Source: a virus. Taken from it: a stretch of DNA of 64,000 nt. Under the pieces are notes generated by a model, which worked only from the letters and a program-made list of their open reading frames with translations, had not been told where the DNA came from and did not search any database. The stretch spans positions 24,360 to 88,359 of the IMG/VR virus record IMGVR_UViG_3300049811_000251. One strand, 5' to 3'. The position numbers were made by a program, and so were the translations under genes. Below, piece by piece: positions 1 through 64,000 of this stretch. Each line of letters opens with the position of its first letter. Position 1 is the stretch's first letter.

Positions 1-303
1 CTCTAATGAAGTAACCTTAGACTTAGCAATCTTTCTTGAGTATATCACAGTCATTCTAAGAGGACAAATTAACTTAGGTACTTTCCATTGCTCCTTTATA
101 ATAGTCCTTAAGTTAGCTACATACTTCATTTTAACAGGGTCACGATATACATGGGGAGTTTTCAACCGCAATCCGGCTTTATCATAAAAAGCCGTCTTAA
201 CTGATTGCTTAGCTTGAGGTTTAACCGGAATAACTAAAAGCCACTTACGTAAGACACGCAAGTAACGCTCCCAGTTCTCCAGCATATCCAGTTCCAAGCT
301 CAC
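1..303 (-). CDS. rusA: RusA-family Holliday junction resolvase (3' end runs off the window)
   Basis: Manual translation from GTG at 303: MSLELDMLENWERYLRVLRKWLLVIPVKPQAKQSVKTAFY...VYRDPVKMKYVANLRTIIKEQW...PLRMTVIY. This resembles the RusA N-terminal pattern; the catalytic DxDN motif lies beyond the edge. Confidence 0.6.
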   Translation of the reverse strand, partial: MSLELDMLENWERYLRVLRKWLLVIPVKPQAKQSVKTAFYDKAGLRLKTPHVYRDPVKMKYVANLRTIIKEQWKVPKLICPLRMTVIYSRKIAKSKVTSLE

Positions 304-731
304 TTGTAAAACTCCAATATCTTTGCAATGTCAGGCTTAGGGCAATCAGCCGGCTTAGTAATCTTACCATCTTCTCGCTTAGTTCCATAATCTACTCTAA
401 TCATGTTAATACGCATAACCTCTCCAAAAATCTTGTGAAGAGGAATACCGTACTCTAACGCTGTACCAATACAAACCCAAATTTTATCAGCTAATCCGTC
501 AGCTATTTCTTCTAAGTTACCTTCTTCTAAAGCTTTCATAGTTTCCAAATGTTCTTCTTCTTCTAGGTTCTTTCTTAACTGAACACGAGAAGAATCTGGA
601 ATTGTGGGCTTGATCGTAGGTAACACACCAGCTTCTGTGTGGTACGCCTGTACAGCTTGCATAAGCTTAAACATCGCACTCTCGGCTTCGATGCGGGAGT
701 GCAGTCTGACTAAGGTTTCTTCAAACGCCAT
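300..731 (-). CDS. MazG-like / dimeric dUTPase-superfamily nucleotide pyrophosphohydrolase
   Basis: EEEHLE..ALEEGNLEEIADGLADKIWV motif plus C-terminal REDGKITKP...PDI, typical of phage MazG/PRA-PH-like proteins. Confidence 0.8.
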   Translation of the reverse strand: MAFEETLVRLHSRIEAESAMFKLMQAVQAYHTEAGVLPTIKPTIPDSSRVQLRKNLEEEEHLETMKALEEGNLEEIADGLADKIWVCIGTALEYGIPLHKIFGEVMRINMIRVDYGTKREDGKITKPADCPKPDIAKILEFYK

Positions 732-733
732 TC

Positions 734-1750
734 TTAAATCTCCGGGAAAACGACCCCACTGAGGTCAAGGAATTGACGGTTTTTCTGTTGTCTTTCACAC
801 CACCTAGTCCAATGTTCAAAACTCATGTTTACGCCCCACTTTGTAAAGCAACTTACTCGGTGAGGGCACTTCTTAGCTCGCGTATCTTTTTCAGTTTTAC
901 ACGGTTGAAATACTTCCGGCAGTTTTCTATCTCTAATAGACTCCCAAACTATGCGTGCTTTTTGGCGTGCTTCGTACCACCAACTACTTGGAGCAGACCA
1001 TTGAATAATCTTACTGGCACAAGTATCACGCTCCATGTACCAGAAAAAAGTAGTCCTGATTCCGCTTAATCCTTGGTAAATAGCAGCCTGCATCTTATAG
1101 TAATCAGGAATATCACTTGATGACATTGTTTTCTTGTAAACATACGAATTTACTGTCTTGATCTCCAGTAAAGCGGTTTCTTTTCCTCCAACCGATTGGA
1201 GATCAGTACACAATTCCATAGCTTTACTGAAAATTTTGTTTTTCTTGCTTTCTAGGTATTGAAACCTAGATACGTCAATAATGCCGTCTGAATGTCCTGA
1301 AATTCTGTATAATGGGTGAAAGTAGGAAGGTTCTACATACAAATACGGAGGAGCTTCTTGCCTAGCGTTAGCTTCTAACGCATGTTCTGGATCAGGATGA
1401 AATCCTTCTACCGTTGAACCATCTCCTACTTTCAACCAAACTCCTTTCAAAATACCCATAGGCCCTAAAACTGAGTTTTGGATATAACTATGCAAGTGAG
1501 TTCCTATACTCATTGCAAAATAGGAACTAAAATTAAACGGCTTAGCTGGCTTAGGAGACCAGTAGTTTAATATAAACTCTCTAGGGCACAAATCACTTAT
1601 GCCACTAGCTCGTAATACAGTGCCAGCTTCTAGTTGAGTAGGCCACGCATCAACCCACTCTTTCACTACATTAACGAAGTTTTCGTACTTCTCTTTTTCA
1701 AGAGGTACTGAGGAAGCTGATAAAGTTCTATACGCATCAAGAATGCTCAT
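734..1750 (-). CDS. Cas4-like PD-(D/E)XK exonuclease
   Basis: S..SDLCPR, GHSDG, LLEIKT, QAAIY motifs and C-terminal C..C..C (PCKTEKDTRAKKCPHRVSC) consistent with an Fe-S staple. Confidence 0.8.
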   Translation of the reverse strand: MSILDAYRTLSASSVPLEKEKYENFVNVVKEWVDAWPTQLEAGTVLRASGISDLCPREFILNYWSPKPAKPFNFSSYFAMSIGTHLHSYIQNSVLGPMGILKGVWLKVGDGSTVEGFHPDPEHALEANARQEAPPYLYVEPSYFHPLYRISGHSDGIIDVSRFQYLESKKNKIFSKAMELCTDLQSVGGKETALLEIKTVNSYVYKKTMSSSDIPDYYKMQAAIYQGLSGIRTTFFWYMERDTCASKIIQWSAPSSWWYEARQKARIVWESIRDRKLPEVFQPCKTEKDTRAKKCPHRVSCFTKWGVNMSFEHWTRWCERQQKNRQFLDLSGVVFPEI

Positions 1751-2261
1751 TTTGTTTCGCCTTGTCCGTAGCTACCCAGAACTTTTCGTGAGTGCTTCCC
1801 CTAAATCCACCTTGAGTAAGAAACCCAGTTCTTACGAGGTTGTACCTGGCCCATCGAACTGTATTATGATCCAACCCTGTAAGTTGCATTAACTCCTTGT
1901 CAGTGCAACCAATTAAGGGAGTAGTAAGAACCTTGAAACCCTTTTTACAATGTTCCAAGATTCTTCGTTGCGTTTCTTTAGTAGAGACTTTAGAGTTAGG
2001 CTTAAGCCGTTCTTTTAATCCTCTAAGAACCTCGTCCAGTTTTTCCGCAAGGAATTCCTCTATTTCAACTTTAGTAATCAGCTCGGTAGGCTTAACAAAC
2101 TGCCTACCAATAATCTGAATTAAAGAGTCATCGAGAAAAGCCTTGATGACATATTCTTGAGTTTCTTCGGGAGGCTCGACTTGCCCTTCGATAGCCGTCT
2201 GGTCCAATTGATTGGAGAAATCGACTTCATCGAAGACCAACTCACCCTTAATAGCCATCAC
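1737..2261 (-). CDS. Hypothetical protein with C-terminal winged HTH
   Basis: TDKELMQLTGLDHNTVRWARYNLVRTGFL looks like a winged helix-turn-helix; overlaps neighbouring gene as in an operon. Confidence 0.55.
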   Translation of the reverse strand: MMAIKGELVFDEVDFSNQLDQTAIEGQVEPPEETQEYVIKAFLDDSLIQIIGRQFVKPTELITKVEIEEFLAEKLDEVLRGLKERLKPNSKVSTKETQRRILEHCKKGFKVLTTPLIGCTDKELMQLTGLDHNTVRWARYNLVRTGFLTQGGFRGSTHEKFWVATDKAKQNEHS

Positions 2262-2303
2262 AATTCTCCGAAGACGTGTAAAAGCGACAATCGCATTTTA
2301 CCG

Positions 2304-2687
2304 TCAACCTTCTTCGGAGTCAACGTTGACCAACTCAGTAAAAGTATCGAATGGAATCACAGCCCATCTCTTAGGTGTACCAACTCCGGCTGGAAGAGTT
2401 ATAACCAACGCAGGGGTTCTACCTTCCTCAGTAGCTTCTCTGGATATTTTAGCTAATGTAAGAAGGTCAAGTCTATAACTATCAAACGATGTTTCTTTTG
2501 ACTCAATCAAAAAATCCCTAGTCTTAACGTCCCCCTTATTTCGCATCCCCGCCCCCGAATTAGACTGAACCCTTCCGCCTAATTGAGAGGCTATCTCCTC
2601 CTCGGTTTGCCTAGCTTTTTGCTTAGCGGTTTTATTTTTCTTACCTATCTTGGTAAGACCTTCTATTCTTTTGTCACCGGCTGGCAT
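2304..2687 (-). CDS. Hjc-like Holliday junction resolvase (PD-(D/E)XK)
   Basis: EEEIASQLGGRVQSNSGAG..KGDV...FLIESKET pattern typical of phage Hjc-type resolvases. Confidence 0.7.
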   Translation of the reverse strand: MPAGDKRIEGLTKIGKKNKTAKQKARQTEEEIASQLGGRVQSNSGAGMRNKGDVKTRDFLIESKETSFDSYRLDLLTLAKISREATEEGRTPALVITLPAGVGTPKRWAVIPFDTFTELVNVDSEEG

Positions 2688-3796
2688 TAGGACACGTCTC
2701 CCCCGTATGCCTTAACGATTGATCTCCACACCAACCTACGTAACTTCTCATCAGTTTCCAAAGCTTTTTCTAAGGCAGCTTTGGTATCAAAACAAGTTAC
2801 GCCCACGGTCCACTCTTTACCATCTTTCTTTATCAAACCAAACTTATCAGCTAACTTAAACAGTGCTTCTGTATTATTTATCTTACCTTTCTTCCAGTCC
2901 TCAAAATTAGCTAACGCCATCTTAAAACTGTAAGACACTTTAGGTTGAAAAGTCTTGTTCTTGTAAACAAGACCCTGATACTCACCCATACCATGCTCAG
3001 CCTTTGAGTCATCAACTACTGTAGATGACTTAGTGTAAACTATGATAGAGGAAGCATACTCCTGCATTCTTCCCCCAGGCATAGTTCTAGGATCACCGTA
3101 AGTTAAGCCTATCTTTAATCTAAATTGATTGATACATAAAAGTGCTGCACCGTGACCTCTGGCAGATTCTTGACTTACCTTAATCAAAGAACCTACCCAT
3201 TTACGCATAGCCTTGTTAATCATTCTAGCTTGAAGACCCATTTGAGCATCTTCAGCCGATTCTTCTAACTCCTTAATAGGAATCATAGCTGCAATAGAAT
3301 CCACTACTATCAGATCAAACAGATCAGACCTAATAGCAGTGGTTACTATATCTACAGCCTGTTCCCCATACTCAGGTTTTGCTACAGAAAACTTAGCAAA
3401 ATCCCAACCGTGTACTGCTGCCCAATCCGAAGGAAAAGAGTCCTCTGCGGACACCCATAAACAAGTACAAGGAGTAAAGTGCGTTACTTGATCCTTGTAC
3501 TTATGGGTCAGTTTGTCATAAGACTTAAGACTTTCAGCAGCCTTAAGTGCAAGAAGAGTCTTACCTGTAGAATATTCTCCAGTTATAAGACTTATCTTTC
3601 CGAATGGCCACCCCCCACCTAACGCACAATCTAGCGAGAGAATTCCAGAACTAAGTCTATAAAACAAGTTTTTGTTTTTACTGGGATCACCAGAAGCTAC
3701 TACGCCTGTTTTATAGGTCTTGTTGACGTAATCCTCAAAAGCGTTGACACTAAGCAGTTTAGGCTCGGAGGGTTGTTCGTTAGCCATTTTGTCCAA
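2687..3796 (-). CDS. recA: RecA/UvsX recombinase
   Basis: LSSGILSLDCALGGG, Walker A GEYSTGKT, Walker B LIVVDSIAA, LQARMINKAMRK, INQFR, TMPGGR. Confidence 0.95.
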   Translation of the reverse strand: MDKMANEQPSEPKLLSVNAFEDYVNKTYKTGVVASGDPSKNKNLFYRLSSGILSLDCALGGGWPFGKISLITGEYSTGKTLLALKAAESLKSYDKLTHKYKDQVTHFTPCTCLWVSAEDSFPSDWAAVHGWDFAKFSVAKPEYGEQAVDIVTTAIRSDLFDLIVVDSIAAMIPIKELEESAEDAQMGLQARMINKAMRKWVGSLIKVSQESARGHGAALLCINQFRLKIGLTYGDPRTMPGGRMQEYASSIIVYTKSSTVVDDSKAEHGMGEYQGLVYKNKTFQPKVSYSFKMALANFEDWKKGKINNTEALFKLADKFGLIKKDGKEWTVGVTCFDTKAALEKALETDEKLRRLVWRSIVKAYGGDVS

Positions 3797-4114
3797 TTAC
3801 TTGGAGGATTTGATGTAGTCTCGAAGAATCTGACTCTCAATGCTAACCTTGTCGTTAGCAAACTTGTTAGCAGCTTCATATGCCTCGTTGAGTTCTTCCA
3901 CTAAACAGGGAAGACGCACAGAGACAGCAATCTGAGCACTTTCAAAGTTACCGAGGTTGATTGTGAGAGAGTACCTGGCCTCAACCTCGGCAACCCTAGC
4001 CCCTTGAGGAAAGGGAGTAATCTCGATAGACTCAGTTTGAGATTCCTCCTTAGTAAGAACCCTTTTATTCTTGAAGTGCCGGTTAGTAATGACTTGACCA
4101 TTCTCACCAATCAT
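3797..4114 (-). CDS. Hypothetical phage protein
   Basis: Tightly packed ORF between helicase and recA; TINLGNFESAQIAVSV segment resembles small conserved phage proteins. Confidence 0.6.
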   Translation of the reverse strand: MIGENGQVITNRHFKNKRVLTKEESQTESIEITPFPQGARVAEVEARYSLTINLGNFESAQIAVSVRLPCLVEELNEAYEAANKFANDKVSIESQILRDYIKSSK

Positions 4115-5466
4115 CTAGAAGCCTCCTTAAAACCGAGGGAAGGGTACAACTTCTTACGTGCTTGGGCCATACGTACATTATACTTAGTATTCCAAACTAA
4201 GTCAATTACGAGAATAGGACGTTTCTTAGAGTTTGGCCTTTGCAATCGTCCAACAACTTGTTCAATATCCTTACAGGGAGTTGCTAAATACAATGTATCT
4301 AAAGTTGGAATATCCGTCCCCTCACCCATCTTTTGAAAAGTAGCTAGTATAATTTTTGCACCTTTAGCTAGTTCCAACTCCGTGTCTTCAATGACCCTAT
4401 CTCTAACCTTTCCAGCATAATAACCTACTGACATGCCAGGAGCTTGTCGGAGAATTAGTTCTCGTATTCTAGCCAACTGCTCAGTTCTATGAGAAATGAT
4501 TACTATTTTTCTGCCAGCATTAGCAGCCTTAATTGATTCTTGAGCTAAGTACGCATTGTATGCTTGATTTTCCGAAATAATAGTAAGTAACTTACCATAA
4601 TTAGGAACGCCTCTGATTGAATAAGCACTTGAAGGAACGTTAGTATTCCATAAAACTTGAACTACTCTACCCTCCACCAAATCCGTAGAGGTTTCGTGTT
4701 CTATTTTACCTATATGCCAATTCCAAACACACTCTAATCTATCGGTTCTACGCCAAGTGGCGGATACCCCTAACCTAAATTTAGCAGGAATTTTTCTAAT
4801 GACAGCTTCAAACGTTGAAGCCGGCATTCTGTGAGACTCATCAATTATAACAAGTCCAAACGATTGGATGAAATCTTTAGGCCAATCCTCTATTCTAGAA
4901 TACAAAGTTGGAATTAACGCTGTTACGAAGTGCTTGTTAGAATAATTCCAAATATTACCTTGAACGTGTCCAACCCTAGCTCCAGGAAATAAGGCAGGTC
5001 TATCTCCATTAGAATAAGCTAAAACTCTCCACTGTTGACATAAATCTTCTTTATTGGTGAGGATTAGAGTAGGAGTATTCAGTAAACTGGCTACGCATAA
5101 CCCCATAACAGTTTTACCGCTACCCGCCTTAGACTTCAAAAGTCCTCCATACTTACCAGACTCAAAAAATTCAACCAGAGTCTTAACAGCCTGTTCTTGA
5201 CCAGTTCTGTAGGAACCTGCAAACTTAGGCCACTCGATGTAAGGGCGTACTGTAGAATCTACAATACTTAAGCGAGAAGTAAGCCAAGTTTGAGACAAAC
5301 CCCAATTTCTTGGAACACTAATAAATAAGTCAGACTCTTCGTATAATTTTAGAATCTGATCTTGATACAAACCCACTTTTTCTACTGTTAAAGCGGTTTG
5401 TATAGCAGGTACGTTGACACTGTTTTTAGGTAGAATCAACGTACCTGCTAATACTGCATTGCTCAT
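4111..5466 (-). CDS. Superfamily 2 DNA helicase (UvsW/Rad25-like)
   Basis: AGSGKT, IIDESH, VSAT, GEGTDIP, QVVGRLQR helicase motifs. Confidence 0.92.
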   Translation of the reverse strand: MSNAVLAGTLILPKNSVNVPAIQTALTVEKVGLYQDQILKLYEESDLFISVPRNWGLSQTWLTSRLSIVDSTVRPYIEWPKFAGSYRTGQEQAVKTLVEFFESGKYGGLLKSKAGSGKTVMGLCVASLLNTPTLILTNKEDLCQQWRVLAYSNGDRPALFPGARVGHVQGNIWNYSNKHFVTALIPTLYSRIEDWPKDFIQSFGLVIIDESHRMPASTFEAVIRKIPAKFRLGVSATWRRTDRLECVWNWHIGKIEHETSTDLVEGRVVQVLWNTNVPSSAYSIRGVPNYGKLLTIISENQAYNAYLAQESIKAANAGRKIVIISHRTEQLARIRELILRQAPGMSVGYYAGKVRDRVIEDTELELAKGAKIILATFQKMGEGTDIPTLDTLYLATPCKDIEQVVGRLQRPNSKKRPILVIDLVWNTKYNVRMAQARKKLYPSLGFKEASR

Positions 5467-5467
5467 G

Positions 5468-5674
5468 TTAGCTGACTTTGATCTGAGGCATGAGGGTGAG
5501 TCTCACCGACTCCCCAATTACTGCTACTCCAGTAATAGGAGCGTCCACAAATCCTGGAAAGGACACCGTAACCACCTTACTTCCGTGCCCTTGAAGTTGA
5601 GCGTCTTAAAGAAGCTCAACTAAGGTATTGATTGTCAGAGGAACTAAAGTCCGTTCGCAAACTTGCTCGTTCAT
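5468..5674 (-). pseudogene. Small ORF interrupted by an in-frame TAA
   Basis: Manual translation MNEQVCERTLVPLTINTLVELL*DAQLQGHGSKVVTVSFPGFVDAPITGVAVIGESVRLTLMPQIKVS*. Fills the polA-helicase gap exactly; internal stop at 5606-5608. Confidence 0.5.
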
Positions 5675-5700
5675 AGAGTCCAACCAATTGGAGTTACAGA

Positions 5701-7578
5701 TCATCCCTTTGCTTCCCCCCAAGATTGAACAATCTTAGGATCGGCACGCACTGGACAAGCGAGTTGAACAGTGTTTTCTAATTGATCTCGAATCTCGATA
5801 GCATACTTAGGAGCCAGTTCCGTAGGACACTCCCAAATACCTTCGTCGTGAACAAAGTTAAGCTGATTGATTTCCTTACCCCAAACTCCCCGCTTAATCC
5901 AGTTAAACCTTAAATGAGACATACTCAGTAACATCAACTCACAAGCAGATGCTTGAATTGGAAAGTTGATATACTGATTTAAGGAGTGCTTATAGGCTTT
6001 AGATACCTCGTACTTAGATATTCTACGTTTTCTGCCAAAAATATCTACTGAAGGCTTACCCGCCTTCATTTGACGCTCAAGGAGCAAGTGCCACCGTTTA
6101 ACAAACTTATGTAACTTAAAATACTCTTCGATAACATCTTCCCATTCAGAGATAGAAAAACTAGGATATTCAGAATGTAATCTATAAGCACCTGCATTAT
6201 AGATTAACGCAAAGTTAGCCATCTTACCGTTTTGTCTATCGCCTTTCAAGGCTTTAACATTATTTGTTGTTTGAGTATGTAAATCTTCTCCGTGCCAAAA
6301 AGCTTTACCTGTGTAAGCAGGCTTCAAAATTTTCTCGTCTTCGGCACACCCACAATTAGGGCAGGAGTGTAGAAGCTTAACTCGTTCTTCCCCAGAAGAA
6401 CCACAGTTAGTACACTTCCACCGCCAATATGCTCCTAGAAATAGTGGCTCCCTTGTAACGTGTCCACAGATTCTAAGCTCAATCTGAGACAAGTCTTCAA
6501 CTATCAAAGAATTTCCAGGAGAAGCCTTAAAATTCTTTCTTATGTTTAAGTGCTTAAAGTTAGAATCTAACCACGCTGGAATGTTTTGAAGATTGGGGTC
6601 GTCTGATCTTGTTCTACCAGTTGCTGAAGTTAGCCAAAAGTTAGGGTGAATTCTATTGTTAGGATCAACTAAAGCTCGTCTTGTGATAGGTTCAACGTAA
6701 GTACCTATCATCTTATCCGCAGTTCTGTAAGTTCTAATCTTAGAACATACAGGATACCTAGACGCGAGAATATCCATCGCTTCTGCATCAGTGCTAAACC
6801 TTTTGCCTGAAGCAGTGGTTTGAATTCCTTTAGTGGAGTATCCTAACTCATCAAACAATCGTTTGGCAATCTGATCCCCGGAATTTAAGTTAAGTTCTCC
6901 AATCTCAGATTTAATTTCCTTTTCCATCTGAGACCTAAGTTTTTGAAATCCCCTAAGAAGTTCTATACTACCTGTAACATCCCAATACATACCAGTAAGC
7001 TCAACGTCTGCAAACAATAAAGACGCTGGCATTAAAATACGCTCAAATACCTTAAGTAAACCATCATTCTTCAATTCTTCGAGAGTATCTAAGTATAACT
7101 CGTACTCCCATTTAGCATCTTCTTTAGAATACTCGTGGAATCGAGGAGTATTCAAGCCTCCTATTGACGCATCTTCAAACGTCATCATTACATGATTGTA
7201 TCTCTCCCTTACTTGAGTCTTTAAGCCTAAATCCCCTGGACGAATATTTTCGTCTAGAAGATTTATTGCTATCATAGGATCGTAAGGACGCTTAGGATAA
7301 GTAGGATAATCTATGAGCTTAGACGCCTTCAAACACTTAACATCGTACTTAAGATTATAAGCCACTGAGTAAAGGTCGAGAGGAAATAAACTTGAAACGA
7401 TTTCTTGAACTTTATCTAAGTCAGTCTCATAAAAGGCTACACCGTGCGTTGCAAACGAGCACCCGTGAATCTTAAACCCCGGTTGATAAATACTAAGCTT
7501 GCCTTCATGCTCAATGTCAAAGGAAAACCCACCAGCCTTAGTTGCAGTATCAATGAATTCTTTGGGTTCCATTTTCAT
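5701..7578 (-). CDS. polA: Family A DNA polymerase with 3'-5' exonuclease (start likely 7578, not 7737)
   Basis: Exo motifs FDIEH, YNLKYD, YSKED; polymerase motifs TGRTRSDDPNLQNIP, DLSQIELR, GKMANFALIY, NFPIQASA, VHDE. Confidence 0.95.
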   Translation of the reverse strand: MKMEPKEFIDTATKAGGFSFDIEHEGKLSIYQPGFKIHGCSFATHGVAFYETDLDKVQEIVSSLFPLDLYSVAYNLKYDVKCLKASKLIDYPTYPKRPYDPMIAINLLDENIRPGDLGLKTQVRERYNHVMMTFEDASIGGLNTPRFHEYSKEDAKWEYELYLDTLEELKNDGLLKVFERILMPASLLFADVELTGMYWDVTGSIELLRGFQKLRSQMEKEIKSEIGELNLNSGDQIAKRLFDELGYSTKGIQTTASGKRFSTDAEAMDILASRYPVCSKIRTYRTADKMIGTYVEPITRRALVDPNNRIHPNFWLTSATGRTRSDDPNLQNIPAWLDSNFKHLNIRKNFKASPGNSLIVEDLSQIELRICGHVTREPLFLGAYWRWKCTNCGSSGEERVKLLHSCPNCGCAEDEKILKPAYTGKAFWHGEDLHTQTTNNVKALKGDRQNGKMANFALIYNAGAYRLHSEYPSFSISEWEDVIEEYFKLHKFVKRWHLLLERQMKAGKPSVDIFGRKRRISKYEVSKAYKHSLNQYINFPIQASACELMLLSMSHLRFNWIKRGVWGKEINQLNFVHDEGIWECPTELAPKYAIEIRDQLENTVQLACPVRADPKIVQSWGEAKG

Positions 7579-7602
7579 CTTTTCTAGTCTTCCAAGTAAA
7601 GA

Positions 7603-7630
7603 GGTAAGCTCCAATCCATTGGAGCTTACC
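7603..7630. promoter_or_regulatory. 13-bp perfect inverted repeat built around one palindrome copy, upstream of polA
   Basis: GGTAAGCTCCAAT-CC-ATTGGAGCTTACC in the SSB-polA intergenic space. Confidence 0.6.
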
Positions 7631-7654
7631 AAACCCCATCCCCCTAGCCGCCAA

Positions 7655-8461
7655 TTAGTATTGAACCTGAGTCGTAGTGCCTTCCGGCCCCTTATTTGGA
7701 GTCGTGTCTGTAAGCTCCAAGGACATGGACCGTACAATCTTAGTCATACGCTCCGGGTTAGGAGCGAGAAGATTGTACGCATCCAGCAACTCGGCGTCAG
7801 CAATCTCGCCCGTATCGACGAGCTGTTGCAGGTTCACCATCTTGATGAACTCGAAGTCACTCCCAACAGAGGGAGACTTGTCCTTGCTAGAGCGGAGGAC
7901 ATTGAACATCGCTCCGCGAAGAGTCTCCCCGTTGTCCAATCGAGTGGCGTAACGGCGAGCTAAGATTTCCCGAACATCGTTCTTAGCAACCAAGAATTTC
8001 TTCTCGTTGCGATGAACTTGTCCGGTTTTCTTAGAGACCCATTCAGTGAGATCAATCACTGTGAAGAACAGTGCCTTATACCTTGCAGCCACTCCATTGT
8101 TTCGGGCTGAATAGGCACACATGGGGCAAGGAACCCCTAAAGGCTCCACGCAAGTCTCCCAATTGAGAAACCTGCCGGAACCCGTCCCTCGGGGATACTG
8201 GTGCTCGAAGATAGCGGGTGGCCCATAAGGACCAGAACCATCTGACAAGAAGATAATCTTCTTTTGAGTTCCCGCTGCCATCCAGAAGCGAAGATTCTTC
8301 TGGGAATTGTCGATCCTATCGGGATCGTCCAGGGAAGACTCCACACCCGTTTCTGCGATCCACGAGGGCTTTTGAGGAGCCGCCGCCTCAGCTTTCAACC
8401 GACGCTCCCGCTCTTGAGGCGTCTCCACGAACGGAACTTCATTTGAACCAGCCATTTTCAT
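7655..8461 (-). CDS. Single-stranded DNA-binding protein (gp32-like, Zn-binding)
   Basis: CVEPLGVPCPMC, position between primase and polymerase, strong AGGAGG RBS, GC-rich high-expression codon usage. Confidence 0.7.
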   Translation of the reverse strand: MKMAGSNEVPFVETPQERERRLKAEAAAPQKPSWIAETGVESSLDDPDRIDNSQKNLRFWMAAGTQKKIIFLSDGSGPYGPPAIFEHQYPRGTGSGRFLNWETCVEPLGVPCPMCAYSARNNGVAARYKALFFTVIDLTEWVSKKTGQVHRNEKKFLVAKNDVREILARRYATRLDNGETLRGAMFNVLRSSKDKSPSVGSDFEFIKMVNLQQLVDTGEIADAELLDAYNLLAPNPERMTKIVRSMSLELTDTTPNKGPEGTTTQVQY

Positions 8462-8465
8462 ACCT

Positions 8466-8488
8466 CCTGACAGCCTGACAGCCTGACA
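8466..8488 (-). repeat. Three tandem 8-bp-period repeats abutting the SSB RBS
   Basis: Minus strand TGTCAGGC TGTCAGGC TGTCAGG(AGGT ATG). Confidence 0.8.
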
Positions 8489-8520
8489 ACCAGTTTCCCG
8501 GATACACCCCGGAAGAGTGT

Positions 8521-8548
8521 ATTATACTAAATTTGGCTAGAAAGTCAA
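8521..8548 (-). promoter_or_regulatory. Sigma70-type promoter for SSB/polA
   Basis: TTGACT-N16-TATAAT on the minus strand. Confidence 0.65.
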
Positions 8549-9520
8549 ATCGCATATACGCAAAAAATCATCTTTAGTCATTTTACCTGGGTCCATTTCC
8601 TTAGGTTCCCAAGTTATCCTCTTAACTGGATAAGGAGAACTAGATAAACGAGCCTTAGCAACCTTCCATCCTTCATTACCTGGGTCATCTTGATCGTACC
8701 AAACGTGAATAGTCGAATCTAAACATAACAACTGGTCAGCTTGAGGAAACGCTACATTAGCTGTCCAAGTACATAGAACATCATAATTAACTAGATTAGC
8801 CCACTTAGCTAATCTTAGTAAATCAAAAAACCCTTCGACTAACGCAATCTTACCCCTGTTTTGAAATTTATCTAAACCGCCTAAAGTAAGACCTGTATCA
8901 AACCCAAAGTAATTATAGTAATTCTTAGTTACTATACCACGACCAACTGCACCAACATACTCACCTTGCCTATTTTTTACTGGAAAAACCACCCTGTTAT
9001 TTCTCTTATCGTATAAAAGACCCCATTCAATAACCTCCTGTATCGTAACATCTCTAGACGAGAGATAATTTAAGCATTCCTCTGACTGAAATGCTGGAAC
9101 AAATACGTTCATCAAGTTATCACTAATTACTCTACAAACTTTACGATCTGAAGAATAAGTCCAATCTGTCAGGTCTTCAGATATGGAATCGAGAATAACA
9201 GACAACGTAGGCTCATCAGATTCTAAAAGTCGTAGCCCAAGTTTTATTAACTCATCATTCTTAGAGTATGTTCCATAGTCATGTACTAGAGTCCAAAATT
9301 TACCTCTACACTTGCACGCAAAGCAGTTAAATAAAGTAGGTGCCTTAGCGTTATCGTACCTAATGGAGCAAGAGGGTTTAGAGTCTGCCCCTTTCTGGTG
9401 TGTCCACGGAGCTAGGGGACAAGGGATCAAAATATGATTATTTCTAACGTTCTTTACAGACTCACGCACAACACCCAACTTATCAAGGATTAGTAAAAGT
9501 TCTTCTCTTTTCATGTCCAA
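8537..9520 (-). CDS. dnaG: DNA primase (Zn finger + TOPRIM)
   Basis: CPLAPWTH...DSKPSCS...NCFAC zinc ribbon; LVEGFFD and YDQDDPG TOPRIM motifs. Confidence 0.88.
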   Translation of the reverse strand: MDMKREELLLILDKLGVVRESVKNVRNNHILIPCPLAPWTHQKGADSKPSCSIRYDNAKAPTLFNCFACKCRGKFWTLVHDYGTYSKNDELIKLGLRLLESDEPTLSVILDSISEDLTDWTYSSDRKVCRVISDNLMNVFVPAFQSEECLNYLSSRDVTIQEVIEWGLLYDKRNNRVVFPVKNRQGEYVGAVGRGIVTKNYYNYFGFDTGLTLGGLDKFQNRGKIALVEGFFDLLRLAKWANLVNYDVLCTWTANVAFPQADQLLCLDSTIHVWYDQDDPGNEGWKVAKARLSSSPYPVKRITWEPKEMDPGKMTKDDFLRICDLTF

Positions 9521-9529
9521 CCGATTGGA

Positions 9530-10786
9530 TTAAAAGGAAACTAATTTTTGATCTTCGTCAGAAACCTCAGTAAAATCCATAGCCTCCATGTTCCAATTTA
9601 TCTGAAACTCATCTCTTGAGATAACTGAGGGATCATCTCTAATCTTCAGCATCCGCAATCCCATAACTTTTTGTAATCTATAATCATCATCTTGAATAAG
9701 TTCTACAACATTATCAGGGTTAATAATCCACTCTTTTGCGTACTTTACTTTATAACCTCTGTGAGAACTTTCCATGTTAGATTTACCAGACAACTCACCT
9801 TGCTGAGTTGTTACTATCCACGGAACGTTTGTAAACTCAGCTACTAACTGTAACTCGTCCACTACATCTTTAGCAGATTCCCAAGAATCTCGTTTTCTCT
9901 TAGACACAAACCTATACCCACCGTCAATAACTACTAACGATGGAGAATGCTTCTCAACTAAGTATTGAACGTCACTAACATACTTAACTTCTTTCTTATC
10001 ACTAACAATAATATCCCCTCTTCCATTGACTTCGTTTATAAGTTCCTGTTTCCACCTAGCTTCCCGAAATATGTCTATTTCTTTAGTAACTAAGTCAGCA
10101 AATGGAATCTTGTAATATAAGGAATCAAGTCTGCGTTCTATACGACCCTTAGACATTTCCATAGTCACAAATAATACTTTCTCGCCCTTCTTAAAAGAAT
10201 CTAATGCAATTATACAGGAAGACCACGACTTACCTACGTTCATCATGGCTATAAATACGTTCAAAGTACCAGGAACCCACCCCCCTATAAGTAAATCTAA
10301 TTTTCTCCAAGGAGTAGGTAAATTCTTATTTACTCCACGTTTTAATTGTACGTACTCATCATATCTTGTTGGTCCTTCTTTTCTAAAAGAACGCTCCGTG
10401 TCCTTAGTTACTGGTACTAAACTCTTAACAGTCTGTATTGTATTTTCTAATTCCTCTAACGCAGACTTAGGGTCTCTAGAATCGAGAAGATGGGCGGCAG
10501 CACGCAGCCCTTTATCAATACCCTTTGCAAGACGCCTGTTTACTACTAAATCACAAACATAGTCAATTAAATCACTTGTTGCAGGAATTTCTATTTTTAG
10601 GTTTTCTTCTATCTGCTTACAGGTTGGAAAAGTCCCATAAGTTCCTTTATAATCTAATGCCCATAAGTACGCCTTTTTGGCTTCGTCATAAAAGTCATTT
10701 TCTGTAATTCCAACCGTTTGGAGTTTATCCAAACTTCCAGTTTCAACTAAACACTTTACTAATCTTTTTCCAAGAACATCAGCCAT
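9530..10786 (-). CDS. dnaB: DnaB-like replicative helicase
   Basis: PTPWRKLDLLIGG, Walker A AMMNVGKS, FVTMEMS, VVIDG, MLKIRD. Confidence 0.9.
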   Translation of the reverse strand: MADVLGKRLVKCLVETGSLDKLQTVGITENDFYDEAKKAYLWALDYKGTYGTFPTCKQIEENLKIEIPATSDLIDYVCDLVVNRRLAKGIDKGLRAAAHLLDSRDPKSALEELENTIQTVKSLVPVTKDTERSFRKEGPTRYDEYVQLKRGVNKNLPTPWRKLDLLIGGWVPGTLNVFIAMMNVGKSWSSCIIALDSFKKGEKVLFVTMEMSKGRIERRLDSLYYKIPFADLVTKEIDIFREARWKQELINEVNGRGDIIVSDKKEVKYVSDVQYLVEKHSPSLVVIDGGYRFVSKRKRDSWESAKDVVDELQLVAEFTNVPWIVTTQQGELSGKSNMESSHRGYKVKYAKEWIINPDNVVELIQDDDYRLQKVMGLRMLKIRDDPSVISRDEFQINWNMEAMDFTEVSDEDQKLVSF

Positions 10787-11375
10787 CTAAGATTCCTTCC
10801 CCAAGATGCTTTCTCTTCACAGCCCTAAAATCAATTCCGTCTATCGGAATAGGAATTACGGCTTCTCCTAAGATGGAGAACAAAGTTGGATGATTCTTTT
10901 CTATCTCAGAAGTTGAATAGTTTGAGGTTATAATTGAGCACTTTCTGTTGTCAACTCTAAATCTAATCAAATCTTCTACAAGTTGCCCCTGAAAACGGTT
11001 TCCTGTGGAGGGGTCAACTTGTAACTCGTCTAATACTAAAAGAGGTACTCTACAAAGACGGTCCCACAAAGAATGGGTTTCTGAAAACTGTTCTCCGTTA
11101 ATCTTTATATCAGCTAACCGTCTAAAAGAAACCCAGTGACTTACTATACCTAAGCTTAGGGCTTGTTTCAAACATATAGCTGCTAACGCAGATTTTCCCC
11201 TACCAACCTTACCAAGAAACATTAACCCTTTCGCTTGCATTACATTATTCTTACAACTATTTAACCAGTTTACTACGTACTTCTTATAGACTAGGTTATC
11301 AGGAACCTTGTCTAAAGAAGCTTCCCAATGAACTGGAGGAAGGTACGCACGCTTTAATAAAGACGCATCTACCAT
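10779..11375 (-). CDS. DnaC/IstB-like AAA+ helicase loader
   Basis: GLMFLGKVGRGKS, LLVLDEL, IITSN. Confidence 0.88.
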   Translation of the reverse strand: MVDASLLKRAYLPPVHWEASLDKVPDNLVYKKYVVNWLNSCKNNVMQAKGLMFLGKVGRGKSALAAICLKQALSLGIVSHWVSFRRLADIKINGEQFSETHSLWDRLCRVPLLVLDELQVDPSTGNRFQGQLVEDLIRFRVDNRKCSIITSNYSTSEIEKNHPTLFSILGEAVIPIPIDGIDFRAVKRKHLGEGILDG

Positions 11376-12358
11376 CCAGCTTTCTCCTGACTCCAGTCCA
11401 CGGATTCTCCTCTTGTGGCGAGGTCTTTATAATCGACCTTAGTTTTGGGCTTAATTCCAGTTACCATGCAACCTCGTATCTTAGAAATTACGCCTACGTT
11501 AGACAAGTACATAAAACTAGGCCCTAATCCAACGTAAGACGGAAAAACGTACTTAACTAATTCGTCCCAGTTTTGAATAGCGTAATCTAAGTATTTTTTA
11601 GCTTCCTCTAAAGTTCCACAGTTAAGAACCAAGTTTTCAGCTTTTAACTTAACAGCGGCGTTATGAGCATTAAAATCTTTCTGAGTCCAGACACTCATAG
11701 GCTTATTTACCACAGTAACAGGTTCACACCCGTACTTAACTTTGAATAGTGACCTATAAACTCGATAAAGTTCCAACTTATTCTTCAAGTCATCAGTTTG
11801 AACACCTATCTCCGAAAAGATTTTCGTCTTTAATACTGGCGTTAAAGTAGGTACTCCAGTAATTCCTGCATTAGAGAGTTTTCTTTCAGTAGCTTCCTGT
11901 TCAAGTTGTTTTTTCCTAAGGTATTCTTTGTGAGCCTTATCCGCAAGCTCACGCAAAGAAGAATTCTTTGGTATAAATCTACCGTTAGGCATAAGAACTG
12001 CGTGAGGCTTAGCCGCAGGTGCTTCAGGTTTTTCAGCAAACCACGAGAATAACCCTTCCTTGATTGTGCCAAGTTGGTAAACAGTGTCTCCAGTAGTTTT
12101 CGTTACACTTTTCAACCAACCCCTTAAAACCAACTCATCTAAAAGACGACGGACTGAGAGTTCACTCAGTCCGCTAACGTGTCCAATTGATTGGATGGAC
12201 AAGCCTGATACTAGCATACCATTTTGGTAGTAATCCAAGCTGGTAGCCGTTACCTGTTCGTATACTTCGGCTCTTAGTATGATGTAAACAAGGTTAGCCT
12301 CTGGGGTAACGGTTCTAAAGACTGGAGACAGAACCAATTTTGCTAGTTGTTTATCCAT
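11369..12358 (-). CDS. Putative replication initiator (N-terminal wHTH); start likely 12358
   Basis: LSIQSIGHVSGLSELSVRRLLDELVLRGWL wHTH, directly upstream of DnaC-like and DnaB genes; ATG at 12358 follows a promoter. Confidence 0.6.
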   Translation of the reverse strand: MDKQLAKLVLSPVFRTVTPEANLVYIILRAEVYEQVTATSLDYYQNGMLVSGLSIQSIGHVSGLSELSVRRLLDELVLRGWLKSVTKTTGDTVYQLGTIKEGLFSWFAEKPEAPAAKPHAVLMPNGRFIPKNSSLRELADKAHKEYLRKKQLEQEATERKLSNAGITGVPTLTPVLKTKIFSEIGVQTDDLKNKLELYRVYRSLFKVKYGCEPVTVVNKPMSVWTQKDFNAHNAAVKLKAENLVLNCGTLEEAKKYLDYAIQNWDELVKYVFPSYVGLGPSFMYLSNVGVISKIRGCMVTGIKPKTKVDYKDLATRGESVDWSQEKAGW

Positions 12359-12364
12359 AGTTTC

Positions 12365-12393
12365 AGTATAGCAGAAAAGCTTTAAAAACGCAA
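12365..12393 (-). promoter_or_regulatory. Sigma70-like promoter for the replication module
   Basis: TTGCGT-N17-TATACT on the minus strand just upstream of ATG 12358. Confidence 0.5.
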
Positions 12394-12399
12394 AAACAG

Positions 12400-14376
12400 T
12401 TAGCCTAACATAGTAAACCGTAAATCTACTTTTGATACCTGCCACTCCGCATTAAGACCAGAATCTGATAAAGCTTTCCACCTAAATCTTGTTATAGCTT
12501 CCCTAGCCTCAAAAGTGTAAGTATGCGTACCAGCCCCAACTAGATGATTTTCTAATTCTCCCAAAGTATCAAATATACTAAACTCCAAGTCCAATGAACC
12601 AGTTGCAAGCTCCTCAACCTCGAAAGAGATAACGTAGGTCCAACCGACCTGCATCAACCGCTGATTTAACTGAAAGTAGGCAGTCTGCCCCGTAGTAGTT
12701 GATCTAATGTATCCCCTATGAGCACCAACCCTAGCTTTAGCTCCAGTACCAAAGTTAGTAGTCCAATCGGTTGCACTTCCCACTCCCGTCATTTTAGAGT
12801 CTCTTACTAAATTACCTGATACATACTCATTAGTTCCTAAATCTTCAAAAGACTCCACTACTAAATCCATAGTGGCTTGATAAGGGTCAGTTTGAAGACT
12901 TACACTTATACTAGAAACAACACCTTCTATAGTTTTTTGAGTAGCCCCTAACTTCTTAGGAGTCTTAAATGAAACTACATCATTTAACTCTAACGCAGGC
13001 AGATACGCAGTAGTAACTCTCCAGGCGTTACCAGCCATTCGTATTTCTTGAAACCTGCGAACTCCTATAAGAAACAAGGTTTCTTTGTCAGGAACATACT
13101 TATTGTCTATTTGCTCAGCTACATAACCAAACTTATCAAATAAACCAGAATCTTTAACAGTAGTTTCAACTTGAACCTCTACAGTCTCGTCCGCATACTT
13201 ATCCGGTGATCTATTGCCCTTAGAATTGGGAGCACCACCCCCACCAGCCGGAGGTCTTCTAGAAGGGCCTACGCCAAACCCGCTTCCCATTAAAGCGTCA
13301 GCCATAGCCCTAACGGCCCTAGCAGCTTCAGCATCCCCGTGATCTGGGAGTTTTTCTCCAGCACTTGTTTCTTTTTCATCTTTAGGCCGTACTGTGCCAA
13401 TTACCTCCATAGGTAATTCAGAATCTCCAGCAGGAAAACCTAAAGTCTTCTCTACTTCAAAATCTAAACCAAAGGGATGATCTTCCCACTTAGTTAAAGT
13501 AATATCCCCGCTTCCTCCAAAATCTGCTTTTGATCCAGCCCAATCTGGACGCTCACCCTTTAATTTACTAATACTTCCACTAACCCTCTTGGACCAACCA
13601 GGACTGGTAGTACACTTAACTAGAGACCCCTTACCGCCACTTCTTCCTCCCTTACCACCTTTACCACCGGAACCACTTCCGCCTTTCTCATCAGATAATA
13701 CTTGCTCACCTTTTTGTAGCTCAGTTACAAAACGACCACGCAACTTTATAACCGTAGGTAAAATCTCATCTGTAGTTATTCTAGAAGCACTGACTACTGC
13801 CCACTCAGGTAAAGTGTAATCTACACTAGAAGAGGCGTCTTTCCACTCTCCTGATACTAACTTACCATTAGACGCTACATATAAATACCTCAATCCAACT
13901 TGAGCAACGTTTCTAAGCTCATCAATAAAATTACCGCCACTGATTGACGCTTCAAGAGGCATAGCAGCTAAAGAAACATCATACAAATACGAGGGAACAG
14001 CAGCGTACTTATTCAAAACATCTACTATGACTAAATCAGCAGTAGAGTTAAACTTTTCAGTATTTGCAGGCTTGTTAGCCAACCTGCCAAAAAATGATCG
14101 TACTGATAATTTAACTTGGGCTACGTCAACCTCCTCAACATCTTCCACATCTGTAATTATCCCCATAAACCACGTCTTATTTCCTTTTAGTAAATTCTTT
14201 TCTGGAGAGGTTAGTCCATACGAAATTAAACTTGTATCAATAGATAACGTTATAGCCTTACCCACTAAACTTCTATCATAAGAGTTAGTAGGGTTACTCA
14301 GTAAAACAGAGCCTTCAGAAACTCCGTAAATAGATAAACTTACATCAAACGAGAGTAAATCTTGAGTCAGGATCAT
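12400..14376 (-). CDS. Tail tip/hub-like protein with C-terminal beta-sandwich domain
   Basis: Last gene of tail module; hub-like N-terminus, Gly-rich linkers, C-terminal GWTYVISFEV-type carbohydrate-binding-like region. Confidence 0.5.
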   Translation of the reverse strand: MILTQDLLSFDVSLSIYGVSEGSVLLSNPTNSYDRSLVGKAITLSIDTSLISYGLTSPEKNLLKGNKTWFMGIITDVEDVEEVDVAQVKLSVRSFFGRLANKPANTEKFNSTADLVIVDVLNKYAAVPSYLYDVSLAAMPLEASISGGNFIDELRNVAQVGLRYLYVASNGKLVSGEWKDASSSVDYTLPEWAVVSASRITTDEILPTVIKLRGRFVTELQKGEQVLSDEKGGSGSGGKGGKGGRSGGKGSLVKCTTSPGWSKRVSGSISKLKGERPDWAGSKADFGGSGDITLTKWEDHPFGLDFEVEKTLGFPAGDSELPMEVIGTVRPKDEKETSAGEKLPDHGDAEAARAVRAMADALMGSGFGVGPSRRPPAGGGGAPNSKGNRSPDKYADETVEVQVETTVKDSGLFDKFGYVAEQIDNKYVPDKETLFLIGVRRFQEIRMAGNAWRVTTAYLPALELNDVVSFKTPKKLGATQKTIEGVVSSISVSLQTDPYQATMDLVVESFEDLGTNEYVSGNLVRDSKMTGVGSATDWTTNFGTGAKARVGAHRGYIRSTTTGQTAYFQLNQRLMQVGWTYVISFEVEELATGSLDLEFSIFDTLGELENHLVGAGTHTYTFEAREAITRFRWKALSDSGLNAEWQVSKVDLRFTMLG

Positions 14377-14378
14377 AA

Positions 14379-16160
14379 TTAACTCCTTTTCATTTTAGAT
14401 GCGGCTAGGCCCATAGGAACTGCCGACAAACTGCTAACCGAAGACCATATTTCATGCTTCAACTTTGAATCTTGAGACAAAGCCTCTTTTTCTAAATCCG
14501 CCCTTCTGACAAAATTAAGTTCCAGTAAATACTTCTTAAAATCTACGACAGGAACCAACCTTTCTCCGAAAATATACTCGTTTCTTAAATCCAGAAACGC
14601 CCATTGATACTTACTAATTCGCTCAGCTATGTTTCTAAGAGTTAATTTTGAAAACTTCAAAATATACTCTAACGCCCTAGTTAGAACTATCGCAGAACCG
14701 ACTGGCCAAGGTTCATCTAACGACGAGAAGTAAACGTAAGGAATAGACTCACGAGACAAGAAGGTGGCAAACTCTAAATCACAATCCGTTGCTATGAAAT
14801 TCAGAGGTACTTTTCTAGCTAGGTTTATGGTTTCACAAGTTCTGCATCCGACTTCCACTATACAATTTTCAAATCCAAACGATTGGAGTAGGCTTACCAG
14901 AGAAACATATTCTGAGGGATCGTTATACATCCCTAAGGAGTAACGCTTAAACCTAGCATCGGAATGTAAACTCCACTTATCATGTAAATCCAAAAAACGT
15001 TGAACAACTGATTCTGAAGAAAAATTATTGATAACATACTCTTTAGTAGTATCTATAAGCTTTCTCTTAGTATCCTGACAACTCTCTAATTGTAAAGTTC
15101 TTTGTACCATCATAGTAGTGTTAGGAATCTTCCATAAAGAATCTTTCCTATGCTCGGTAGCCGCAGGCTCTACTAACATTGGATTATCTGGACCAAGTAG
15201 CTCAGGGGCAGTGGTTTGATTATTTACTATTTGAAGCTTACCCATAGATGCAACTTCAATAGTAGGTATGCCAAACCCTTCACCCATAGAAGTAGTTACT
15301 CTAATGTCAGACAACGCAATGAGTTCTCGTAAATCTTCCCTAGTTAAACCCCTAGACCAATCAAAATCTGTATAACAAACAGAGTTTTCTAAACCATATA
15401 CCTGTTCTAGTAACTCTAAATTATACCCCTCAGGGTGAGTACCTGTTCCAGGTTCATCTATCTTACAATGAGCTAAAAGAATAACGTTCTTTCCGTTAAA
15501 AACTTTTTTCAACTTAGCTACATAATCGTATGTTAAGTCCCACCTTTTATGCCAAATGTTTCTATCATAATTTAGAACTACATAAGAATCCTCAAAAATA
15601 GGATACCTTAGTTTATACGACCACTTTTTTCGTAATTCTTTTACACTTTCTCTCGGGTTTCTCCAAAAGTTAATGTCCACTCCGTGAGGGATAACTTGAT
15701 GAGAAGTGTTATAACTACTCCAACAATCTTTTCCAAAATTACTTAAATGAACTATCCAAGCTGGATCGACATTTCTTAATAAACTTCCATACTTTTCTGG
15801 AACAACGGAACCTTCGTAAGGAAGCCAGTAAAAAACTGGACAGTTCTTGTGTACTGATCTTAACTTAGTCAAGAACAAAGAAAACTCAGTACAAGCTAAA
15901 ACTATGACAAAATCAGGAGAATAAATCCATAACTGTTCGTCTATAACGTCTAAAGAGTTAAGTCTAGAGAAACTAACCTCACTAACATTAGGCATACTTA
16001 CACGAGGAATAGGAACATCCTGAGTAAGTAAAACAACTTCATGACCCAAAGACGTAAACTGCTTACATAACAAGAAAACCTGCTGGCCGAAACCAGAAGG
16101 CATCGAAGGAGATTCCCCAATGATTGCTACTCTCATAGTTATACGTTCTCTTTCTTCCAC
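14379..16160 (-). CDS. GT-B (GT4-like) glycosyltransferase with C-terminal methyltransferase-like domain
   Basis: RVAIIGESPSMPSGFGQ, IPHGVD, TSMGEGFGIPTIE; C-terminal IVEVGC SAM-motif-like segment. Confidence 0.85.
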   Translation of the reverse strand: MEERERITMRVAIIGESPSMPSGFGQQVFLLCKQFTSLGHEVVLLTQDVPIPRVSMPNVSEVSFSRLNSLDVIDEQLWIYSPDFVIVLACTEFSLFLTKLRSVHKNCPVFYWLPYEGSVVPEKYGSLLRNVDPAWIVHLSNFGKDCWSSYNTSHQVIPHGVDINFWRNPRESVKELRKKWSYKLRYPIFEDSYVVLNYDRNIWHKRWDLTYDYVAKLKKVFNGKNVILLAHCKIDEPGTGTHPEGYNLELLEQVYGLENSVCYTDFDWSRGLTREDLRELIALSDIRVTTSMGEGFGIPTIEVASMGKLQIVNNQTTAPELLGPDNPMLVEPAATEHRKDSLWKIPNTTMMVQRTLQLESCQDTKRKLIDTTKEYVINNFSSESVVQRFLDLHDKWSLHSDARFKRYSLGMYNDPSEYVSLVSLLQSFGFENCIVEVGCRTCETINLARKVPLNFIATDCDLEFATFLSRESIPYVYFSSLDEPWPVGSAIVLTRALEYILKFSKLTLRNIAERISKYQWAFLDLRNEYIFGERLVPVVDFKKYLLELNFVRRADLEKEALSQDSKLKHEIWSSVSSLSAVPMGLAASKMKRS

Positions 16161-16408
16161 TTACTTCCATCAGGATGTTTACAACCGTACGCTTCAGTTT
16201 CTTCGTACCTAGCTAAGTTGACTATCCCTGATTCTGCTACTTGACAACCACAAATAGAACAACGCAAAAAAGCTCCTTTTACTTGAACAAGCTCACACTC
16301 AGCACAGATTTGAACTCTTTTCTTGACCCGTTCTTCGGATACACAAGACCCCGAGAGTAACGCCTTCGCTACTGTAATTGTCTTTATAGCAAATTCTTGA
16401 AGTCTCAT
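16139..16408 (-). CDS. Small Cys-rich protein
   Basis: RVQICAECE...CSICGC, a common small phage zinc-binding pattern. Confidence 0.6.
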   Translation of the reverse strand: MRLQEFAIKTITVAKALLSGSCVSEERVKKRVQICAECELVQVKGAFLRCSICGCQVAESGIVNLARYEETEAYGCKHPDGSKWKKENV

Positions 16409-17835
16409 ATGTACGAAATATTTGAGGAGGGGTCAGTCACTACCGGATCATTAGAGACTCTTGGATAAAAGTCCAGTCGATTGGAGTCGCTAAGAAATTC
16501 CTCTAAAGACATGCTTTCAAAGCCGTCTCTGATAAATTGCTTGGGATTCATGTGAATACCTAACTTTCCAATGTATAAGCCCCTATTGACAGTAGGAGCT
16601 AAACGCACTAATCCACAAACTTCTAGTGCGTGCATTGTTATAGCATCTTGACCCGTAGGGGGTGCCTTAAAGTACCTTAACTTATCGGCAACTGCCCCCT
16701 CATCTAATAAAAACGCATTCTTTTCAACAGAAGTAGCCTTCTCCATAATCAAAGTAAACCACTTAGTAATTGATATGTGGGGTCTTTGATGATAATGAGC
16801 ACCCAGAAAAAGTTCAACATACTCATTAACTAAAGAGTACATCTTCTCCCAGGCTTCTTTAGTGATTAGATACCCCCACCAATTAGTATAGGTAACATGC
16901 ACTTCCATCTGCTTACGAACTTTTGTATTGTAAGACATTATAGCCTTATCCCATCCTTGAACGGCTCCTACGTTGGAAAATCTTTTGGACCACTCCATTA
17001 GATTAAGACAGAAATCCAAGTATGTTCTGCTAACCACCATATCGTCTTCAAAGACGAACGCCTGCTGATAATTGAGGTTTAGCAAAATCTGATTTCTAGC
17101 ATCAATTATGTTTCTACCACAACCAAAGTTTACAGGTCTTTTAATGACCACTGCCCAAGGAATAGCATTCTTTACAAACTTTTCGTGGTCATCTTGTAAG
17201 GAGGCTTCTTCAGCCCTTACAGGTTTATCTAAAAACACAAAAACTGGAAACTTTTTAAGTGATTCATTAACCACTAAGGATCGAACCACTTGCTTAAAAT
17301 AGTCCAACCGATTGAACCCGACTAGAATAACCGCGGTGATATTTTTTGGAATATCTTCAAACTTAGTATCAGATAAATTGTATTCGTACTGCTTCCAGTC
17401 AATTTGCGGATAGAGACTTTCTTGAAAAGCAAACTTCGGATTAGTGGTAATTTTAAGTTTTTCCGATACTTGAACCGGAGTCAATTTTCTGTAGTAACTA
17501 GAGGGACTAGCTAAAGTAACCCACGTATCCATAGCACTAGGATGAGGGGACAATACTACATAACCATTAGACTTAAACTCACGACCTTTCCAATCCCCAT
17601 TACTTCTTAAAGTTAAAACGCAAACTTTATCCTTAACTCCGCTAAGAGTTAAAGTAGCACCTTGAGAAGTATAAGCTAAGGCCCATCTTAATAAGTACTC
17701 ATCTGAACCAATGCCCAAAGTCCCATCTTCCAAAAATTGAACGTCTCTAGCTATACCCGTAGCTAATCTAAGAGTAAACACGCCTCCCAAAATAAGCTTT
17801 TCTTGAACCGCTTTCAAGAAGTCAAGGCTCATCAC
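16405..17835 (-). CDS. GT-A fold glycosyltransferase with unknown N-terminal domain
   Basis: ILVGFNRLDYFKQVVRSL, FVFLD, NFGCGRNI, FVFEDD (DxD-like), TNWWG. Confidence 0.8.
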   Translation of the reverse strand: MMSLDFLKAVQEKLILGGVFTLRLATGIARDVQFLEDGTLGIGSDEYLLRWALAYTSQGATLTLSGVKDKVCVLTLRSNGDWKGREFKSNGYVVLSPHPSAMDTWVTLASPSSYYRKLTPVQVSEKLKITTNPKFAFQESLYPQIDWKQYEYNLSDTKFEDIPKNITAVILVGFNRLDYFKQVVRSLVVNESLKKFPVFVFLDKPVRAEEASLQDDHEKFVKNAIPWAVVIKRPVNFGCGRNIIDARNQILLNLNYQQAFVFEDDMVVSRTYLDFCLNLMEWSKRFSNVGAVQGWDKAIMSYNTKVRKQMEVHVTYTNWWGYLITKEAWEKMYSLVNEYVELFLGAHYHQRPHISITKWFTLIMEKATSVEKNAFLLDEGAVADKLRYFKAPPTGQDAITMHALEVCGLVRLAPTVNRGLYIGKLGIHMNPKQFIRDGFESMSLEEFLSDSNRLDFYPRVSNDPVVTDPSSNISYI

Positions 17836-19226
17836 AATTCTCCTAAGTATTGTCTAGCTTCTTTGTTATATCTTTTCCAAGTAAGCCAGCAAGACCAATG
17901 ATATGAGGGCTTGCTTAATTCCAAACGATCTTCCCAGGGCTTTAAGTCGTCTGCATAGTGTAAAAACACTATGTTATCTGCAACCTCTTCCTTAAAAAAT
18001 GGAAAGGTATGAATCTCCCAATTCCAATTTCTTGGAATAAGTTGAACTTCGTTAAATCTATATCTTTGAAAGTAATCAGAAATTACAGGTTGATCTCCCG
18101 CGTAAATTACTCCTGAAAAGGTTTTAACGTTATCTATTACACCGTCTCTTAATTCCTTACTAGGATTAAAAATAAACCAGCCTGCGTTAAACCACATGCC
18201 TCTTGGAGTAGTAGCTTTAGTGAATAAGTAAGCTATGTAGTCCCTAACCGCTGAAAAGTGAGTCAATTTTTCTATTCCCTTGATAGAGCTAAGGCAGATA
18301 ATGTCACTATCTATATGACAAACTGGACCCTCTAAATCTAACCCCAAAAGTTTTAACCTATCTAAGTTAAACAAATGTCTTTCGTGATTAACTTGCTTAC
18401 CAGCGGAAACGTTAGAATCCATTATAGCAAATTCTATATCACAGTGCAAATTGCTAATTCTATTCACACTAAATACGCTTAGCGGTTTCTTTGAAAATAC
18501 CACAAACCTAAACGGAAGTTGAGCATTTTTAATCATACTATAAACTAACGTAACAAAAGCTTCTACGTAATTATCTGTCAAAGAACATACAAAAGTGTAA
18601 GGCTTCCATAAGTAGAAAAAGTCGGAGTCTGATCTAAGACAAGCTTTTACAGAAAACGCAAAGTTCTTAACTAAATAAGGAAAATCTTTCGGTACGAGTA
18701 AAACTCCGCCAGGTTTTACTTTAGAGTACCACGAGAAAAGAAGCGTGGTGAGCTGCTCTTTATTGTGTAAATCTAGATATACCCAATAAAAAGAGTGATT
18801 CCTAAATCTAGGCAGATAGTCCTTTTCGAATTCCAATTGATTGGAGGTTTGAATAGCATCTATCAACTCTTTAAGATCACTAACAACTATAAAATTTTGT
18901 AATCTACTATCAACTAAACAATTTTGTAGAAATACAGTGTCAGAACTTCCTACGTAAGCACCGTCAGAGTAAAACTCATTATCTAATAAAAAACCAACTA
19001 CGTCATTTTTTGACGCAGTTGGGTGCCACTTCTTAACTCTGAATGAAGTAATCTCTTGTTTTTCTTCCTCTATGTTAAAAATAGCGTCAGAAGTTATACC
19101 TAAAGGCTTACCCAATACCATCTCTCTACTACCGTAGTAAGAGTATCCTAGTGACTTTCTTACAGCTAACTTATTGACTCGTAAAACTGTAGTACGCATC
19201 AAGAAACTCCGGTGAACACTCCACAA
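17832..19226 (-). CDS. Methyltransferase-like / GT8 glycosyltransferase fusion
   Basis: WVYLD...WYSKVKPGGVL (class I MTase C-terminal part) followed by DNYV, HIDSD, FNAG, GDQ, LHY...KPW (GT8). Confidence 0.8.
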   Translation of the reverse strand: MWSVHRSFLMRTTVLRVNKLAVRKSLGYSYYGSREMVLGKPLGITSDAIFNIEEEKQEITSFRVKKWHPTASKNDVVGFLLDNEFYSDGAYVGSSDTVFLQNCLVDSRLQNFIVVSDLKELIDAIQTSNQLEFEKDYLPRFRNHSFYWVYLDLHNKEQLTTLLFSWYSKVKPGGVLLVPKDFPYLVKNFAFSVKACLRSDSDFFYLWKPYTFVCSLTDNYVEAFVTLVYSMIKNAQLPFRFVVFSKKPLSVFSVNRISNLHCDIEFAIMDSNVSAGKQVNHERHLFNLDRLKLLGLDLEGPVCHIDSDIICLSSIKGIEKLTHFSAVRDYIAYLFTKATTPRGMWFNAGWFIFNPSKELRDGVIDNVKTFSGVIYAGDQPVISDYFQRYRFNEVQLIPRNWNWEIHTFPFFKEEVADNIVFLHYADDLKPWEDRLELSKPSYHWSCWLTWKRYNKEARQYLGEL

Positions 19227-21040
19227 CTAAAGTTGAAAGTATGAAATGTGGCTATTGGACACTCGTATCCAGGACCACAGATTATGTCAGTACAGACTTC
19301 ATAGGAACCTGTAGCACCAGACGTTTTTACAACACCCTCTTCTATGGTTAAACCACAACCAGTATTTACGTCAATCTTGCAAGCACCTTCACCTACGCCA
19401 ACCTTCAATCCATTGCCGGCCAAATCAGTGGGATTTACTGAAACTTTACCAGCCACTAAAGAAATACCACAACCAGGATTAACGTCTAACTTACAATTAG
19501 TTCCAGCAATTAACCCGTTTCCTACTAAATCCGATTGTTTTACTGCAACCTTACCTGAAGAAATTTCTAGACCACAACCGGGATCAACTTCAATACTACA
19601 TCCGGGGGACGGACCTACCTTCAACCCATTACCAGCAACTTGCTGAGGATAAAAATTTATAGCTCCTTGATTTAATAAAAGACCACAACCAGCATTTACT
19701 ACTAATCTCTCATTAACTATTGTTAAACCACTACCATAGAATACTTCTATAGAGCACGCACCGTATTTCTTTAACCCTCTTCTATATGGAGTCTTTCCAA
19801 CTAAATGCTCGTTGTTTACTGATAGTCTGTTAGGACCGGAAGAAAGCTTCAAACCACAACCTAAAGCTATGTGAGTTTGAGCTTCCAGCATTTCACCTGT
19901 AATTTTACCTAAACTTGCTTTACTAGCTCCCCAACAAGGCGAGGGGTCAGAGTCTGATCCTTCACAAGTAGGTTCGTCATACTCATCTTTTTCAGTTCTA
20001 GTAGCTGGTCCCATAGCTATAGCATGACCTATAGGAATTTCTCCTACAGGAACGCCTTCATCAATAACGTCAGGCTCACCCCCTAATTGACGAGGATACA
20101 ATACTACAGAAGAAGTAACTGACCCAGGACGCTTCATTATGTCCGTGGGAGCTACGCTAATACCGTGCAAATCTGGATGAACGTACCAAGTAGCACCTGG
20201 CTTAACATAGCAAATAGATAACCTAGAATCTGAGTCATCGCAGGAAACACTTATATCTTTTGAAACTTCACACGAGAAAGTAACTCCTGTGATGTTATTT
20301 CTAAAGTTAGCATTGGCTCTAATAGTTAAATCTTGGTGTTCAGTAGAATCAATGTTTACTACAGCTTTAGTGTCTGTTGAACTTATAATAGAACTCGTAG
20401 CTACGGTAGGATTTTTTTCTAAAGTCCACCCTGTGCCTAAGAAAGTAAGAATAGTTCTCCCAAACATATCCTTACAATTGAAGTTAATCTTCAAATAGTA
20501 CGCAACTTTGGTACAACATCCTGAAGTAGCTGGACCTGTTAATTTCAAATCAACATCAAAATCTTTACATTGACCCGAGTTTCTGCTTTCTCCTTGAGGA
20601 GGAGAATTGTTACCACTACCATCACCTTTATTTTGTCCTACTGGACACTCATACTTAAAAGACCTAGTTTCAGACTTCTCAGATATACCACCCTGTCCGT
20701 CAATAGCAAAAACTCTCCAATATACCTCCTCGTATTTACGAACTTCGGTTATTGTTTGTAAATTATACTCAGTAGCCGTCACTATCTTAGATTGTAAAGT
20801 TGGACCTTGAAAAGAAGTGTTAAGGCACCATTGAACTATGTAATTAGTAGCTCCAGCTACAGCATCCCACTTTAAGATAATGTTAGAATTACCACCTGAA
20901 GACGCATTATGCGGACATAAAACGTCTCCATCTACAGGTTCTATAAGCTGAGGAGTTTCTAGAAGAACATCGTTAAACCAATTATAATCTGAGGTCACTA
21001 CTTGAGGCGTGATTCTTTGTTGAATATACATGGAATCCAA
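19199..21040 (-). CDS. Cys-rich tail fibre/spike-like protein
   Basis: FN3-like N-terminus (LKWDAVAGATNY); about five GCGL-containing repeats of about 36 aa at the C-terminus; located downstream of tape measure. Confidence 0.55.
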   Translation of the reverse strand: MDSMYIQQRITPQVVTSDYNWFNDVLLETPQLIEPVDGDVLCPHNASSGGNSNIILKWDAVAGATNYIVQWCLNTSFQGPTLQSKIVTATEYNLQTITEVRKYEEVYWRVFAIDGQGGISEKSETRSFKYECPVGQNKGDGSGNNSPPQGESRNSGQCKDFDVDLKLTGPATSGCCTKVAYYLKINFNCKDMFGRTILTFLGTGWTLEKNPTVATSSIISSTDTKAVVNIDSTEHQDLTIRANANFRNNITGVTFSCEVSKDISVSCDDSDSRLSICYVKPGATWYVHPDLHGISVAPTDIMKRPGSVTSSVVLYPRQLGGEPDVIDEGVPVGEIPIGHAIAMGPATRTEKDEYDEPTCEGSDSDPSPCWGASKASLGKITGEMLEAQTHIALGCGLKLSSGPNRLSVNNEHLVGKTPYRRGLKKYGACSIEVFYGSGLTIVNERLVVNAGCGLLLNQGAINFYPQQVAGNGLKVGPSPGCSIEVDPGCGLEISSGKVAVKQSDLVGNGLIAGTNCKLDVNPGCGISLVAGKVSVNPTDLAGNGLKVGVGEGACKIDVNTGCGLTIEEGVVKTSGATGSYEVCTDIICGPGYECPIATFHTFNFSCGVFTGVS

Positions 21041-21050
21041 CCGATTGGAG

Positions 21051-21431
21051 TTAGCAGCTAGGATTGTACGCCGTTAAAACCTCAATAACTTGAAACATTC
21101 CGCTTAAATCAAACAATCTACTTTTAACTGAAGGGGGATCAAGTTCTGTAAAGTAAACACGCAACGACTCTCCCCAATACCCGTTAAAAATTAAAGGAGT
21201 GAGAGTTGACTCATTGTATAACTCTAAAATAGAATCATACTCAGTAGGAAAACACTTCTCACAAGTCCATTCTAAGTAACCATCTCCATGAACTATGACG
21301 GGATTACTAGACTGTACTATAACAGCAGTAGCAGTCACTAAAGTAGAAACTCGTTTTCTTCCTACGTAAGGCTTATACGAAAAATGAAGGGGCAGTGACA
21401 ATGCCCCTAAAGTAGCTACAGAGATAGCCAT
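21051..21431 (-). CDS. Putative distal tail protein
   Basis: 126-aa ORF immediately after the tape measure gene. Confidence 0.45.
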   Translation of the reverse strand: MAISVATLGALSLPLHFSYKPYVGRKRVSTLVTATAVIVQSSNPVIVHGDGYLEWTCEKCFPTEYDSILELYNESTLTPLIFNGYWGESLRVYFTELDPPSVKSRLFDLSGMFQVIEVLTAYNPSC

Positions 21432-24400
21432 TAAATACCCTCCGATGTACCCATTCCAACTTTACGCAAAGCGTTTCCTATATGCCTTGTAACTTTTTGA
21501 ACGTCTCCAGAGTTATTGACGTTAATAGTAGCAACTCTCTTATCAGTGTAAACTTTACCAGACCTGTTAGCTGGAACTTTAGCAGAGACTAATGAGGGGG
21601 CAGATGTTGCAAGCTGCTCAGACCTAAATCTAATGTTTGGAGCTTCATCGAGAAGTGCATTAGTCATTCTGTCCAAACCATGACGCACTACTTCATAATT
21701 CATGTTCCAAATATCTACTAAACTAGGACTATGGCGAGTAAAGGGATCAAGGGCGACTTTAATTGCTGCCATAGTGGCTTCTACAGCGGCGATTATAGCA
21801 GCAGACGCTGAAGACCAGTTTTCTAAAAACGCCACACTCCAATTGGTTGGAGCCGCTCCAAACGCATCTCTAATACTATTCAAAGAATTAAGAATAGTGA
21901 TAGTAATAGTTTCTACAACTGCACCTAAGTCACGCATAGGAGCAGCAGGATCACCACCTTCAAAACCTACGGGAGCAGCTAATCCGGCTTCCTCACGTCG
22001 TTTTCTAGCGATAGCCGCGGCATAGGAGTGATCTAGTGACAAGTCTCTAATGGTCTTATCTATACCAGCAGTGCTTTTGCCAGCCGCCGCAAACTTTTCT
22101 CGTCTAGCTCTTAACATCGCAAGACGATCTTCAAGTTCAAGTGCCCTAGTAGCTGCGTCAATAGCCCTAGTTTCCTGAAATTCTCTAACCTTAGCCATAG
22201 CGGCGTACAGCATAAACATATGCTGTACTGTTTTAGCTTGTTTAGCCAAACTATTGAAAATATCCTCCTCTAACTCTAATTCATGCTCTCTAGTTTTACT
22301 CTTATCAACAGGATCAGCAACCTTTTCTTCTTCCTTAGCCTTAGCTTCCTTAAGTCTAGCCTCAGCCGCCGCTGCATCAGCAGCCTCAGCCTTAGCACGC
22401 TCTGCTTTTATTTTTTCATCGTGTACACCATCTAACGCAAACAAATCATCATAAAGCTTCTTCTTTTCTTCCAGTATTTTCTCATTTTCTAATTTAGCAG
22501 CCTCAACGTATTTATCACTACGTTTTAACTCCTCAATCTCCAAGTCTCTAATATAATCTTTCCTCTTATCAGCAGCCTTAGTCATAGCAGCATCAATATC
22601 CTCATCTGCTACGTCGTGAGTCTCCTCTAACAAAGCATTATACTTTCTATACTCTTCGTTAAGCTCAGCTAATCGCTCCTTGTACCTTTTAATGTTTTCA
22701 GTCTTTTCCTCACTATCCGCACGCTTTTCTTCCGCAGCTAATCTAAATTGAATAAACTCTTTTTCCTTTTCAATTAGTGACTGAACTTCTAATATAGTCT
22801 TAGCTCTTTCTTCTCTAAGTTTTTCAATAGCGTGAATTTCTTTATCTAAACTACTAAGCCTACGAACATGAAATTCCTCTTCTAACTCAGCAGTGGTTTT
22901 TTCTAAGTCCTTACGAGCCTCTATAACCTCACTTAAATTACGTTCAGCCTCTAAACGTCTCTCGGTAGCCTCGGCAGTAGCGTCGTCAGCATTTTCTATA
23001 TCTACGTCAGGATTAGTAGCGTTAATCTCTGAGTATAATTGATACTTACGCTCTAATTCTTTGTTTTCCTCTTGAAGCAGTGATATTCTGTCTATAAGCT
23101 TTTGTCGTTCTTCCCCCTCTGCTCCAGCAATTTGGTGACGTAATTCCTTAATTTCTGCTAAATTAGCTGCCTGCTTATCTAAAAACTCGGCAGCCTTGTC
23201 GGCTCTAGTATTGGCATCCATGCCAAACGCTTCTTTAATAGTCTCATATCTCTCAAGCTGCTGGTTTAACTGTGCTTTGGTTTTTTCTAAGTCCTCTATA
23301 AGCTTTTCTAATTGACGTGCTTGATACTCTTCTCCGGCCTCCATAGCCGCAGCCTTCATTTTCGCAAGATCAGCTATTTCTTTAGCCACTGCTTCTAATT
23401 GAAATCTTATTTTATCACGTTGATCGTCTAAAGTTTCTGATCCAAATAAACTAGCAAGTTCTTCCAACTCAACGACACCCAAAGTTGCCTGATTTTCTAA
23501 CATACCGAAAATTTTACCTACAGACGCAATAACCTCATCAGCAGCACCTCTAATTCTCGAAGAAGCCTCAGCTAACCTTAAGTACTTAGCATGAAAATCT
23601 TCTACAGCTTTAGTAGCTTCCTCAGCTTCTCGTTTAATTGAAGCAAAGAAAGATTCAGTACCTCGAATCTTAGCCTGTAGTGCATCTATTCCAGCAACTA
23701 ATAATGTAATAATCCCAAGAACTGCAATTAAACCCACGTTAGCTGCTACGGCTAATATAGCTATAGCAGCTAACGCAGCCGCAAAAGCAACCAATGCTGC
23801 TACGCAAACTACACCTACAATGTATCCAAAAGTAGTAAAAGCATTGTTACTTTCTTCAGCGTTTACTGCTGCGTCCCTAAAAGCATTTATAGCCCAAATT
23901 ATAACTTCACCAGTCTGCGAAATAACAGCCGCTAACACTGCCCACGAATCAGTAAACCCTGCTAAAAATCCAGTGCCAAAGGCACCTAATAAGGAGATTA
24001 AATCATTCCAAGCGGTTTGCAGAGTATTAACTACTCTCTCATTAGCAACTAAAATAGAAGTAAGACCCGCTATACCTGCTATAATTCCTGTTATAATTCC
24101 TCCAGCAGCTAAAATAACCGTTCCAAACTGACTAAATAACGTAATAGCACCACCTATAAGAGCAACAAACGATCCTATAACTACTAAAGCCGCACCACCC
24201 CCTACTAAAATAGCAGCTAGTGCAGCAGCGGTTTCAAATATGCCGGAAATCCAATCTTTGTGAACTTTAATCCACTCTGTAACTATATTTATAGCTTCAA
24301 TACCCCACTGCACCCATTCTCTTAAACTACCTACGATAGCGTCATAAATAGCTATACTAAGAGTTTCAAACGCCGCCCTTAACCTTAATAAATCTCCTAT

Positions 24401-25414
24401 CAAAGAATCCATGCGAATTTCCGCCATGTGCTTAGCAGCACCGGCGGCTTCGTGATTCATCTTATTTAAGGCATCAAACGCAGCTACACCCTGATTTTTC
24501 AGACCTAGAACCATACGAGCGGCTCTAGCTCCAAAAAGCTCCATAGCATCGCCAGCCGAGAGATTTATTCTCTCAAACTCGGCAATAATGTCTCTGAGAG
24601 AGTTAAACTCTGGGTTAATCTTATCAAAAGTTGTACCATAAGATTCGAGAATATCATGGAACTTCTTCCCATTAGCAGCAGCCTTACCTAACATCTGAGA
24701 AAGACCGGCACCAGCTACCGAATTTTGAAGACCAATGTTACCTAAAATACCTAAAGCAGTAGCAACTTGTTCAATAGACTGGCCTAACGTAGAGGCCATA
24801 GACGTGACATAAGATAAAGACTCACCTAAACCATCAACAGTAGTGTTAGTTCCTGTAGCGGTAACAGCTAAAACGTCAGAAACTCTGGCCATATCTACTG
24901 CGGCTATGTTAAAAGCACGCAGCGTATTGACAGCTATTTCCGAAGCTCTACTTAAATCTATGGCACCAGCGGCAGCGAGAGATAAAGTGCCTTCAATAGC
25001 TTGAAGAGATTCGTTAGCATCAAGACCCGCCAACCCTAATTCTTCAATACCTTCAGCAACTTGAGTGGCGGTAAACTGAGTAGTGGCACCTAAATCCAAC
25101 GCGGCTTGGCGAATATCGTTAAAACCTTGAGCAGCCTTAGAACTGCCGTCCTGTAACTCACCCATGACGGCCTTAACGGCCTGCATCTGGTGTTCAAACT
25201 TTGAGCCAGTAATGATAACAGGGGCTAAAGCACCTACGATGCTTGCCCCTGCACGAATAGCATTGTGTCCAACCGTTTGGAGTTGTGTCCCTATAGATTT
25301 AACTTGGGAACCAAACTGCTGAACTTGTTTTGCACCTGCAAGCAAAGAAGATTGTAGCCCGGCAGTTTGGGCTACAATCTTCAGAACTACAGGGCCTAAT
25401 GTTGCATTAGCCAC
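21431..25414 (-). CDS. Tail tape measure protein (TP901-type)
   Basis: 1327 aa; DLGATTQFTATQVAEG, LAAAG, DVLA..A...NT motifs; Ala-rich helical and hydrophobic segments. Confidence 0.95.
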   Translation of the reverse strand: MANATLGPVVLKIVAQTAGLQSSLLAGAKQVQQFGSQVKSIGTQLQTVGHNAIRAGASIVGALAPVIITGSKFEHQMQAVKAVMGELQDGSSKAAQGFNDIRQAALDLGATTQFTATQVAEGIEELGLAGLDANESLQAIEGTLSLAAAGAIDLSRASEIAVNTLRAFNIAAVDMARVSDVLAVTATGTNTTVDGLGESLSYVTSMASTLGQSIEQVATALGILGNIGLQNSVAGAGLSQMLGKAAANGKKFHDILESYGTTFDKINPEFNSLRDIIAEFERINLSAGDAMELFGARAARMVLGLKNQGVAAFDALNKMNHEAAGAAKHMAEIRMDSLIGDLLRLRAAFETLSIAIYDAIVGSLREWVQWGIEAINIVTEWIKVHKDWISGIFETAAALAAILVGGGAALVVIGSFVALIGGAITLFSQFGTVILAAGGIITGIIAGIAGLTSILVANERVVNTLQTAWNDLISLLGAFGTGFLAGFTDSWAVLAAVISQTGEVIIWAINAFRDAAVNAEESNNAFTTFGYIVGVVCVAALVAFAAALAAIAILAVAANVGLIAVLGIITLLVAGIDALQAKIRGTESFFASIKREAEEATKAVEDFHAKYLRLAEASSRIRGAADEVIASVGKIFGMLENQATLGVVELEELASLFGSETLDDQRDKIRFQLEAVAKEIADLAKMKAAAMEAGEEYQARQLEKLIEDLEKTKAQLNQQLERYETIKEAFGMDANTRADKAAEFLDKQAANLAEIKELRHQIAGAEGEERQKLIDRISLLQEENKELERKYQLYSEINATNPDVDIENADDATAEATERRLEAERNLSEVIEARKDLEKTTAELEEEFHVRRLSSLDKEIHAIEKLREERAKTILEVQSLIEKEKEFIQFRLAAEEKRADSEEKTENIKRYKERLAELNEEYRKYNALLEETHDVADEDIDAAMTKAADKRKDYIRDLEIEELKRSDKYVEAAKLENEKILEEKKKLYDDLFALDGVHDEKIKAERAKAEAADAAAAEARLKEAKAKEEEKVADPVDKSKTREHELELEEDIFNSLAKQAKTVQHMFMLYAAMAKVREFQETRAIDAATRALELEDRLAMLRARREKFAAAGKSTAGIDKTIRDLSLDHSYAAAIARKRREEAGLAAPVGFEGGDPAAPMRDLGAVVETITITILNSLNSIRDAFGAAPTNWSVAFLENWSSASAAIIAAVEATMAAIKVALDPFTRHSPSLVDIWNMNYEVVRHGLDRMTNALLDEAPNIRFRSEQLATSAPSLVSAKVPANRSGKVYTDKRVATINVNNSGDVQKVTRHIGNALRKVGMGTSEGI

Positions 25415-25424
25415 ATCTGCCCTT

Positions 25425-25774
25425 TCACTCTAATCCATCTATCACTAGAAGACCTTCTAGTGACGCAGAACCACTCTGGTTGATTTCCGAGTTTGTCAAG
25501 TTCAACCTAGAGTTTTTCCACTTGCTGTATTCACTTTCCTTGGCGTGCTGAGCAAATCTAACTGCATCCGCAATAGATACTTGCTCGAACCCCTGCCTAT
25601 CTACTCTAGAAGAACTTAGAGTCTTTAGTTGGTAAAACGTTCTGGAAAAAGAGTACTCCAGAGTCCAACCATAAGACGCAGAGGTTTCTTCTATCAGCTT
25701 ACTAATTCGTCCTCGGAAACTCGATCTGTCGTCTCCCTCTGAAAGAGCTGATGCAGACCGAGCTGGGTAAAAAG
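25425..25774 (-). CDS. -1 frameshift extension of the tail assembly chaperone (G/GT-type)
   Basis: The -1 frame opens right after a TAA at GAG CTT TTT ACC (25769-25774) and stays open (...RISKLIEETSASYGWTLEYSF...GLE*) to TGA at 25425, just before the TMP start. Confidence 0.75.
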
Positions 25775-26161
25775 CTCCTTAAGCTCCTCCCAATCTACTA
25801 CAGACTTGAAGGCAGTAGCCCACCTAAACCAGTCCGTTAAAGACAAGTCGTCGAATTCTTCTAACTTACGATTAGTAGAAAACGACGCTACAGTCTTCAG
25901 ACAATGAAGTAATCGCTTGTCTGAAATCATAGTTACAATTACTGAAAGCCCTCTTGAAGAAAGCTTACCGCTATCCTCTTCATTAGAGGCACCCGTTATC
26001 TCTGTCAATAACGGAGAAGCTAGCAAATCGCTTAATTCTGAGAAGGCTTTAATAACCTGCTCAAGAGAGAGCTCTTTAACAGTTACTTCTTCATCAAACT
26101 TTTTAAGTTTGATGATTACCCCAGAATTTACTAACCGTCTTACTTCTGTTTCAGCGTCCAC
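25694..26161 (-). CDS. Tail assembly chaperone
   Basis: Position between tail tube and tape measure genes; overlapping -1 frame. Confidence 0.8.
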   Translation of the reverse strand: MDAETEVRRLVNSGVIIKLKKFDEEVTVKELSLEQVIKAFSELSDLLASPLLTEITGASNEEDSGKLSSRGLSVIVTMISDKRLLHCLKTVASFSTNRKLEEFDDLSLTDWFRWATAFKSVVDWEELKELFTQLGLHQLFQRETTDRVSEDELVS

Positions 26162-26415
26162 TATCGTTTCCTTTTAACTGTATAGAGTCTATCTCGAAGG
26201 TTGCTTTGACGCAACACAAAAAGCTGCGGCTCAACTACAGTTTGTTGATTAGAGTATTTGTAGAGAAGGTCTTTAAGAGCCTCATCTGACATTTCAACTC
26301 TAAATCGAAAACTGTAAGTGTCAGTATTGTCAATCTGGAGTATATCATCCAGAGTAACTCCTGACTGACACCAGATAAAAGCCGCTTCATTCAAATCTCT
26401 TGTTTGGTAGTGCAT
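26161..26415 (-). CDS. Small hypothetical protein (DUF5659-like)
   Basis: YQTRDLNEAAF N-terminus resembles DUF5659-type proteins. Confidence 0.5.
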   Translation of the reverse strand: MHYQTRDLNEAAFIWCQSGVTLDDILQIDNTDTYSFRFRVEMSDEALKDLLYKYSNQQTVVEPQLFVLRQSNLRDRLYTVKRKR

Positions 26416-26438
26416 CTATCTATCTTTCAGAACAGTGG

Positions 26439-26855
26439 TTACACTACATCAGCGAACGGGCGAGTGACCGTAATCGCTGTAGTAGTGAGACTCGTTGTTG
26501 TGATAGCCGGAGTCTCAGCATACTTGCTAGAGAACTTGAAGGTGAAGTTATTGAAACCTTCACCAGCCGGTCTAGAGGTATCACTACCACCGAGGGTATC
26601 GTTAGCACCGTTGCCAACTTTAACCCCGTTGGTAACAAGCTGAGCTGCGTTAGTAGCCAGCCACGAGTCAATAGCTGCCCCGAGAACAGCACGGATCATC
26701 TTCGTCGATGTGAGAAGATTTGCCGTGTCTGTGATAGTGAACCGCATCTTGCCCGACTGGACAGAAGGGGTCACTACGAACGAATACACTGATCCCGGAA
26801 GATCAGCGATATTGTGGCCTACACCAGCCGTCGGCTCTGCGAATGCCATAGCCAA
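26439..26855 (-). CDS. Probable virion protein (GC-rich, Thr/Ala-rich)
   Basis: Own AAGGAG RBS, high-expression codon bias, directly downstream of the tail tube gene. Confidence 0.5.
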   Translation of the reverse strand: MAMAFAEPTAGVGHNIADLPGSVYSFVVTPSVQSGKMRFTITDTANLLTSTKMIRAVLGAAIDSWLATNAAQLVTNGVKVGNGANDTLGGSDTSRPAGEGFNNFTFKFSSKYAETPAITTTSLTTTAITVTRPFADVV

Positions 26856-26910
26856 ACTCCTTTTCTAGAAAGTCCAACCGATTGGAACCCGATCCCCGTG
26901 AACCCTAGTC

Positions 26911-27393
26911 TCAGCTATCAACCACAGTGCCGAAGTGCCCATTCGAGTCCTTGAGGCACTCGAATTCGACTTCAAACGCTGTCTCAGCGTCTCTAGTCAT
27001 CATGTATTCACGTTCTCCAAAAGTTACGCACTTGGAGAACGTGAACGTTCTAGTTCCACAGCTAGGACTGCTGCCAACTAAAACGATCACAACTTCATCC
27101 ACCCAACAGGAGTTATTGTAACCCAGGGTGAGAGTGTTGCCTACTAAGCTAGCTGCGGGAAGCATGAAAGCCTTCCGCAAGTTAGAAAGGGTCATTTCTA
27201 ACATCGTAGTCTTAACGTACATACGTTCCAGACTACGAGCCTTTCTTACGACACCAACAGCCTGATCGGCAATAATGTCGATCTGCTCTTGTTCGTATCT
27301 AACGCTGGTTCCGCCTTTAGTGAACCCTAAGTCCGTTCCATCTACCGTGATGGAGGCTGCACCGATAATGATGTTGTTGGAATTCGCTGCCAT
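26911..27393 (-). CDS. Major tail (tube) protein
   Basis: IIIGAASITVDGTDLGFTKGG...FEVEFECL siphoviral tube pattern; GC-rich codons; position. Confidence 0.8.
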   Translation of the reverse strand: MAANSNNIIIGAASITVDGTDLGFTKGGTSVRYEQEQIDIIADQAVGVVRKARSLERMYVKTTMLEMTLSNLRKAFMLPAASLVGNTLTLGYNNSCWVDEVVIVLVGSSPSCGTRTFTFSKCVTFGEREYMMTRDAETAFEVEFECLKDSNGHFGTVVDS

Positions 27394-27403
27394 GTATTGT
27401 TTC

Positions 27404-27865
27404 CTACACCTTAGAACTCCAGACTACAGAAGCCTGGATAAGCAAATTCCATACATCTCTTTCATCGTTATAGTCTTTTGGTTCTCTTCCTAAAAATCTA
27501 GTAGAATAATTGCAAATCTTAGAATCACTAAAATCTAGAAACCCTCTATTTGATGTACCACTTTTTTCAGCACTCTCTAGCATAACCTGTATTCTATCAG
27601 ATAATTTGATACTTGTCAAGTCATCTTTTGAATAACTTGTAAAAAATACTAAACTTGAATAAATAACGCCTGGACCATCCTCAATAGCTCTGGAGGTATC
27701 TGCTATCCAAATGCCTAAAAATGGCAAAGATGGTAGCTGCTTAGGTCTAAACCTAGCTATTCTTATATTTGAACCTGTATGACCAGTCAACGCAACTAAA
27801 CTACCTGATCCAGTGTCAGCCTGGAGTTTAGTCACTATGGCGGAATATAAGTTTTCTTCTCTCAT
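27404..27865 (-). CDS. Tail terminator-like protein
   Basis: LYSAIVTKLQAD...LPFL pattern; immediately upstream of the tube gene. Confidence 0.65.
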   Translation of the reverse strand: MREENLYSAIVTKLQADTGSGSLVALTGHTGSNIRIARFRPKQLPSLPFLGIWIADTSRAIEDGPGVIYSSLVFFTSYSKDDLTSIKLSDRIQVMLESAEKSGTSNRGFLDFSDSKICNYSTRFLGREPKDYNDERDVWNLLIQASVVWSSKV

Positions 27866-28365
27866 ATAAACAAAGGAGGAATCTTAGAGTTGAGAATCTT
27901 AACGTATTCTTGAAAAAACAAGTGTTTTCCAGCCGCCCATGCAGGTCTTAAATACGGAACAGCAGAAGTTCCGTACTTTTCTATTTTTGCCATAACTGCG
28001 TCTGTAATTCTTTCGGCATCCTGTCCATGAGCTTGAAATCTGTATCTTACCCACTTCAAAAGCTTCCATCTAACAGGTTTATGAGGTCTTGATCCAAACT
28101 CTCTATCCCCCGCATAAGGTACATTATGAGAACCAACTGTAATAAAAGGAATACTTCCATAAACACCAGTCTTAACCTTAATACTTTTTAAGAGTCTCTT
28201 AGTAAATATAATATCTTGACTGGTTATCTCGTTTACTATTATAGGAACTAAAATCTTCTCAGCAGCCTCTTTCAAAGCGTCAGCAGCAATTTGAGGAAAA
28301 AATCTCTCAAATTTTTGCATACGACTCGTAACACCAGGAATACCCGTAACTGTAATAGTAATCAC
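27862..28365 (-). CDS. HK97 gp10-like neck protein
   Basis: TKRLLKSI, PYAGDREFGSRPH, PYLRPAW. Confidence 0.75.
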   Translation of the reverse strand: MITITVTGIPGVTSRMQKFERFFPQIAADALKEAAEKILVPIIVNEITSQDIIFTKRLLKSIKVKTGVYGSIPFITVGSHNVPYAGDREFGSRPHKPVRWKLLKWVRYRFQAHGQDAERITDAVMAKIEKYGTSAVPYLRPAWAAGKHLFFQEYVKILNSKIPPLFI

Positions 28366-28772
28366 GAAGTTTCATTCTCCACTATAACAGAAGTATGATG
28401 ATTTCTACCGTAATGATCTATAAACTGATTAACCCATAAAATTCTATGACGAGCAACTTTACCCGGAGCAACTCCATCTAAATTATGAGCAACTCCCCAA
28501 GGTATAGTAACTATATCGTGAACTTTAACATTGGCGAGAAAAGGAAAAATTATTCGTCTATACTCAGGACCATCGAACCCATGATGTTCTTGTTGAACTT
28601 TATCAGTTTCATCCTTAACCGGACAAACTCTGCATGGAATATTGGAATATAAAGTTGTCTCAGAAGTTTCTGAAACACCTCCAGCAGAATCTAATGAGAT
28701 GACTGGCCTCACGATTGAAGCTTTATGAGCTAACCCGAATAAAAGAATGGGTGATCTCATTAGTCCATTCAA
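28362..28772 (-). CDS. Head closure/stopper protein
   Basis: Size, position, IPCRV...HRILWV pattern. Confidence 0.55.
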   Translation of the reverse strand: MNGLMRSPILLFGLAHKASIVRPVISLDSAGGVSETSETTLYSNIPCRVCPVKDETDKVQQEHHGFDGPEYRRIIFPFLANVKVHDIVTIPWGVAHNLDGVAPGKVARHRILWVNQFIDHYGRNHHTSVIVENETS

Positions 28773-29431
28773 TTGGAGTCAGGGACCACTCTGAACATAT
28801 CTACTACGTTTACATAAGGATTGAGTAATCTATCTACTTCATTAAATCCTGTAGAATACTCATCCTTAGAACCACCGTGAAACGTGACACTAAAATCAGG
28901 CCACGCAGCTTGCTTAACGTCTGAATGAGCCATTCTAGTAGATTCGGGCATTAAATCCTCTAGAGTTAAAAGTAAAGCGGCTTTCTTAATATCATATGGA
29001 GTAGGAACCTTTCCAAATACACCTACTATTTTATGACTTAAGTGACCCCTACCCCAAGTGCTTCCCATTAAAAGGCGTGTTCTAGCAACCTCCGTGTGCA
29101 TCTTGGCATAGTGAGGATACAAAGCGTAATCTACGTTTTCTACGAAGTTGTAAATTATCGTAGTCTTGTCAATATCAACTAACTGTAAGGACGTGATAGT
29201 TTTTACTGGAGCCAGTATCTTGGGAAAAAAGAACAAAGTAGTACCATCTACTCCGTCTAAAAACTCAGTAACAGTTTTTTCATAAAACCAAGTTCTACAA
29301 TAAGCTTCAATTTTCTCTTCTGCGGCGTTAAGGCGTTCTTGAATTTCCGCATCAGAATAACTAGTTAAATCTACAGTCATTCCTGCTATTTTATAGTCCT
29401 TAACGTTAGCTACTGTTGCATAGTTAGACAT
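28769..29431 (-). CDS. Head-tail connector (gp15/gp6-like)
   Basis: YATVANVK, AEEKIEAYC, PYDIKKAALLL. Confidence 0.7.
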   Translation of the reverse strand: MSNYATVANVKDYKIAGMTVDLTSYSDAEIQERLNAAEEKIEAYCRTWFYEKTVTEFLDGVDGTTLFFFPKILAPVKTITSLQLVDIDKTTIIYNFVENVDYALYPHYAKMHTEVARTRLLMGSTWGRGHLSHKIVGVFGKVPTPYDIKKAALLLTLEDLMPESTRMAHSDVKQAAWPDFSVTFHGGSKDEYSTGFNEVDRLLNPYVNVVDMFRVVPDSN

Positions 29432-30512
29432 TCGACCTACCCTTTAATTCTCGGATAGTTCTTCGTACATCTTCTATATTTCGGGTACGCACCCTAACCA
29501 CTGAGTCATTAGTATGTATCTCAACTGAAGATTTTAAGTCTAAGATAGTAAAATCTTGAGATTCCCTAACTAAGTCATATAAATCTGAAAATTCAGACAC
29601 GTAAGCAGAATCCTCTGAAATAATCTTAACCTTATCTTTCTTTGTAGGAGATTCTATAACAAGAGTATTTTTAACAACTTCTGTTTTGGGTACTAACGGA
29701 AAAACGTGTCTCCAAGTCAATTTTTCCTGGTTTTCCTTAGATGTTAAGCAATGAGGGTCTAAAGAACCCGTAAACTTAAAAGTAGAACAAATAGTTGGAC
29801 TTGTTAAAGAGGGATACCTACAAATAACATTAGCTGGCTTAGTGGCAAAAAACAAAACTACGCCTGGAATACCTAAAATTCCAGCTACGTGAGCAAATGA
29901 TGAATCACAACCTATAAAATAAGAACAAGTTGCTAATTGTTTAGTTTGAGCTACTAAACATTCGTCAATATCGGATAACTTTATAGAACGAGAAGATGAA
30001 AAACCCGGCTCATCCTTAGTTCCTAGCCACAGTAGATCGCATCCAATTGATTGGAGTTCTCTTCCTAAAGTAAGCCATTGTTCAGTCTTCCACCTTCTAT
30101 TTGGATTAGACGCACCTGGGTGTAAAGCAATCCTGTTAGTTCTTGGAGTATGAGAGATGCTCTTAAACTGCCCTACCGGCAACGCATGTCCAACATGACT
30201 TTCAACTAAAGAATAATAATCAGAATCTTTTAGCTGTTGACGTAAATTAAATAAACCATCGAAACACTTAGCTACTGGAAACTGTTCTCTAATAGAAGGT
30301 CTATTAAGGAGTTCAACTTTATTAGCTTCGGATACACCAACTAATTCAGAAATTAACTTAACTTGATGATCTCTTACAAACGCAAAAACTTGATAGTGCT
30401 TTTCATAGTATTTAGAAAAAGAGCCTATAGAGATCAAAGCATCTCCAAGACCCCCGGTGACTCTAACCATATACTTAGAAGAATTGTTCATACTTATAGT
30501 ACCTCTAGGCAT
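29424..30512 (-). CDS. GT9 (heptosyltransferase-like) glycosyltransferase
   Basis: GGLGDAL, IALHPGAS..NRRW, FIGCDSSFAHVAGILGIP. Confidence 0.88.
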   Translation of the reverse strand: MPRGTISMNNSSKYMVRVTGGLGDALISIGSFSKYYEKHYQVFAFVRDHQVKLISELVGVSEANKVELLNRPSIREQFPVAKCFDGLFNLRQQLKDSDYYSLVESHVGHALPVGQFKSISHTPRTNRIALHPGASNPNRRWKTEQWLTLGRELQSIGCDLLWLGTKDEPGFSSSRSIKLSDIDECLVAQTKQLATCSYFIGCDSSFAHVAGILGIPGVVLFFATKPANVICRYPSLTSPTICSTFKFTGSLDPHCLTSKENQEKLTWRHVFPLVPKTEVVKNTLVIESPTKKDKVKIISEDSAYVSEFSDLYDLVRESQDFTILDLKSSVEIHTNDSVVRVRTRNIEDVRRTIRELKGRSNV

Positions 30513-30960
30513 TCACCAAACGAATTATCTATGCCAGAAGCCGCTCCCCTGTTAGCCTCCTGTGAATATACTTGAAATGTTAGAGTATCTCCAGCAGTAA
30601 GAAACCACCTACGACGACCCTGTGCTTGCACTTCTACAGTAGTAGCAGGAGCTATAAGAAGATGCTTAGCCGCAGACGATCCCGACGGTAATCTTACTCG
30701 TGCTCCATATAACTGACCGGCTGTTACTGCTGAATTAGCTCTTGCTCCACAAGCTACATCATACCAACCTCTGTAATTAACCACCCACACTCGTCACCTA
30801 TTTCAGGATTACTTGGTAAAGTAAAAGTAAGGTTAGTATCTAAATCTAATTTATGAATTACGTTTTTTTCACCTGACAACGCCCCCAAAGAAGCGAGATA
30901 AGCGAACTCAGAATAAGAGGCGGCTCCACCACCGCCGCTAACTATTGGATTTCCCCACAT
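30494..30960 (-). pseudogene. Third C1q-like paralogue, internally deleted and frameshifted
   Basis: N-part (LDLDTNLTFTLPSNPEIGDECGW) matches 32293..33054 (LDTASLSFTLPSNPAVGDTSGW). C-part in another frame (GWYDV...LTAGDTLTFQVY) matches its C-terminus. About 100 aa of the middle is missing. Confidence 0.7.
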
Positions 30961-30998
30961 TCTGAGTCTCCAGGAGTCCAATCAAGTGGACAAGTCAC

Positions 30999-31544
30999 CT
31001 ATCCTACTAAGGCAATCATTTGATTTAAGTAAACCTGAGAAGCTGAATGATTAAATCCTGGAGGATTAGTTGTCCAAGCTGCATCTAACTCAGAGTAGTT
31101 CCAAACATAAGTATAAGCATCAACTGTGCTTACCTTAGAGTAAATATCTACTGACGCTTGAATTGCAGATGCAGTAAACAACTTTTGCCATAAGTTAAGC
31201 GGCTCAATGTAGTTCAAAGCTGCTACATTGTTATCTTTCACTGCTTTTTGATAAAGAGTGAAAAAAGATAACAACTTAGAAACTTTCAAGCCTTTTTCTT
31301 CTAAGTAAGCATCAGTTTCCTTATCTAGTTTAATGAGCCTGTGCTTAATAGTGTTAGCTAACCTAAATTCTGTAGGATTCCAATTAGAAACTACCGTAGG
31401 ATCAGGCTTAGGCCCTAAAACAGCCTCATTCCATTTTTCTATGGTTACTACAACACCGTTAGAAACTAAAACGCAATCTCCGTCAGCCGTCGGCTGAATA
31501 CCTACTGAAAGAAGGTAATCAGCTAAGTGCATGGGATATTCCAT
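30999..31544 (-). CDS. XkdW-like / fibre-associated protein
   Basis: TIEKWNEAVLGPKPD resembles XkdW-type proteins; lies among fibre-like paralogues. Confidence 0.45.
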   Translation of the reverse strand: MEYPMHLADYLLSVGIQPTADGDCVLVSNGVVVTIEKWNEAVLGPKPDPTVVSNWNPTEFRLANTIKHRLIKLDKETDAYLEEKGLKVSKLLSFFTLYQKAVKDNNVAALNYIEPLNLWQKLFTASAIQASVDIYSKVSTVDAYTYVWNYSELDAAWTTNPPGFNHSASQVYLNQMIALVG

Positions 31545-31553
31545 AACTAATTC

Positions 31554-32309
31554 CTAGAATCTAAGGAATTCTACCACTGTTAAAGAAGGTCTCTTAGTGC
31601 TACTTACATCTACATTTAACGCAGACGTGTGCTGATTATACACGTTATACTTTATAACTATTGTAGAGTTACAACTTTGAAATTCAAAACCTTCCAAGGT
31701 CACTGCTTGACCATCTATACTAGAATAATTATACACACCGCCCTTAGAACTTGCTCCAACTTTTATGTCTATACCCACACTTTTAGTATTAGGTACTCCT
31801 AAGACAGTAGCCTTAAAGTAAATAAAGTAATAACCAGGCCGTCTTATCTTAACCCCCAAATCTACCGGAGACCATAAGTTAGCTGGATCGCTAACTACTC
31901 CAGTAAAAGTAACAGAAGTCCAACCAGATGGACTCAGTTGCAAAGGGTCTGCATGAATTAAGGTAACTACGTGAGGTTTAACTATTCTATCTACTATGTA
32001 CCAATTAGAACCGTTCCATTCAACTACTAACATATCTCCCGGTAAATAACCGATAGTGTAAGCACTATATGTTCCAGTGTTAAAGATAGCGTTAGATACT
32101 CGTAATATACTAGAACCTGTAACAGATTCTACGAGATAACCAGCTCTTGTTCCTCTAATGGGATTAACTGGCAACGTAAGATCACAATTAGTATCTAAAT
32201 TAACTACGTATAATCGGTTTGCTTCAGCTTGAATGTTACCACTAGAAGCGTTTTTATAAACGCTTCTAAGACGTCTAACGCTTTTCATAAGCTCAGGCAT
32301 TATTTGCAA
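31554..32309 (-). CDS. C1q-like domain virion protein (paralogue 2)
   Basis: LTLPVNP..G, WTSVTFTGVVSDP, KIRRPGYYFI; aligns by eye with 32293..33054. Confidence 0.6.
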   Translation of the reverse strand: MQIMPELMKSVRRLRSVYKNASSGNIQAEANRLYVVNLDTNCDLTLPVNPIRGTRAGYLVESVTGSSILRVSNAIFNTGTYSAYTIGYLPGDMLVVEWNGSNWYIVDRIVKPHVVTLIHADPLQLSPSGWTSVTFTGVVSDPANLWSPVDLGVKIRRPGYYFIYFKATVLGVPNTKSVGIDIKVGASSKGGVYNYSSIDGQAVTLEGFEFQSCNSTIVIKYNVYNQHTSALNVDVSSTKRPSLTVVEFLRF

Positions 32310-33054
32310 CTTCCATGACTGCTAACCTAGTTCTATCATACGCATTAGTTCTTGTAGTACGAGAAGAAGTTGAGCTAGTAAATGCTTGTAAAGTCAAAAC
32401 GTCATTCTCTACTAAGTCCAATTGAATGGAGGGAGTAGTAGATAAAATTTGACCTGAACCTGATGATTGCTTATTGTCTTCTAGAATAGACACTCCATTT
32501 TTAAGAAGCCTTGACATAAGCTCCTTAGTATCTTCAATGTTTCCAACCGATACGTAAACACTCACAAGATACGCACCATCTTTTTTAATCTTTACACCAG
32601 TGTCAGCCGGACTATACAACCCCACTACATCAAAATCTGTAGCTGTAAATGGAACAGGCGTCCAAGTGGACGCCAATAAAGTGACTGCTGTTCCTTGATA
32701 AACTTGAACAGCGTGAGGTTGTTTTCTAGAGCTAAGCAGTATCCACTTCTCACCAGTCCACTGAAATACGCTGTAATCGTTTACACAGTACCCATTATAC
32801 TTAGAATAACCAGCAACTTGCCCATTTACTCCAGTGTTAGTAATTAGTTTGTACGCACTAGAAGCTCTAGCCCCTACATACCAACCGGAAGTATCTCCTA
32901 CGGCTGGATTAGACGGTAGAGTGAAGGAAAGACTTGCTGTATCCAAGTTTACTAAATGAACACAATTAACTACCCCACTTAAACCTCCAGCCGAAGCTAA
33001 GTGAGTATAATCTGAGACTTCAGCTTCAGATATAGTAGCTGGTCCCCAAAACAT
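32293..33054 (-). CDS. C1q-like domain virion protein (paralogue 1)
   Basis: WTPVPFTATDFD, KIKKDGAYLV, LDLVENDVLTLQAF: a C1q/TNF-like beta-jelly-roll pattern. Confidence 0.6.
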   Translation of the reverse strand: MFWGPATISEAEVSDYTHLASAGGLSGVVNCVHLVNLDTASLSFTLPSNPAVGDTSGWYVGARASSAYKLITNTGVNGQVAGYSKYNGYCVNDYSVFQWTGEKWILLSSRKQPHAVQVYQGTAVTLLASTWTPVPFTATDFDVVGLYSPADTGVKIKKDGAYLVSVYVSVGNIEDTKELMSRLLKNGVSILEDNKQSSGSGQILSTTPSIQLDLVENDVLTLQAFTSSTSSRTTRTNAYDRTRLAVMEVANNA

Positions 33055-33063
33055 AAGTAACTC

Positions 33064-33357
33064 CTAGTAATCAATCCCAGTAATACCATAATCAATGACG
33101 GCAGACCCTCCGTCACCTTTAACAGTAATCTTCTTAAGACCAATCTTGTTTAGTTTGAAAAGTAAGGATGATCCGGCAGGCATCCCTAGCCACTCATCCG
33201 AATTGTGTAGCCCTTCAACTTGAATTTGAAGTCCATAAGAGGAGGTAGATCGAACTCCAACAAAAAACTCGGAACAAGTACGATCACCTGCCTTAGCATT
33301 AAAGATAACCGTAGAAGCTGTGGTTATAGTCTGATTTGATGCTGCGTTAGCCATCAC
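33064..33357 (-). CDS. Small hypothetical virion protein (possible decoration)
   Basis: 97-aa beta-rich ORF just after the capsid terminator. Confidence 0.5.
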   Translation of the reverse strand: MMANAASNQTITTASTVIFNAKAGDRTCSEFFVGVRSTSSYGLQIQVEGLHNSDEWLGMPAGSSLLFKLNKIGLKKITVKGDGGSAVIDYGITGIDY

Positions 33358-33375
33358 TACTCTCCAAGTTAGATA

Positions 33376-33414
33376 GAAAAACAGCCCAGTCTTGTAATTT
33401 TACAAGACTGGGCT
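33376..33414 (-). terminator. Rho-independent terminator after major capsid gene
   Basis: AGCCCAGTCTTGTAA-(2 nt)-TTACAAGACTGGGCT 15-bp stem followed by GTTTTT on the minus strand. Confidence 0.85.
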
Positions 33415-33438
33415 AATGTGGGTTCCAATCAATTGGAG

Positions 33439-34434
33439 TTACCCTGTATAATCGGTCCCCGACATGGAAACGTTCTTAGCCATGATGACCAAATCCGGGT
33501 TCTCGATCTGGAAGTCCGCCCGGAAGTGGATAGTGGCTTCCCAAACGTCCTGGCGAGGCTGACGCTGCCATTCGATAGTAATGTCCCTCTGAATGAAGTA
33601 AACAAAGTTATTCAGAGGAGACAGCCAAATCTGGCTTCCGTCAATACCCGCTGTGCCGAAAGTCAAGTCTTCCGGCATAAGCGGAACTTCCAGCATACGG
33701 ATACCCCAGGGACCGGGGCGAACTCCAGTAGCCAAAACGTTATCACCGGCAGCCGTCTGCCGCTCGCTCCAATCCAGCATCCACTTATCTGCCGGACCAC
33801 TGGGGCAAATCCAGACGTAAGACGGCTTAGCCGCCCTATAACGACTAGGAATCATACGCTTCATGTCGTAGTAAAGCCTCTTAGAAGGAGCCTTACCACC
33901 AGCATCAAGCTGCTGATTCGAGGGAACAGCAGTCTCAAGAATCTTCTTGAAACCATTGTTCACGCCCAAGAGGTTATTCTCGTCGGAGGCGGAATCTCCA
34001 ACAACGAGAGAAGAATCGCCCTCGATGGCGGCCATCTCAATGTCGATAGAGATACGCTTCGTGAACATAGCCAACAGCTTGTCACGAATAGCACCCTTCT
34101 CGATGTTATCTTCCAAGAAGTCCGTCTTGAGATCGAAGGCCGAACGATACTTTTCAGTATCCCAGACCATGATTCTCTCGCTAGGACGCCGGGTTGTCGC
34201 ACGGCTAGTCGTGCTGGCACCCTCCGTAACGATAGAACCAATGTCAAGCTTGTTGACCGAGCCTTTTTGCTCGTTCACCTTCTCAACTCTTACGTTCTTC
34301 ATAAGAACCGATTCATCGACTACTAAGTCAATGAACCGATCCGCTTGCGACCGGCTCATAACCGAATTCGGCAAGCTACTTTCGTCAATCGCCGTCTTGG
34401 AGACCATCGCCTTGATAGGAAGTGTAAGGTCCAC
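33439..34434 (-). CDS. Major capsid protein (HK97 fold)
   Basis: MSRSQADRFIDLVVDESVLM...; follows the prohead protease; strong codon bias; downstream terminator. Confidence 0.9.
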   Translation of the reverse strand: MDLTLPIKAMVSKTAIDESSLPNSVMSRSQADRFIDLVVDESVLMKNVRVEKVNEQKGSVNKLDIGSIVTEGASTTSRATTRRPSERIMVWDTEKYRSAFDLKTDFLEDNIEKGAIRDKLLAMFTKRISIDIEMAAIEGDSSLVVGDSASDENNLLGVNNGFKKILETAVPSNQQLDAGGKAPSKRLYYDMKRMIPSRYRAAKPSYVWICPSGPADKWMLDWSERQTAAGDNVLATGVRPGPWGIRMLEVPLMPEDLTFGTAGIDGSQIWLSPLNNFVYFIQRDITIEWQRQPRQDVWEATIHFRADFQIENPDLVIMAKNVSMSGTDYTG

Positions 34435-34491
34435 TTAAAAACCCCTTGATTTTGAGTAATTAGCAAAAATCTATCTATGATGGTTCCTAGG

Positions 34492-35961
34492 TTAGCCTAC
34501 AACAGGGGCAAAGCAACTATCAAAGATTTCGTTGCCTTTTTTTGGAGCTTCAGCCTTAGCAGTAGCTCCTTCTTGCCTCTGTGCCCCCGGTTGAGGAACG
34601 TGATTAGCAACAGCCTCAGCCATCTTGCTAACCTGTTCCAAATTCTTCTTTTGCCTATTCACTTCTTCGAGAAGAGATTTAAGCAAGTCAGAAGAATCCT
34701 TGCTAACTTCCTGCTTAGTCTCCGGCTCCTTAGTGGGAGTCGGTCTAGTCGTAGTCTGAAGGGTAGCCATCTTCTCTACGACCACTCCAAGCTTACCGAG
34801 ATTATCAGTAATCTGGAGATTAGACTTGGTGAGAGCCTCAATAAGAGGCGTCATCGACGCAGTAACGCTTTTGGCTACTGCCTCAGCCAAGACATTCACC
34901 AACTCAGTACCTTTCTTCTCATCCGTCACTAAGTTAGGGGGAGTTGTCCCCTTCTCGTCTGCATCAGTCTTAGCCGGGGGATTGACAACTGCTCCCTGAG
35001 TTTCAACGTTAGCTTCATCAGCCATTTTAGAGACTCCTTTTGAAACGGGTAAAGCTTCACAAAGACACCTGTTTTTTATGGCAGTCTCCAGATCAAACTG
35101 AGGACTAGCCATAATAACAGTTGCGTCTCCTAAGGGTACTTTTACTAAGGAGTCCAATCGAATGGAGTCCGCACCCTTACTTAATACTGAAAACGCATTA
35201 GCATCCTCAGTAATGGTCTTAGCTACAACTTTGTGTTTAGTTAAAAAGGTAGTTACAGAATCCTTATCCTTAAAGATAGCCTTGGGTAAAATAACCTGAT
35301 GAAGAACTAACGTCTTCAGATCAACAGACGAATCAACTACTAACTCTCCACTGTCAGCAGCCTTGGCAACCATAAACGTTGCTTGATTGTTGGCTGGAAT
35401 ATGAACTAAACTAATCTCCCAGAGATCAACGTTAGTCCAAACTTTGTAAACCTTTCCAGTACCTTGATCTACCTTCCAACTCTCCTCCGCCAACCCTCTC
35501 CAAGACATACCTCCTAATTCACCCTTAACAATTCTTTCTTTAAGGCTCTCATCAGTAACCGCAGCTTTGACAAAAAGGCCCGAAGTACCTTTCTTCAAAG
35601 ATGGAATTTTTTTCTTAGGATAAGTGTCAACAATTTCTTTAGTAATTAAATCTCTTAAAGCCCAGGAGGACTCATCATCCTTAATGGGCACTAACTTAAC
35701 AGGATTAGCACTTAATACCCTACCAGCAGCTACAGAGTTTCCTGAATAATCATACCAAGGCTTATGATTTACATACAAAACTGGAGCCGCTAAGAAATCC
35801 TCAATGTTAAACTCTAAAGGATCAACAGCCTCGTTAGCTCTATCAGGCACGTCTAAGGAAGCAAATCCTTTAACAATTAACGCATTTTTATCAACTTCGA
35901 GATTTTCTATCTCGATTGAAACCGGAGCTTCGGTGTAAATTAAATGCTTGTCCATTATCAA
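34492..35961 (-). CDS. Prohead protease (HK97-type) with scaffold-like C-terminal extension
   Basis: IVKGFAS..VPDRANE, GGMSWRG, LWEISLVHIPAN; charged coiled-coil tail. Confidence 0.88.
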   Translation of the reverse strand: MIMDKHLIYTEAPVSIEIENLEVDKNALIVKGFASLDVPDRANEAVDPLEFNIEDFLAAPVLYVNHKPWYDYSGNSVAAGRVLSANPVKLVPIKDDESSWALRDLITKEIVDTYPKKKIPSLKKGTSGLFVKAAVTDESLKERIVKGELGGMSWRGLAEESWKVDQGTGKVYKVWTNVDLWEISLVHIPANNQATFMVAKAADSGELVVDSSVDLKTLVLHQVILPKAIFKDKDSVTTFLTKHKVVAKTITEDANAFSVLSKGADSIRLDSLVKVPLGDATVIMASPQFDLETAIKNRCLCEALPVSKGVSKMADEANVETQGAVVNPPAKTDADEKGTTPPNLVTDEKKGTELVNVLAEAVAKSVTASMTPLIEALTKSNLQITDNLGKLGVVVEKMATLQTTTRPTPTKEPETKQEVSKDSSDLLKSLLEEVNRQKKNLEQVSKMAEAVANHVPQPGAQRQEGATAKAEAPKKGNEIFDSCFAPVVG

Positions 35962-35975
35962 CTCCTGATGGCTAT

Positions 35976-36003
35976 ATTATGCCATCTTTTTAAGACTTGT
36001 CAA
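35976..36003 (-). promoter_or_regulatory. Sigma70-like promoter for protease/capsid
   Basis: TTGACA-N16-CATAAT with TG at extended -10. Confidence 0.6.
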
Positions 36004-37894
36004 TAGGTGTCTTGGATTTATTTTTTACAGGCTTCTTGGAGCCTGAGGATACAGGCACTTTCTTATTTTGTTGTGAAACTTCTTTAGCCTTAGCAGCTTC
36101 TTTAGCCATGCTTAACTTAAGTTTTTCAGACTCCATTCGAGTGGACTTCATACCGGACAATTCTTCTATAAAGAACAAATCATTTCCTACAACTGTAAAC
36201 AATCTATCTCCACCAGAAACAGGCTCACCCAAATTCATAGCCTTGATTACTTGATTTACTGTCAAGCAGCCCTTAGTAAGAAGAGTAGTATAAACCAGAG
36301 TCTCAGCTTGCATATCTCTAATATCTAACGGATCAAAATAAAGAGAGACATATCTAACTCCTAGACCTAACCTGAAGATTTTATTCAACCCCCCACTCCA
36401 AACTTTTTGAAGAGGAGTTACTATACGATCTTTGTAAATCTCAGCTTGAGACAACCCTTTACCAGACCCAAGCTCACTATGCTCCGCTATACCAATAATA
36501 GCTGGAGATACCCCATGAGCTGCCATTATAGACTGAGCATTGTTTTTCTTAGTTTCTTGAAACGAACCTTCCCTTTCGTCTGAGTCTAGTTTTTCAAACT
36601 TAACTCTAACTTCGCCTCTAATGGAGGGAATAGGAAGAATTAAAGTCTTGTGAGCCTGTCCTCTAACCTCACTATTGAAATACTCTTGAATAGTTTTAGA
36701 TACCTCTGGAGTAAGCTTAGCACCTTCAATAATGATAGCATAACGAGGAACAGTGTTATGCTCAAAAAACTGAAGAAGGTACTTTCTAATGTTTACGTTG
36801 CCCATCAACCACCCTACTGCCGGAACTATGTCTGAATAGCCATAATAAATGGTGGCTGGATGATGCTTAGGCAACCACAAAATCTCGTTAGCAGCCTTAG
36901 TTAAATCCGTAGTAGGCTTTCCAGTATCCTTGTCTATAAGATTCCATTCCGCATTAGAAATATCCCCATCTTCTTCAGGATTGTAGGGAACCTTAGCTGA
37001 AGTAATCAAGTCGGGATTCTTGGAACTTACCTTTTCTCCGAAGGGTTGATAATAAATCTTTTTTCTACCGTCATCCAAAAGCTCAACAAAACCTTTCCAA
37101 CCAGCTAATACTCTAACTCTAGCCGCAGGAACATGGGCCAATCTTTTTACCTTTTTATCCATCCCTCTAATAACTTCGATAGCTGCCCAACCTACGCCCT
37201 CGTAGTCCATCGAAGCACGCTCAAGTACACCCGAAAACCCTATAATCGAGTTACAATTTCTTAAAAACTTCGAGATAATGTCAATTTCTTCATTAACAAC
37301 ATCTTGACTAACGGCATTCTTGGCACGCTCTTTATCTGTTTTTATTGGATAATCAGATTCCAAACTATACTCACGACTAACCGCGTCAGAGGTCTTAACT
37401 CTACAGCATCTAAAGTGAATTTCGTCTAAGTCTAAAAACGCAAGCATTAAGTTAGGATCATAGGGAGGCTCGATTAGTTCCTCTGAGCCTGCAATAGAAT
37501 ACGAATTTTCACTCTTAAGTTCTTTCGTACTTTGACGACTACCTTCGATTCCCTTATAAACTTCAGTTTTGTCCAACCGATTGGAGGTTACACTTTTTAC
37601 TACTAACGTGGTAAAAATATCATTGATTGACACAACCTTTTCGTTATCACCCTCTCCAACAATAAACGCAACGTCACACACGTTTTCTCTAGACTTTTCA
37701 ACAAGATTTTCCAGTTGAGATTCTGCCATAGTCTCAATCTCATCTGAAGACAAAGCTTCTAACGGATTTTCAGTTTCCACTGCTTTTTCAACACGCTCTT
37801 TAGTAATTAACCTGCATAATCTTTCAGCCGCTTGCTTAGAGCGACCTTTTTGAATTTCTTCCTCTACGCAAGCTAAAAAAGCATCGTCGTTCAT
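35990..37894 (-). CDS. Portal protein (PBSX/HK97-like) with N-terminal extension
   Basis: LAHVPAARVR, YYGYSDI, FFEHNTVP, AHGVSP.IIG, LTVNQV; follows TerL. Confidence 0.9.
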   Translation of the reverse strand: MNDDAFLACVEEEIQKGRSKQAAERLCRLITKERVEKAVETENPLEALSSDEIETMAESQLENLVEKSRENVCDVAFIVGEGDNEKVVSINDIFTTLVVKSVTSNRLDKTEVYKGIEGSRQSTKELKSENSYSIAGSEELIEPPYDPNLMLAFLDLDEIHFRCCRVKTSDAVSREYSLESDYPIKTDKERAKNAVSQDVVNEEIDIISKFLRNCNSIIGFSGVLERASMDYEGVGWAAIEVIRGMDKKVKRLAHVPAARVRVLAGWKGFVELLDDGRKKIYYQPFGEKVSSKNPDLITSAKVPYNPEEDGDISNAEWNLIDKDTGKPTTDLTKAANEILWLPKHHPATIYYGYSDIVPAVGWLMGNVNIRKYLLQFFEHNTVPRYAIIIEGAKLTPEVSKTIQEYFNSEVRGQAHKTLILPIPSIRGEVRVKFEKLDSDEREGSFQETKKNNAQSIMAAHGVSPAIIGIAEHSELGSGKGLSQAEIYKDRIVTPLQKVWSGGLNKIFRLGLGVRYVSLYFDPLDIRDMQAETLVYTTLLTKGCLTVNQVIKAMNLGEPVSGGDRLFTVVGNDLFFIEELSGMKSTRMESEKLKLSMAKEAAKAKEVSQQNKKVPVSSGSKKPVKNKSKTPIDKS

Positions 37895-39585
37895 CCTACG
37901 TAAACCTCGCCAACAGTGGACTCGGCTAAAAGATGTGCCGCAAGCATATCATAAACATCTGCGTGTCTTTGATGATCTTGTCTATCAGCTCCCTTAGTCC
38001 ATTCGTATTTTAAGTTACCCTTAGCATCTTCGACAATCTCTCTTACGGGATTGCACATTTCTTCAACATACTTACCACTAAGTATGGCATTGTAATTTTC
38101 GGGTAAGATATTTCTTCCCATTCTTAATTGAGAGTATCCCCTATCCAAAGCCTCAGTTCTATCAATGGTTAAAATCCTATCATTCAAGTTGAATTTTCTA
38201 GTTCGGTCAGAACCTTCCCCACCATATCTACACAACCAAACATCACAAGGGGACTGTTCTTGAAAATCTTGAGCAAGCATTAACTCAGGAGCAGCGTCTA
38301 TTACTACTTTTTCAACGTTATATGCTTGAATAAGCTCGTAAACTTCTGAAAAGTTTTGAGACTTGACCTTTCCAATATAAACGCATTTACGAAACCCTGA
38401 TCCCAAAACTTCCGATATTCTAATGTCTAAGATAGCACCAACGTCTATACCCATAGAGCACGGACCCGGAGAACCGTGCTCATAAACATGAGCACTATTT
38501 GGATTGATGATAAACTTATAACCCTTCCTACTGCAACGCTCCAAAAGAGTATCTGTAACTCTGTTACCCGCGGCGTTGTAAGGAAGACCTAAATAACTAT
38601 TGAAAAACTGCTTCATCAAACCGGGGTCATCCAAAGCACCCCTAAACTTAGACCACAATTCTTGAATACTGTTAAGAGGAGAGCATAAAAGAGAAATATG
38701 ATAACCTTCTATAGAAGAATCAGGATTTTCTGGCCTCCACTCCCCCTTAACTGAAGTTCTTTCCAACTCTCCTCCACAATGCGGACAAATTAACCTAATA
38801 TCTCTACGAATACCAGTTTTCCATTCTGTATCTCTTAAAACGTAATCTACTATATTCCCACTTCCATCTACTACTTCTTTAACTACTGTAGCAAACCAAT
38901 CAACTTTTGAATAAATACCGCACAACTTACAAGGAACCCACCACTCTCGTTGATCTGATTTCAGATAATACTTATGAATACCATTATTCTTAATAGTTGG
39001 ATTGCCTAAATACCTCTTATACTGATACCTACTAGCTCTTAATCTATCTAACGCAAACTCGACGTTATCAGGATCACACTGGTCAACTTCTTCAACATAC
39101 AAAATATCCGCAGGAAACTCCTTAAAGTCAGCGAGAACATTGGACCCAACGTACTTAACTACGCCTCTACCAAAAGACTTTAAGGCAACGGAGTCAAAGA
39201 ATCCGTTGCCTATAATCTTTTTGTATTCGGGAACTTGCTCTACGCAACGATTAACTCTATTTTGAACAAACGTAGTCCTCATTTCAAACTTGGGTAAAAC
39301 AAAGAATACGCTTAAGCCAGAGTTAGCTGCTGCAAAGTGATCGCAGATAGCCCACTCACTTTTCAGTGATTGAACTGATCCCATTAAAACTATTTCAAAG
39401 GCTACACTATTGTATAAATCCTTGATGTGCGGAAAACGCACAAAATCCATCTTTTCTCCGCGAGTATTGATATGATGCTTAGTAGCAAAATCTATACGAG
39501 TCTCCCGCATCTCCAGCATCTTAAGCATCGCCATTAAGCGATTACTTTCGACGCCTTCCAATGGATTGGAGTTTTTGTCGCTCAC
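37891..39585 (-). CDS. terL: Terminase large subunit (lambda gpA-like)
   Basis: LYVEEVD Walker B, LGNPT, SDQREWWVPC..C, CPHCG, GIDVG nuclease motif, DHQRHADVY. Confidence 0.92.
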   Translation of the reverse strand: MSDKNSNPLEGVESNRLMAMLKMLEMRETRIDFATKHHINTRGEKMDFVRFPHIKDLYNSVAFEIVLMGSVQSLKSEWAICDHFAAANSGLSVFFVLPKFEMRTTFVQNRVNRCVEQVPEYKKIIGNGFFDSVALKSFGRGVVKYVGSNVLADFKEFPADILYVEEVDQCDPDNVEFALDRLRASRYQYKRYLGNPTIKNNGIHKYYLKSDQREWWVPCKLCGIYSKVDWFATVVKEVVDGSGNIVDYVLRDTEWKTGIRRDIRLICPHCGGELERTSVKGEWRPENPDSSIEGYHISLLCSPLNSIQELWSKFRGALDDPGLMKQFFNSYLGLPYNAAGNRVTDTLLERCSRKGYKFIINPNSAHVYEHGSPGPCSMGIDVGAILDIRISEVLGSGFRKCVYIGKVKSQNFSEVYELIQAYNVEKVVIDAAPELMLAQDFQEQSPCDVWLCRYGGEGSDRTRKFNLNDRILTIDRTEALDRGYSQLRMGRNILPENYNAILSGKYVEEMCNPVREIVEDAKGNLKYEWTKGADRQDHQRHADVYDMLAAHLLAESTVGEVYVG

Positions 39586-40253
39586 AGTAAAACCTGCCGC
39601 TTCAATCGTGTCATTATTTCAGAAATAAGTTCTTCTTGACTCTTCTCGGACAGATTTACTCTCGAATCTTCATCATCCTTCAACCTTCTATGGTCGTTAA
39701 GAGACAGATCGAGTTTCTCGGGTTCCTTAGGAATAGCACCTATATCTGTAAGCAACTTAATTTTCATTTCTCTAATTTTTATGGCACTAGCCAAAAACTT
39801 AGCCTTAGCACCTTTCAAAACTTTAATTTCTTCTATGTTAGCTTCTACTACCGCTCCTGTTTTGCTATCAAAAGTTTTACTTTCTTTAGAAAGTTGATTT
39901 ATCTCATACAGACACACAGTTTCTAAGTTATCTAACATCATAAGTTGTTCCGCTAACAACTCAGACGCAGACTCTTTAATAAAATGCTCGTTAAACTCTT
40001 GCTTTAGCTTAGTGAACCAATTGTAAATAGTAGCTTCTGTTACTCCAAAAACTGTAGAAATACTACTAACTGGCAATCCGTCACAACGCATCTTCCAAGC
40101 TCTTGCTCTCTTACCTTCATCCGGCAAGGCTTGAAGAGTACGCTTAGCTTTTTCTTCCTCAGTTAGTGGAATCAAATTAGAAGCTCCCGCGTTAGCGGAA
40201 GCTTCTTGTTTATCAGCCCTCAGTTTTTCTATAACTGAAACAAGACTGCTCAT
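39582..40253 (-). CDS. terS: Terminase small subunit (HTH)
   Basis: RAWKMRCDGLPVSSISTVFGVTEATIYNW HTH plus coiled coil; directly upstream of TerL. Confidence 0.7.
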   Translation of the reverse strand: MSSLVSVIEKLRADKQEASANAGASNLIPLTEEEKAKRTLQALPDEGKRARAWKMRCDGLPVSSISTVFGVTEATIYNWFTKLKQEFNEHFIKESASELLAEQLMMLDNLETVCLYEINQLSKESKTFDSKTGAVVEANIEEIKVLKGAKAKFLASAIKIREMKIKLLTDIGAIPKEPEKLDLSLNDHRRLKDDEDSRVNLSEKSQEELISEIMTRLKRQVLL

Positions 40254-40272
40254 ATAGAATACTCCTGTTTCA

Positions 40273-40300
40273 ATTATACGCTATTTTTAAGCCTTGTCAA
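40273..40300 (-). promoter_or_regulatory. Sigma70-type promoter for terminase
   Basis: TTGACA-N16-TATAAT. Confidence 0.65.
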
Positions 40301-41067
40301 TCTCCCAAATCATTTTCTAATGAATGTAGGTGCTTACTTAAAGCTGGACCTACTATCTCATTAACATCCATTCCTGATTGTTGTAAGAAGTCTATCATTT
40401 CCTTTACTACTTTAGCCGTCCTTTTATCGCACAAAACTACGCAATTAGTGGACCCTTTGTAAACAAAGTGTAAATAACTTTGATCTACAGTAGCAGAGTC
40501 TCGCAAGATGTTATTGATAATATCTGTAATACCTTCTACGGCTTCCTTAGGCTTGTTTGCCTCTTCTTTCAAACCGTCAAGAAAGCTCTTATCCTTTTTA
40601 GTAGTTTCTTTAATCAAATACCTATTCATTTCATTAGAGTCGTTGAAACCAAATACTGTTGGATCAACGTCTAATGAAGGGTCTAAGTCTTTAACAATAG
40701 CCGTAAACTTAACTCGATCCAACTCTCCGTGGATAATGTTATCTCTAACTGTTTTAATCTTTTGATTTCTAACATCCTCGTGAGGATACACAACTGCTGG
40801 AATCTCAGTAAACCCGAGAAGAACAGCAGCACGATGACGGTGCTCACCTGCCCAAATTAAGTAATGAGGACAATCTTTATCCCACTCATCGTCCCACTCT
40901 TCTTTGGGAATAACGTACACTTTAATGGGGTCAGTAAAACCCTCTTCTTGAATTTTGTTTACCAACGCTGAAAACTTGTTGGAATCCATTACATTAGGAT
41001 TCCACTTGTTAGGATGACACTGATCTACGGGAAGTAAAACGGGGGCTTGAATCATTAGCTTCTCCAA
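40297..41067 (-). CDS. ParB/Srx N-terminal domain protein
   Basis: HPNKWNPNVM, IQEEGFTDPI, AGEHRHRAA (GxHR motif), DNIIHG. Confidence 0.88.
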   Translation of the reverse strand: MEKLMIQAPVLLPVDQCHPNKWNPNVMDSNKFSALVNKIQEEGFTDPIKVYVIPKEEWDDEWDKDCPHYLIWAGEHRHRAAVLLGFTEIPAVVYPHEDVRNQKIKTVRDNIIHGELDRVKFTAIVKDLDPSLDVDPTVFGFNDSNEMNRYLIKETTKKDKSFLDGLKEEANKPKEAVEGITDIINNILRDSATVDQSYLHFVYKGSTNCVVLCDKRTAKVVKEMIDFLQQSGMDVNEIVGPALSKHLHSLENDLGD

Positions 41068-41792
41068 TACTCAAGAGGAATTTGACTTCTAAAAGTAGTC
41101 CATCCTTTAAGAGGACCACAATAAGAAGCTGGAGTTAAAGAGGGAGTGCAGACGTGCTCTAAGTGTACCCAATCTTTTCTAGTTACTAAGTCAGAATATG
41201 ATTTAGTGCTATATGATTTTAAGTCTCTGCCAAACTGTACGCATCTAGACGCAGATAACTTTTTAACGTAGTCTAATCCAAGATTTAATTCATCCTTACT
41301 TATGAAGGGTAAGTGCCAGTGACCCGGCTGAATAAGCTCTGGTATAGACTCGTGTAAAACTGCGTTTATAGTATTAGCTAACAGTACAGCATGGTATTCT
41401 TCTATATTCTTGATAATCGAAATAAAATGTTGCCACTCAGTAGCCGTCATCAAAACAGTTACATACTGAAAAGGTTGAAGTAATACTCTCGTAAGTCTTT
41501 CAGAAGTTCCAATTGATTGGAGTTGATTACAGCATTCTAAAACAGCTTTGTAAGCATCACTCCAAATTTTACATGCTTTAACAGGTTCTGAAATATCGTC
41601 CCCACCATCCGTAGCTTTGAACTTTAGTGGAACAAATAATCCCGCTTCGACTCCTTGGGATTTAACAGTACGCACCCTATCTCTATGTAAAAGTACGTGA
41701 GAATGTATTATTCTGGGATAAGTTAATCTCATAGTGCATAAACGCACAGAAGATTCTGAAACAGAATCCTTTATCATTTCAACTTGAATCAC
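41055..41792 (-). CDS. Divergent ThyX (flavin-dependent thymidylate synthase)-like protein
   Basis: Phage ThyX scaffold (LTYPRIIH, RVLLQPF, TATEW.HF, S.SRC, LEHVCTP), but RHRxxSxxxxSxR is altered to LHRDRVRTVKSQG. Confidence 0.7.
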   Translation of the reverse strand: MIQVEMIKDSVSESSVRLCTMRLTYPRIIHSHVLLHRDRVRTVKSQGVEAGLFVPLKFKATDGGDDISEPVKACKIWSDAYKAVLECCNQLQSIGTSERLTRVLLQPFQYVTVLMTATEWQHFISIIKNIEEYHAVLLANTINAVLHESIPELIQPGHWHLPFISKDELNLGLDYVKKLSASRCVQFGRDLKSYSTKSYSDLVTRKDWVHLEHVCTPSLTPASYCGPLKGWTTFRSQIPLEYWRS

Positions 41793-43159
41793 GATGCTTT
41801 CTTTCTAAATAGATGTTTAGAGGTAACTAACTCATCACAAAACTTTCTTAACCAAAACACTAAATTACGTCGATTACTTGTAATTCCGTATTGAGGCAAC
41901 GCAGCATCAAACTCCATGTTTTCTAAAACTTTCGCAGCTTTTACAAACTCACTTAAACTAAACGTTGAAGGCAACTCATCCAAAACTTCCCTCAATCTAG
42001 GTTCCCAATCCTTAAACGTTCCATAAGAACCTTCAATTGACTTAGAGGCATAAGAGAGGATTCTAGTCAAAGCATACTCTATATCGTGTTTTTCAACATA
42101 CTTTTCACTAAAAGGTTTCACCATTTCTTGTGCTGCGTTATAATTATGATAGCAATACTCCAACATTTTTAACATCTCAGAACGAGAAGAGTACATAAAA
42201 GGATATTCTTTGCCAACTAATTCTATTGCCCAAGTCTTTTCTGGTAAAATAACAGGATTACCAGTGGCAATCTTCTCAGACCAGCCAAAAGAAAAGCCTT
42301 CATCCACGCTACAACTTAAAAATAGATGAGACTTGCATAAGAGTTCAACATAACCTTCGTAAGGAAGAGGTTCCAAGAACTCAACGTTAGTTAGGTGAGA
42401 TGTTACTTCAACCTGAGCCTCAGTAACACCCAATTTAATAGCTTTAGCTTGAGAATTTGGATGACTTAATACAAAAGTCTTGTAGGTAGATAACACTTCC
42501 TCCCATCTTTTGTTAGGATTAAAACGCCCTGCGAATGTAAGAGTAAACTTGTCAAATTTTTGAACGGATTGTACAACCGATTGGATTTTCTTAAGAGGAA
42601 CTCCCGCAGACTGAACTAAGCACGAAGATCGTGCCTTAGCTACAGCTAACGGACTTAAAAACTTCTTTGACATATTCAAAGCAAAATCACGCTCTCTACT
42701 TGTTAAAAATATAACTGGAAGTGTAGCGTACGCAGAAGCTCTTAATATATTTTCATAGTCCGACTCTGATTCTATTGTGCTAGTTACCCAACTGTCTAAA
42801 ACTACAACAGGAACTTTAACTCCAGGACCAGCATAAAGCATCTTTTGTAAATTAACCGCCGCTGTACTTCTAGATGTTAAAACAAAATCTACGAAGTTCT
42901 TAGACCCTAAAGGTGCAAAATTTTCTATTATGCAGGTATCAACGTGAGCTTTTCCTAAATTATAATGAAACCAACTTCGTGTTCTGTAATACTGTAAATT
43001 AGGTAACTTAAAGTCTTCTGGAATAACAGCTAAGTCTGGCACGGCCATTATACAATAATGCTCTTTCCATTGTTTAGCTATTTGAAAAAACGTAATAAAC
43101 TCAGATTCTCTAAATACTTCTTGCTTAGTACAAATAAGAGGCGTCATCAAAATACGCAT
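41789..43159 (-). CDS. GT-B fold glycosyltransferase
   Basis: LTFAGRFNPNKR, YVELLCKSHLFLSCSVDEGFSFGWSE...G.P. Confidence 0.82.
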   Translation of the reverse strand: MRILMTPLICTKQEVFRESEFITFFQIAKQWKEHYCIMAVPDLAVIPEDFKLPNLQYYRTRSWFHYNLGKAHVDTCIIENFAPLGSKNFVDFVLTSRSTAAVNLQKMLYAGPGVKVPVVVLDSWVTSTIESESDYENILRASAYATLPVIFLTSRERDFALNMSKKFLSPLAVAKARSSCLVQSAGVPLKKIQSVVQSVQKFDKFTLTFAGRFNPNKRWEEVLSTYKTFVLSHPNSQAKAIKLGVTEAQVEVTSHLTNVEFLEPLPYEGYVELLCKSHLFLSCSVDEGFSFGWSEKIATGNPVILPEKTWAIELVGKEYPFMYSSRSEMLKMLEYCYHNYNAAQEMVKPFSEKYVEKHDIEYALTRILSYASKSIEGSYGTFKDWEPRLREVLDELPSTFSLSEFVKAAKVLENMEFDAALPQYGITSNRRNLVFWLRKFCDELVTSKHLFRKKAS

Positions 43160-44494
43160 TCAACCACCTACGTAGCTAAGAAGATGATTTCCACCTTTAG
43201 ATTCCTGCAACTTCAAATACTCGTCCACTACCCAATCAGGTAAATTCCATTCTTTTTTTCTGGTTATTGAGAAGTGGGCATCCCCCACACACTCATCAAA
43301 AGATTGGTTACTGGTATCTATAGGTACAGACCAAGCACTAATAATATAACCATCAAAATCAACTTTCTTACAAAACTCCAGAGTTTCTTCATACTCCTTT
43401 TCAGAAATAGCACCTAAAAACAAATAAGCACTGACTTTTATACCGTGATTTCTAATTAAATCTACAGCTTTTCGTATATCATTTCTTCCTTGAGTTTTCT
43501 TAACACTAGACCCAAAATCCTCGCCCACATTTTCTACACCTATCTTCAAATTAGTAAGTTTTAGCCTAGAGAGAGGCTTCAAAACTTTTTCTCCGAATTT
43601 CAATACCAACTCGCACCTAGCTTCTCCAACGAAAGTACAATTAAAGTTAAACGCACTAGATGCTTCGTAAGCATCTGCTAATTCATTCAATTTTTTTGGA
43701 TTCCTTGTTAGAATTTGATCTGTATAATACAAACGTTTATACCCTAACCCTACTTTATAAGTAATATCTTCTATAATTTTATTTATAGGACACTCTTCAA
43801 ATTTATTTGACGCTACCGTATTATAGCAAAACTTACAAGGAAAAGAGCACCCACGAGAAGATTGAATATAACTTAAGTCAACCTTGTGTCCAGGATTTTC
43901 TTTGTATTGATAAAAAGAACTTCCTCTAATAGTCCAATCAATTGGACCAACATCAATCACTGTGTCACAAAGCTTCTTAGTCACTAAATTTCGCACAACT
44001 TCTGAAGTTTTATGGTTAGGTCCATTTTTTATAGTTAAACTTACCTCGGTTTGTAATTGAGGAAAAACTTGAAAATAAGTACCTATCCCAAATAAAGGAA
44101 TCTTACTTTTACTGCGAAGTAGCTTAGCTAAGGATTTAGCTATATGAGGATTATCCATCCCGACACTAGACATGAAAGTATCTCCTGACATTATTCCTAT
44201 AACGTCAGGTTTATACGCAAGAACTTCTTCAACTAACTCATGTAATATTGAATTATTTACTCCTTTAACTACGTTATCCTTAAACATCTCAGAGTTATTT
44301 ACTAAAGTTCTCCAAGTAAAATGACCCTTAGAGTTAGAGGAGTCTCCATTAACCTCTAAGGTATCTATGGAGTTTTCAGACAAAACTGATCTTAAATACC
44401 TAATTTCTGAGAACTCTTTATTGTTGTGAGAACCTGCATATCTAAAATAAGGAGGTTTTACTAAAACGCACAGCATCTTACTTCCCCATAGCAA
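43160..44494 (-). CDS. Cobalamin-binding (class B) radical SAM enzyme
   Basis: KPDVIGI B12-binding-like N-domain; SSRGCSFPCKFC (CxxxCxxC); YYTDQIL, GVEN. Confidence 0.88.
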   Translation of the reverse strand: MLWGSKMLCVLVKPPYFRYAGSHNNKEFSEIRYLRSVLSENSIDTLEVNGDSSNSKGHFTWRTLVNNSEMFKDNVVKGVNNSILHELVEEVLAYKPDVIGIMSGDTFMSSVGMDNPHIAKSLAKLLRSKSKIPLFGIGTYFQVFPQLQTEVSLTIKNGPNHKTSEVVRNLVTKKLCDTVIDVGPIDWTIRGSSFYQYKENPGHKVDLSYIQSSRGCSFPCKFCYNTVASNKFEECPINKIIEDITYKVGLGYKRLYYTDQILTRNPKKLNELADAYEASSAFNFNCTFVGEARCELVLKFGEKVLKPLSRLKLTNLKIGVENVGEDFGSSVKKTQGRNDIRKAVDLIRNHGIKVSAYLFLGAISEKEYEETLEFCKKVDFDGYIISAWSVPIDTSNQSFDECVGDAHFSITRKKEWNLPDWVVDEYLKLQESKGGNHLLSYVGG

Positions 44495-45092
44495 AAGTGG
44501 TGACGTGGTTTCTTAAATGGTTACTAATATGATAATAAGTTGGATTAAAGTTTCGCAATACTTGAAATAATTCTTCATTAGTTATAACTCGTAAATTTTC
44601 TTTATCAGGTTCTAGGGTATACTCGTTAAACAGCGTTAATACGGTAACTTGATTACAACTTTCCCACATCTTACTTAACATACCTATAAATTGATCCCAC
44701 CAATTAAAATCTTGTTGACTTATAAGACCTATGCCTACTACAGCATCCTTAGGGTCCATAGAAAATTGATTATTCTCAACTAACTCAAAAGATATATCAT
44801 CTTTAGAGTTACAGTATCTTTCTGAAGCAATTTCTATAAATTTACTCATAATGTCCACACCAGTATAACTAATACCCGGAAATTCCGTAAATAAGGGTAA
44901 AACAAAGTCACCTACTCCGCACCCCACATCCAAGACACTCTTAATAGGAAATCTCTTAAGTACATATAAAACTTCTCTAAAAGAAGAAGTTTGATTTCTT
45001 CTAGACTTATAAAGGTTTCCATCTATGGAACCATTTTTAACTATCTTTGAGTACTTATCGTGCTCAGCCTTAAACATTTCAAGTTTCTCCAT
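44478..45092 (-). CDS. Class I SAM-dependent methyltransferase
   Basis: SVLDVGCGVGD, YTGVDI. Confidence 0.9.
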   Translation of the reverse strand: MEKLEMFKAEHDKYSKIVKNGSIDGNLYKSRRNQTSSFREVLYVLKRFPIKSVLDVGCGVGDFVLPLFTEFPGISYTGVDIMSKFIEIASERYCNSKDDISFELVENNQFSMDPKDAVVGIGLISQQDFNWWDQFIGMLSKMWESCNQVTVLTLFNEYTLEPDKENLRVITNEELFQVLRNFNPTYYHISNHLRNHVTTFAMGK

Positions 45093-46251
45093 AACAAGAG
45101 TACTTTACCACCTTTATGACGTCTTTTAAGTTGTTTCTGCTCATTTTAAGATGTAAAGGTAAACAAACGTGCTTCTTAGAAAATTTTTCTACCCCATCAA
45201 GAGGATTACGAAAACCTTGATACTCTATAAACACTGGTTGAGAATAAATAGGTGTTTCGTACACACTAGCAGGTAGTTTTATAGAAAACTCTGAACACAG
45301 TTTCTTAAAGGTATTAACTGATTTAATATTTCTAAAGTAAATGGGATACTTGTAGTACGAAGTTCCACTTAAATCAAACGTAGTTACTCCATCACACTTT
45401 AGCTCTTTATCATAAACTGAAGCTAATCGAGATAATTTCTCAATAACTTCGTCAAAACAATCTAAGTAAGCTAATCCAATCAACGCTAAAAACTCAGGTA
45501 ATCTGGCAGAATGTCCAATCGAATGGATTAAAGAGTCAAAAGGATCACACTTTCCTTGATTACCAATCATCGCTAAAGAACTTAATATGTTTGAAGTCTT
45601 TTGATTACGAACAGTTCTATCAGGAGATACAATAGCTCCACCCTCAACAGTAGATAAGGGCTTACTAGCATGAAAAGAGAAAACTGTAAAATCGGCCCAA
45701 GTTCCAGATTTAACACCTTTACTACTATAACATCCAAAAGAATGAGCAGCGTCCTCCACTAAAACACAATTATACTTATCCGCTAACTTAACCAACTCAT
45801 CCGTGTTTTCTGGAATTATTCCCGCTATAGTTGGAATATGTAATATAGAAGGACTATGAACTTTTAATATACCTTCAATATGATTTAAGTCTGGCTGCAT
45901 AGTATTGGGGTCTATGTCATATAAATGTATCTGCAATCTATTTCTAAGAAAATAGAACAAAGGAGATATGTAAGTATTGCCTGAAGTTAAAATACTCGAA
46001 GGTTCTAAATACTCCCACAGTAACCAGTGGGCTGTAGTATTACTTTGAAATAACTCACAATTTACAGCTACATCAGGTCCACAAGTTTCTACTATCAACC
46101 CCTTAAATTCCAGGTATCCTTTACCTCTGATAACTTTATCTACTTGAAGTGCGTTTGACAACGCAAGTATAGCCTTAGATCGTCCCTCAGCGGACAATCT
46201 AGGTGAAGACGCGGATACACGCCCTTCGACAAAAAACTTTGGAGGAATCAC
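45079..46251 (-). CDS. DegT/DnrJ/EryC1/StrS PLP-dependent sugar aminotransferase
   Basis: LVEDAAHSFG, FSFHASKPLSTVEGGAI (Schiff-base Lys), LCLPLH-type C-terminus. Confidence 0.93.
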   Translation of the reverse strand: MIPPKFFVEGRVSASSPRLSAEGRSKAILALSNALQVDKVIRGKGYLEFKGLIVETCGPDVAVNCELFQSNTTAHWLLWEYLEPSSILTSGNTYISPLFYFLRNRLQIHLYDIDPNTMQPDLNHIEGILKVHSPSILHIPTIAGIIPENTDELVKLADKYNCVLVEDAAHSFGCYSSKGVKSGTWADFTVFSFHASKPLSTVEGGAIVSPDRTVRNQKTSNILSSLAMIGNQGKCDPFDSLIHSIGHSARLPEFLALIGLAYLDCFDEVIEKLSRLASVYDKELKCDGVTTFDLSGTSYYKYPIYFRNIKSVNTFKKLCSEFSIKLPASVYETPIYSQPVFIEYQGFRNPLDGVEKFSKKHVCLPLHLKMSRNNLKDVIKVVKYSCYGET

Positions 46252-47171
46252 GTTGAAATCCTGTAATCAAGGGTTTGCTGATATAGTTTAGTAATCTCTA
46301 TCAAATCTTGAATGACTACATCAAAATTCTCAGCAGGTCTAAATAACAATCTATTCATCTTATTGTAATTTACCTCATAATCTCTACAATCTTTATCAGG
46401 AACACCTTCAACTTCTTCTATTTTACAATTAGTATGCTTTTGAATCATTAAAGCTAATTCACGCTTAGTCATATTTCCTTGAACGCAACCGATGTTTATA
46501 ACCTCTCCTTTTAAGTTTCCTAGATTAAGTAAAGCTTGTACGTAAACTTCGCACGCATTTTCTAACGAAAAAAAGGTTCTTCTATCGTCTCCTTTGTACA
46601 AAACTATTCTACCAGTGGTTACGGCACTCCAAATCAAACTATGAGGTAGTAAGTCAAACCTCATAAAAGGACTTACTCCCATTAACGTAGCAAATCTTAA
46701 ATGAACAGCCGTATCCTGAAGTTCTCGCTCTGCTTGCTGTTTAGTAAATCCGTAGTAAGATTGTGGATTTAATTTACTGTCTTCCGAACAAATATCATCT
46801 ATCTTGCCATAAACTGAACCAGTGGACGCATTAACCACTAGCACGTCCTTTCTTTTTGCTAAAGAGGCGATAGCTGCTGATCCACGTACATTAACGTTAT
46901 ATGCGGTAGTCTCGTCTTCCGCACAACGAGGATAACCTACTACAGCCGCTAAATGAACAATGGCATCGAAATCTTCTTTCTCCAATACATCAACACAGTG
47001 AGTAGCTACGTTTCCCGTTATAAGTTTGGCACCTTTGTAAGCAAGCCAAAGGGCCTTAGAAATACCGTAAGAGAAGGTATCAAAAATGATAACCTCGAAT
47101 CCCGCATCAAGAAGGTAGTCAGCTAGAGCACTACCTACATAACCAGCCCCACCTGTAATTAAAACACGCAT
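46248..47171 (-). CDS. NAD-dependent NDP-sugar epimerase/dehydratase
   Basis: VLITGGAGYVG, VHLAA, STGSVYG, YGFTK. Confidence 0.92.
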   Translation of the reverse strand: MRVLITGGAGYVGSALADYLLDAGFEVIIFDTFSYGISKALWLAYKGAKLITGNVATHCVDVLEKEDFDAIVHLAAVVGYPRCAEDETTAYNVNVRGSAAIASLAKRKDVLVVNASTGSVYGKIDDICSEDSKLNPQSYYGFTKQQAERELQDTAVHLRFATLMGVSPFMRFDLLPHSLIWSAVTTGRIVLYKGDDRRTFFSLENACEVYVQALLNLGNLKGEVINIGCVQGNMTKRELALMIQKHTNCKIEEVEGVPDKDCRDYEVNYNKMNRLLFRPAENFDVVIQDLIEITKLYQQTLDYRIST

Positions 47172-47854
47172 TCTTTAACTCCTAAATCAAGAGTGGTCCC
47201 CAACTTCGTATCGAGATTGTACTTATGTAAGAAGTAGATATAAAAACTAACTTCTTGAGGAGTCCTATAAAATAAGTTTTCTCTTTTAGGGTTTCCAGGA
47301 GTATCAACTCTTCCTGGATATAAAAAAGATACCGTTATTTTACAGTTTCTATACTGTTCTTTTATAGAACGCAACCCGGCTTCCATAGCCGCCTTAGATA
47401 CGGCATACTCCGGGTAAGTGTTAGAACCTTTAGATAAGTAGGAAGACAGGTAAACTATCGAAACATCGCCGCCTTCACGTTTTCTAACAACTTGTTTAAG
47501 GAAGTCCAATTGATTGGAGCAGTTAATGCTAAAATGAGTATTTAAGCTTTCGCTAAAGGTGGGAATTTTCAGGTTTCTATCTATAAAACCGCAAGATAAA
47601 GTAATCTCAAGATTAGTCTCATTACAAACTAATTCATGTAAATCAATATACTGTTCTTTAGAAAAATCAGCTTCTACAAATTCACAAGCATACTGAGGAC
47701 GTGATCTACCAACTACGATAATATCTTTGAAAGCCGTGCTTTTCACCGGCTTAAACTTTGACGAAATGTAGGAATCGTAATAAGTAGGATCAATCAAATA
47801 CCTCAGATAAGCTAACCCTATTCCAGAAGAAGCACCTGTAATTATATGTTTCAT
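47159..47854 (-). CDS. Short-chain dehydrogenase/reductase
   Basis: IITGASSGIG, YAVSK, PGRVDT. Confidence 0.88.
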   Translation of the reverse strand: MKHIITGASSGIGLAYLRYLIDPTYYDSYISSKFKPVKSTAFKDIIVVGRSRPQYACEFVEADFSKEQYIDLHELVCNETNLEITLSCGFIDRNLKIPTFSESLNTHFSINCSNQLDFLKQVVRKREGGDVSIVYLSSYLSKGSNTYPEYAVSKAAMEAGLRSIKEQYRNCKITVSFLYPGRVDTPGNPKRENLFYRTPQEVSFYIYFLHKYNLDTKLGTTLDLGVKECVF

Positions 47855-48249
47855 ACTTCAACCTTTGTAATTGGAGCCTTACAATCATCCCACTTTTTAG
47901 TAAGTAGTGCAACTAAAGCACAGTCTTCTAGTGGTACTAAAGTATGAGCACACCCTGGAGGAAAGCAAACACACTCCCCAGGCCCTAACATCAAAAAGTC
48001 AGAATCTTCCCAAGCCTTACCTTCAGACAACTCAACGTAGATAACAGACCCTTTAACAACTAAAATATACTCAGTAAACTCTTCGTGAAAATGAAATCCT
48101 CGTTTACTGGTTTTATTTGTAACTATGTAATTAAATTCCAGTATAGCTTCTTTTGGAACATACGTAAATATCCCTCCTCTACCATCTAACACTGTGTTCA
48201 AATTAGAAGTAGGAACAACTTTGTACATCTTCATGTTAATCTGCTCCAC
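47851..48249 (-). CDS. Cupin sugar isomerase/epimerase (RmlC/FdtA-like)
   Basis: DGRG, KRGFHFH...E, PPGCAH. Confidence 0.8.
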   Translation of the reverse strand: MEQINMKMYKVVPTSNLNTVLDGRGGIFTYVPKEAILEFNYIVTNKTSKRGFHFHEEFTEYILVVKGSVIYVELSEGKAWEDSDFLMLGPGECVCFPPGCAHTLVPLEDCALVALLTKKWDDCKAPITKVEV

Positions 48250-49043
48250 TGATCTAGGATGTACAACGAACTCTGAAACAAGTTAATAGCAGGACATTCT
48301 ACCGAATTTGATCTATAGATAAAATTTTGAAAAACCGCCTCATAAATTGGCAAAGTAGTTCGAGAAAAGGGCCTATCAAAAACAACACCTTTTTCACAAT
48401 CTATAACTAGATTACTATACTCCAAATGATCGGACGCTGAACAAAACCAGATAGTCTTTCCAGTAGATACCCTAATTAACCCTTTATACCAATCTACCAT
48501 AGTAACTACTGGTACTCTATTGTCACTGTTATTTAATATACTAGCTGCGGCAACCATAGCCGGATAAACTCCAACTTCAAATATAATATCGTGTCGGCTA
48601 AACTTATTTTCAAACTTGTATAAAGCATAACCTACTGAGTTAATCTTTACTATATCATTCCAGTCAGCCGTGTAAAAAGGCTGAAAAACCATCCCTAACT
48701 TCACACCATTAGCTCTGGCAGCATTTTTTAGAGAAAGCAGTTGAGTATGATTAGTCACTAACGACTTTTCACACAATACGTTTTTCTTAGCATTCAGAAG
48801 TTCTATGCAATATTCGTAATGACTGTCTATAGTAGTACAAACATATACATCTGTAATTAACGAATCTTTAAGTAATTCCTGAAAACTAACAGGAGAAATA
48901 ACAGAGTCGCCTAGCTTAAAAGGAGTTACATCCCTAGATACGGGTAAATAAGAGTGACCTTGAAATACTTTGTGAATTTTTCTAACAAAATGACTAGACC
49001 TAGGAGAAAGCACAGCCCACTTGGTATCTAAAAAGTCAATCAT
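48231..49043 (-). CDS. Gfo/Idh/MocA-family oxidoreductase
   Basis: VYVCTTIDSH...KNVLCEKSL. Confidence 0.8.
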   Translation of the reverse strand: MIDFLDTKWAVLSPRSSHFVRKIHKVFQGHSYLPVSRDVTPFKLGDSVISPVSFQELLKDSLITDVYVCTTIDSHYEYCIELLNAKKNVLCEKSLVTNHTQLLSLKNAARANGVKLGMVFQPFYTADWNDIVKINSVGYALYKFENKFSRHDIIFEVGVYPAMVAAASILNNSDNRVPVVTMVDWYKGLIRVSTGKTIWFCSASDHLEYSNLVIDCEKGVVFDRPFSRTTLPIYEAVFQNFIYRSNSVECPAINLFQSSLYILDQWSRLT

Positions 49044-49654
49044 GTGGAGTCTCCAAGGTCCAACAGATTGGATCGACCTGAACTCTCAAACTCTACTACT
49101 AATTTCTTAACGTATTCCGAAATCTTTTCTGTAGTTCCCAATCTATTTAAGGTAGGAATCTCCAATACAGTTCCTTTTAAGGTAACTGGATATAATTCCC
49201 AATACTCTTGAACTACAGTCTTAACTAAACGATTTCCAATAAACTTGGAAAACGCAGACTTCTTAAAGTCTTCCTGAAAAGATGAAAATACTGCAAAACT
49301 AGACCACTTCAAAACCTTAAACTTGATTAGTTCAGACACAAAATGTAGAGGTTCCAAAACTTTTAACCTAATCTGCTCTGAAGCTTGGGCCGCCGGCCAC
49401 GACTTCGATCCTGTTCTATAAGGATCAGATAAATCCATAAAACCGTCAAATCTAGTCTTACTTTTTAAGCATTCCGAGATAAACCTGTATAAGGAACTAG
49501 GGTCTTCGTAAGACCCTATTTTTATCTTTGATGCGTTTTTACAAGTTGGAACTCTACCATTCCCCAATAAGTGAACATCTACTCCAGCTTCTGTTAGAAG
49601 AGAGTAAACAGCGTTGACTACGCTAGAAGGAGTATAAGTAATCAAGACTACCAT
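49040..49654 (-). CDS. Degenerate SDR-like Rossmann protein
   Basis: VVLIT...VVNAVYSLL..AGVDV start and SKFIG near the expected YxxxK position; catalytic motifs eroded. Confidence 0.45.
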   Translation of the reverse strand: MVVLITYTPSSVVNAVYSLLTEAGVDVHLLGNGRVPTCKNASKIKIGSYEDPSSLYRFISECLKSKTRFDGFMDLSDPYRTGSKSWPAAQASEQIRLKVLEPLHFVSELIKFKVLKWSSFAVFSSFQEDFKKSAFSKFIGNRLVKTVVQEYWELYPVTLKGTVLEIPTLNRLGTTEKISEYVKKLVVEFESSGRSNLLDLGDST

Positions 49655-50616
49655 TAAAGACCGTCCTTACTAAAAAACGCAAGTTTCAATTCTTGGATAG
49701 CGTCAGGATTTTTAACGACTATCCACTGTCGAATTTTATTGAGTTTAGGTATAACCTCATTTACGAAATACTGCTCAACCGCTGGAGAGGTCAACTCACT
49801 TAAATAATATCCACTATTTAGTTTAATTTGTGACTTTTGCCATCTCCAGAAAACACCTTTGTCATAAGGAGCATAATTACTTTTAAGCATACCTTCATGC
49901 AGAAACACTCCCCAACCCATTACTTCAGAGTCAAGCTCAATAGGCCCTTTATTGTTCCTAAGAAAGATATTCAAACACGTTTTTCCTAAAAACGTGTGAG
50001 TGTCTAAGGCTGACGAGATAAGAAAATCGTCTAGAAAATAGTTATCAAGTCCAACCGATTGGATTGGAGATTCTTGATAATTGTCTTTCGTAAAGAAGAA
50101 GGGGCTACCAATTCCGAACTTGGAATGGTCCCACGAAAGACTTCTTTGAGCTAATTCGATAGTCCAATCGTAATTTAGCTCACCTATTCCGTAATCCCAT
50201 ATATCGTAGGCTAGTAAATCTCTAGAATCATACCTTTCTTTGAGATCAACTAAACTAGTATACTTAGTAGGGGAAAACGCAAACTTAACTCGTTCAGCGG
50301 TGATTCCGTACTTACTTAAAAGAATCTCAGAAATTACTTGAGAATCGTTAGTTTTTTGTCCCTCTGACATACTTACAATGAGAGGAATTAACTTACTGAA
50401 GTCTCTATAACCGTCTCTGTATAAGTAGAACAGTTTAAGAGCTTCAAAATTTCGTCCACAATCTTCGTATAAAATTGTCCAAAGTCTAGAGAAAAGTCTG
50501 TAATTATCCTGACTCCAGGCAACTCTAGCCCACTTTATAGCGTGATCGGTTAGACCACGCCTTACGCACTTTTGTAGTGCGGATACTCCAGTGTAATACA
50601 AATTCTTATTCATCAA
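49654..50616 (-). CDS. RarA/MgsA C-terminal-like helical protein
   Basis: SALQKCVRRG...A...A, RLWTILYED, ALDTHT..GK; no Walker A seen. Confidence 0.5.
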   Translation of the reverse strand: MMNKNLYYTGVSALQKCVRRGLTDHAIKWARVAWSQDNYRLFSRLWTILYEDCGRNFEALKLFYLYRDGYRDFSKLIPLIVSMSEGQKTNDSQVISEILLSKYGITAERVKFAFSPTKYTSLVDLKERYDSRDLLAYDIWDYGIGELNYDWTIELAQRSLSWDHSKFGIGSPFFFTKDNYQESPIQSVGLDNYFLDDFLISSALDTHTFLGKTCLNIFLRNNKGPIELDSEVMGWGVFLHEGMLKSNYAPYDKGVFWRWQKSQIKLNSGYYLSELTSPAVEQYFVNEVIPKLNKIRQWIVVKNPDAIQELKLAFFSKDGL

Positions 50617-50633
50617 ATCCTCCCAGTCCCACC

Positions 50634-50662
50634 ATTATACCAAGTATTTTCTAGAAAGTCAA
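50634..50662 (-). promoter_or_regulatory. Sigma70-type promoter heading the sugar-modification cluster
   Basis: TTGACT-N17-TATAAT with TG extended -10. Confidence 0.75.
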
Positions 50663-50665
50663 TTT

Positions 50666-51094
50666 CTAGATTATGTTTTTGGTAGGTAGGTACAGCGAAG
50701 ATTTTGGAGACTCGCTTGGACTTTCGGATAAACAAATTTCTTGCAATTCTTCCTTAAGCTTAAGTACATCAGACTCCTCTAAAGGCATCTTAGCGAGAAG
50801 AATTTTCAGAAGAAGTTTTGTTATTTCGAGTTCTCCCTTAAGCTCCACGAGTTTCTTGTAGAAAGAGTCAAATAACTCCGCTAATGAGTTAGGCTCGATT
50901 AAAGGTATTCCAATCGGTTGGACTGAGAATACCTTTAATGGAGGATTGTTAGCAGGAGCTTTTTGGTAAGCCTCTACTACTGCGTTAATTAAACCTAGGA
51001 CTTCTTTATCAGGCGTCGTGACCGTCGAATGGATGGGTATTGTCTTCATTATCGACTTTCTCATTCTTTTCTTGGGAATTGGCAAACGATTCAA
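50666..51094 (-). CDS. Hypothetical protein
   Basis: Operon-packed ORF. Confidence 0.55.
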   Translation of the reverse strand: MNRLPIPKKRMRKSIMKTIPIHSTVTTPDKEVLGLINAVVEAYQKAPANNPPLKVFSVQPIGIPLIEPNSLAELFDSFYKKLVELKGELEITKLLLKILLAKMPLEESDVLKLKEELQEICLSESPSESPKSSLYLPTKNII

Positions 51095-51305
51095 CTTGAG
51101 CTTTTATCTTTTCATAACTCTTAGTTAATTGTTCCAAGGCAGTCTTGTAGTCATTCTCTACTTTTTCTAACGCACAGCTCAAAACTTGTTGAAAGTAGTG
51201 ATTAGCCTTTTTCTTATCTTCTTCGTACTGAGTTTCTAGCTTTTTACAGCCAGCCTCGTAGTTTAGCTTAAGGTTTTTTAACTTAGTTTCAAACAAGGGA
51301 TTCAT
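51009..51305 (-). CDS. Hypothetical coiled-coil protein
   Basis: Operon-packed ORF, heptad-like. Confidence 0.55.
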   Translation of the reverse strand: MNPLFETKLKNLKLNYEAGCKKLETQYEEDKKKANHYFQQVLSCALEKVENDYKTALEQLTKSYEKIKAQVESFANSQEKNEKVDNEDNTHPFDGHDA

Positions 51306-51522
51306 TTACACACCTTCTTTCGAGTTTATTGAATTCGTCTAACTTCCTGTTGTAAATCTCCTCTCTATCTACCTGAGCACCTGCAAACACCTTGATTGCA
51401 AAGCTAGAATTTTTTCTAGCTTCCAGCTTAGCGTAGATTTTGAAAGTAATTGGATCATACACTACTAAGCCTTCGTGAGGCTTTCTATTTACTATCCACC
51501 AGCCAGCCATTGTATTGTCCAA
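51289..51522 (-). CDS. csrA: Divergent CsrA/RsmA-like RNA-binding protein
   Basis: WIVNRKPHEGLVV...AIKVFAGAQVDREEIYNR parallels CsrA LILTRRVGETLMI...[20 protein letters not shown]. Confidence 0.6.
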   Translation of the reverse strand: MDNTMAGWWIVNRKPHEGLVVYDPITFKIYAKLEARKNSSFAIKVFAGAQVDREEIYNRKLDEFNKLERRCVNESLV

Positions 51523-51993
51523 TCAGTTGGAGAATTCTTCTAAACACTCCGTAACATTGGGCAACACCTTAGTAAGGTCAACCCCTTGCTCCGCAAATTT
51601 GTTACAAGCTTCGATATACTTAGTGCGAAGTTGGGCAACACTAAGTCGTAAAATCTCGTTAGCTTCAACATACTTACCACTAGGGTCATTAGTATGTTTC
51701 TTAATCATGCTTTCCAGCAATTCGACTTGCTGTTTGAAGTGTCTCAGTCTATTGTTGAGAGACGCAAGCGTATCACCCTTAACCTTATCCATAGTAGGGT
51801 GAACGGATTTGAGAGCCTCTTTCCTCTTTTTCACTTCCGACATGGCTACCATAACGCCAATGATATAATCCTCCAAAGTAGGATGAATCCTAATAGCCAA
51901 ATCAGCTTCCAGTTTCATTTCCTTATCTTTGAACTTTTCCAGCATTTCTTTAAGAGTGGCCGGATCAGTAGGAAGCTCGGTAAACTTAGCCAT
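51523..51993 (-). CDS. Hypothetical coiled-coil protein
   Basis: GGAG RBS, operon-packed. Confidence 0.6.
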   Translation of the reverse strand: MAKFTELPTDPATLKEMLEKFKDKEMKLEADLAIRIHPTLEDYIIGVMVAMSEVKKRKEALKSVHPTMDKVKGDTLASLNNRLRHFKQQVELLESMIKKHTNDPSGKYVEANEILRLSVAQLRTKYIEACNKFAEQGVDLTKVLPNVTECLEEFSN

Positions 51994-52004
51994 TTGATTA
52001 CCTC

Positions 52005-52622
52005 CTAAAAAGGAATAATGCTGCTAGTAGTGGAGAGCGATTTAGCTACGGATTCTTGAGGAGTTTCAAAACTTGTTCCCTTGAGCAAATGCTTAAGGTT
52101 AGTCAAAACAAATTTCTTATATCCTCTAAGAACACCAGCCTGCTTATCAGTAATATAACCTTTCCTATCGTACCATTGTACGATACTCTCTACAATGTCT
52201 TTTGAAGGCTTAGTTGCAGCCCTAGCTGCATTAACCTTGGGCAGCAACTGCTTTACAGTGGAAACAAGTTCCACGAAATCCTCTTTAACCGAAGGATCGG
52301 CTTTCTTAGCAGTTTGCAAATCTTCCTTGGTAATCCAACCTTTCCCTATCTCTATGCCACCTAACGTAATTGCAGGGTCAGGCTTTGGAGGTACAACAAA
52401 GACGCCCCTATCTTTCAAAGCCTGGGCAGCACCACAGTTTGTACAAACTTCCAACCTTTCAATGCCTCTCGAACCCCGTACCTCTAAGATAACCCCCGGA
52501 GTTTCAGAAGGCTGCTGACAGAACACACAAATCTCAATGTTTACAGGCTGACTGTAAATCATTGGAGAGTATTCTTTTTTAGATAACTCCAAGACAGCAT
52601 CTTCATCATACATTGTGACCAC
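52005..52622 (-). CDS. Hypothetical protein with CxxC...CxxC zinc finger
   Basis: CVFC ... CTNC. Confidence 0.55.
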   Translation of the reverse strand: MVTMYDEDAVLELSKKEYSPMIYSQPVNIEICVFCQQPSETPGVILEVRGSRGIERLEVCTNCGAAQALKDRGVFVVPPKPDPAITLGGIEIGKGWITKEDLQTAKKADPSVKEDFVELVSTVKQLLPKVNAARAATKPSKDIVESIVQWYDRKGYITDKQAGVLRGYKKFVLTNLKHLLKGTSFETPQESVAKSLSTTSSIIPF

Positions 52623-53033
52623 CTATGCTAAGTGGACTTGTGCTTCATCCAAACTTCTAATAATGACGGGGATGTTCCACTCCATCCATGCGTAATCATC
52701 GCTAAATTTCTTAACGATTTTGTTGTACGCAACGGGATTCTTCCTAGCATCCCATTTCAACACTTTGTACGAAGTAGATAGGTTGACCAAACTTCTGTAA
52801 GCTGCAAAGTTTGTTTGCATCTTGTCAAAGTAGTCTTCCCCATCCACTATGATACCGTAAGGATTTAAGTCATCTCTGTAAAAGATGACACTATGTTCCT
52901 TAAAAAAGGTCTCCACTTTTTTAGGTAATGGACCCAGAGGGCCTAACTTAAACGGATTTTCAGGTAATAACAGCTTTCGCAGATTACCTGATAAAGGTTG
53001 TAAGGAGTACAACCTTGCTACTATTTTTCCCAT
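52623..53033 (-). CDS. Hypothetical protein
   Basis: Operon-packed ORF. Confidence 0.55.
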   Translation of the reverse strand: MGKIVARLYSLQPLSGNLRKLLLPENPFKLGPLGPLPKKVETFFKEHSVIFYRDDLNPYGIIVDGEDYFDKMQTNFAAYRSLVNLSTSYKVLKWDARKNPVAYNKIVKKFSDDYAWMEWNIPVIIRSLDEAQVHLA

Positions 53034-53416
53034 TCAAACAACGCCTTTGCAACAAGCGTTCCGGTTCTAGTGTAAGCCACCAGCTTAACAGCCGACAGCT
53101 TCATCTTAGATTCGTCCTTAAAGAGGACGTAGAGCTTTCGGTGGTCCTCTTTAGAAATAAGAACCACTGGAGCTTTCGGATTCTGGCTAAGATACCAGCC
53201 CGTGCATTCTTCGTCGATAGCCATTCTGACGAAGAGCACCGGCTCATCAGGAGGACCGTCGGCTTCAATAGGAACGTATCCCCAATCCTTAGCGTAGATA
53301 ACGTCTCCAACCTGAGGAGGGTTATCCCGAAGATCGTAAAACTTATCCATGTCTTGAAAAATCACGTTAGACATACTAAGTCCCTTCCGAGTAAGATTTA
53401 GACTCGATACTAACAC
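53021..53416 (-). CDS. Hypothetical protein (GC-rich; start probably MSNVIF)
   Basis: GGAAGG RBS before an internal ATG; codon bias. Confidence 0.55.
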   Translation of the reverse strand: MLVSSLNLTRKGLSMSNVIFQDMDKFYDLRDNPPQVGDVIYAKDWGYVPIEADGPPDEPVLFVRMAIDEECTGWYLSQNPKAPVVLISKEDHRKLYVLFKDESKMKLSAVKLVAYTRTGTLVAKALFEWEK

Positions 53417-53756
53417 CGTTGAACATTAAGTCTAGTTGTTTCTTGAGAGCGGACCTTTGATCGTTGTACGAGATTATATCCTTCGACAACTCTGCATACT
53501 GATTATCGTACACAGCTTGACGAATTAAGTCTTCCGTACGCCATAACGTAGCATTAACTTCGTACAGGCGAGACTTAAGGATTAAGTACTGATCGAAGTT
53601 TGCAGGAGACAAGTTTTCCACCGCCTCCTTTTCCGCAGCTAAGCATTCTTGATAATGCCTAGTTCTGTTAATCTTTGAATCGTTTTTTATCTTCAGTTCG
53701 AGAATAACGATCCGGTCGATCAGCTCACCGAATCCAATCTCGATTTCAATTTTCAT
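53376..53756 (-). CDS. DUF6165-like protein
   Basis: GELIDRIVILELK...LYEVNATLWRTED...YNDQRSALK. Confidence 0.65.
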   Translation of the reverse strand: MKIEIEIGFGELIDRIVILELKIKNDSKINRTRHYQECLAAEKEAVENLSPANFDQYLILKSRLYEVNATLWRTEDLIRQAVYDNQYAELSKDIISYNDQRSALKKQLDLMFNGVSIESKSYSEGT

Positions 53757-54232
53757 TTAACTATTCCCGCTGGAAGTTCGATGCAAAAATCCAAGTGATT
53801 GGAGTTTGCTAGAGTCTTTAGCTGTTCGTACAATTCCTTAATAGCAACCTCCAAGGTCTTCATTTCATTTTTCAGAGAAAGCGTGAAAGCTTTGTCTTTG
53901 TCAGTCATCTTGTACACTTTTCGTTTCATAATCTCCACGTTTTTGTGGAGTAGTGTACTTCTAGCGATTCGATACTTGTTTGATAACTCTTTGAGTTTCG
54001 TTTTAAGTGCCACGAACTCAGAGTTATCAAGCAACGCCAAGGCAGCTTCCAGTTGCTTGATTTTTTCTTTGGTTGTTAGCAACCTCTCAAAGAGTACATC
54101 GTCACTAAACTTGTTTAAGACACCAACCCTTTCAAGTGTAGAGTAGTGTCTGTGTTCTTTTTCTACCCGCTTACCATGCCAGTTGATTCTATCTTCAAGA
54201 GACCACTCATCCCAATTCCTAGGCAACTTCAT
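53753..54232 (-). CDS. Hypothetical coiled-coil protein
   Basis: Operon-packed ORF. Confidence 0.55.
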   Translation of the reverse strand: MKLPRNWDEWSLEDRINWHGKRVEKEHRHYSTLERVGVLNKFSDDVLFERLLTTKEKIKQLEAALALLDNSEFVALKTKLKELSNKYRIARSTLLHKNVEIMKRKVYKMTDKDKAFTLSLKNEMKTLEVAIKELYEQLKTLANSNHLDFCIELPAGIVK

Positions 54233-54259
54233 GTCTTCAATCCTTGTTAGATTGAACGT

Positions 54260-54826
54260 TTATCCAATCGCTTGGAGAGCCATTAAGACGGCACGCATCT
54301 TAAGGACTCCATTCAGTGCTGTATGTACCTTTTCAGGTTCTATCCCAAAAGTCTTACAAGCTGTTTCTAATGAGTAGGAGTGTATTTGCCACCCCCTACT
54401 TGCCGCTGTATGATAAAATACACCAGCGGCATCTATCGGAGGACGCTTGAAGATAAAAGGCTCTCTTATCCTCAAGCACTCATTAGACATGCAACTAATA
54501 TCAAAAGACACGTTCCACCCGACAAGCCGAATTTTACCATAATCACTTAGTTTGTACAATAGGGGTACTACATTTTTCCAAGGTTCAGCACTTTCCACAG
54601 TTTCCGCAGTTATACCGTTTAACTGCTCTGTGAAATGCGTGATACCCGACAAATCGTCGGGTTTAACATACCTCTCAAGTGTATCTAAGACTTCCATAGT
54701 CTTAGAACGCACTTTTATCGCACCTATTTGAAGGATTCTTGGAAAAGAACCCTTTGCTGCTTCTTCATAAATATCTGTGGTTTCTGTATCAACTAAAACT
54801 ACCGTATCTTCGTTGAATATGTTCAT
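54260..54826 (-). CDS. DEDDh (DnaQ-like) 3'-5' exonuclease
   Basis: LVDTETT, QIGAI, GWNVSFD, HTALNG. Confidence 0.85.
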   Translation of the reverse strand: MNIFNEDTVVLVDTETTDIYEEAAKGSFPRILQIGAIKVRSKTMEVLDTLERYVKPDDLSGITHFTEQLNGITAETVESAEPWKNVVPLLYKLSDYGKIRLVGWNVSFDISCMSNECLRIREPFIFKRPPIDAAGVFYHTAASRGWQIHSYSLETACKTFGIEPEKVHTALNGVLKMRAVLMALQAIG

Positions 54827-55044
54827 CGTTTCCTTTTATACGCAATGAATGCCAGACGAACTTCTTCTTCGTTAGTCGGATCAAGCATGACTAACTCAGG
54901 AGCAGTCTTATGACTAAACTCCATAAGACCCATTCTAGGAACCGTGTACTTCTCCGCACATTCAACACAATACTTAGTGGAGGGCAGAATTTCCAAACGT
55001 TCTTCGGGAATCACCACCCCGCAATCATTACAGAGCTTGCACAC
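54823..55044 (-). CDS. DksA/TraR C4-type zinc-finger protein
   Basis: CNDCGVVIPEERLEILPSTKYCVEC. Confidence 0.85.
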   Translation of the reverse strand: MCKLCNDCGVVIPEERLEILPSTKYCVECAEKYTVPRMGLMEFSHKTAPELVMLDPTNEEEVRLAFIAYKRKR

Positions 55045-55089
55045 TCTTTTGATACTCCATGTTAGAGTAAATGATCGTCGATACCGGCA

Positions 55090-55118
55090 ATTATACCGAG
55101 TTTCTCCATAAAAGTCAA
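55090..55118 (-). promoter_or_regulatory. Sigma70-type promoter
   Basis: TTGACT-N17-TATAAT. Confidence 0.7.
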
Positions 55119-55177
55119 ATAAAAATTCTCGGCATACGTTGCCGAGAATAAGAGAAATCCTTTTCTCAAGGTTGAAC

Positions 55178-55426
55178 TTAGTCTTTGTTCAACAGGTCAA
55201 TGATCTTGTTAAGAACAAAGTCAATGATCTCCATAACAAGCTTGAAAATCTCAGACCAATCAGCCGATCCTTGAAGATTTTCAAGCACCTTTTCCTTAAG
55301 AGCAGCAGTATCGTCACCGTCTTCATAAAGCTCGACAGCAGAGCGAAGAATCGCCAAACGAGCCTTACGACGAGCCTTACGGCGTTCGAGAATAGAGGCC
55401 ATTCTATAACTCCTTGATACTTCCAA
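55178..55426 (-). CDS. Small protein with Arg-rich N-terminus and amphipathic C-terminal helix
   Basis: RRKARRKARLA...DWSEIFKLVMEIIDFVLNKIIDLL; AAGGAG RBS. Confidence 0.65.
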   Translation of the reverse strand: MEVSRSYRMASILERRKARRKARLAILRSAVELYEDGDDTAALKEKVLENLQGSADWSEIFKLVMEIIDFVLNKIIDLLNKD

Positions 55427-55439
55427 CCGATTGGACTAC

Positions 55440-55967
55440 CTATCTACGTCGATAGGTACGACTAGGAGTGGGGCACCTACCTCCTGGACAATTACTTCTA
55501 TAAGTAATTGTCGGAAGAGTTTGCACCACTACTGGAGTAGTTACTGAAGACGCAACTACTTTAACAGTTGAAGGCTTGAGATCAGACGCAGAGAAAGTTC
55601 CTTCGTGGTTAGCGTTGTGAATAGCTTCCAAGAAAGACTTATCTAAGGTCTGAAGTATAGCTCTGTCGAAGTAATGAGGAGCACCGGCTAAGTGGTTAAT
55701 CAAGTATTCTCTAGATACTTGACTAGGGCTAATGCCGTTTATAGTCCATCTAGACCTAAAAGAAGGCTTAGTAAGAACTACAGACTTAGCTGTAGGTGCT
55801 GGAGACGCAGCGACTACCGTCTTAGCTACGACTGGCTTGGCTGCAACTGGTTTAGAAGAATCTTGAAAAACTGAAATAGCGGCATAGCTATCCAGTTCAT
55901 CCCGATCCTCAAAAATTGCTATAGGATCAGAACCTACAGCAACAACTGACAACAGTAAAGCTATCAC
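55440..55967 (-). CDS. Exported protein with C-terminal CPGGRCP motif
   Basis: Signal-peptide-like N-terminus; ends SNCPGGRCPTPSRTYRRR. Confidence 0.65.
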   Translation of the reverse strand: MIALLLSVVAVGSDPIAIFEDRDELDSYAAISVFQDSSKPVAAKPVVAKTVVAASPAPTAKSVVLTKPSFRSRWTINGISPSQVSREYLINHLAGAPHYFDRAILQTLDKSFLEAIHNANHEGTFSASDLKPSTVKVVASSVTTPVVVQTLPTITYRSNCPGGRCPTPSRTYRRR

Positions 55968-56884
55968 AGCAATACCTGTTCACTTAAGGGAGTTAGACCG
56001 TTAAGCCCTACTAAGGCATAAGTAGCCCGCTGCTTAACGATTGCGTTACAAGCATCTTCGTCTAACCAAACCGAACCTTCTGGCATATCATCAGGATACT
56101 TACCGCCAGTTCCCCACTGCGGTCCCCATGAGTTTACATACAAAAGACCGAATGGATTGTACCTCACTGCTAAAAAGCAAGTACAGTGACCCCCTCCTGA
56201 GCGTAGGGAACTGAAGCCTTTAGCATTTCGTTTTCCAGTAGGAATCAAGTTGCAACAATTAGCTACTGGAATACCGTTTTCAATAGCTTTTCCTACAGCC
56301 CTGGCACTAGAGATCAAGGGAGTCTCTGTAACAGGGCGAACCTTAGCAAGTTTTTCTTTATCCGTCGGAACACCCTTAGGACTACGAGTCCAATTGATTG
56401 CATTAACCTCGTCTTTCGTATAATCCGTATCAGCTAAACCCTGTTCAGATTGAACCATTACCCCCCAATTAGTCAACCACTTGTTAGCCCAGACACCCGT
56501 ACTACCGTCCCACTTACCAGGACGATTAGCCACGTCAACTCGACTACCAGCATAGATAGAGCTTACAGCCGCGTGTCCAGGACACTTACCTAATCCCAAT
56601 ACTTCGTTAATACACATGAGAACAGTGGCAGCTTTAGCGTAACCTTGACCTACGCAAGTACCTCTACGTTGATAGTTAGGCCACCACTTACCAAACTTTT
56701 GAACGAAAAACCTGTAAAGAAACGTTTCTTTATCAGGCATATCCATTAAATACCAAGCCGCTGATTCAAACAGCGGCATCTGAGAAGCGGCTAAGAAGGC
56801 AGGCTGCTCTACTTTTTCCAGAGCAGAATCCCAACCCTTTACCTCATTATCGTAATACTGATCCATTACTGATTTACGAGGCAT
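55964..56884 (-). CDS. Papain-like (C1A) cysteine peptidase, candidate endolysin
   Basis: Q..GTCVG (Gln/Cys), GGHC (His), VNSWG..WG (Asn) catalytic set. Confidence 0.85.
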   Translation of the reverse strand: MPRKSVMDQYYDNEVKGWDSALEKVEQPAFLAASQMPLFESAAWYLMDMPDKETFLYRFFVQKFGKWWPNYQRRGTCVGQGYAKAATVLMCINEVLGLGKCPGHAAVSSIYAGSRVDVANRPGKWDGSTGVWANKWLTNWGVMVQSEQGLADTDYTKDEVNAINWTRSPKGVPTDKEKLAKVRPVTETPLISSARAVGKAIENGIPVANCCNLIPTGKRNAKGFSSLRSGGGHCTCFLAVRYNPFGLLYVNSWGPQWGTGGKYPDDMPEGSVWLDEDACNAIVKQRATYALVGLNGLTPLSEQVLL

Positions 56885-56921
56885 GTCTTAACCGCACTTT
56901 CGAGAAAAGGAACAGAATCGT

Positions 56922-57626
56922 TTACTTAGAGAGTCCGTCAGCTATAGCAATGTAGGCTTCGGCCCATTGCTTAGCAGTAGCTAATTTTCCATTAGCTACA
57001 AGAGTCTTCAACTCTTCGGCTAATTGAGTACGCACTGGACCCCAAGCTAAGTAGGAGTCCAAGCCTACGGCTTTCCGCGACTCCTCAACAATAGCTTTAG
57101 CAAACTCGTCTAGACTTGTGAAAGTCTCAGACATAGCCGCCGCGTTTCTGTAAACAAGGGCCAGAGCTTGAGCTTCCTGGGCCGGACGACCGCTAGCCTT
57201 AAAAGCCTCAGAAGCTTTCTTGGTCAAAGAGTCCAATTGATTGGAGGGAACTACCGGAGTCACCGGAGTCACCGGAGTCACCGGAGTCACCGGAGTCACC
57301 GGACCAATGACTACTTCTTGATACTCCGTAACAATTTCCCTCTTCTCGAAATCAGTCCAACTAACGTCGATTGAATAAGTACCAGGAGCACCTATAACGA
57401 CGAACTTTTTCAGTTCGTCGTTACTCTCTAACTGATAAACTTTAACCCCCTTTCGGGGGTAAACTAAAACCGTTACGCCTTGCTTAGGCAGCTTTTTCGC
57501 ATCCAGTCCTGAAGTAGGAACTGAAATTTCAGCTACCGGAAGGTCTGAATCTACTTTCACAGTAAATTCAGCGTTTACTGTGCTCGCTAATAACGCAAGC
57601 AACCCAAGAACCCAGAATTTTCGCAT
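56922..57626 (-). CDS. Exported protein with PVT-repeat linker
   Basis: Signal peptide MRKFWVLGLLALLASTVNA; Ig-like N-part, (PVT)5 linker, helical C-part. Confidence 0.7.
   Translation of the reverse strand: MRKFWVLGLLALLASTVNAEFTVKVDSDLPVAEISVPTSGLDAKKLPKQGVTVLVYPRKGVKVYQLESNDELKKFVVIGAPGTYSIDVSWTDFEKREIVTEYQEVVIGPVTPVTPVTPVTPVTPVVPSNQLDSLTKKASEAFKASGRPAQEAQALALVYRNAAAMSETFTSLDEFAKAIVEESRKAVGLDSYLAWGPVRTQLAEELKTLVANGKLATAKQWAEAYIAIADGLSK
57253..57303. repeat. Perfect 9-bp tandem repeat ACCGGAGTC x5.7
   Basis: Direct reading; encodes PVT repeats on the minus strand. Confidence 0.95.
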
Positions 57627-57630
57627 CTCA

Positions 57631-57852
57631 TTAGTCCTTTTTATCTAGAGACTTCATCTTCAAAACCGTTCTACTGGCTTGATAGCCGAGTACAGATAAT
57701 ACGGCAAGAGTAGCACTTAAAATCTTAGTTACAATGGTAACGTCATCAAAAATACCTGCTGCAATAACGGCTGAAACTACTGTTCCAGCCAGGGTAAGCC
57801 AAAACTCCGAAGTCTTCCAACCGGGAGTGTGAGGATTCATTTTTAACTCCAA
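57631..57852 (-). CDS. Holin
   Basis: GWKTSEFWLTL plus two TM helices and a basic C-terminus. Confidence 0.75.
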   Translation of the reverse strand: MELKMNPHTPGWKTSEFWLTLAGTVVSAVIAAGIFDDVTIVTKILSATLAVLSVLGYQASRTVLKMKSLDKKD

Positions 57853-57887
57853 TTGATTGGAGAGGCTTACTTACTTCAAACTCTTTA

Positions 57888-57916
57888 ATTATACCAAGTA
57901 TCTACAAACTTGTCAA
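57888..57916 (-). promoter_or_regulatory. Perfect consensus sigma70 promoter for the lysis cassette
   Basis: TTGACA-N17-TATAAT with TG extended -10. Confidence 0.85.

Positions 57917-64000: not shown

What the first reader, a model, noticed from the sequence alone, without database searches (positions are those of the whole stretch)
41055..50616. Ten-gene amino-sugar biosynthesis and transfer operon next to the terminase: candidate novel DNA (or virion) hypermodification system
Seen, under one sigma70 promoter (50634): RarA-C-like, SDR-like, Gfo/Idh/MocA oxidoreductase, cupin isomerase, SDR, NDP-sugar dehydratase/epimerase, DegT aminotransferase, SAM methyltransferase, B12 radical SAM, GT-B, ThyX-like, ParB-N. 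Established: dehydratase, FdtA-type cupin, DegT and N-methyltransferase make 3-amino-dideoxy sugars (mycaminose/Fuc3N-type routes), and T-even GT-B enzymes glucosylate hmC in DNA. Inference: the phage makes a methylated amino-deoxysugar and attaches it to a modified pyrimidine (given ThyX/ParB/terminase linkage) or to virion proteins. This is more like an antibiotic-sugar pathway than known phage glucosylation or arabinosylation.
Basis: partly seen in the sequence, partly recalled or inferred. Interest (0 to 1): 0.82.

Follow-up and report, generated by a model that had tools for sequence, protein, structure and literature searches.

The report
Phage amino-sugar, glycosyltransferase, ParB operon
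An uncultured ~102-kb phage carries, just before its DNA-packaging genes, twelve tightly coupled genes that build a tailored amino sugar and hand it to a transferase that always travels with a ParB-like helper; the same module occurs in many phages, some cultured, but whether the sugar goes onto phage DNA or onto something else is still unproven.

Summary
Window 50616-40297 (minus strand) holds 12 genes with no intergenic gaps. They are bracketed by the two best sigma70-like sites of the region.

- **Corrections:**
  - The extended SDR lacks the 4,6-dehydratase Asp-Glu pair.
  - FdtA identity and B12 dependence are unverified.
  - The ThyX-like protein is degenerate and unique to this phage.
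- **Accessory island:** a syntenic relative (TerL 62% identical) lacks the whole block.
- **Conserved module:** other phages carry [RarA-C-like]-SDR-DegT-[tailoring]-GT-B(1-3)-ParB-terS-terL with shuffled tailoring sets. They include cultured Rhizobium, Rhodobacter, Vibrio, Agrobacterium, Stenotrophomonas and Arthrobacter phages.
- **Core pair:** the GT-B plus ParB pair is the invariant core.
- **For a DNA target:** ParB-dependent phage DNA-modifying enzymes are a published precedent, and the module sits just before the packaging genes.
- **Against a DNA target:**
  - No ThyA or TET/JBP primer was found in 16 genomes.
  - Restriction-site avoidance is extreme.
- **Odds on the target:** DNA about 0.45, phage protein about 0.25, other about 0.3.

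The scan has flagged this module type before on other DNA (e1-5327723, e1-3507246).

The parts
50634..50662 (-). Promoter-like site (TTGACT-17-TATAAT with TG) in the gap upstream of the first gene
   Evidence: This is a consensus match only. It is the second-best site in 12.8 kb.
49654..50616 (-). 320-aa RarA/MgsA-C-terminal-like helical protein with a second helical domain. It is a conserved member of the amino-sugar islands.
   Evidence: AF2 model pLDDT 91.4. Residues 1-110 match 3BGE, 2R9G and 8G28 with probability 0.95-0.98. AFDB full-length hits are all uncharacterised. Homologues at 25-37% identity lie in related islands.
49040..49654 (-). 204-aa SDR-fold protein without a glycine-rich or YxxxK motif, so probably non-canonical or inactive
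   Evidence: Atlas structure TM 0.74-0.78 to SDRs. Motif scan. No homologue in the relatives compared.
48231..49043 (-). 270-aa short Gfo/Idh/MocA-like oxidoreductase with an EKS motif at 92-94
   Evidence: PF01408, 41.8 bits. Homologue in L018.
47851..48249 (-). 132-aa cupin with a full metal-type signature (H53, H55, E60, H102). The role is sugar isomerase or epimerase, or something else.
   Evidence: 52% identical to the L018 copy. FdtA E 0.0027 only.
47159..47854 (-). 231-aa classical SDR (TGASSGIG, Y150xxxK), a ketoreductase candidate
46248..47171 (-). 307-aa extended SDR, an NDP-sugar C4 oxidoreductase or epimerase. It has GGAGYVG and Y140xxxK, and no dehydratase Asp-Glu pair.
   Evidence: PF01370, 110 bits. 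Best solved relative 6VO6/6VO8 at E 1.9e-40, against about 1e-14 for all others. Motifs.
45079..46251 (-). 390-aa DegT/DnrJ/EryC1 PLP aminotransferase with the Schiff-base lysine (SFHASK, K197)
   Evidence: PF01041, 138 bits. PseC-type is the best NCBIfam match but is below its cut-off. PDB 2FN6, 3BN1, 2PO3 and WbpE. Motif.
44478..45092 (-). 204-aa class I SAM methyltransferase (DVGCGVG). Likely N-methylation of the amino sugar.
   Evidence: Homologous methyltransferase between DegT/rSAM and GT in L019. By annotation only, a methyltransferase gene ('Erm' in Stenotrophomonas DLP3) sits after the aminotransferase in RcZahn and DLP3; our methyltransferase gave no tblastn match to either.
43160..44494 (-). 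444-aa radical SAM enzyme (C216xxxC220xxC223) with a roughly 200-aa N-terminal domain. It is class-B-like or AprD4-like.
   Evidence: PF04055. Weak NCBIfam hits to B12-rSAM families and AprD4. PDB 6FD2 AprD4 at 5e-5. Homologues at 36-37% in related islands.
41789..43159 (-). 456-aa GT-B (GT4-type, EX7E at 287-295) glycosyltransferase, the invariant transfer enzyme
   Evidence: phrog_30253 E 2e-15. Pfam GT1-clan hits are below cut-off. The family has 1-3 paralogues per island. Motif. Homologues in cultured phages.
41055..41792 (-). 245-aa degenerate ThyX-family protein. The ThyX motif reads LHRDRVRTVKSQG and the SSRAIP segment is deleted.
   Evidence: No PF02511 match in the genome scan. Absent from this position in all relatives.
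40297..41067 (-). 256-aa acidic ParB/Srx-type NTP-binding protein (GEHRHRAA at 74-81, pI 5.2), the obligate neighbour of the GT
   Evidence: PF02195. phrog_26387 E 3e-25. The nucleotide-binding domain (NBD) of the model matches KorB, Noc and MxParB at E 1e-7. Co-occurrence.
40273..40300 (-). Perfect sigma70-like site (TTGACA-16-TATAAT) in front of terS. It marks the 3' boundary of the operon.
37891..40253 (-). terS-like (HTH_23) and GpA-type terL. These are context, and are always immediately downstream of the module.
   Evidence: synteny

Best explanation
The 12 genes form one late, translationally coupled 'glyco-island'. It is one variant of a widespread phage module that always lies directly upstream of terS/terL.

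**Shown**
- The island encodes soluble enzymes that can turn a host NDP-sugar into a tailored amino sugar.
- An extended SDR has the cofactor and Tyr-Lys motifs but no dehydratase pair, so it fits C4 oxidation or epimerisation.
- A DegT aminotransferase carries an intact PLP lysine.
- The remaining tailoring genes are a SAM methyltransferase, a radical SAM enzyme, a Gfo-like oxidoreductase, a metal cupin and a classical SDR.
- The island also encodes a retaining-type GT4/GT-B transferase.
- This transferase family is almost always adjacent to one specific acidic ParB/Srx-type NTP-binding protein.

**Inferred**
- The sugar is a 4-amino (possibly N-methylated, C-modified or deoxygenated) hexose or heptose.
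- The ParB-like protein acts as the partner that brings the transferase to its substrate.
- The substrate is most likely the phage's own DNA shortly before packaging, modified partially or at limited sites rather than globally. This is by analogy with ParB-dependent phage thymine dioxygenases.
- The acceptor atom is unknown, because neither known base-priming enzyme type is present.
- The degenerate ThyX-like protein is an add-on of this phage only. It may be a decaying thymidylate synthase gene, or a flavoprotein that replaces the Flavin_Reduct partner found next to the radical SAM gene in two relatives.
For: **Gene content and motifs:**

**Tight coupling and flanking promoter-like sites:**

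**No transmembrane segments:** none of the 12 operon products has one.

**Island status:** the syntenic relative G001 (TerL 62%, MCP 73%) lacks 40297-51094 entirely.

**Same module at the same place in metagenomic phages**
- It carries shuffled tailoring genes and 1-3 GT paralogues.

**Same module in cultured phages**
- RHph_Y1_11, RcZahn, KarBoss, PG28, Stenotrophomonas DLP3, RcDurkin, JP1 and Arthrobacter phages.

**GT-ParB pairing**
- The ParB subfamily is found in only 22 of 50,697 phage records. Each one inspected has a GT-B just upstream, often with overlapping reading frames.

**Fold of the ParB-like protein:** its nucleotide-binding domain has the KorB/Noc/MxParB fold.

**Literature**
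- ParB-like proteins lacking a DNA-binding domain are obligate activators of a subclass of phage DNA thymine dioxygenases. GTs (31%), ParBs (27%) and terminases (19%) are the commonest neighbours of phage 5mYOX genes (bioRxiv 10.1101/2025.08.14.668559).
- Phage DNA GTs are ordinary GT-B enzymes fed by phage sugar-nucleotide genes (PMC13326640; bioRxiv 10.1101/2023.12.21.572611).
- Oligosaccharide-modified thymidine phages carry sugar-modification blocks that include a GlcNAc deacetylase (PMC12686479).
- Stenotrophomonas DLP3, which has the module, is not cut by SmaI or ClaI, although 26 and 8 sites lie in 42 kb of its genome (PMC7326821).

**RarA-C-like component:** the conserved 320-aa protein belongs to a DNA-replication-associated fold.
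Against: **No known priming enzyme**
- There is no Thymidylat_synt and no Tet_JBP match in this genome, in G001, or in 14 other module-bearing records.
- There is no C5-MTase or TGT match in G000 or G001.
- ThyX is found in only 4 of 14 records.

**Restriction-site avoidance**
- Palindromic 6-mers are extremely avoided. O/E is 0.37 here, 0.47 in the island-less relative and 0.32-0.76 in module-bearing loci.
- This is the signature of DNA that is exposed to type II restriction, not of globally hypermodified DNA.

**The DLP3 data are weaker than they look**
- In the 42 kb of its genome examined (43%), 10 of the 15 enzymes have no site and 3 have one.
- Simple methylation could explain the resistance to SmaI and ClaI.

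**Nothing points specifically to DNA binding**
- The GT family is not basic (pI 5.8-8.2) and ParB is acidic.
- The phage has four further glycosyltransferases elsewhere, two of them conserved in the island-less relative, so protein or glycan targets clearly exist in this lineage.

No read-level data could be obtained.
Confidence: 0.45

Rival explanations
1. Virion or other phage-protein glycosylation. The island makes the donor sugar, and the GT-B decorates capsid, tail or packaging proteins late in infection, as reported for some actinophages. ParB adjacency would then reflect packaging-module linkage rather than DNA chemistry.
For: - The island has a late position next to the structural genes.
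- The phage has four more GTs. A GT4 and a GT-A sit next to the putative fibre gene and are conserved in relative G001.
- Between-phage diversification of the sugar set is typical of surface glycans.
- There is strong restriction-site avoidance and no base-priming enzyme.
- An earlier agent reached this reading for a similar island (e1-3507246).
Against: - It does not explain why the GT is coupled to one ParB/Srx subfamily across Actinobacteria and Proteobacteria phages.
- It does not explain the conserved RarA-C-like protein.
- No markedly Ser/Thr-rich structural protein was found (best structural windows 40-43% S+T).
- Free-amine sugars (PIG-L deacetylase variants) have no obvious role on virions.
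Confidence: 0.25
2. Host-directed or small-molecule product. The GT4 plus deacetylase or aminotransferase logic matches mycothiol, bacillithiol and aminoglycoside pathways. The product could therefore be a soluble glycoside, or a modification of a host envelope precursor (superinfection exclusion, receptor masking).
For: - GT4 plus PIG-L pairs in several variants (a BshB1-like annotation in PG28, and PIG-L in Stenotrophomonas DLP3, RcZahn and L019) follow the 'GlcNAc transfer then de-N-acetylation' logic.
- The radical SAM enzyme's best solved relative is the aminoglycoside enzyme AprD4.
- The DLP3 authors suggested LPS modification (PMC7326821).
Against: - None of the 12 operon products has a predicted membrane segment. 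The families matched include no flippase, polymerase, polyprenyl-phosphate transferase or Gtr-type gene.
- Most carriers look virulent or are large siphophages, with the module in the late region.
- ParB and terminase linkage is unexplained.
Confidence: 0.15
3. The ThyX-like protein makes a modified pyrimidine nucleotide that is built into DNA, and the GT attaches a 3-amino-3,6-dideoxy (mycaminose/Fuc3N-type) N-methyl sugar to it.
For: - The ThyX-family gene is translationally coupled between GT and ParB.
- Thymidylate-synthase homologues are the usual primers of phage DNA glycosylation (PMC13326640).
Against: - Those primers are ThyA homologues, not ThyX.
- This ThyX-like protein lost Ser and Arg of the RHRxxSxxxxSxR motif, about 10 residues after it, and the KNQKGMQ and RVSY segments.
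- It is absent from every related island.
- The SDR lacks the 4,6-dehydratase pair needed for 6-deoxy sugars.
- FdtA similarity is below its cut-off.
- No dNMP kinase or dCTPase was found among the proteins scanned.
Confidence: 0.07

Closest known systems
ParB-dependent phage 5mYOX (TET/JBP) thymine-dioxygenase hypermodification clusters (O'Toole et al., bioRxiv 10.1101/2025.08.14.668559; GT survey in bioRxiv 10.1101/2023.12.21.572611)
   Same: - A ParB/Srx-type NTP-binding protein sits next to a DNA-modification-type enzyme.
- The cluster has GT(s), sugar epimerase-type genes, methyltransferases and the terminase as neighbours.
- The ParB nucleotide-binding domain has MxParB as a top structural relative.
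   Different: - No TET/JBP gene was found here or in 14 related records.
- The enzyme coupled to ParB is the GT-B itself.
- A full amino-sugar pathway is attached.
Arabinosyl-5-hydroxycytosine clusters of RB69 and Acinetobacter phage DLP3, and hexosyl-5hoC of Rhizobium phage RL38J1 (PMC13326640)
   Same: - The phage encodes its own NDP-sugar supply.
- It also encodes up to three sequential BshA/MshA-like GT-B enzymes.
- Relatives of our island also carry 2-3 GT paralogues.
   Different: - Those systems start from a ThyA-homologue 5hodCMP synthase, plus dCTPase and nucleotide kinases. None was found here.
- The sugars there are neutral.
Oligosaccharide-hypermodified thymidine of SP-15, YerA41 and Carin-5 (PMC12686479)
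   Same: A gene block for sugar-nucleotide modification, a GlcNAc-deacetylase-like enzyme and several GTs serves a DNA modification.
   Different: - Those blocks lie next to a special UDG-fused PolA and belong to jumbo-type myoviruses. Here the block lies next to terS/terL with ParB.
- PolA here is ordinary.
The uncharacterised module of Stenotrophomonas phages DLP3/DLP5 (Delepquintavirus), Rhodobacter RcZahn, Rhizobium RHph_Y1_11/TM16, Vibrio PG28/KarBoss (PMC7326821, PMC8601537; GenBank annotations)
   Same: - Homologous GT-B and ParB in all those compared, and DegT in all but the Arthrobacter phages. Only three (Stenotrophomonas DLP3, RHph_Y1_11, KarBoss) gave a partial N-terminal tblastn match to the C4 SDR.
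- The same order and the same position before terS/terL.
- Both DLP3 and DLP5 are reported as restriction-resistant.
   Different: - Those variants use PIG-L deacetylase and lack the radical SAM, Gfo-like, cupin and ThyX-like genes.
- Identities are only 21-27%.
Antibiotic and capsule sugar tailoring enzymes: AprD4 (6FD2), the gentamicin GenD2/GenS2/GenN/GenD1 logic, and the C. jejuni heptose C4 dehydrogenase Cj1427. The last two, and the identity of 6VO6 as Cj1427, are from my memory.
   Same: The combination of Gfo-type oxidoreductase, DegT aminotransferase, SAM methyltransferase and B12-like radical SAM enzyme, and the C4-oxidising SDR without dehydration.
   Different: - Similarities are remote, except to 6VO6 (E 2e-40).
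- There is no aminocyclitol or polyketide context.
- The setting is a phage late operon.
Mycobacteriophage virion glycosylation (Freeman et al. 2023; from memory, not read here)
   Same: Phage-encoded GTs and methyltransferases decorate virion proteins.
   Different: - As far as I recall, there is no ParB partner, no amino-sugar pathway and no terminase linkage.
- This was not testable here.

Membership tests
ParB-dependent 5mYOX DNA hypermodification cluster | A TET/JBP-type Fe/2OG dioxygenase gene | tested here: not met
   PF12851 gave no match at E<=1 in G000 or G001, and none at E<=0.1 in 14 module-bearing records. PHROG and Pfam scans of the unknown ORFs found no oxygenase. Very divergent 5mYOX cannot be excluded.
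ParB-dependent 5mYOX DNA hypermodification cluster | A ParB/Srx-type partner with a nucleotide-binding domain (NBD) and a C-terminal domain (CTD) but no classical HTH DNA-binding domain | tested here: inconclusive
   The NBD is confident and matches KorB, Noc and MxParB. GEHRHRAA and NPN motifs are present. Residues 154-256 of the model have pLDDT below 55, so the absence of an HTH is not shown.
ThyA-primed phage DNA glycosylation (T4, RB69 type) | A thymidylate-synthase (ThyA) homologue that makes 5hm- or 5ho-pyrimidine nucleotides | tested here: not met
   PF00303 gave no match in G000, nor in G001 and 14 related records.
ThyX (flavin-dependent thymidylate synthase) | Pfam Thy1 score above cut-off and the RHRxxSxxxxSxR motif | tested here: not met
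   No PF02511 match. The motif reads LHRDRVRTVKSQG with a deletion after it. Homology to viral Thy1 proteins is nevertheless real (E 6e-24 to 1e-10).
DegT/DnrJ/EryC1 sugar aminotransferase | Family score above cut-off and the PLP-binding lysine | tested here: met
   138.3 bits against a cut-off of 19.8. SFHASK with K197.
NDP-sugar 4,6-dehydratase | An extended SDR with an Asp-Glu acid/base pair before YxxxK | tested here: not met
   GGAGYVG and Y140xxxK are present, but the segment reads STGSVYG (116-122). The best relative is a non-dehydrating enzyme entry, 6VO6.
FdtA/QdtA 3,4-ketoisomerase | PF05523 above cut-off | tested here: not met
   17.9 bits against a cut-off of 23. The protein has a classical metal-cupin signature instead.
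Class B (cobalamin-dependent) radical SAM | CxxxCxxC plus an N-terminal B12-binding domain | tested here: inconclusive
   The cluster motif is present at 216-223. There are only weak NCBIfam matches to B12-rSAM families, and an equal match to the B12-independent AprD4. No PF02310 hit.
GT4-type GT-B glycosyltransferase | GT1-clan C-terminal domain and an EX7E motif | tested here: met
   phrog_30253 E 2e-15. Pfam GT1 families are just below cut-off. EX7E lies at 287-295 and is conserved in 8 of 9 family members.
Host O-antigen or surface-glycan conversion cassette | Membrane-embedded flippase, polymerase, Gtr-type or polyprenyl-phosphate transferase | tested here: not met
   No hydrophobic 19-residue window above 1.62 in any cassette protein. 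No such Pfam families.
Phage virion glycosylation system | Glycan found on capsid or tail proteins | not testable with these tools
   Only indirect evidence: four further GTs in the genome, and no strongly Ser/Thr-rich structural protein.

The most novel reading that the evidence does not exclude
A ParB/Srx-type NTP-dependent partner loads a GT4-type glycosyltransferase onto replicated phage DNA. The enzyme attaches a cationic, tailored amino sugar without any ThyA- or TET-made hydroxyl handle. That would be a new acceptor chemistry for DNA glycosylation. It would be present in a large, partly cultured group of siphophages, with the sugar diversified from phage to phage.
Probability: 0.2. Interest if true: 0.9.

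Novelty: new variant of a known kind. Interest (0 to 1): 0.62.

Why it matters
If the target is DNA, this would add amino sugars to the short list of natural DNA decorations. These could be N-methylated and modified by radical SAM chemistry. It would also show that ParB-like clamps serve glycosyltransferases as well as dioxygenases, and it would pose a chemical puzzle: what is glycosylated when no hydroxylated base is made?

If the target is protein, this is a widespread, hypervariable virion-glycosylation system outside the actinophages.

Either way, the question is directly testable. The homologous module sits in cultured phages of Rhodobacter, Rhizobium, Agrobacterium, Vibrio, Stenotrophomonas and Arthrobacter. 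The enzymes (a C4-oxidising SDR, DegT, an AprD4-like radical SAM enzyme) are also a source of unusual sugar chemistry.

Tried and rejected
1. **DNA megablast of the cassette against 50,697 phage records:** no match.
2. **Single-sequence scans of IMG/VR with the GT and the ThyX-like protein:** nothing. Relatives came only through protein homologue searches and a ParB alignment.
3. **PDB sequence searches for the 320-, 245- and 204-aa proteins:** nothing useful.
4. **A link between the genome-wide palindrome lattice and ParB or the island**
   - G000 has 63 copies of TCCAA-N4-TTGGA.
   - L019, L018 and L023 carry related motifs. The island-less G001 has only 9 copies of another palindrome, which looked promising.
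   - L021/L022 carry ParB and the island without any lattice.
   - The link was therefore dropped as unsupported.
5. **Stenotrophomonas DLP3 restriction resistance as proof of hypermodification:** downgraded after counting sites. 10 of the 15 enzymes have no site in the 42 kb examined.
6. **ThyX as a universal partner:** rejected, present in 4 of 14 records.
7. **A search for a hidden oxygenase among unknown ORFs by Pfam and PHROGs:** none found.
8. **Ser/Thr-rich acceptor protein:** none convincing.
9. **Public sequencing runs holding the cassette:** none listed, so no read-level test of modification was possible.
10. **The identity of PDB 6VO6 as Cj1427:** this could not be verified in the held papers and rests on my memory.
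11. **GT and ParB charge as a hint of DNA binding:** uninformative.

Full report
**Setting**

The window is bases 24360-88359 of a 102,290-bp IMG/VR virus record (41.6% GC). The two ends overlap by about 130 nt, so the record is probably complete. Nearly all genes lie on the minus strand. Read in the direction of transcription, the order is:
- small early genes
- ligase with a GT2 and an epimerase
- the lysis region
- the cassette
- terS, terL, portal, head and tail genes
- three glycosyltransferases
- replication genes (helicase loader, DnaB, primase, PolA, RecA)

TerL is at most 24% identical to any cultured phage.

**Observation**

Twelve ORFs from 50616 down to 40297 overlap or abut at every junction. 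The only two gaps hold the two best sigma70-like matches of the region: 50662-50634 (11/12 with TG) and a perfect site at 40300-40273 in front of terS. Such sites are not enriched overall.

Pfam, NCBIfam and PHROG searches confirm the Gfo/Idh/MocA-like, cupin, classical SDR, extended SDR, DegT, SAM methyltransferase, radical SAM, GT-B, ParB_N, HTH_23 and GpA terminase assignments.

The three 'dark' proteins were resolved as follows.
- **320 aa:** the protein folds with pLDDT 91 into an all-helical structure. Its first 110 or so residues match the C-terminal domain of MgsA/RarA.
- **204 aa:** an SDR fold without cofactor or catalytic motifs.
- **245 aa:** a real but degenerate ThyX-family member.

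**Corrections of detail**
- **Extended SDR:** it has GGAGYVG and Y140xxxK. Where 4,6-dehydratases carry Asp-Glu it reads STGSVYG. Its outstanding solved relative is 6VO6/6VO8, at E 2e-40 against about 1e-14 for everything else. From memory, 6VO6 is the C. jejuni GDP-heptose C4 dehydrogenase Cj1427, but I could not verify this in the held papers. A 6-deoxy route is therefore not indicated.
- **Cupin:** it has a complete metal-cupin signature, and its FdtA score is below the cut-off.
- **Radical SAM enzyme:** it has CxxxCxxC at 216-223 and an N-terminal domain of about 200 residues. It matches B12-type families and the B12-independent diol dehydratase AprD4 equally weakly.
- **DegT:** it keeps the PLP lysine (SFHASK). 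Its nearest relatives are C4-type aminotransferases: PseC, perosamine synthase, DesI and ArnB.
- **GT:** it carries the GT4 EX7E motif.

**Comparative genomics: the island**

A syntenic relative, G001 (104.7 kb; TerL 62%, MCP 73%, collinear head, tail and replication genes), lacks all of the following:
- the whole block 40297-51094, ParB included
- the 452-aa/epimerase/GT2/ligase block
- the GT8

The cassette is thus an accessory island.

Homologues of the radical SAM enzyme and of the 320-aa protein led to other ~100-kb phages that carry an island at exactly this place.
- **JGI contig:** Gfo, cupin, 320-like, adh_short, Epimerase, DegT, rSAM, GT, ParB, terS, terL, portal.
- **L018:** the same set with a Flavin_Reduct gene before rSAM.
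- **L019/L020:** 320-like, PIG-L, methyltransferase, WbqC, two extra GT paralogues, DegT, Flavin_Reduct, rSAM, methyltransferase, GT, ParB, terS, terL.
- **L021/L022 and L023:** no rSAM, but two GT paralogues.

Clustering shows 1-3 paralogues of the GT family per island.

**Comparative genomics: cultured phages**

Cultured phages carry the module too:
- Rhizobium RHph_Y1_11/TM16
- Rhodobacter RcZahn and the RcF cluster
- Vibrio KarBoss and PG28
- Agrobacterium JP1
- Stenotrophomonas DLP3, DLP5 and Summit
- several Arthrobacter phages, reduced there to GT plus ParB

These were found.

The ParB subfamily occurs in only 22 of 50,697 phage records. Every record inspected has a GT-B immediately upstream, often with overlapping frames.

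A scan of IMG/VR with a ParB alignment gave 40 loci. Of about 14 informative full-length ones, 11 have GT-family genes in the cluster, with shuffled sets of the other enzymes.

The invariant core is therefore GT-B plus ParB-like in front of terS/terL. The usual amino-sugar core is the C4 SDR plus DegT, mostly with the RarA-C-like protein. Everything else is variable tailoring.

**The ThyX-like gene**

The ThyX-like gene is found in this position in our phage only. In the other phages the GT and ParB genes are directly coupled.
- Its relatives are ordinary viral ThyX genes in nucleotide-metabolism modules.
- In Stenotrophomonas DLP3 an intact ThyX lies just after terL. It is annotated 'hypothetical', while the gene annotated 'thymidylate synthase' carries a phosphatase CX5R motif.
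- Our copy lost Ser and Arg of the ThyX motif, and several conserved segments.
- ThyX is present in only 4 of 14 module-bearing records.

One idea worth testing follows from the relatives. Two rSAM-bearing relatives have a Flavin_Reduct gene beside the rSAM gene and ours has none. A degenerate flavoprotein could therefore serve as its reductant.

**What is the target?**

*For DNA*
- Published work shows that a subclass of phage DNA thymine dioxygenases is inactive without a ParB-like partner that lacks a DNA-binding domain. GTs, ParBs and terminases are the commonest neighbours of such genes.
- Phage DNA GTs are ordinary BshA/MshA-like GT-B enzymes fed by phage-encoded sugar-nucleotide genes, sometimes three in a row.
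- Sugar-modification blocks with a GlcNAc deacetylase accompany oligosaccharide-modified thymidine.
- Our ParB-like protein has the KorB/Noc/MxParB nucleotide-binding fold.
- The RarA-C-like fold is replication-associated.
- Expression just before packaging is the expected time for a post-replicative modification.
- Variants with PIG-L and DegT would give free-amine, cationic sugars, a recurrent theme in hypermodified phage DNA.

*Against DNA*
- Neither known primer of DNA glycosylation exists here or in 14 related records. There is no ThyA homologue and no TET/JBP.
- G000 and G001 also have no C5-MTase or TGT match.
- Palindromic hexamers are among the most strongly avoided words. O/E is 0.37 in G000: GTTAAC 0 observed against 40 expected, TTTAAA 3 against 58, and the tetramer GCGC 6 against 115.
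- Avoidance is just as strong in the island-less relative (0.47) and in module-bearing loci (0.32-0.76). This is what unprotected DNA under restriction pressure looks like.
- The attractive experimental datum is that Stenotrophomonas DLP3 and DLP5 DNA resist restriction, DLP3 resisting all 15 enzymes tried. It shrinks on inspection. In the 42 kb of DLP3 examined, ten of the enzymes have no site and three have one. Only SmaI (26 sites) and ClaI (8 sites) are informative, and methylation could explain both. If one modification explains both, it sits on C or G, not T.

My conclusion is that a global base replacement is unlikely. A partial or context-limited DNA modification remains the single most likely reading (about 0.45).

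**Rivals**

*Phage-protein glycosylation (about 0.25)* fits the late position, the glyco-diversification and the four further GTs of this phage. Two of those are conserved in G001. It leaves the ParB coupling unexplained.

*A host-envelope or small-molecule product (about 0.15)* fits the GT4 plus deacetylase logic. However, none of the operon products has a predicted membrane segment.

**Novelty**

The kinds of parts are known. The module as such is uncharacterised in the literature I could search.

This scan has flagged the same type before on other DNA (e1-5327723, e1-3507246), as well as GT-ParB pairs of other GT folds (e1-457524, e1-529586).

The present variant stands out for three things:
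- the richest tailoring set (rSAM, Gfo-like, cupin, two or three SDRs, methyltransferase)
- the inserted degenerate ThyX
- a clean island boundary against a syntenic relative

Noticed in passing
whole genome; e.g. window 1187-63755: There are 63 exact copies of TCCAA-N4-TTGGA in 102 kb (consensus TCCAAYYRRTTGGAG). The perfectly palindromic centre TCGA never occurs, which matches the total avoidance of ATCGAT. Relatives carry their own variants: (G)TGCAA-N4-TTGCA(C) in L019, L018, L017 and L023, and GTGAAMCCGGKTTCAC nine times in G001. L021/L022 have none.
   Followed up: partly
whole genome G000, G001 and related loci: Palindromic restriction-type words are extremely avoided. Mean 6-mer palindrome O/E is 0.37 in G000 and 0.47 in G001. 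GCGC occurs 6 times against 115 expected, and GTTAAC 0 against 40.
   Followed up: yes
window 58679-62715: A second sugar unit, absent from relative G001: a 452-aa unknown protein, a 337-aa UDP-hexose 4-epimerase-like SDR (4ZRM E 1e-38, WbpP/WbgU-like) and a 246-aa GT2. They lie next to an ATP-dependent DNA ligase.
   Followed up: partly
window 14379-19226: Three glycosyltransferases lie between the putative fibre gene and two unknown proteins that precede the helicase loader. The GT4 (593 aa) and the GT-A-like protein (476 aa) are conserved in G001 at 37-38%. The GT8 (464 aa) is not. The 89-aa ORF between them (16139-16408) is 60% identical to G001, among the best-conserved proteins of the genome. 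Pfam found no methyltransferase domain in these proteins.
   Followed up: partly
genome 17153-22412 (L014:17153-19654, L015:850-2412): A MoxR/CbbQ-type AAA+ ATPase (520 aa) and a VWA-domain protein (833 aa) form a pair. Both are conserved in G001.
   Followed up: no
genome 8396-9235 and 91436-92014: A Methyltransf_24 protein (279 aa) and a GNAT acetyltransferase (192 aa) lie outside the window. Both are possible further glycan-tailoring enzymes.
   Followed up: no
genome ends (1-200 and 102090-102290): The contig ends repeat about 130 nt, including a poly-G tract of different length (13 against 17 G). The record is probably a complete circular or terminally redundant genome, although IMG/VR calls it linear and CheckV estimates 78%.
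   Followed up: no
L030 (Stenotrophomonas phage DLP3, MT110073) 18768-19661 and 35757-36533: DLP3_107, annotated 'hypothetical' and lying right after terL, is an intact viral-type ThyX. DLP3_141, annotated 'thymidylate synthase', has a CX5R phosphatase motif and no similarity to ThyX.
   Followed up: partly
genome 9604-15664 (L014): Five tRNA genes (Thr-TGT, Val-TAC, Lys-TTT, Ser-TGA, Met-CAT) are interspersed with HNH endonuclease genes.
   Followed up: no
L031 (RcDurkin) 6624-7013 and L033 (JP1) 983-1399: In the minimal GT-ParB modules of the RcF-cluster and Agrobacterium phages, a small 'DprA-like DNA processing' protein sits immediately upstream of the GT.
   Followed up: no
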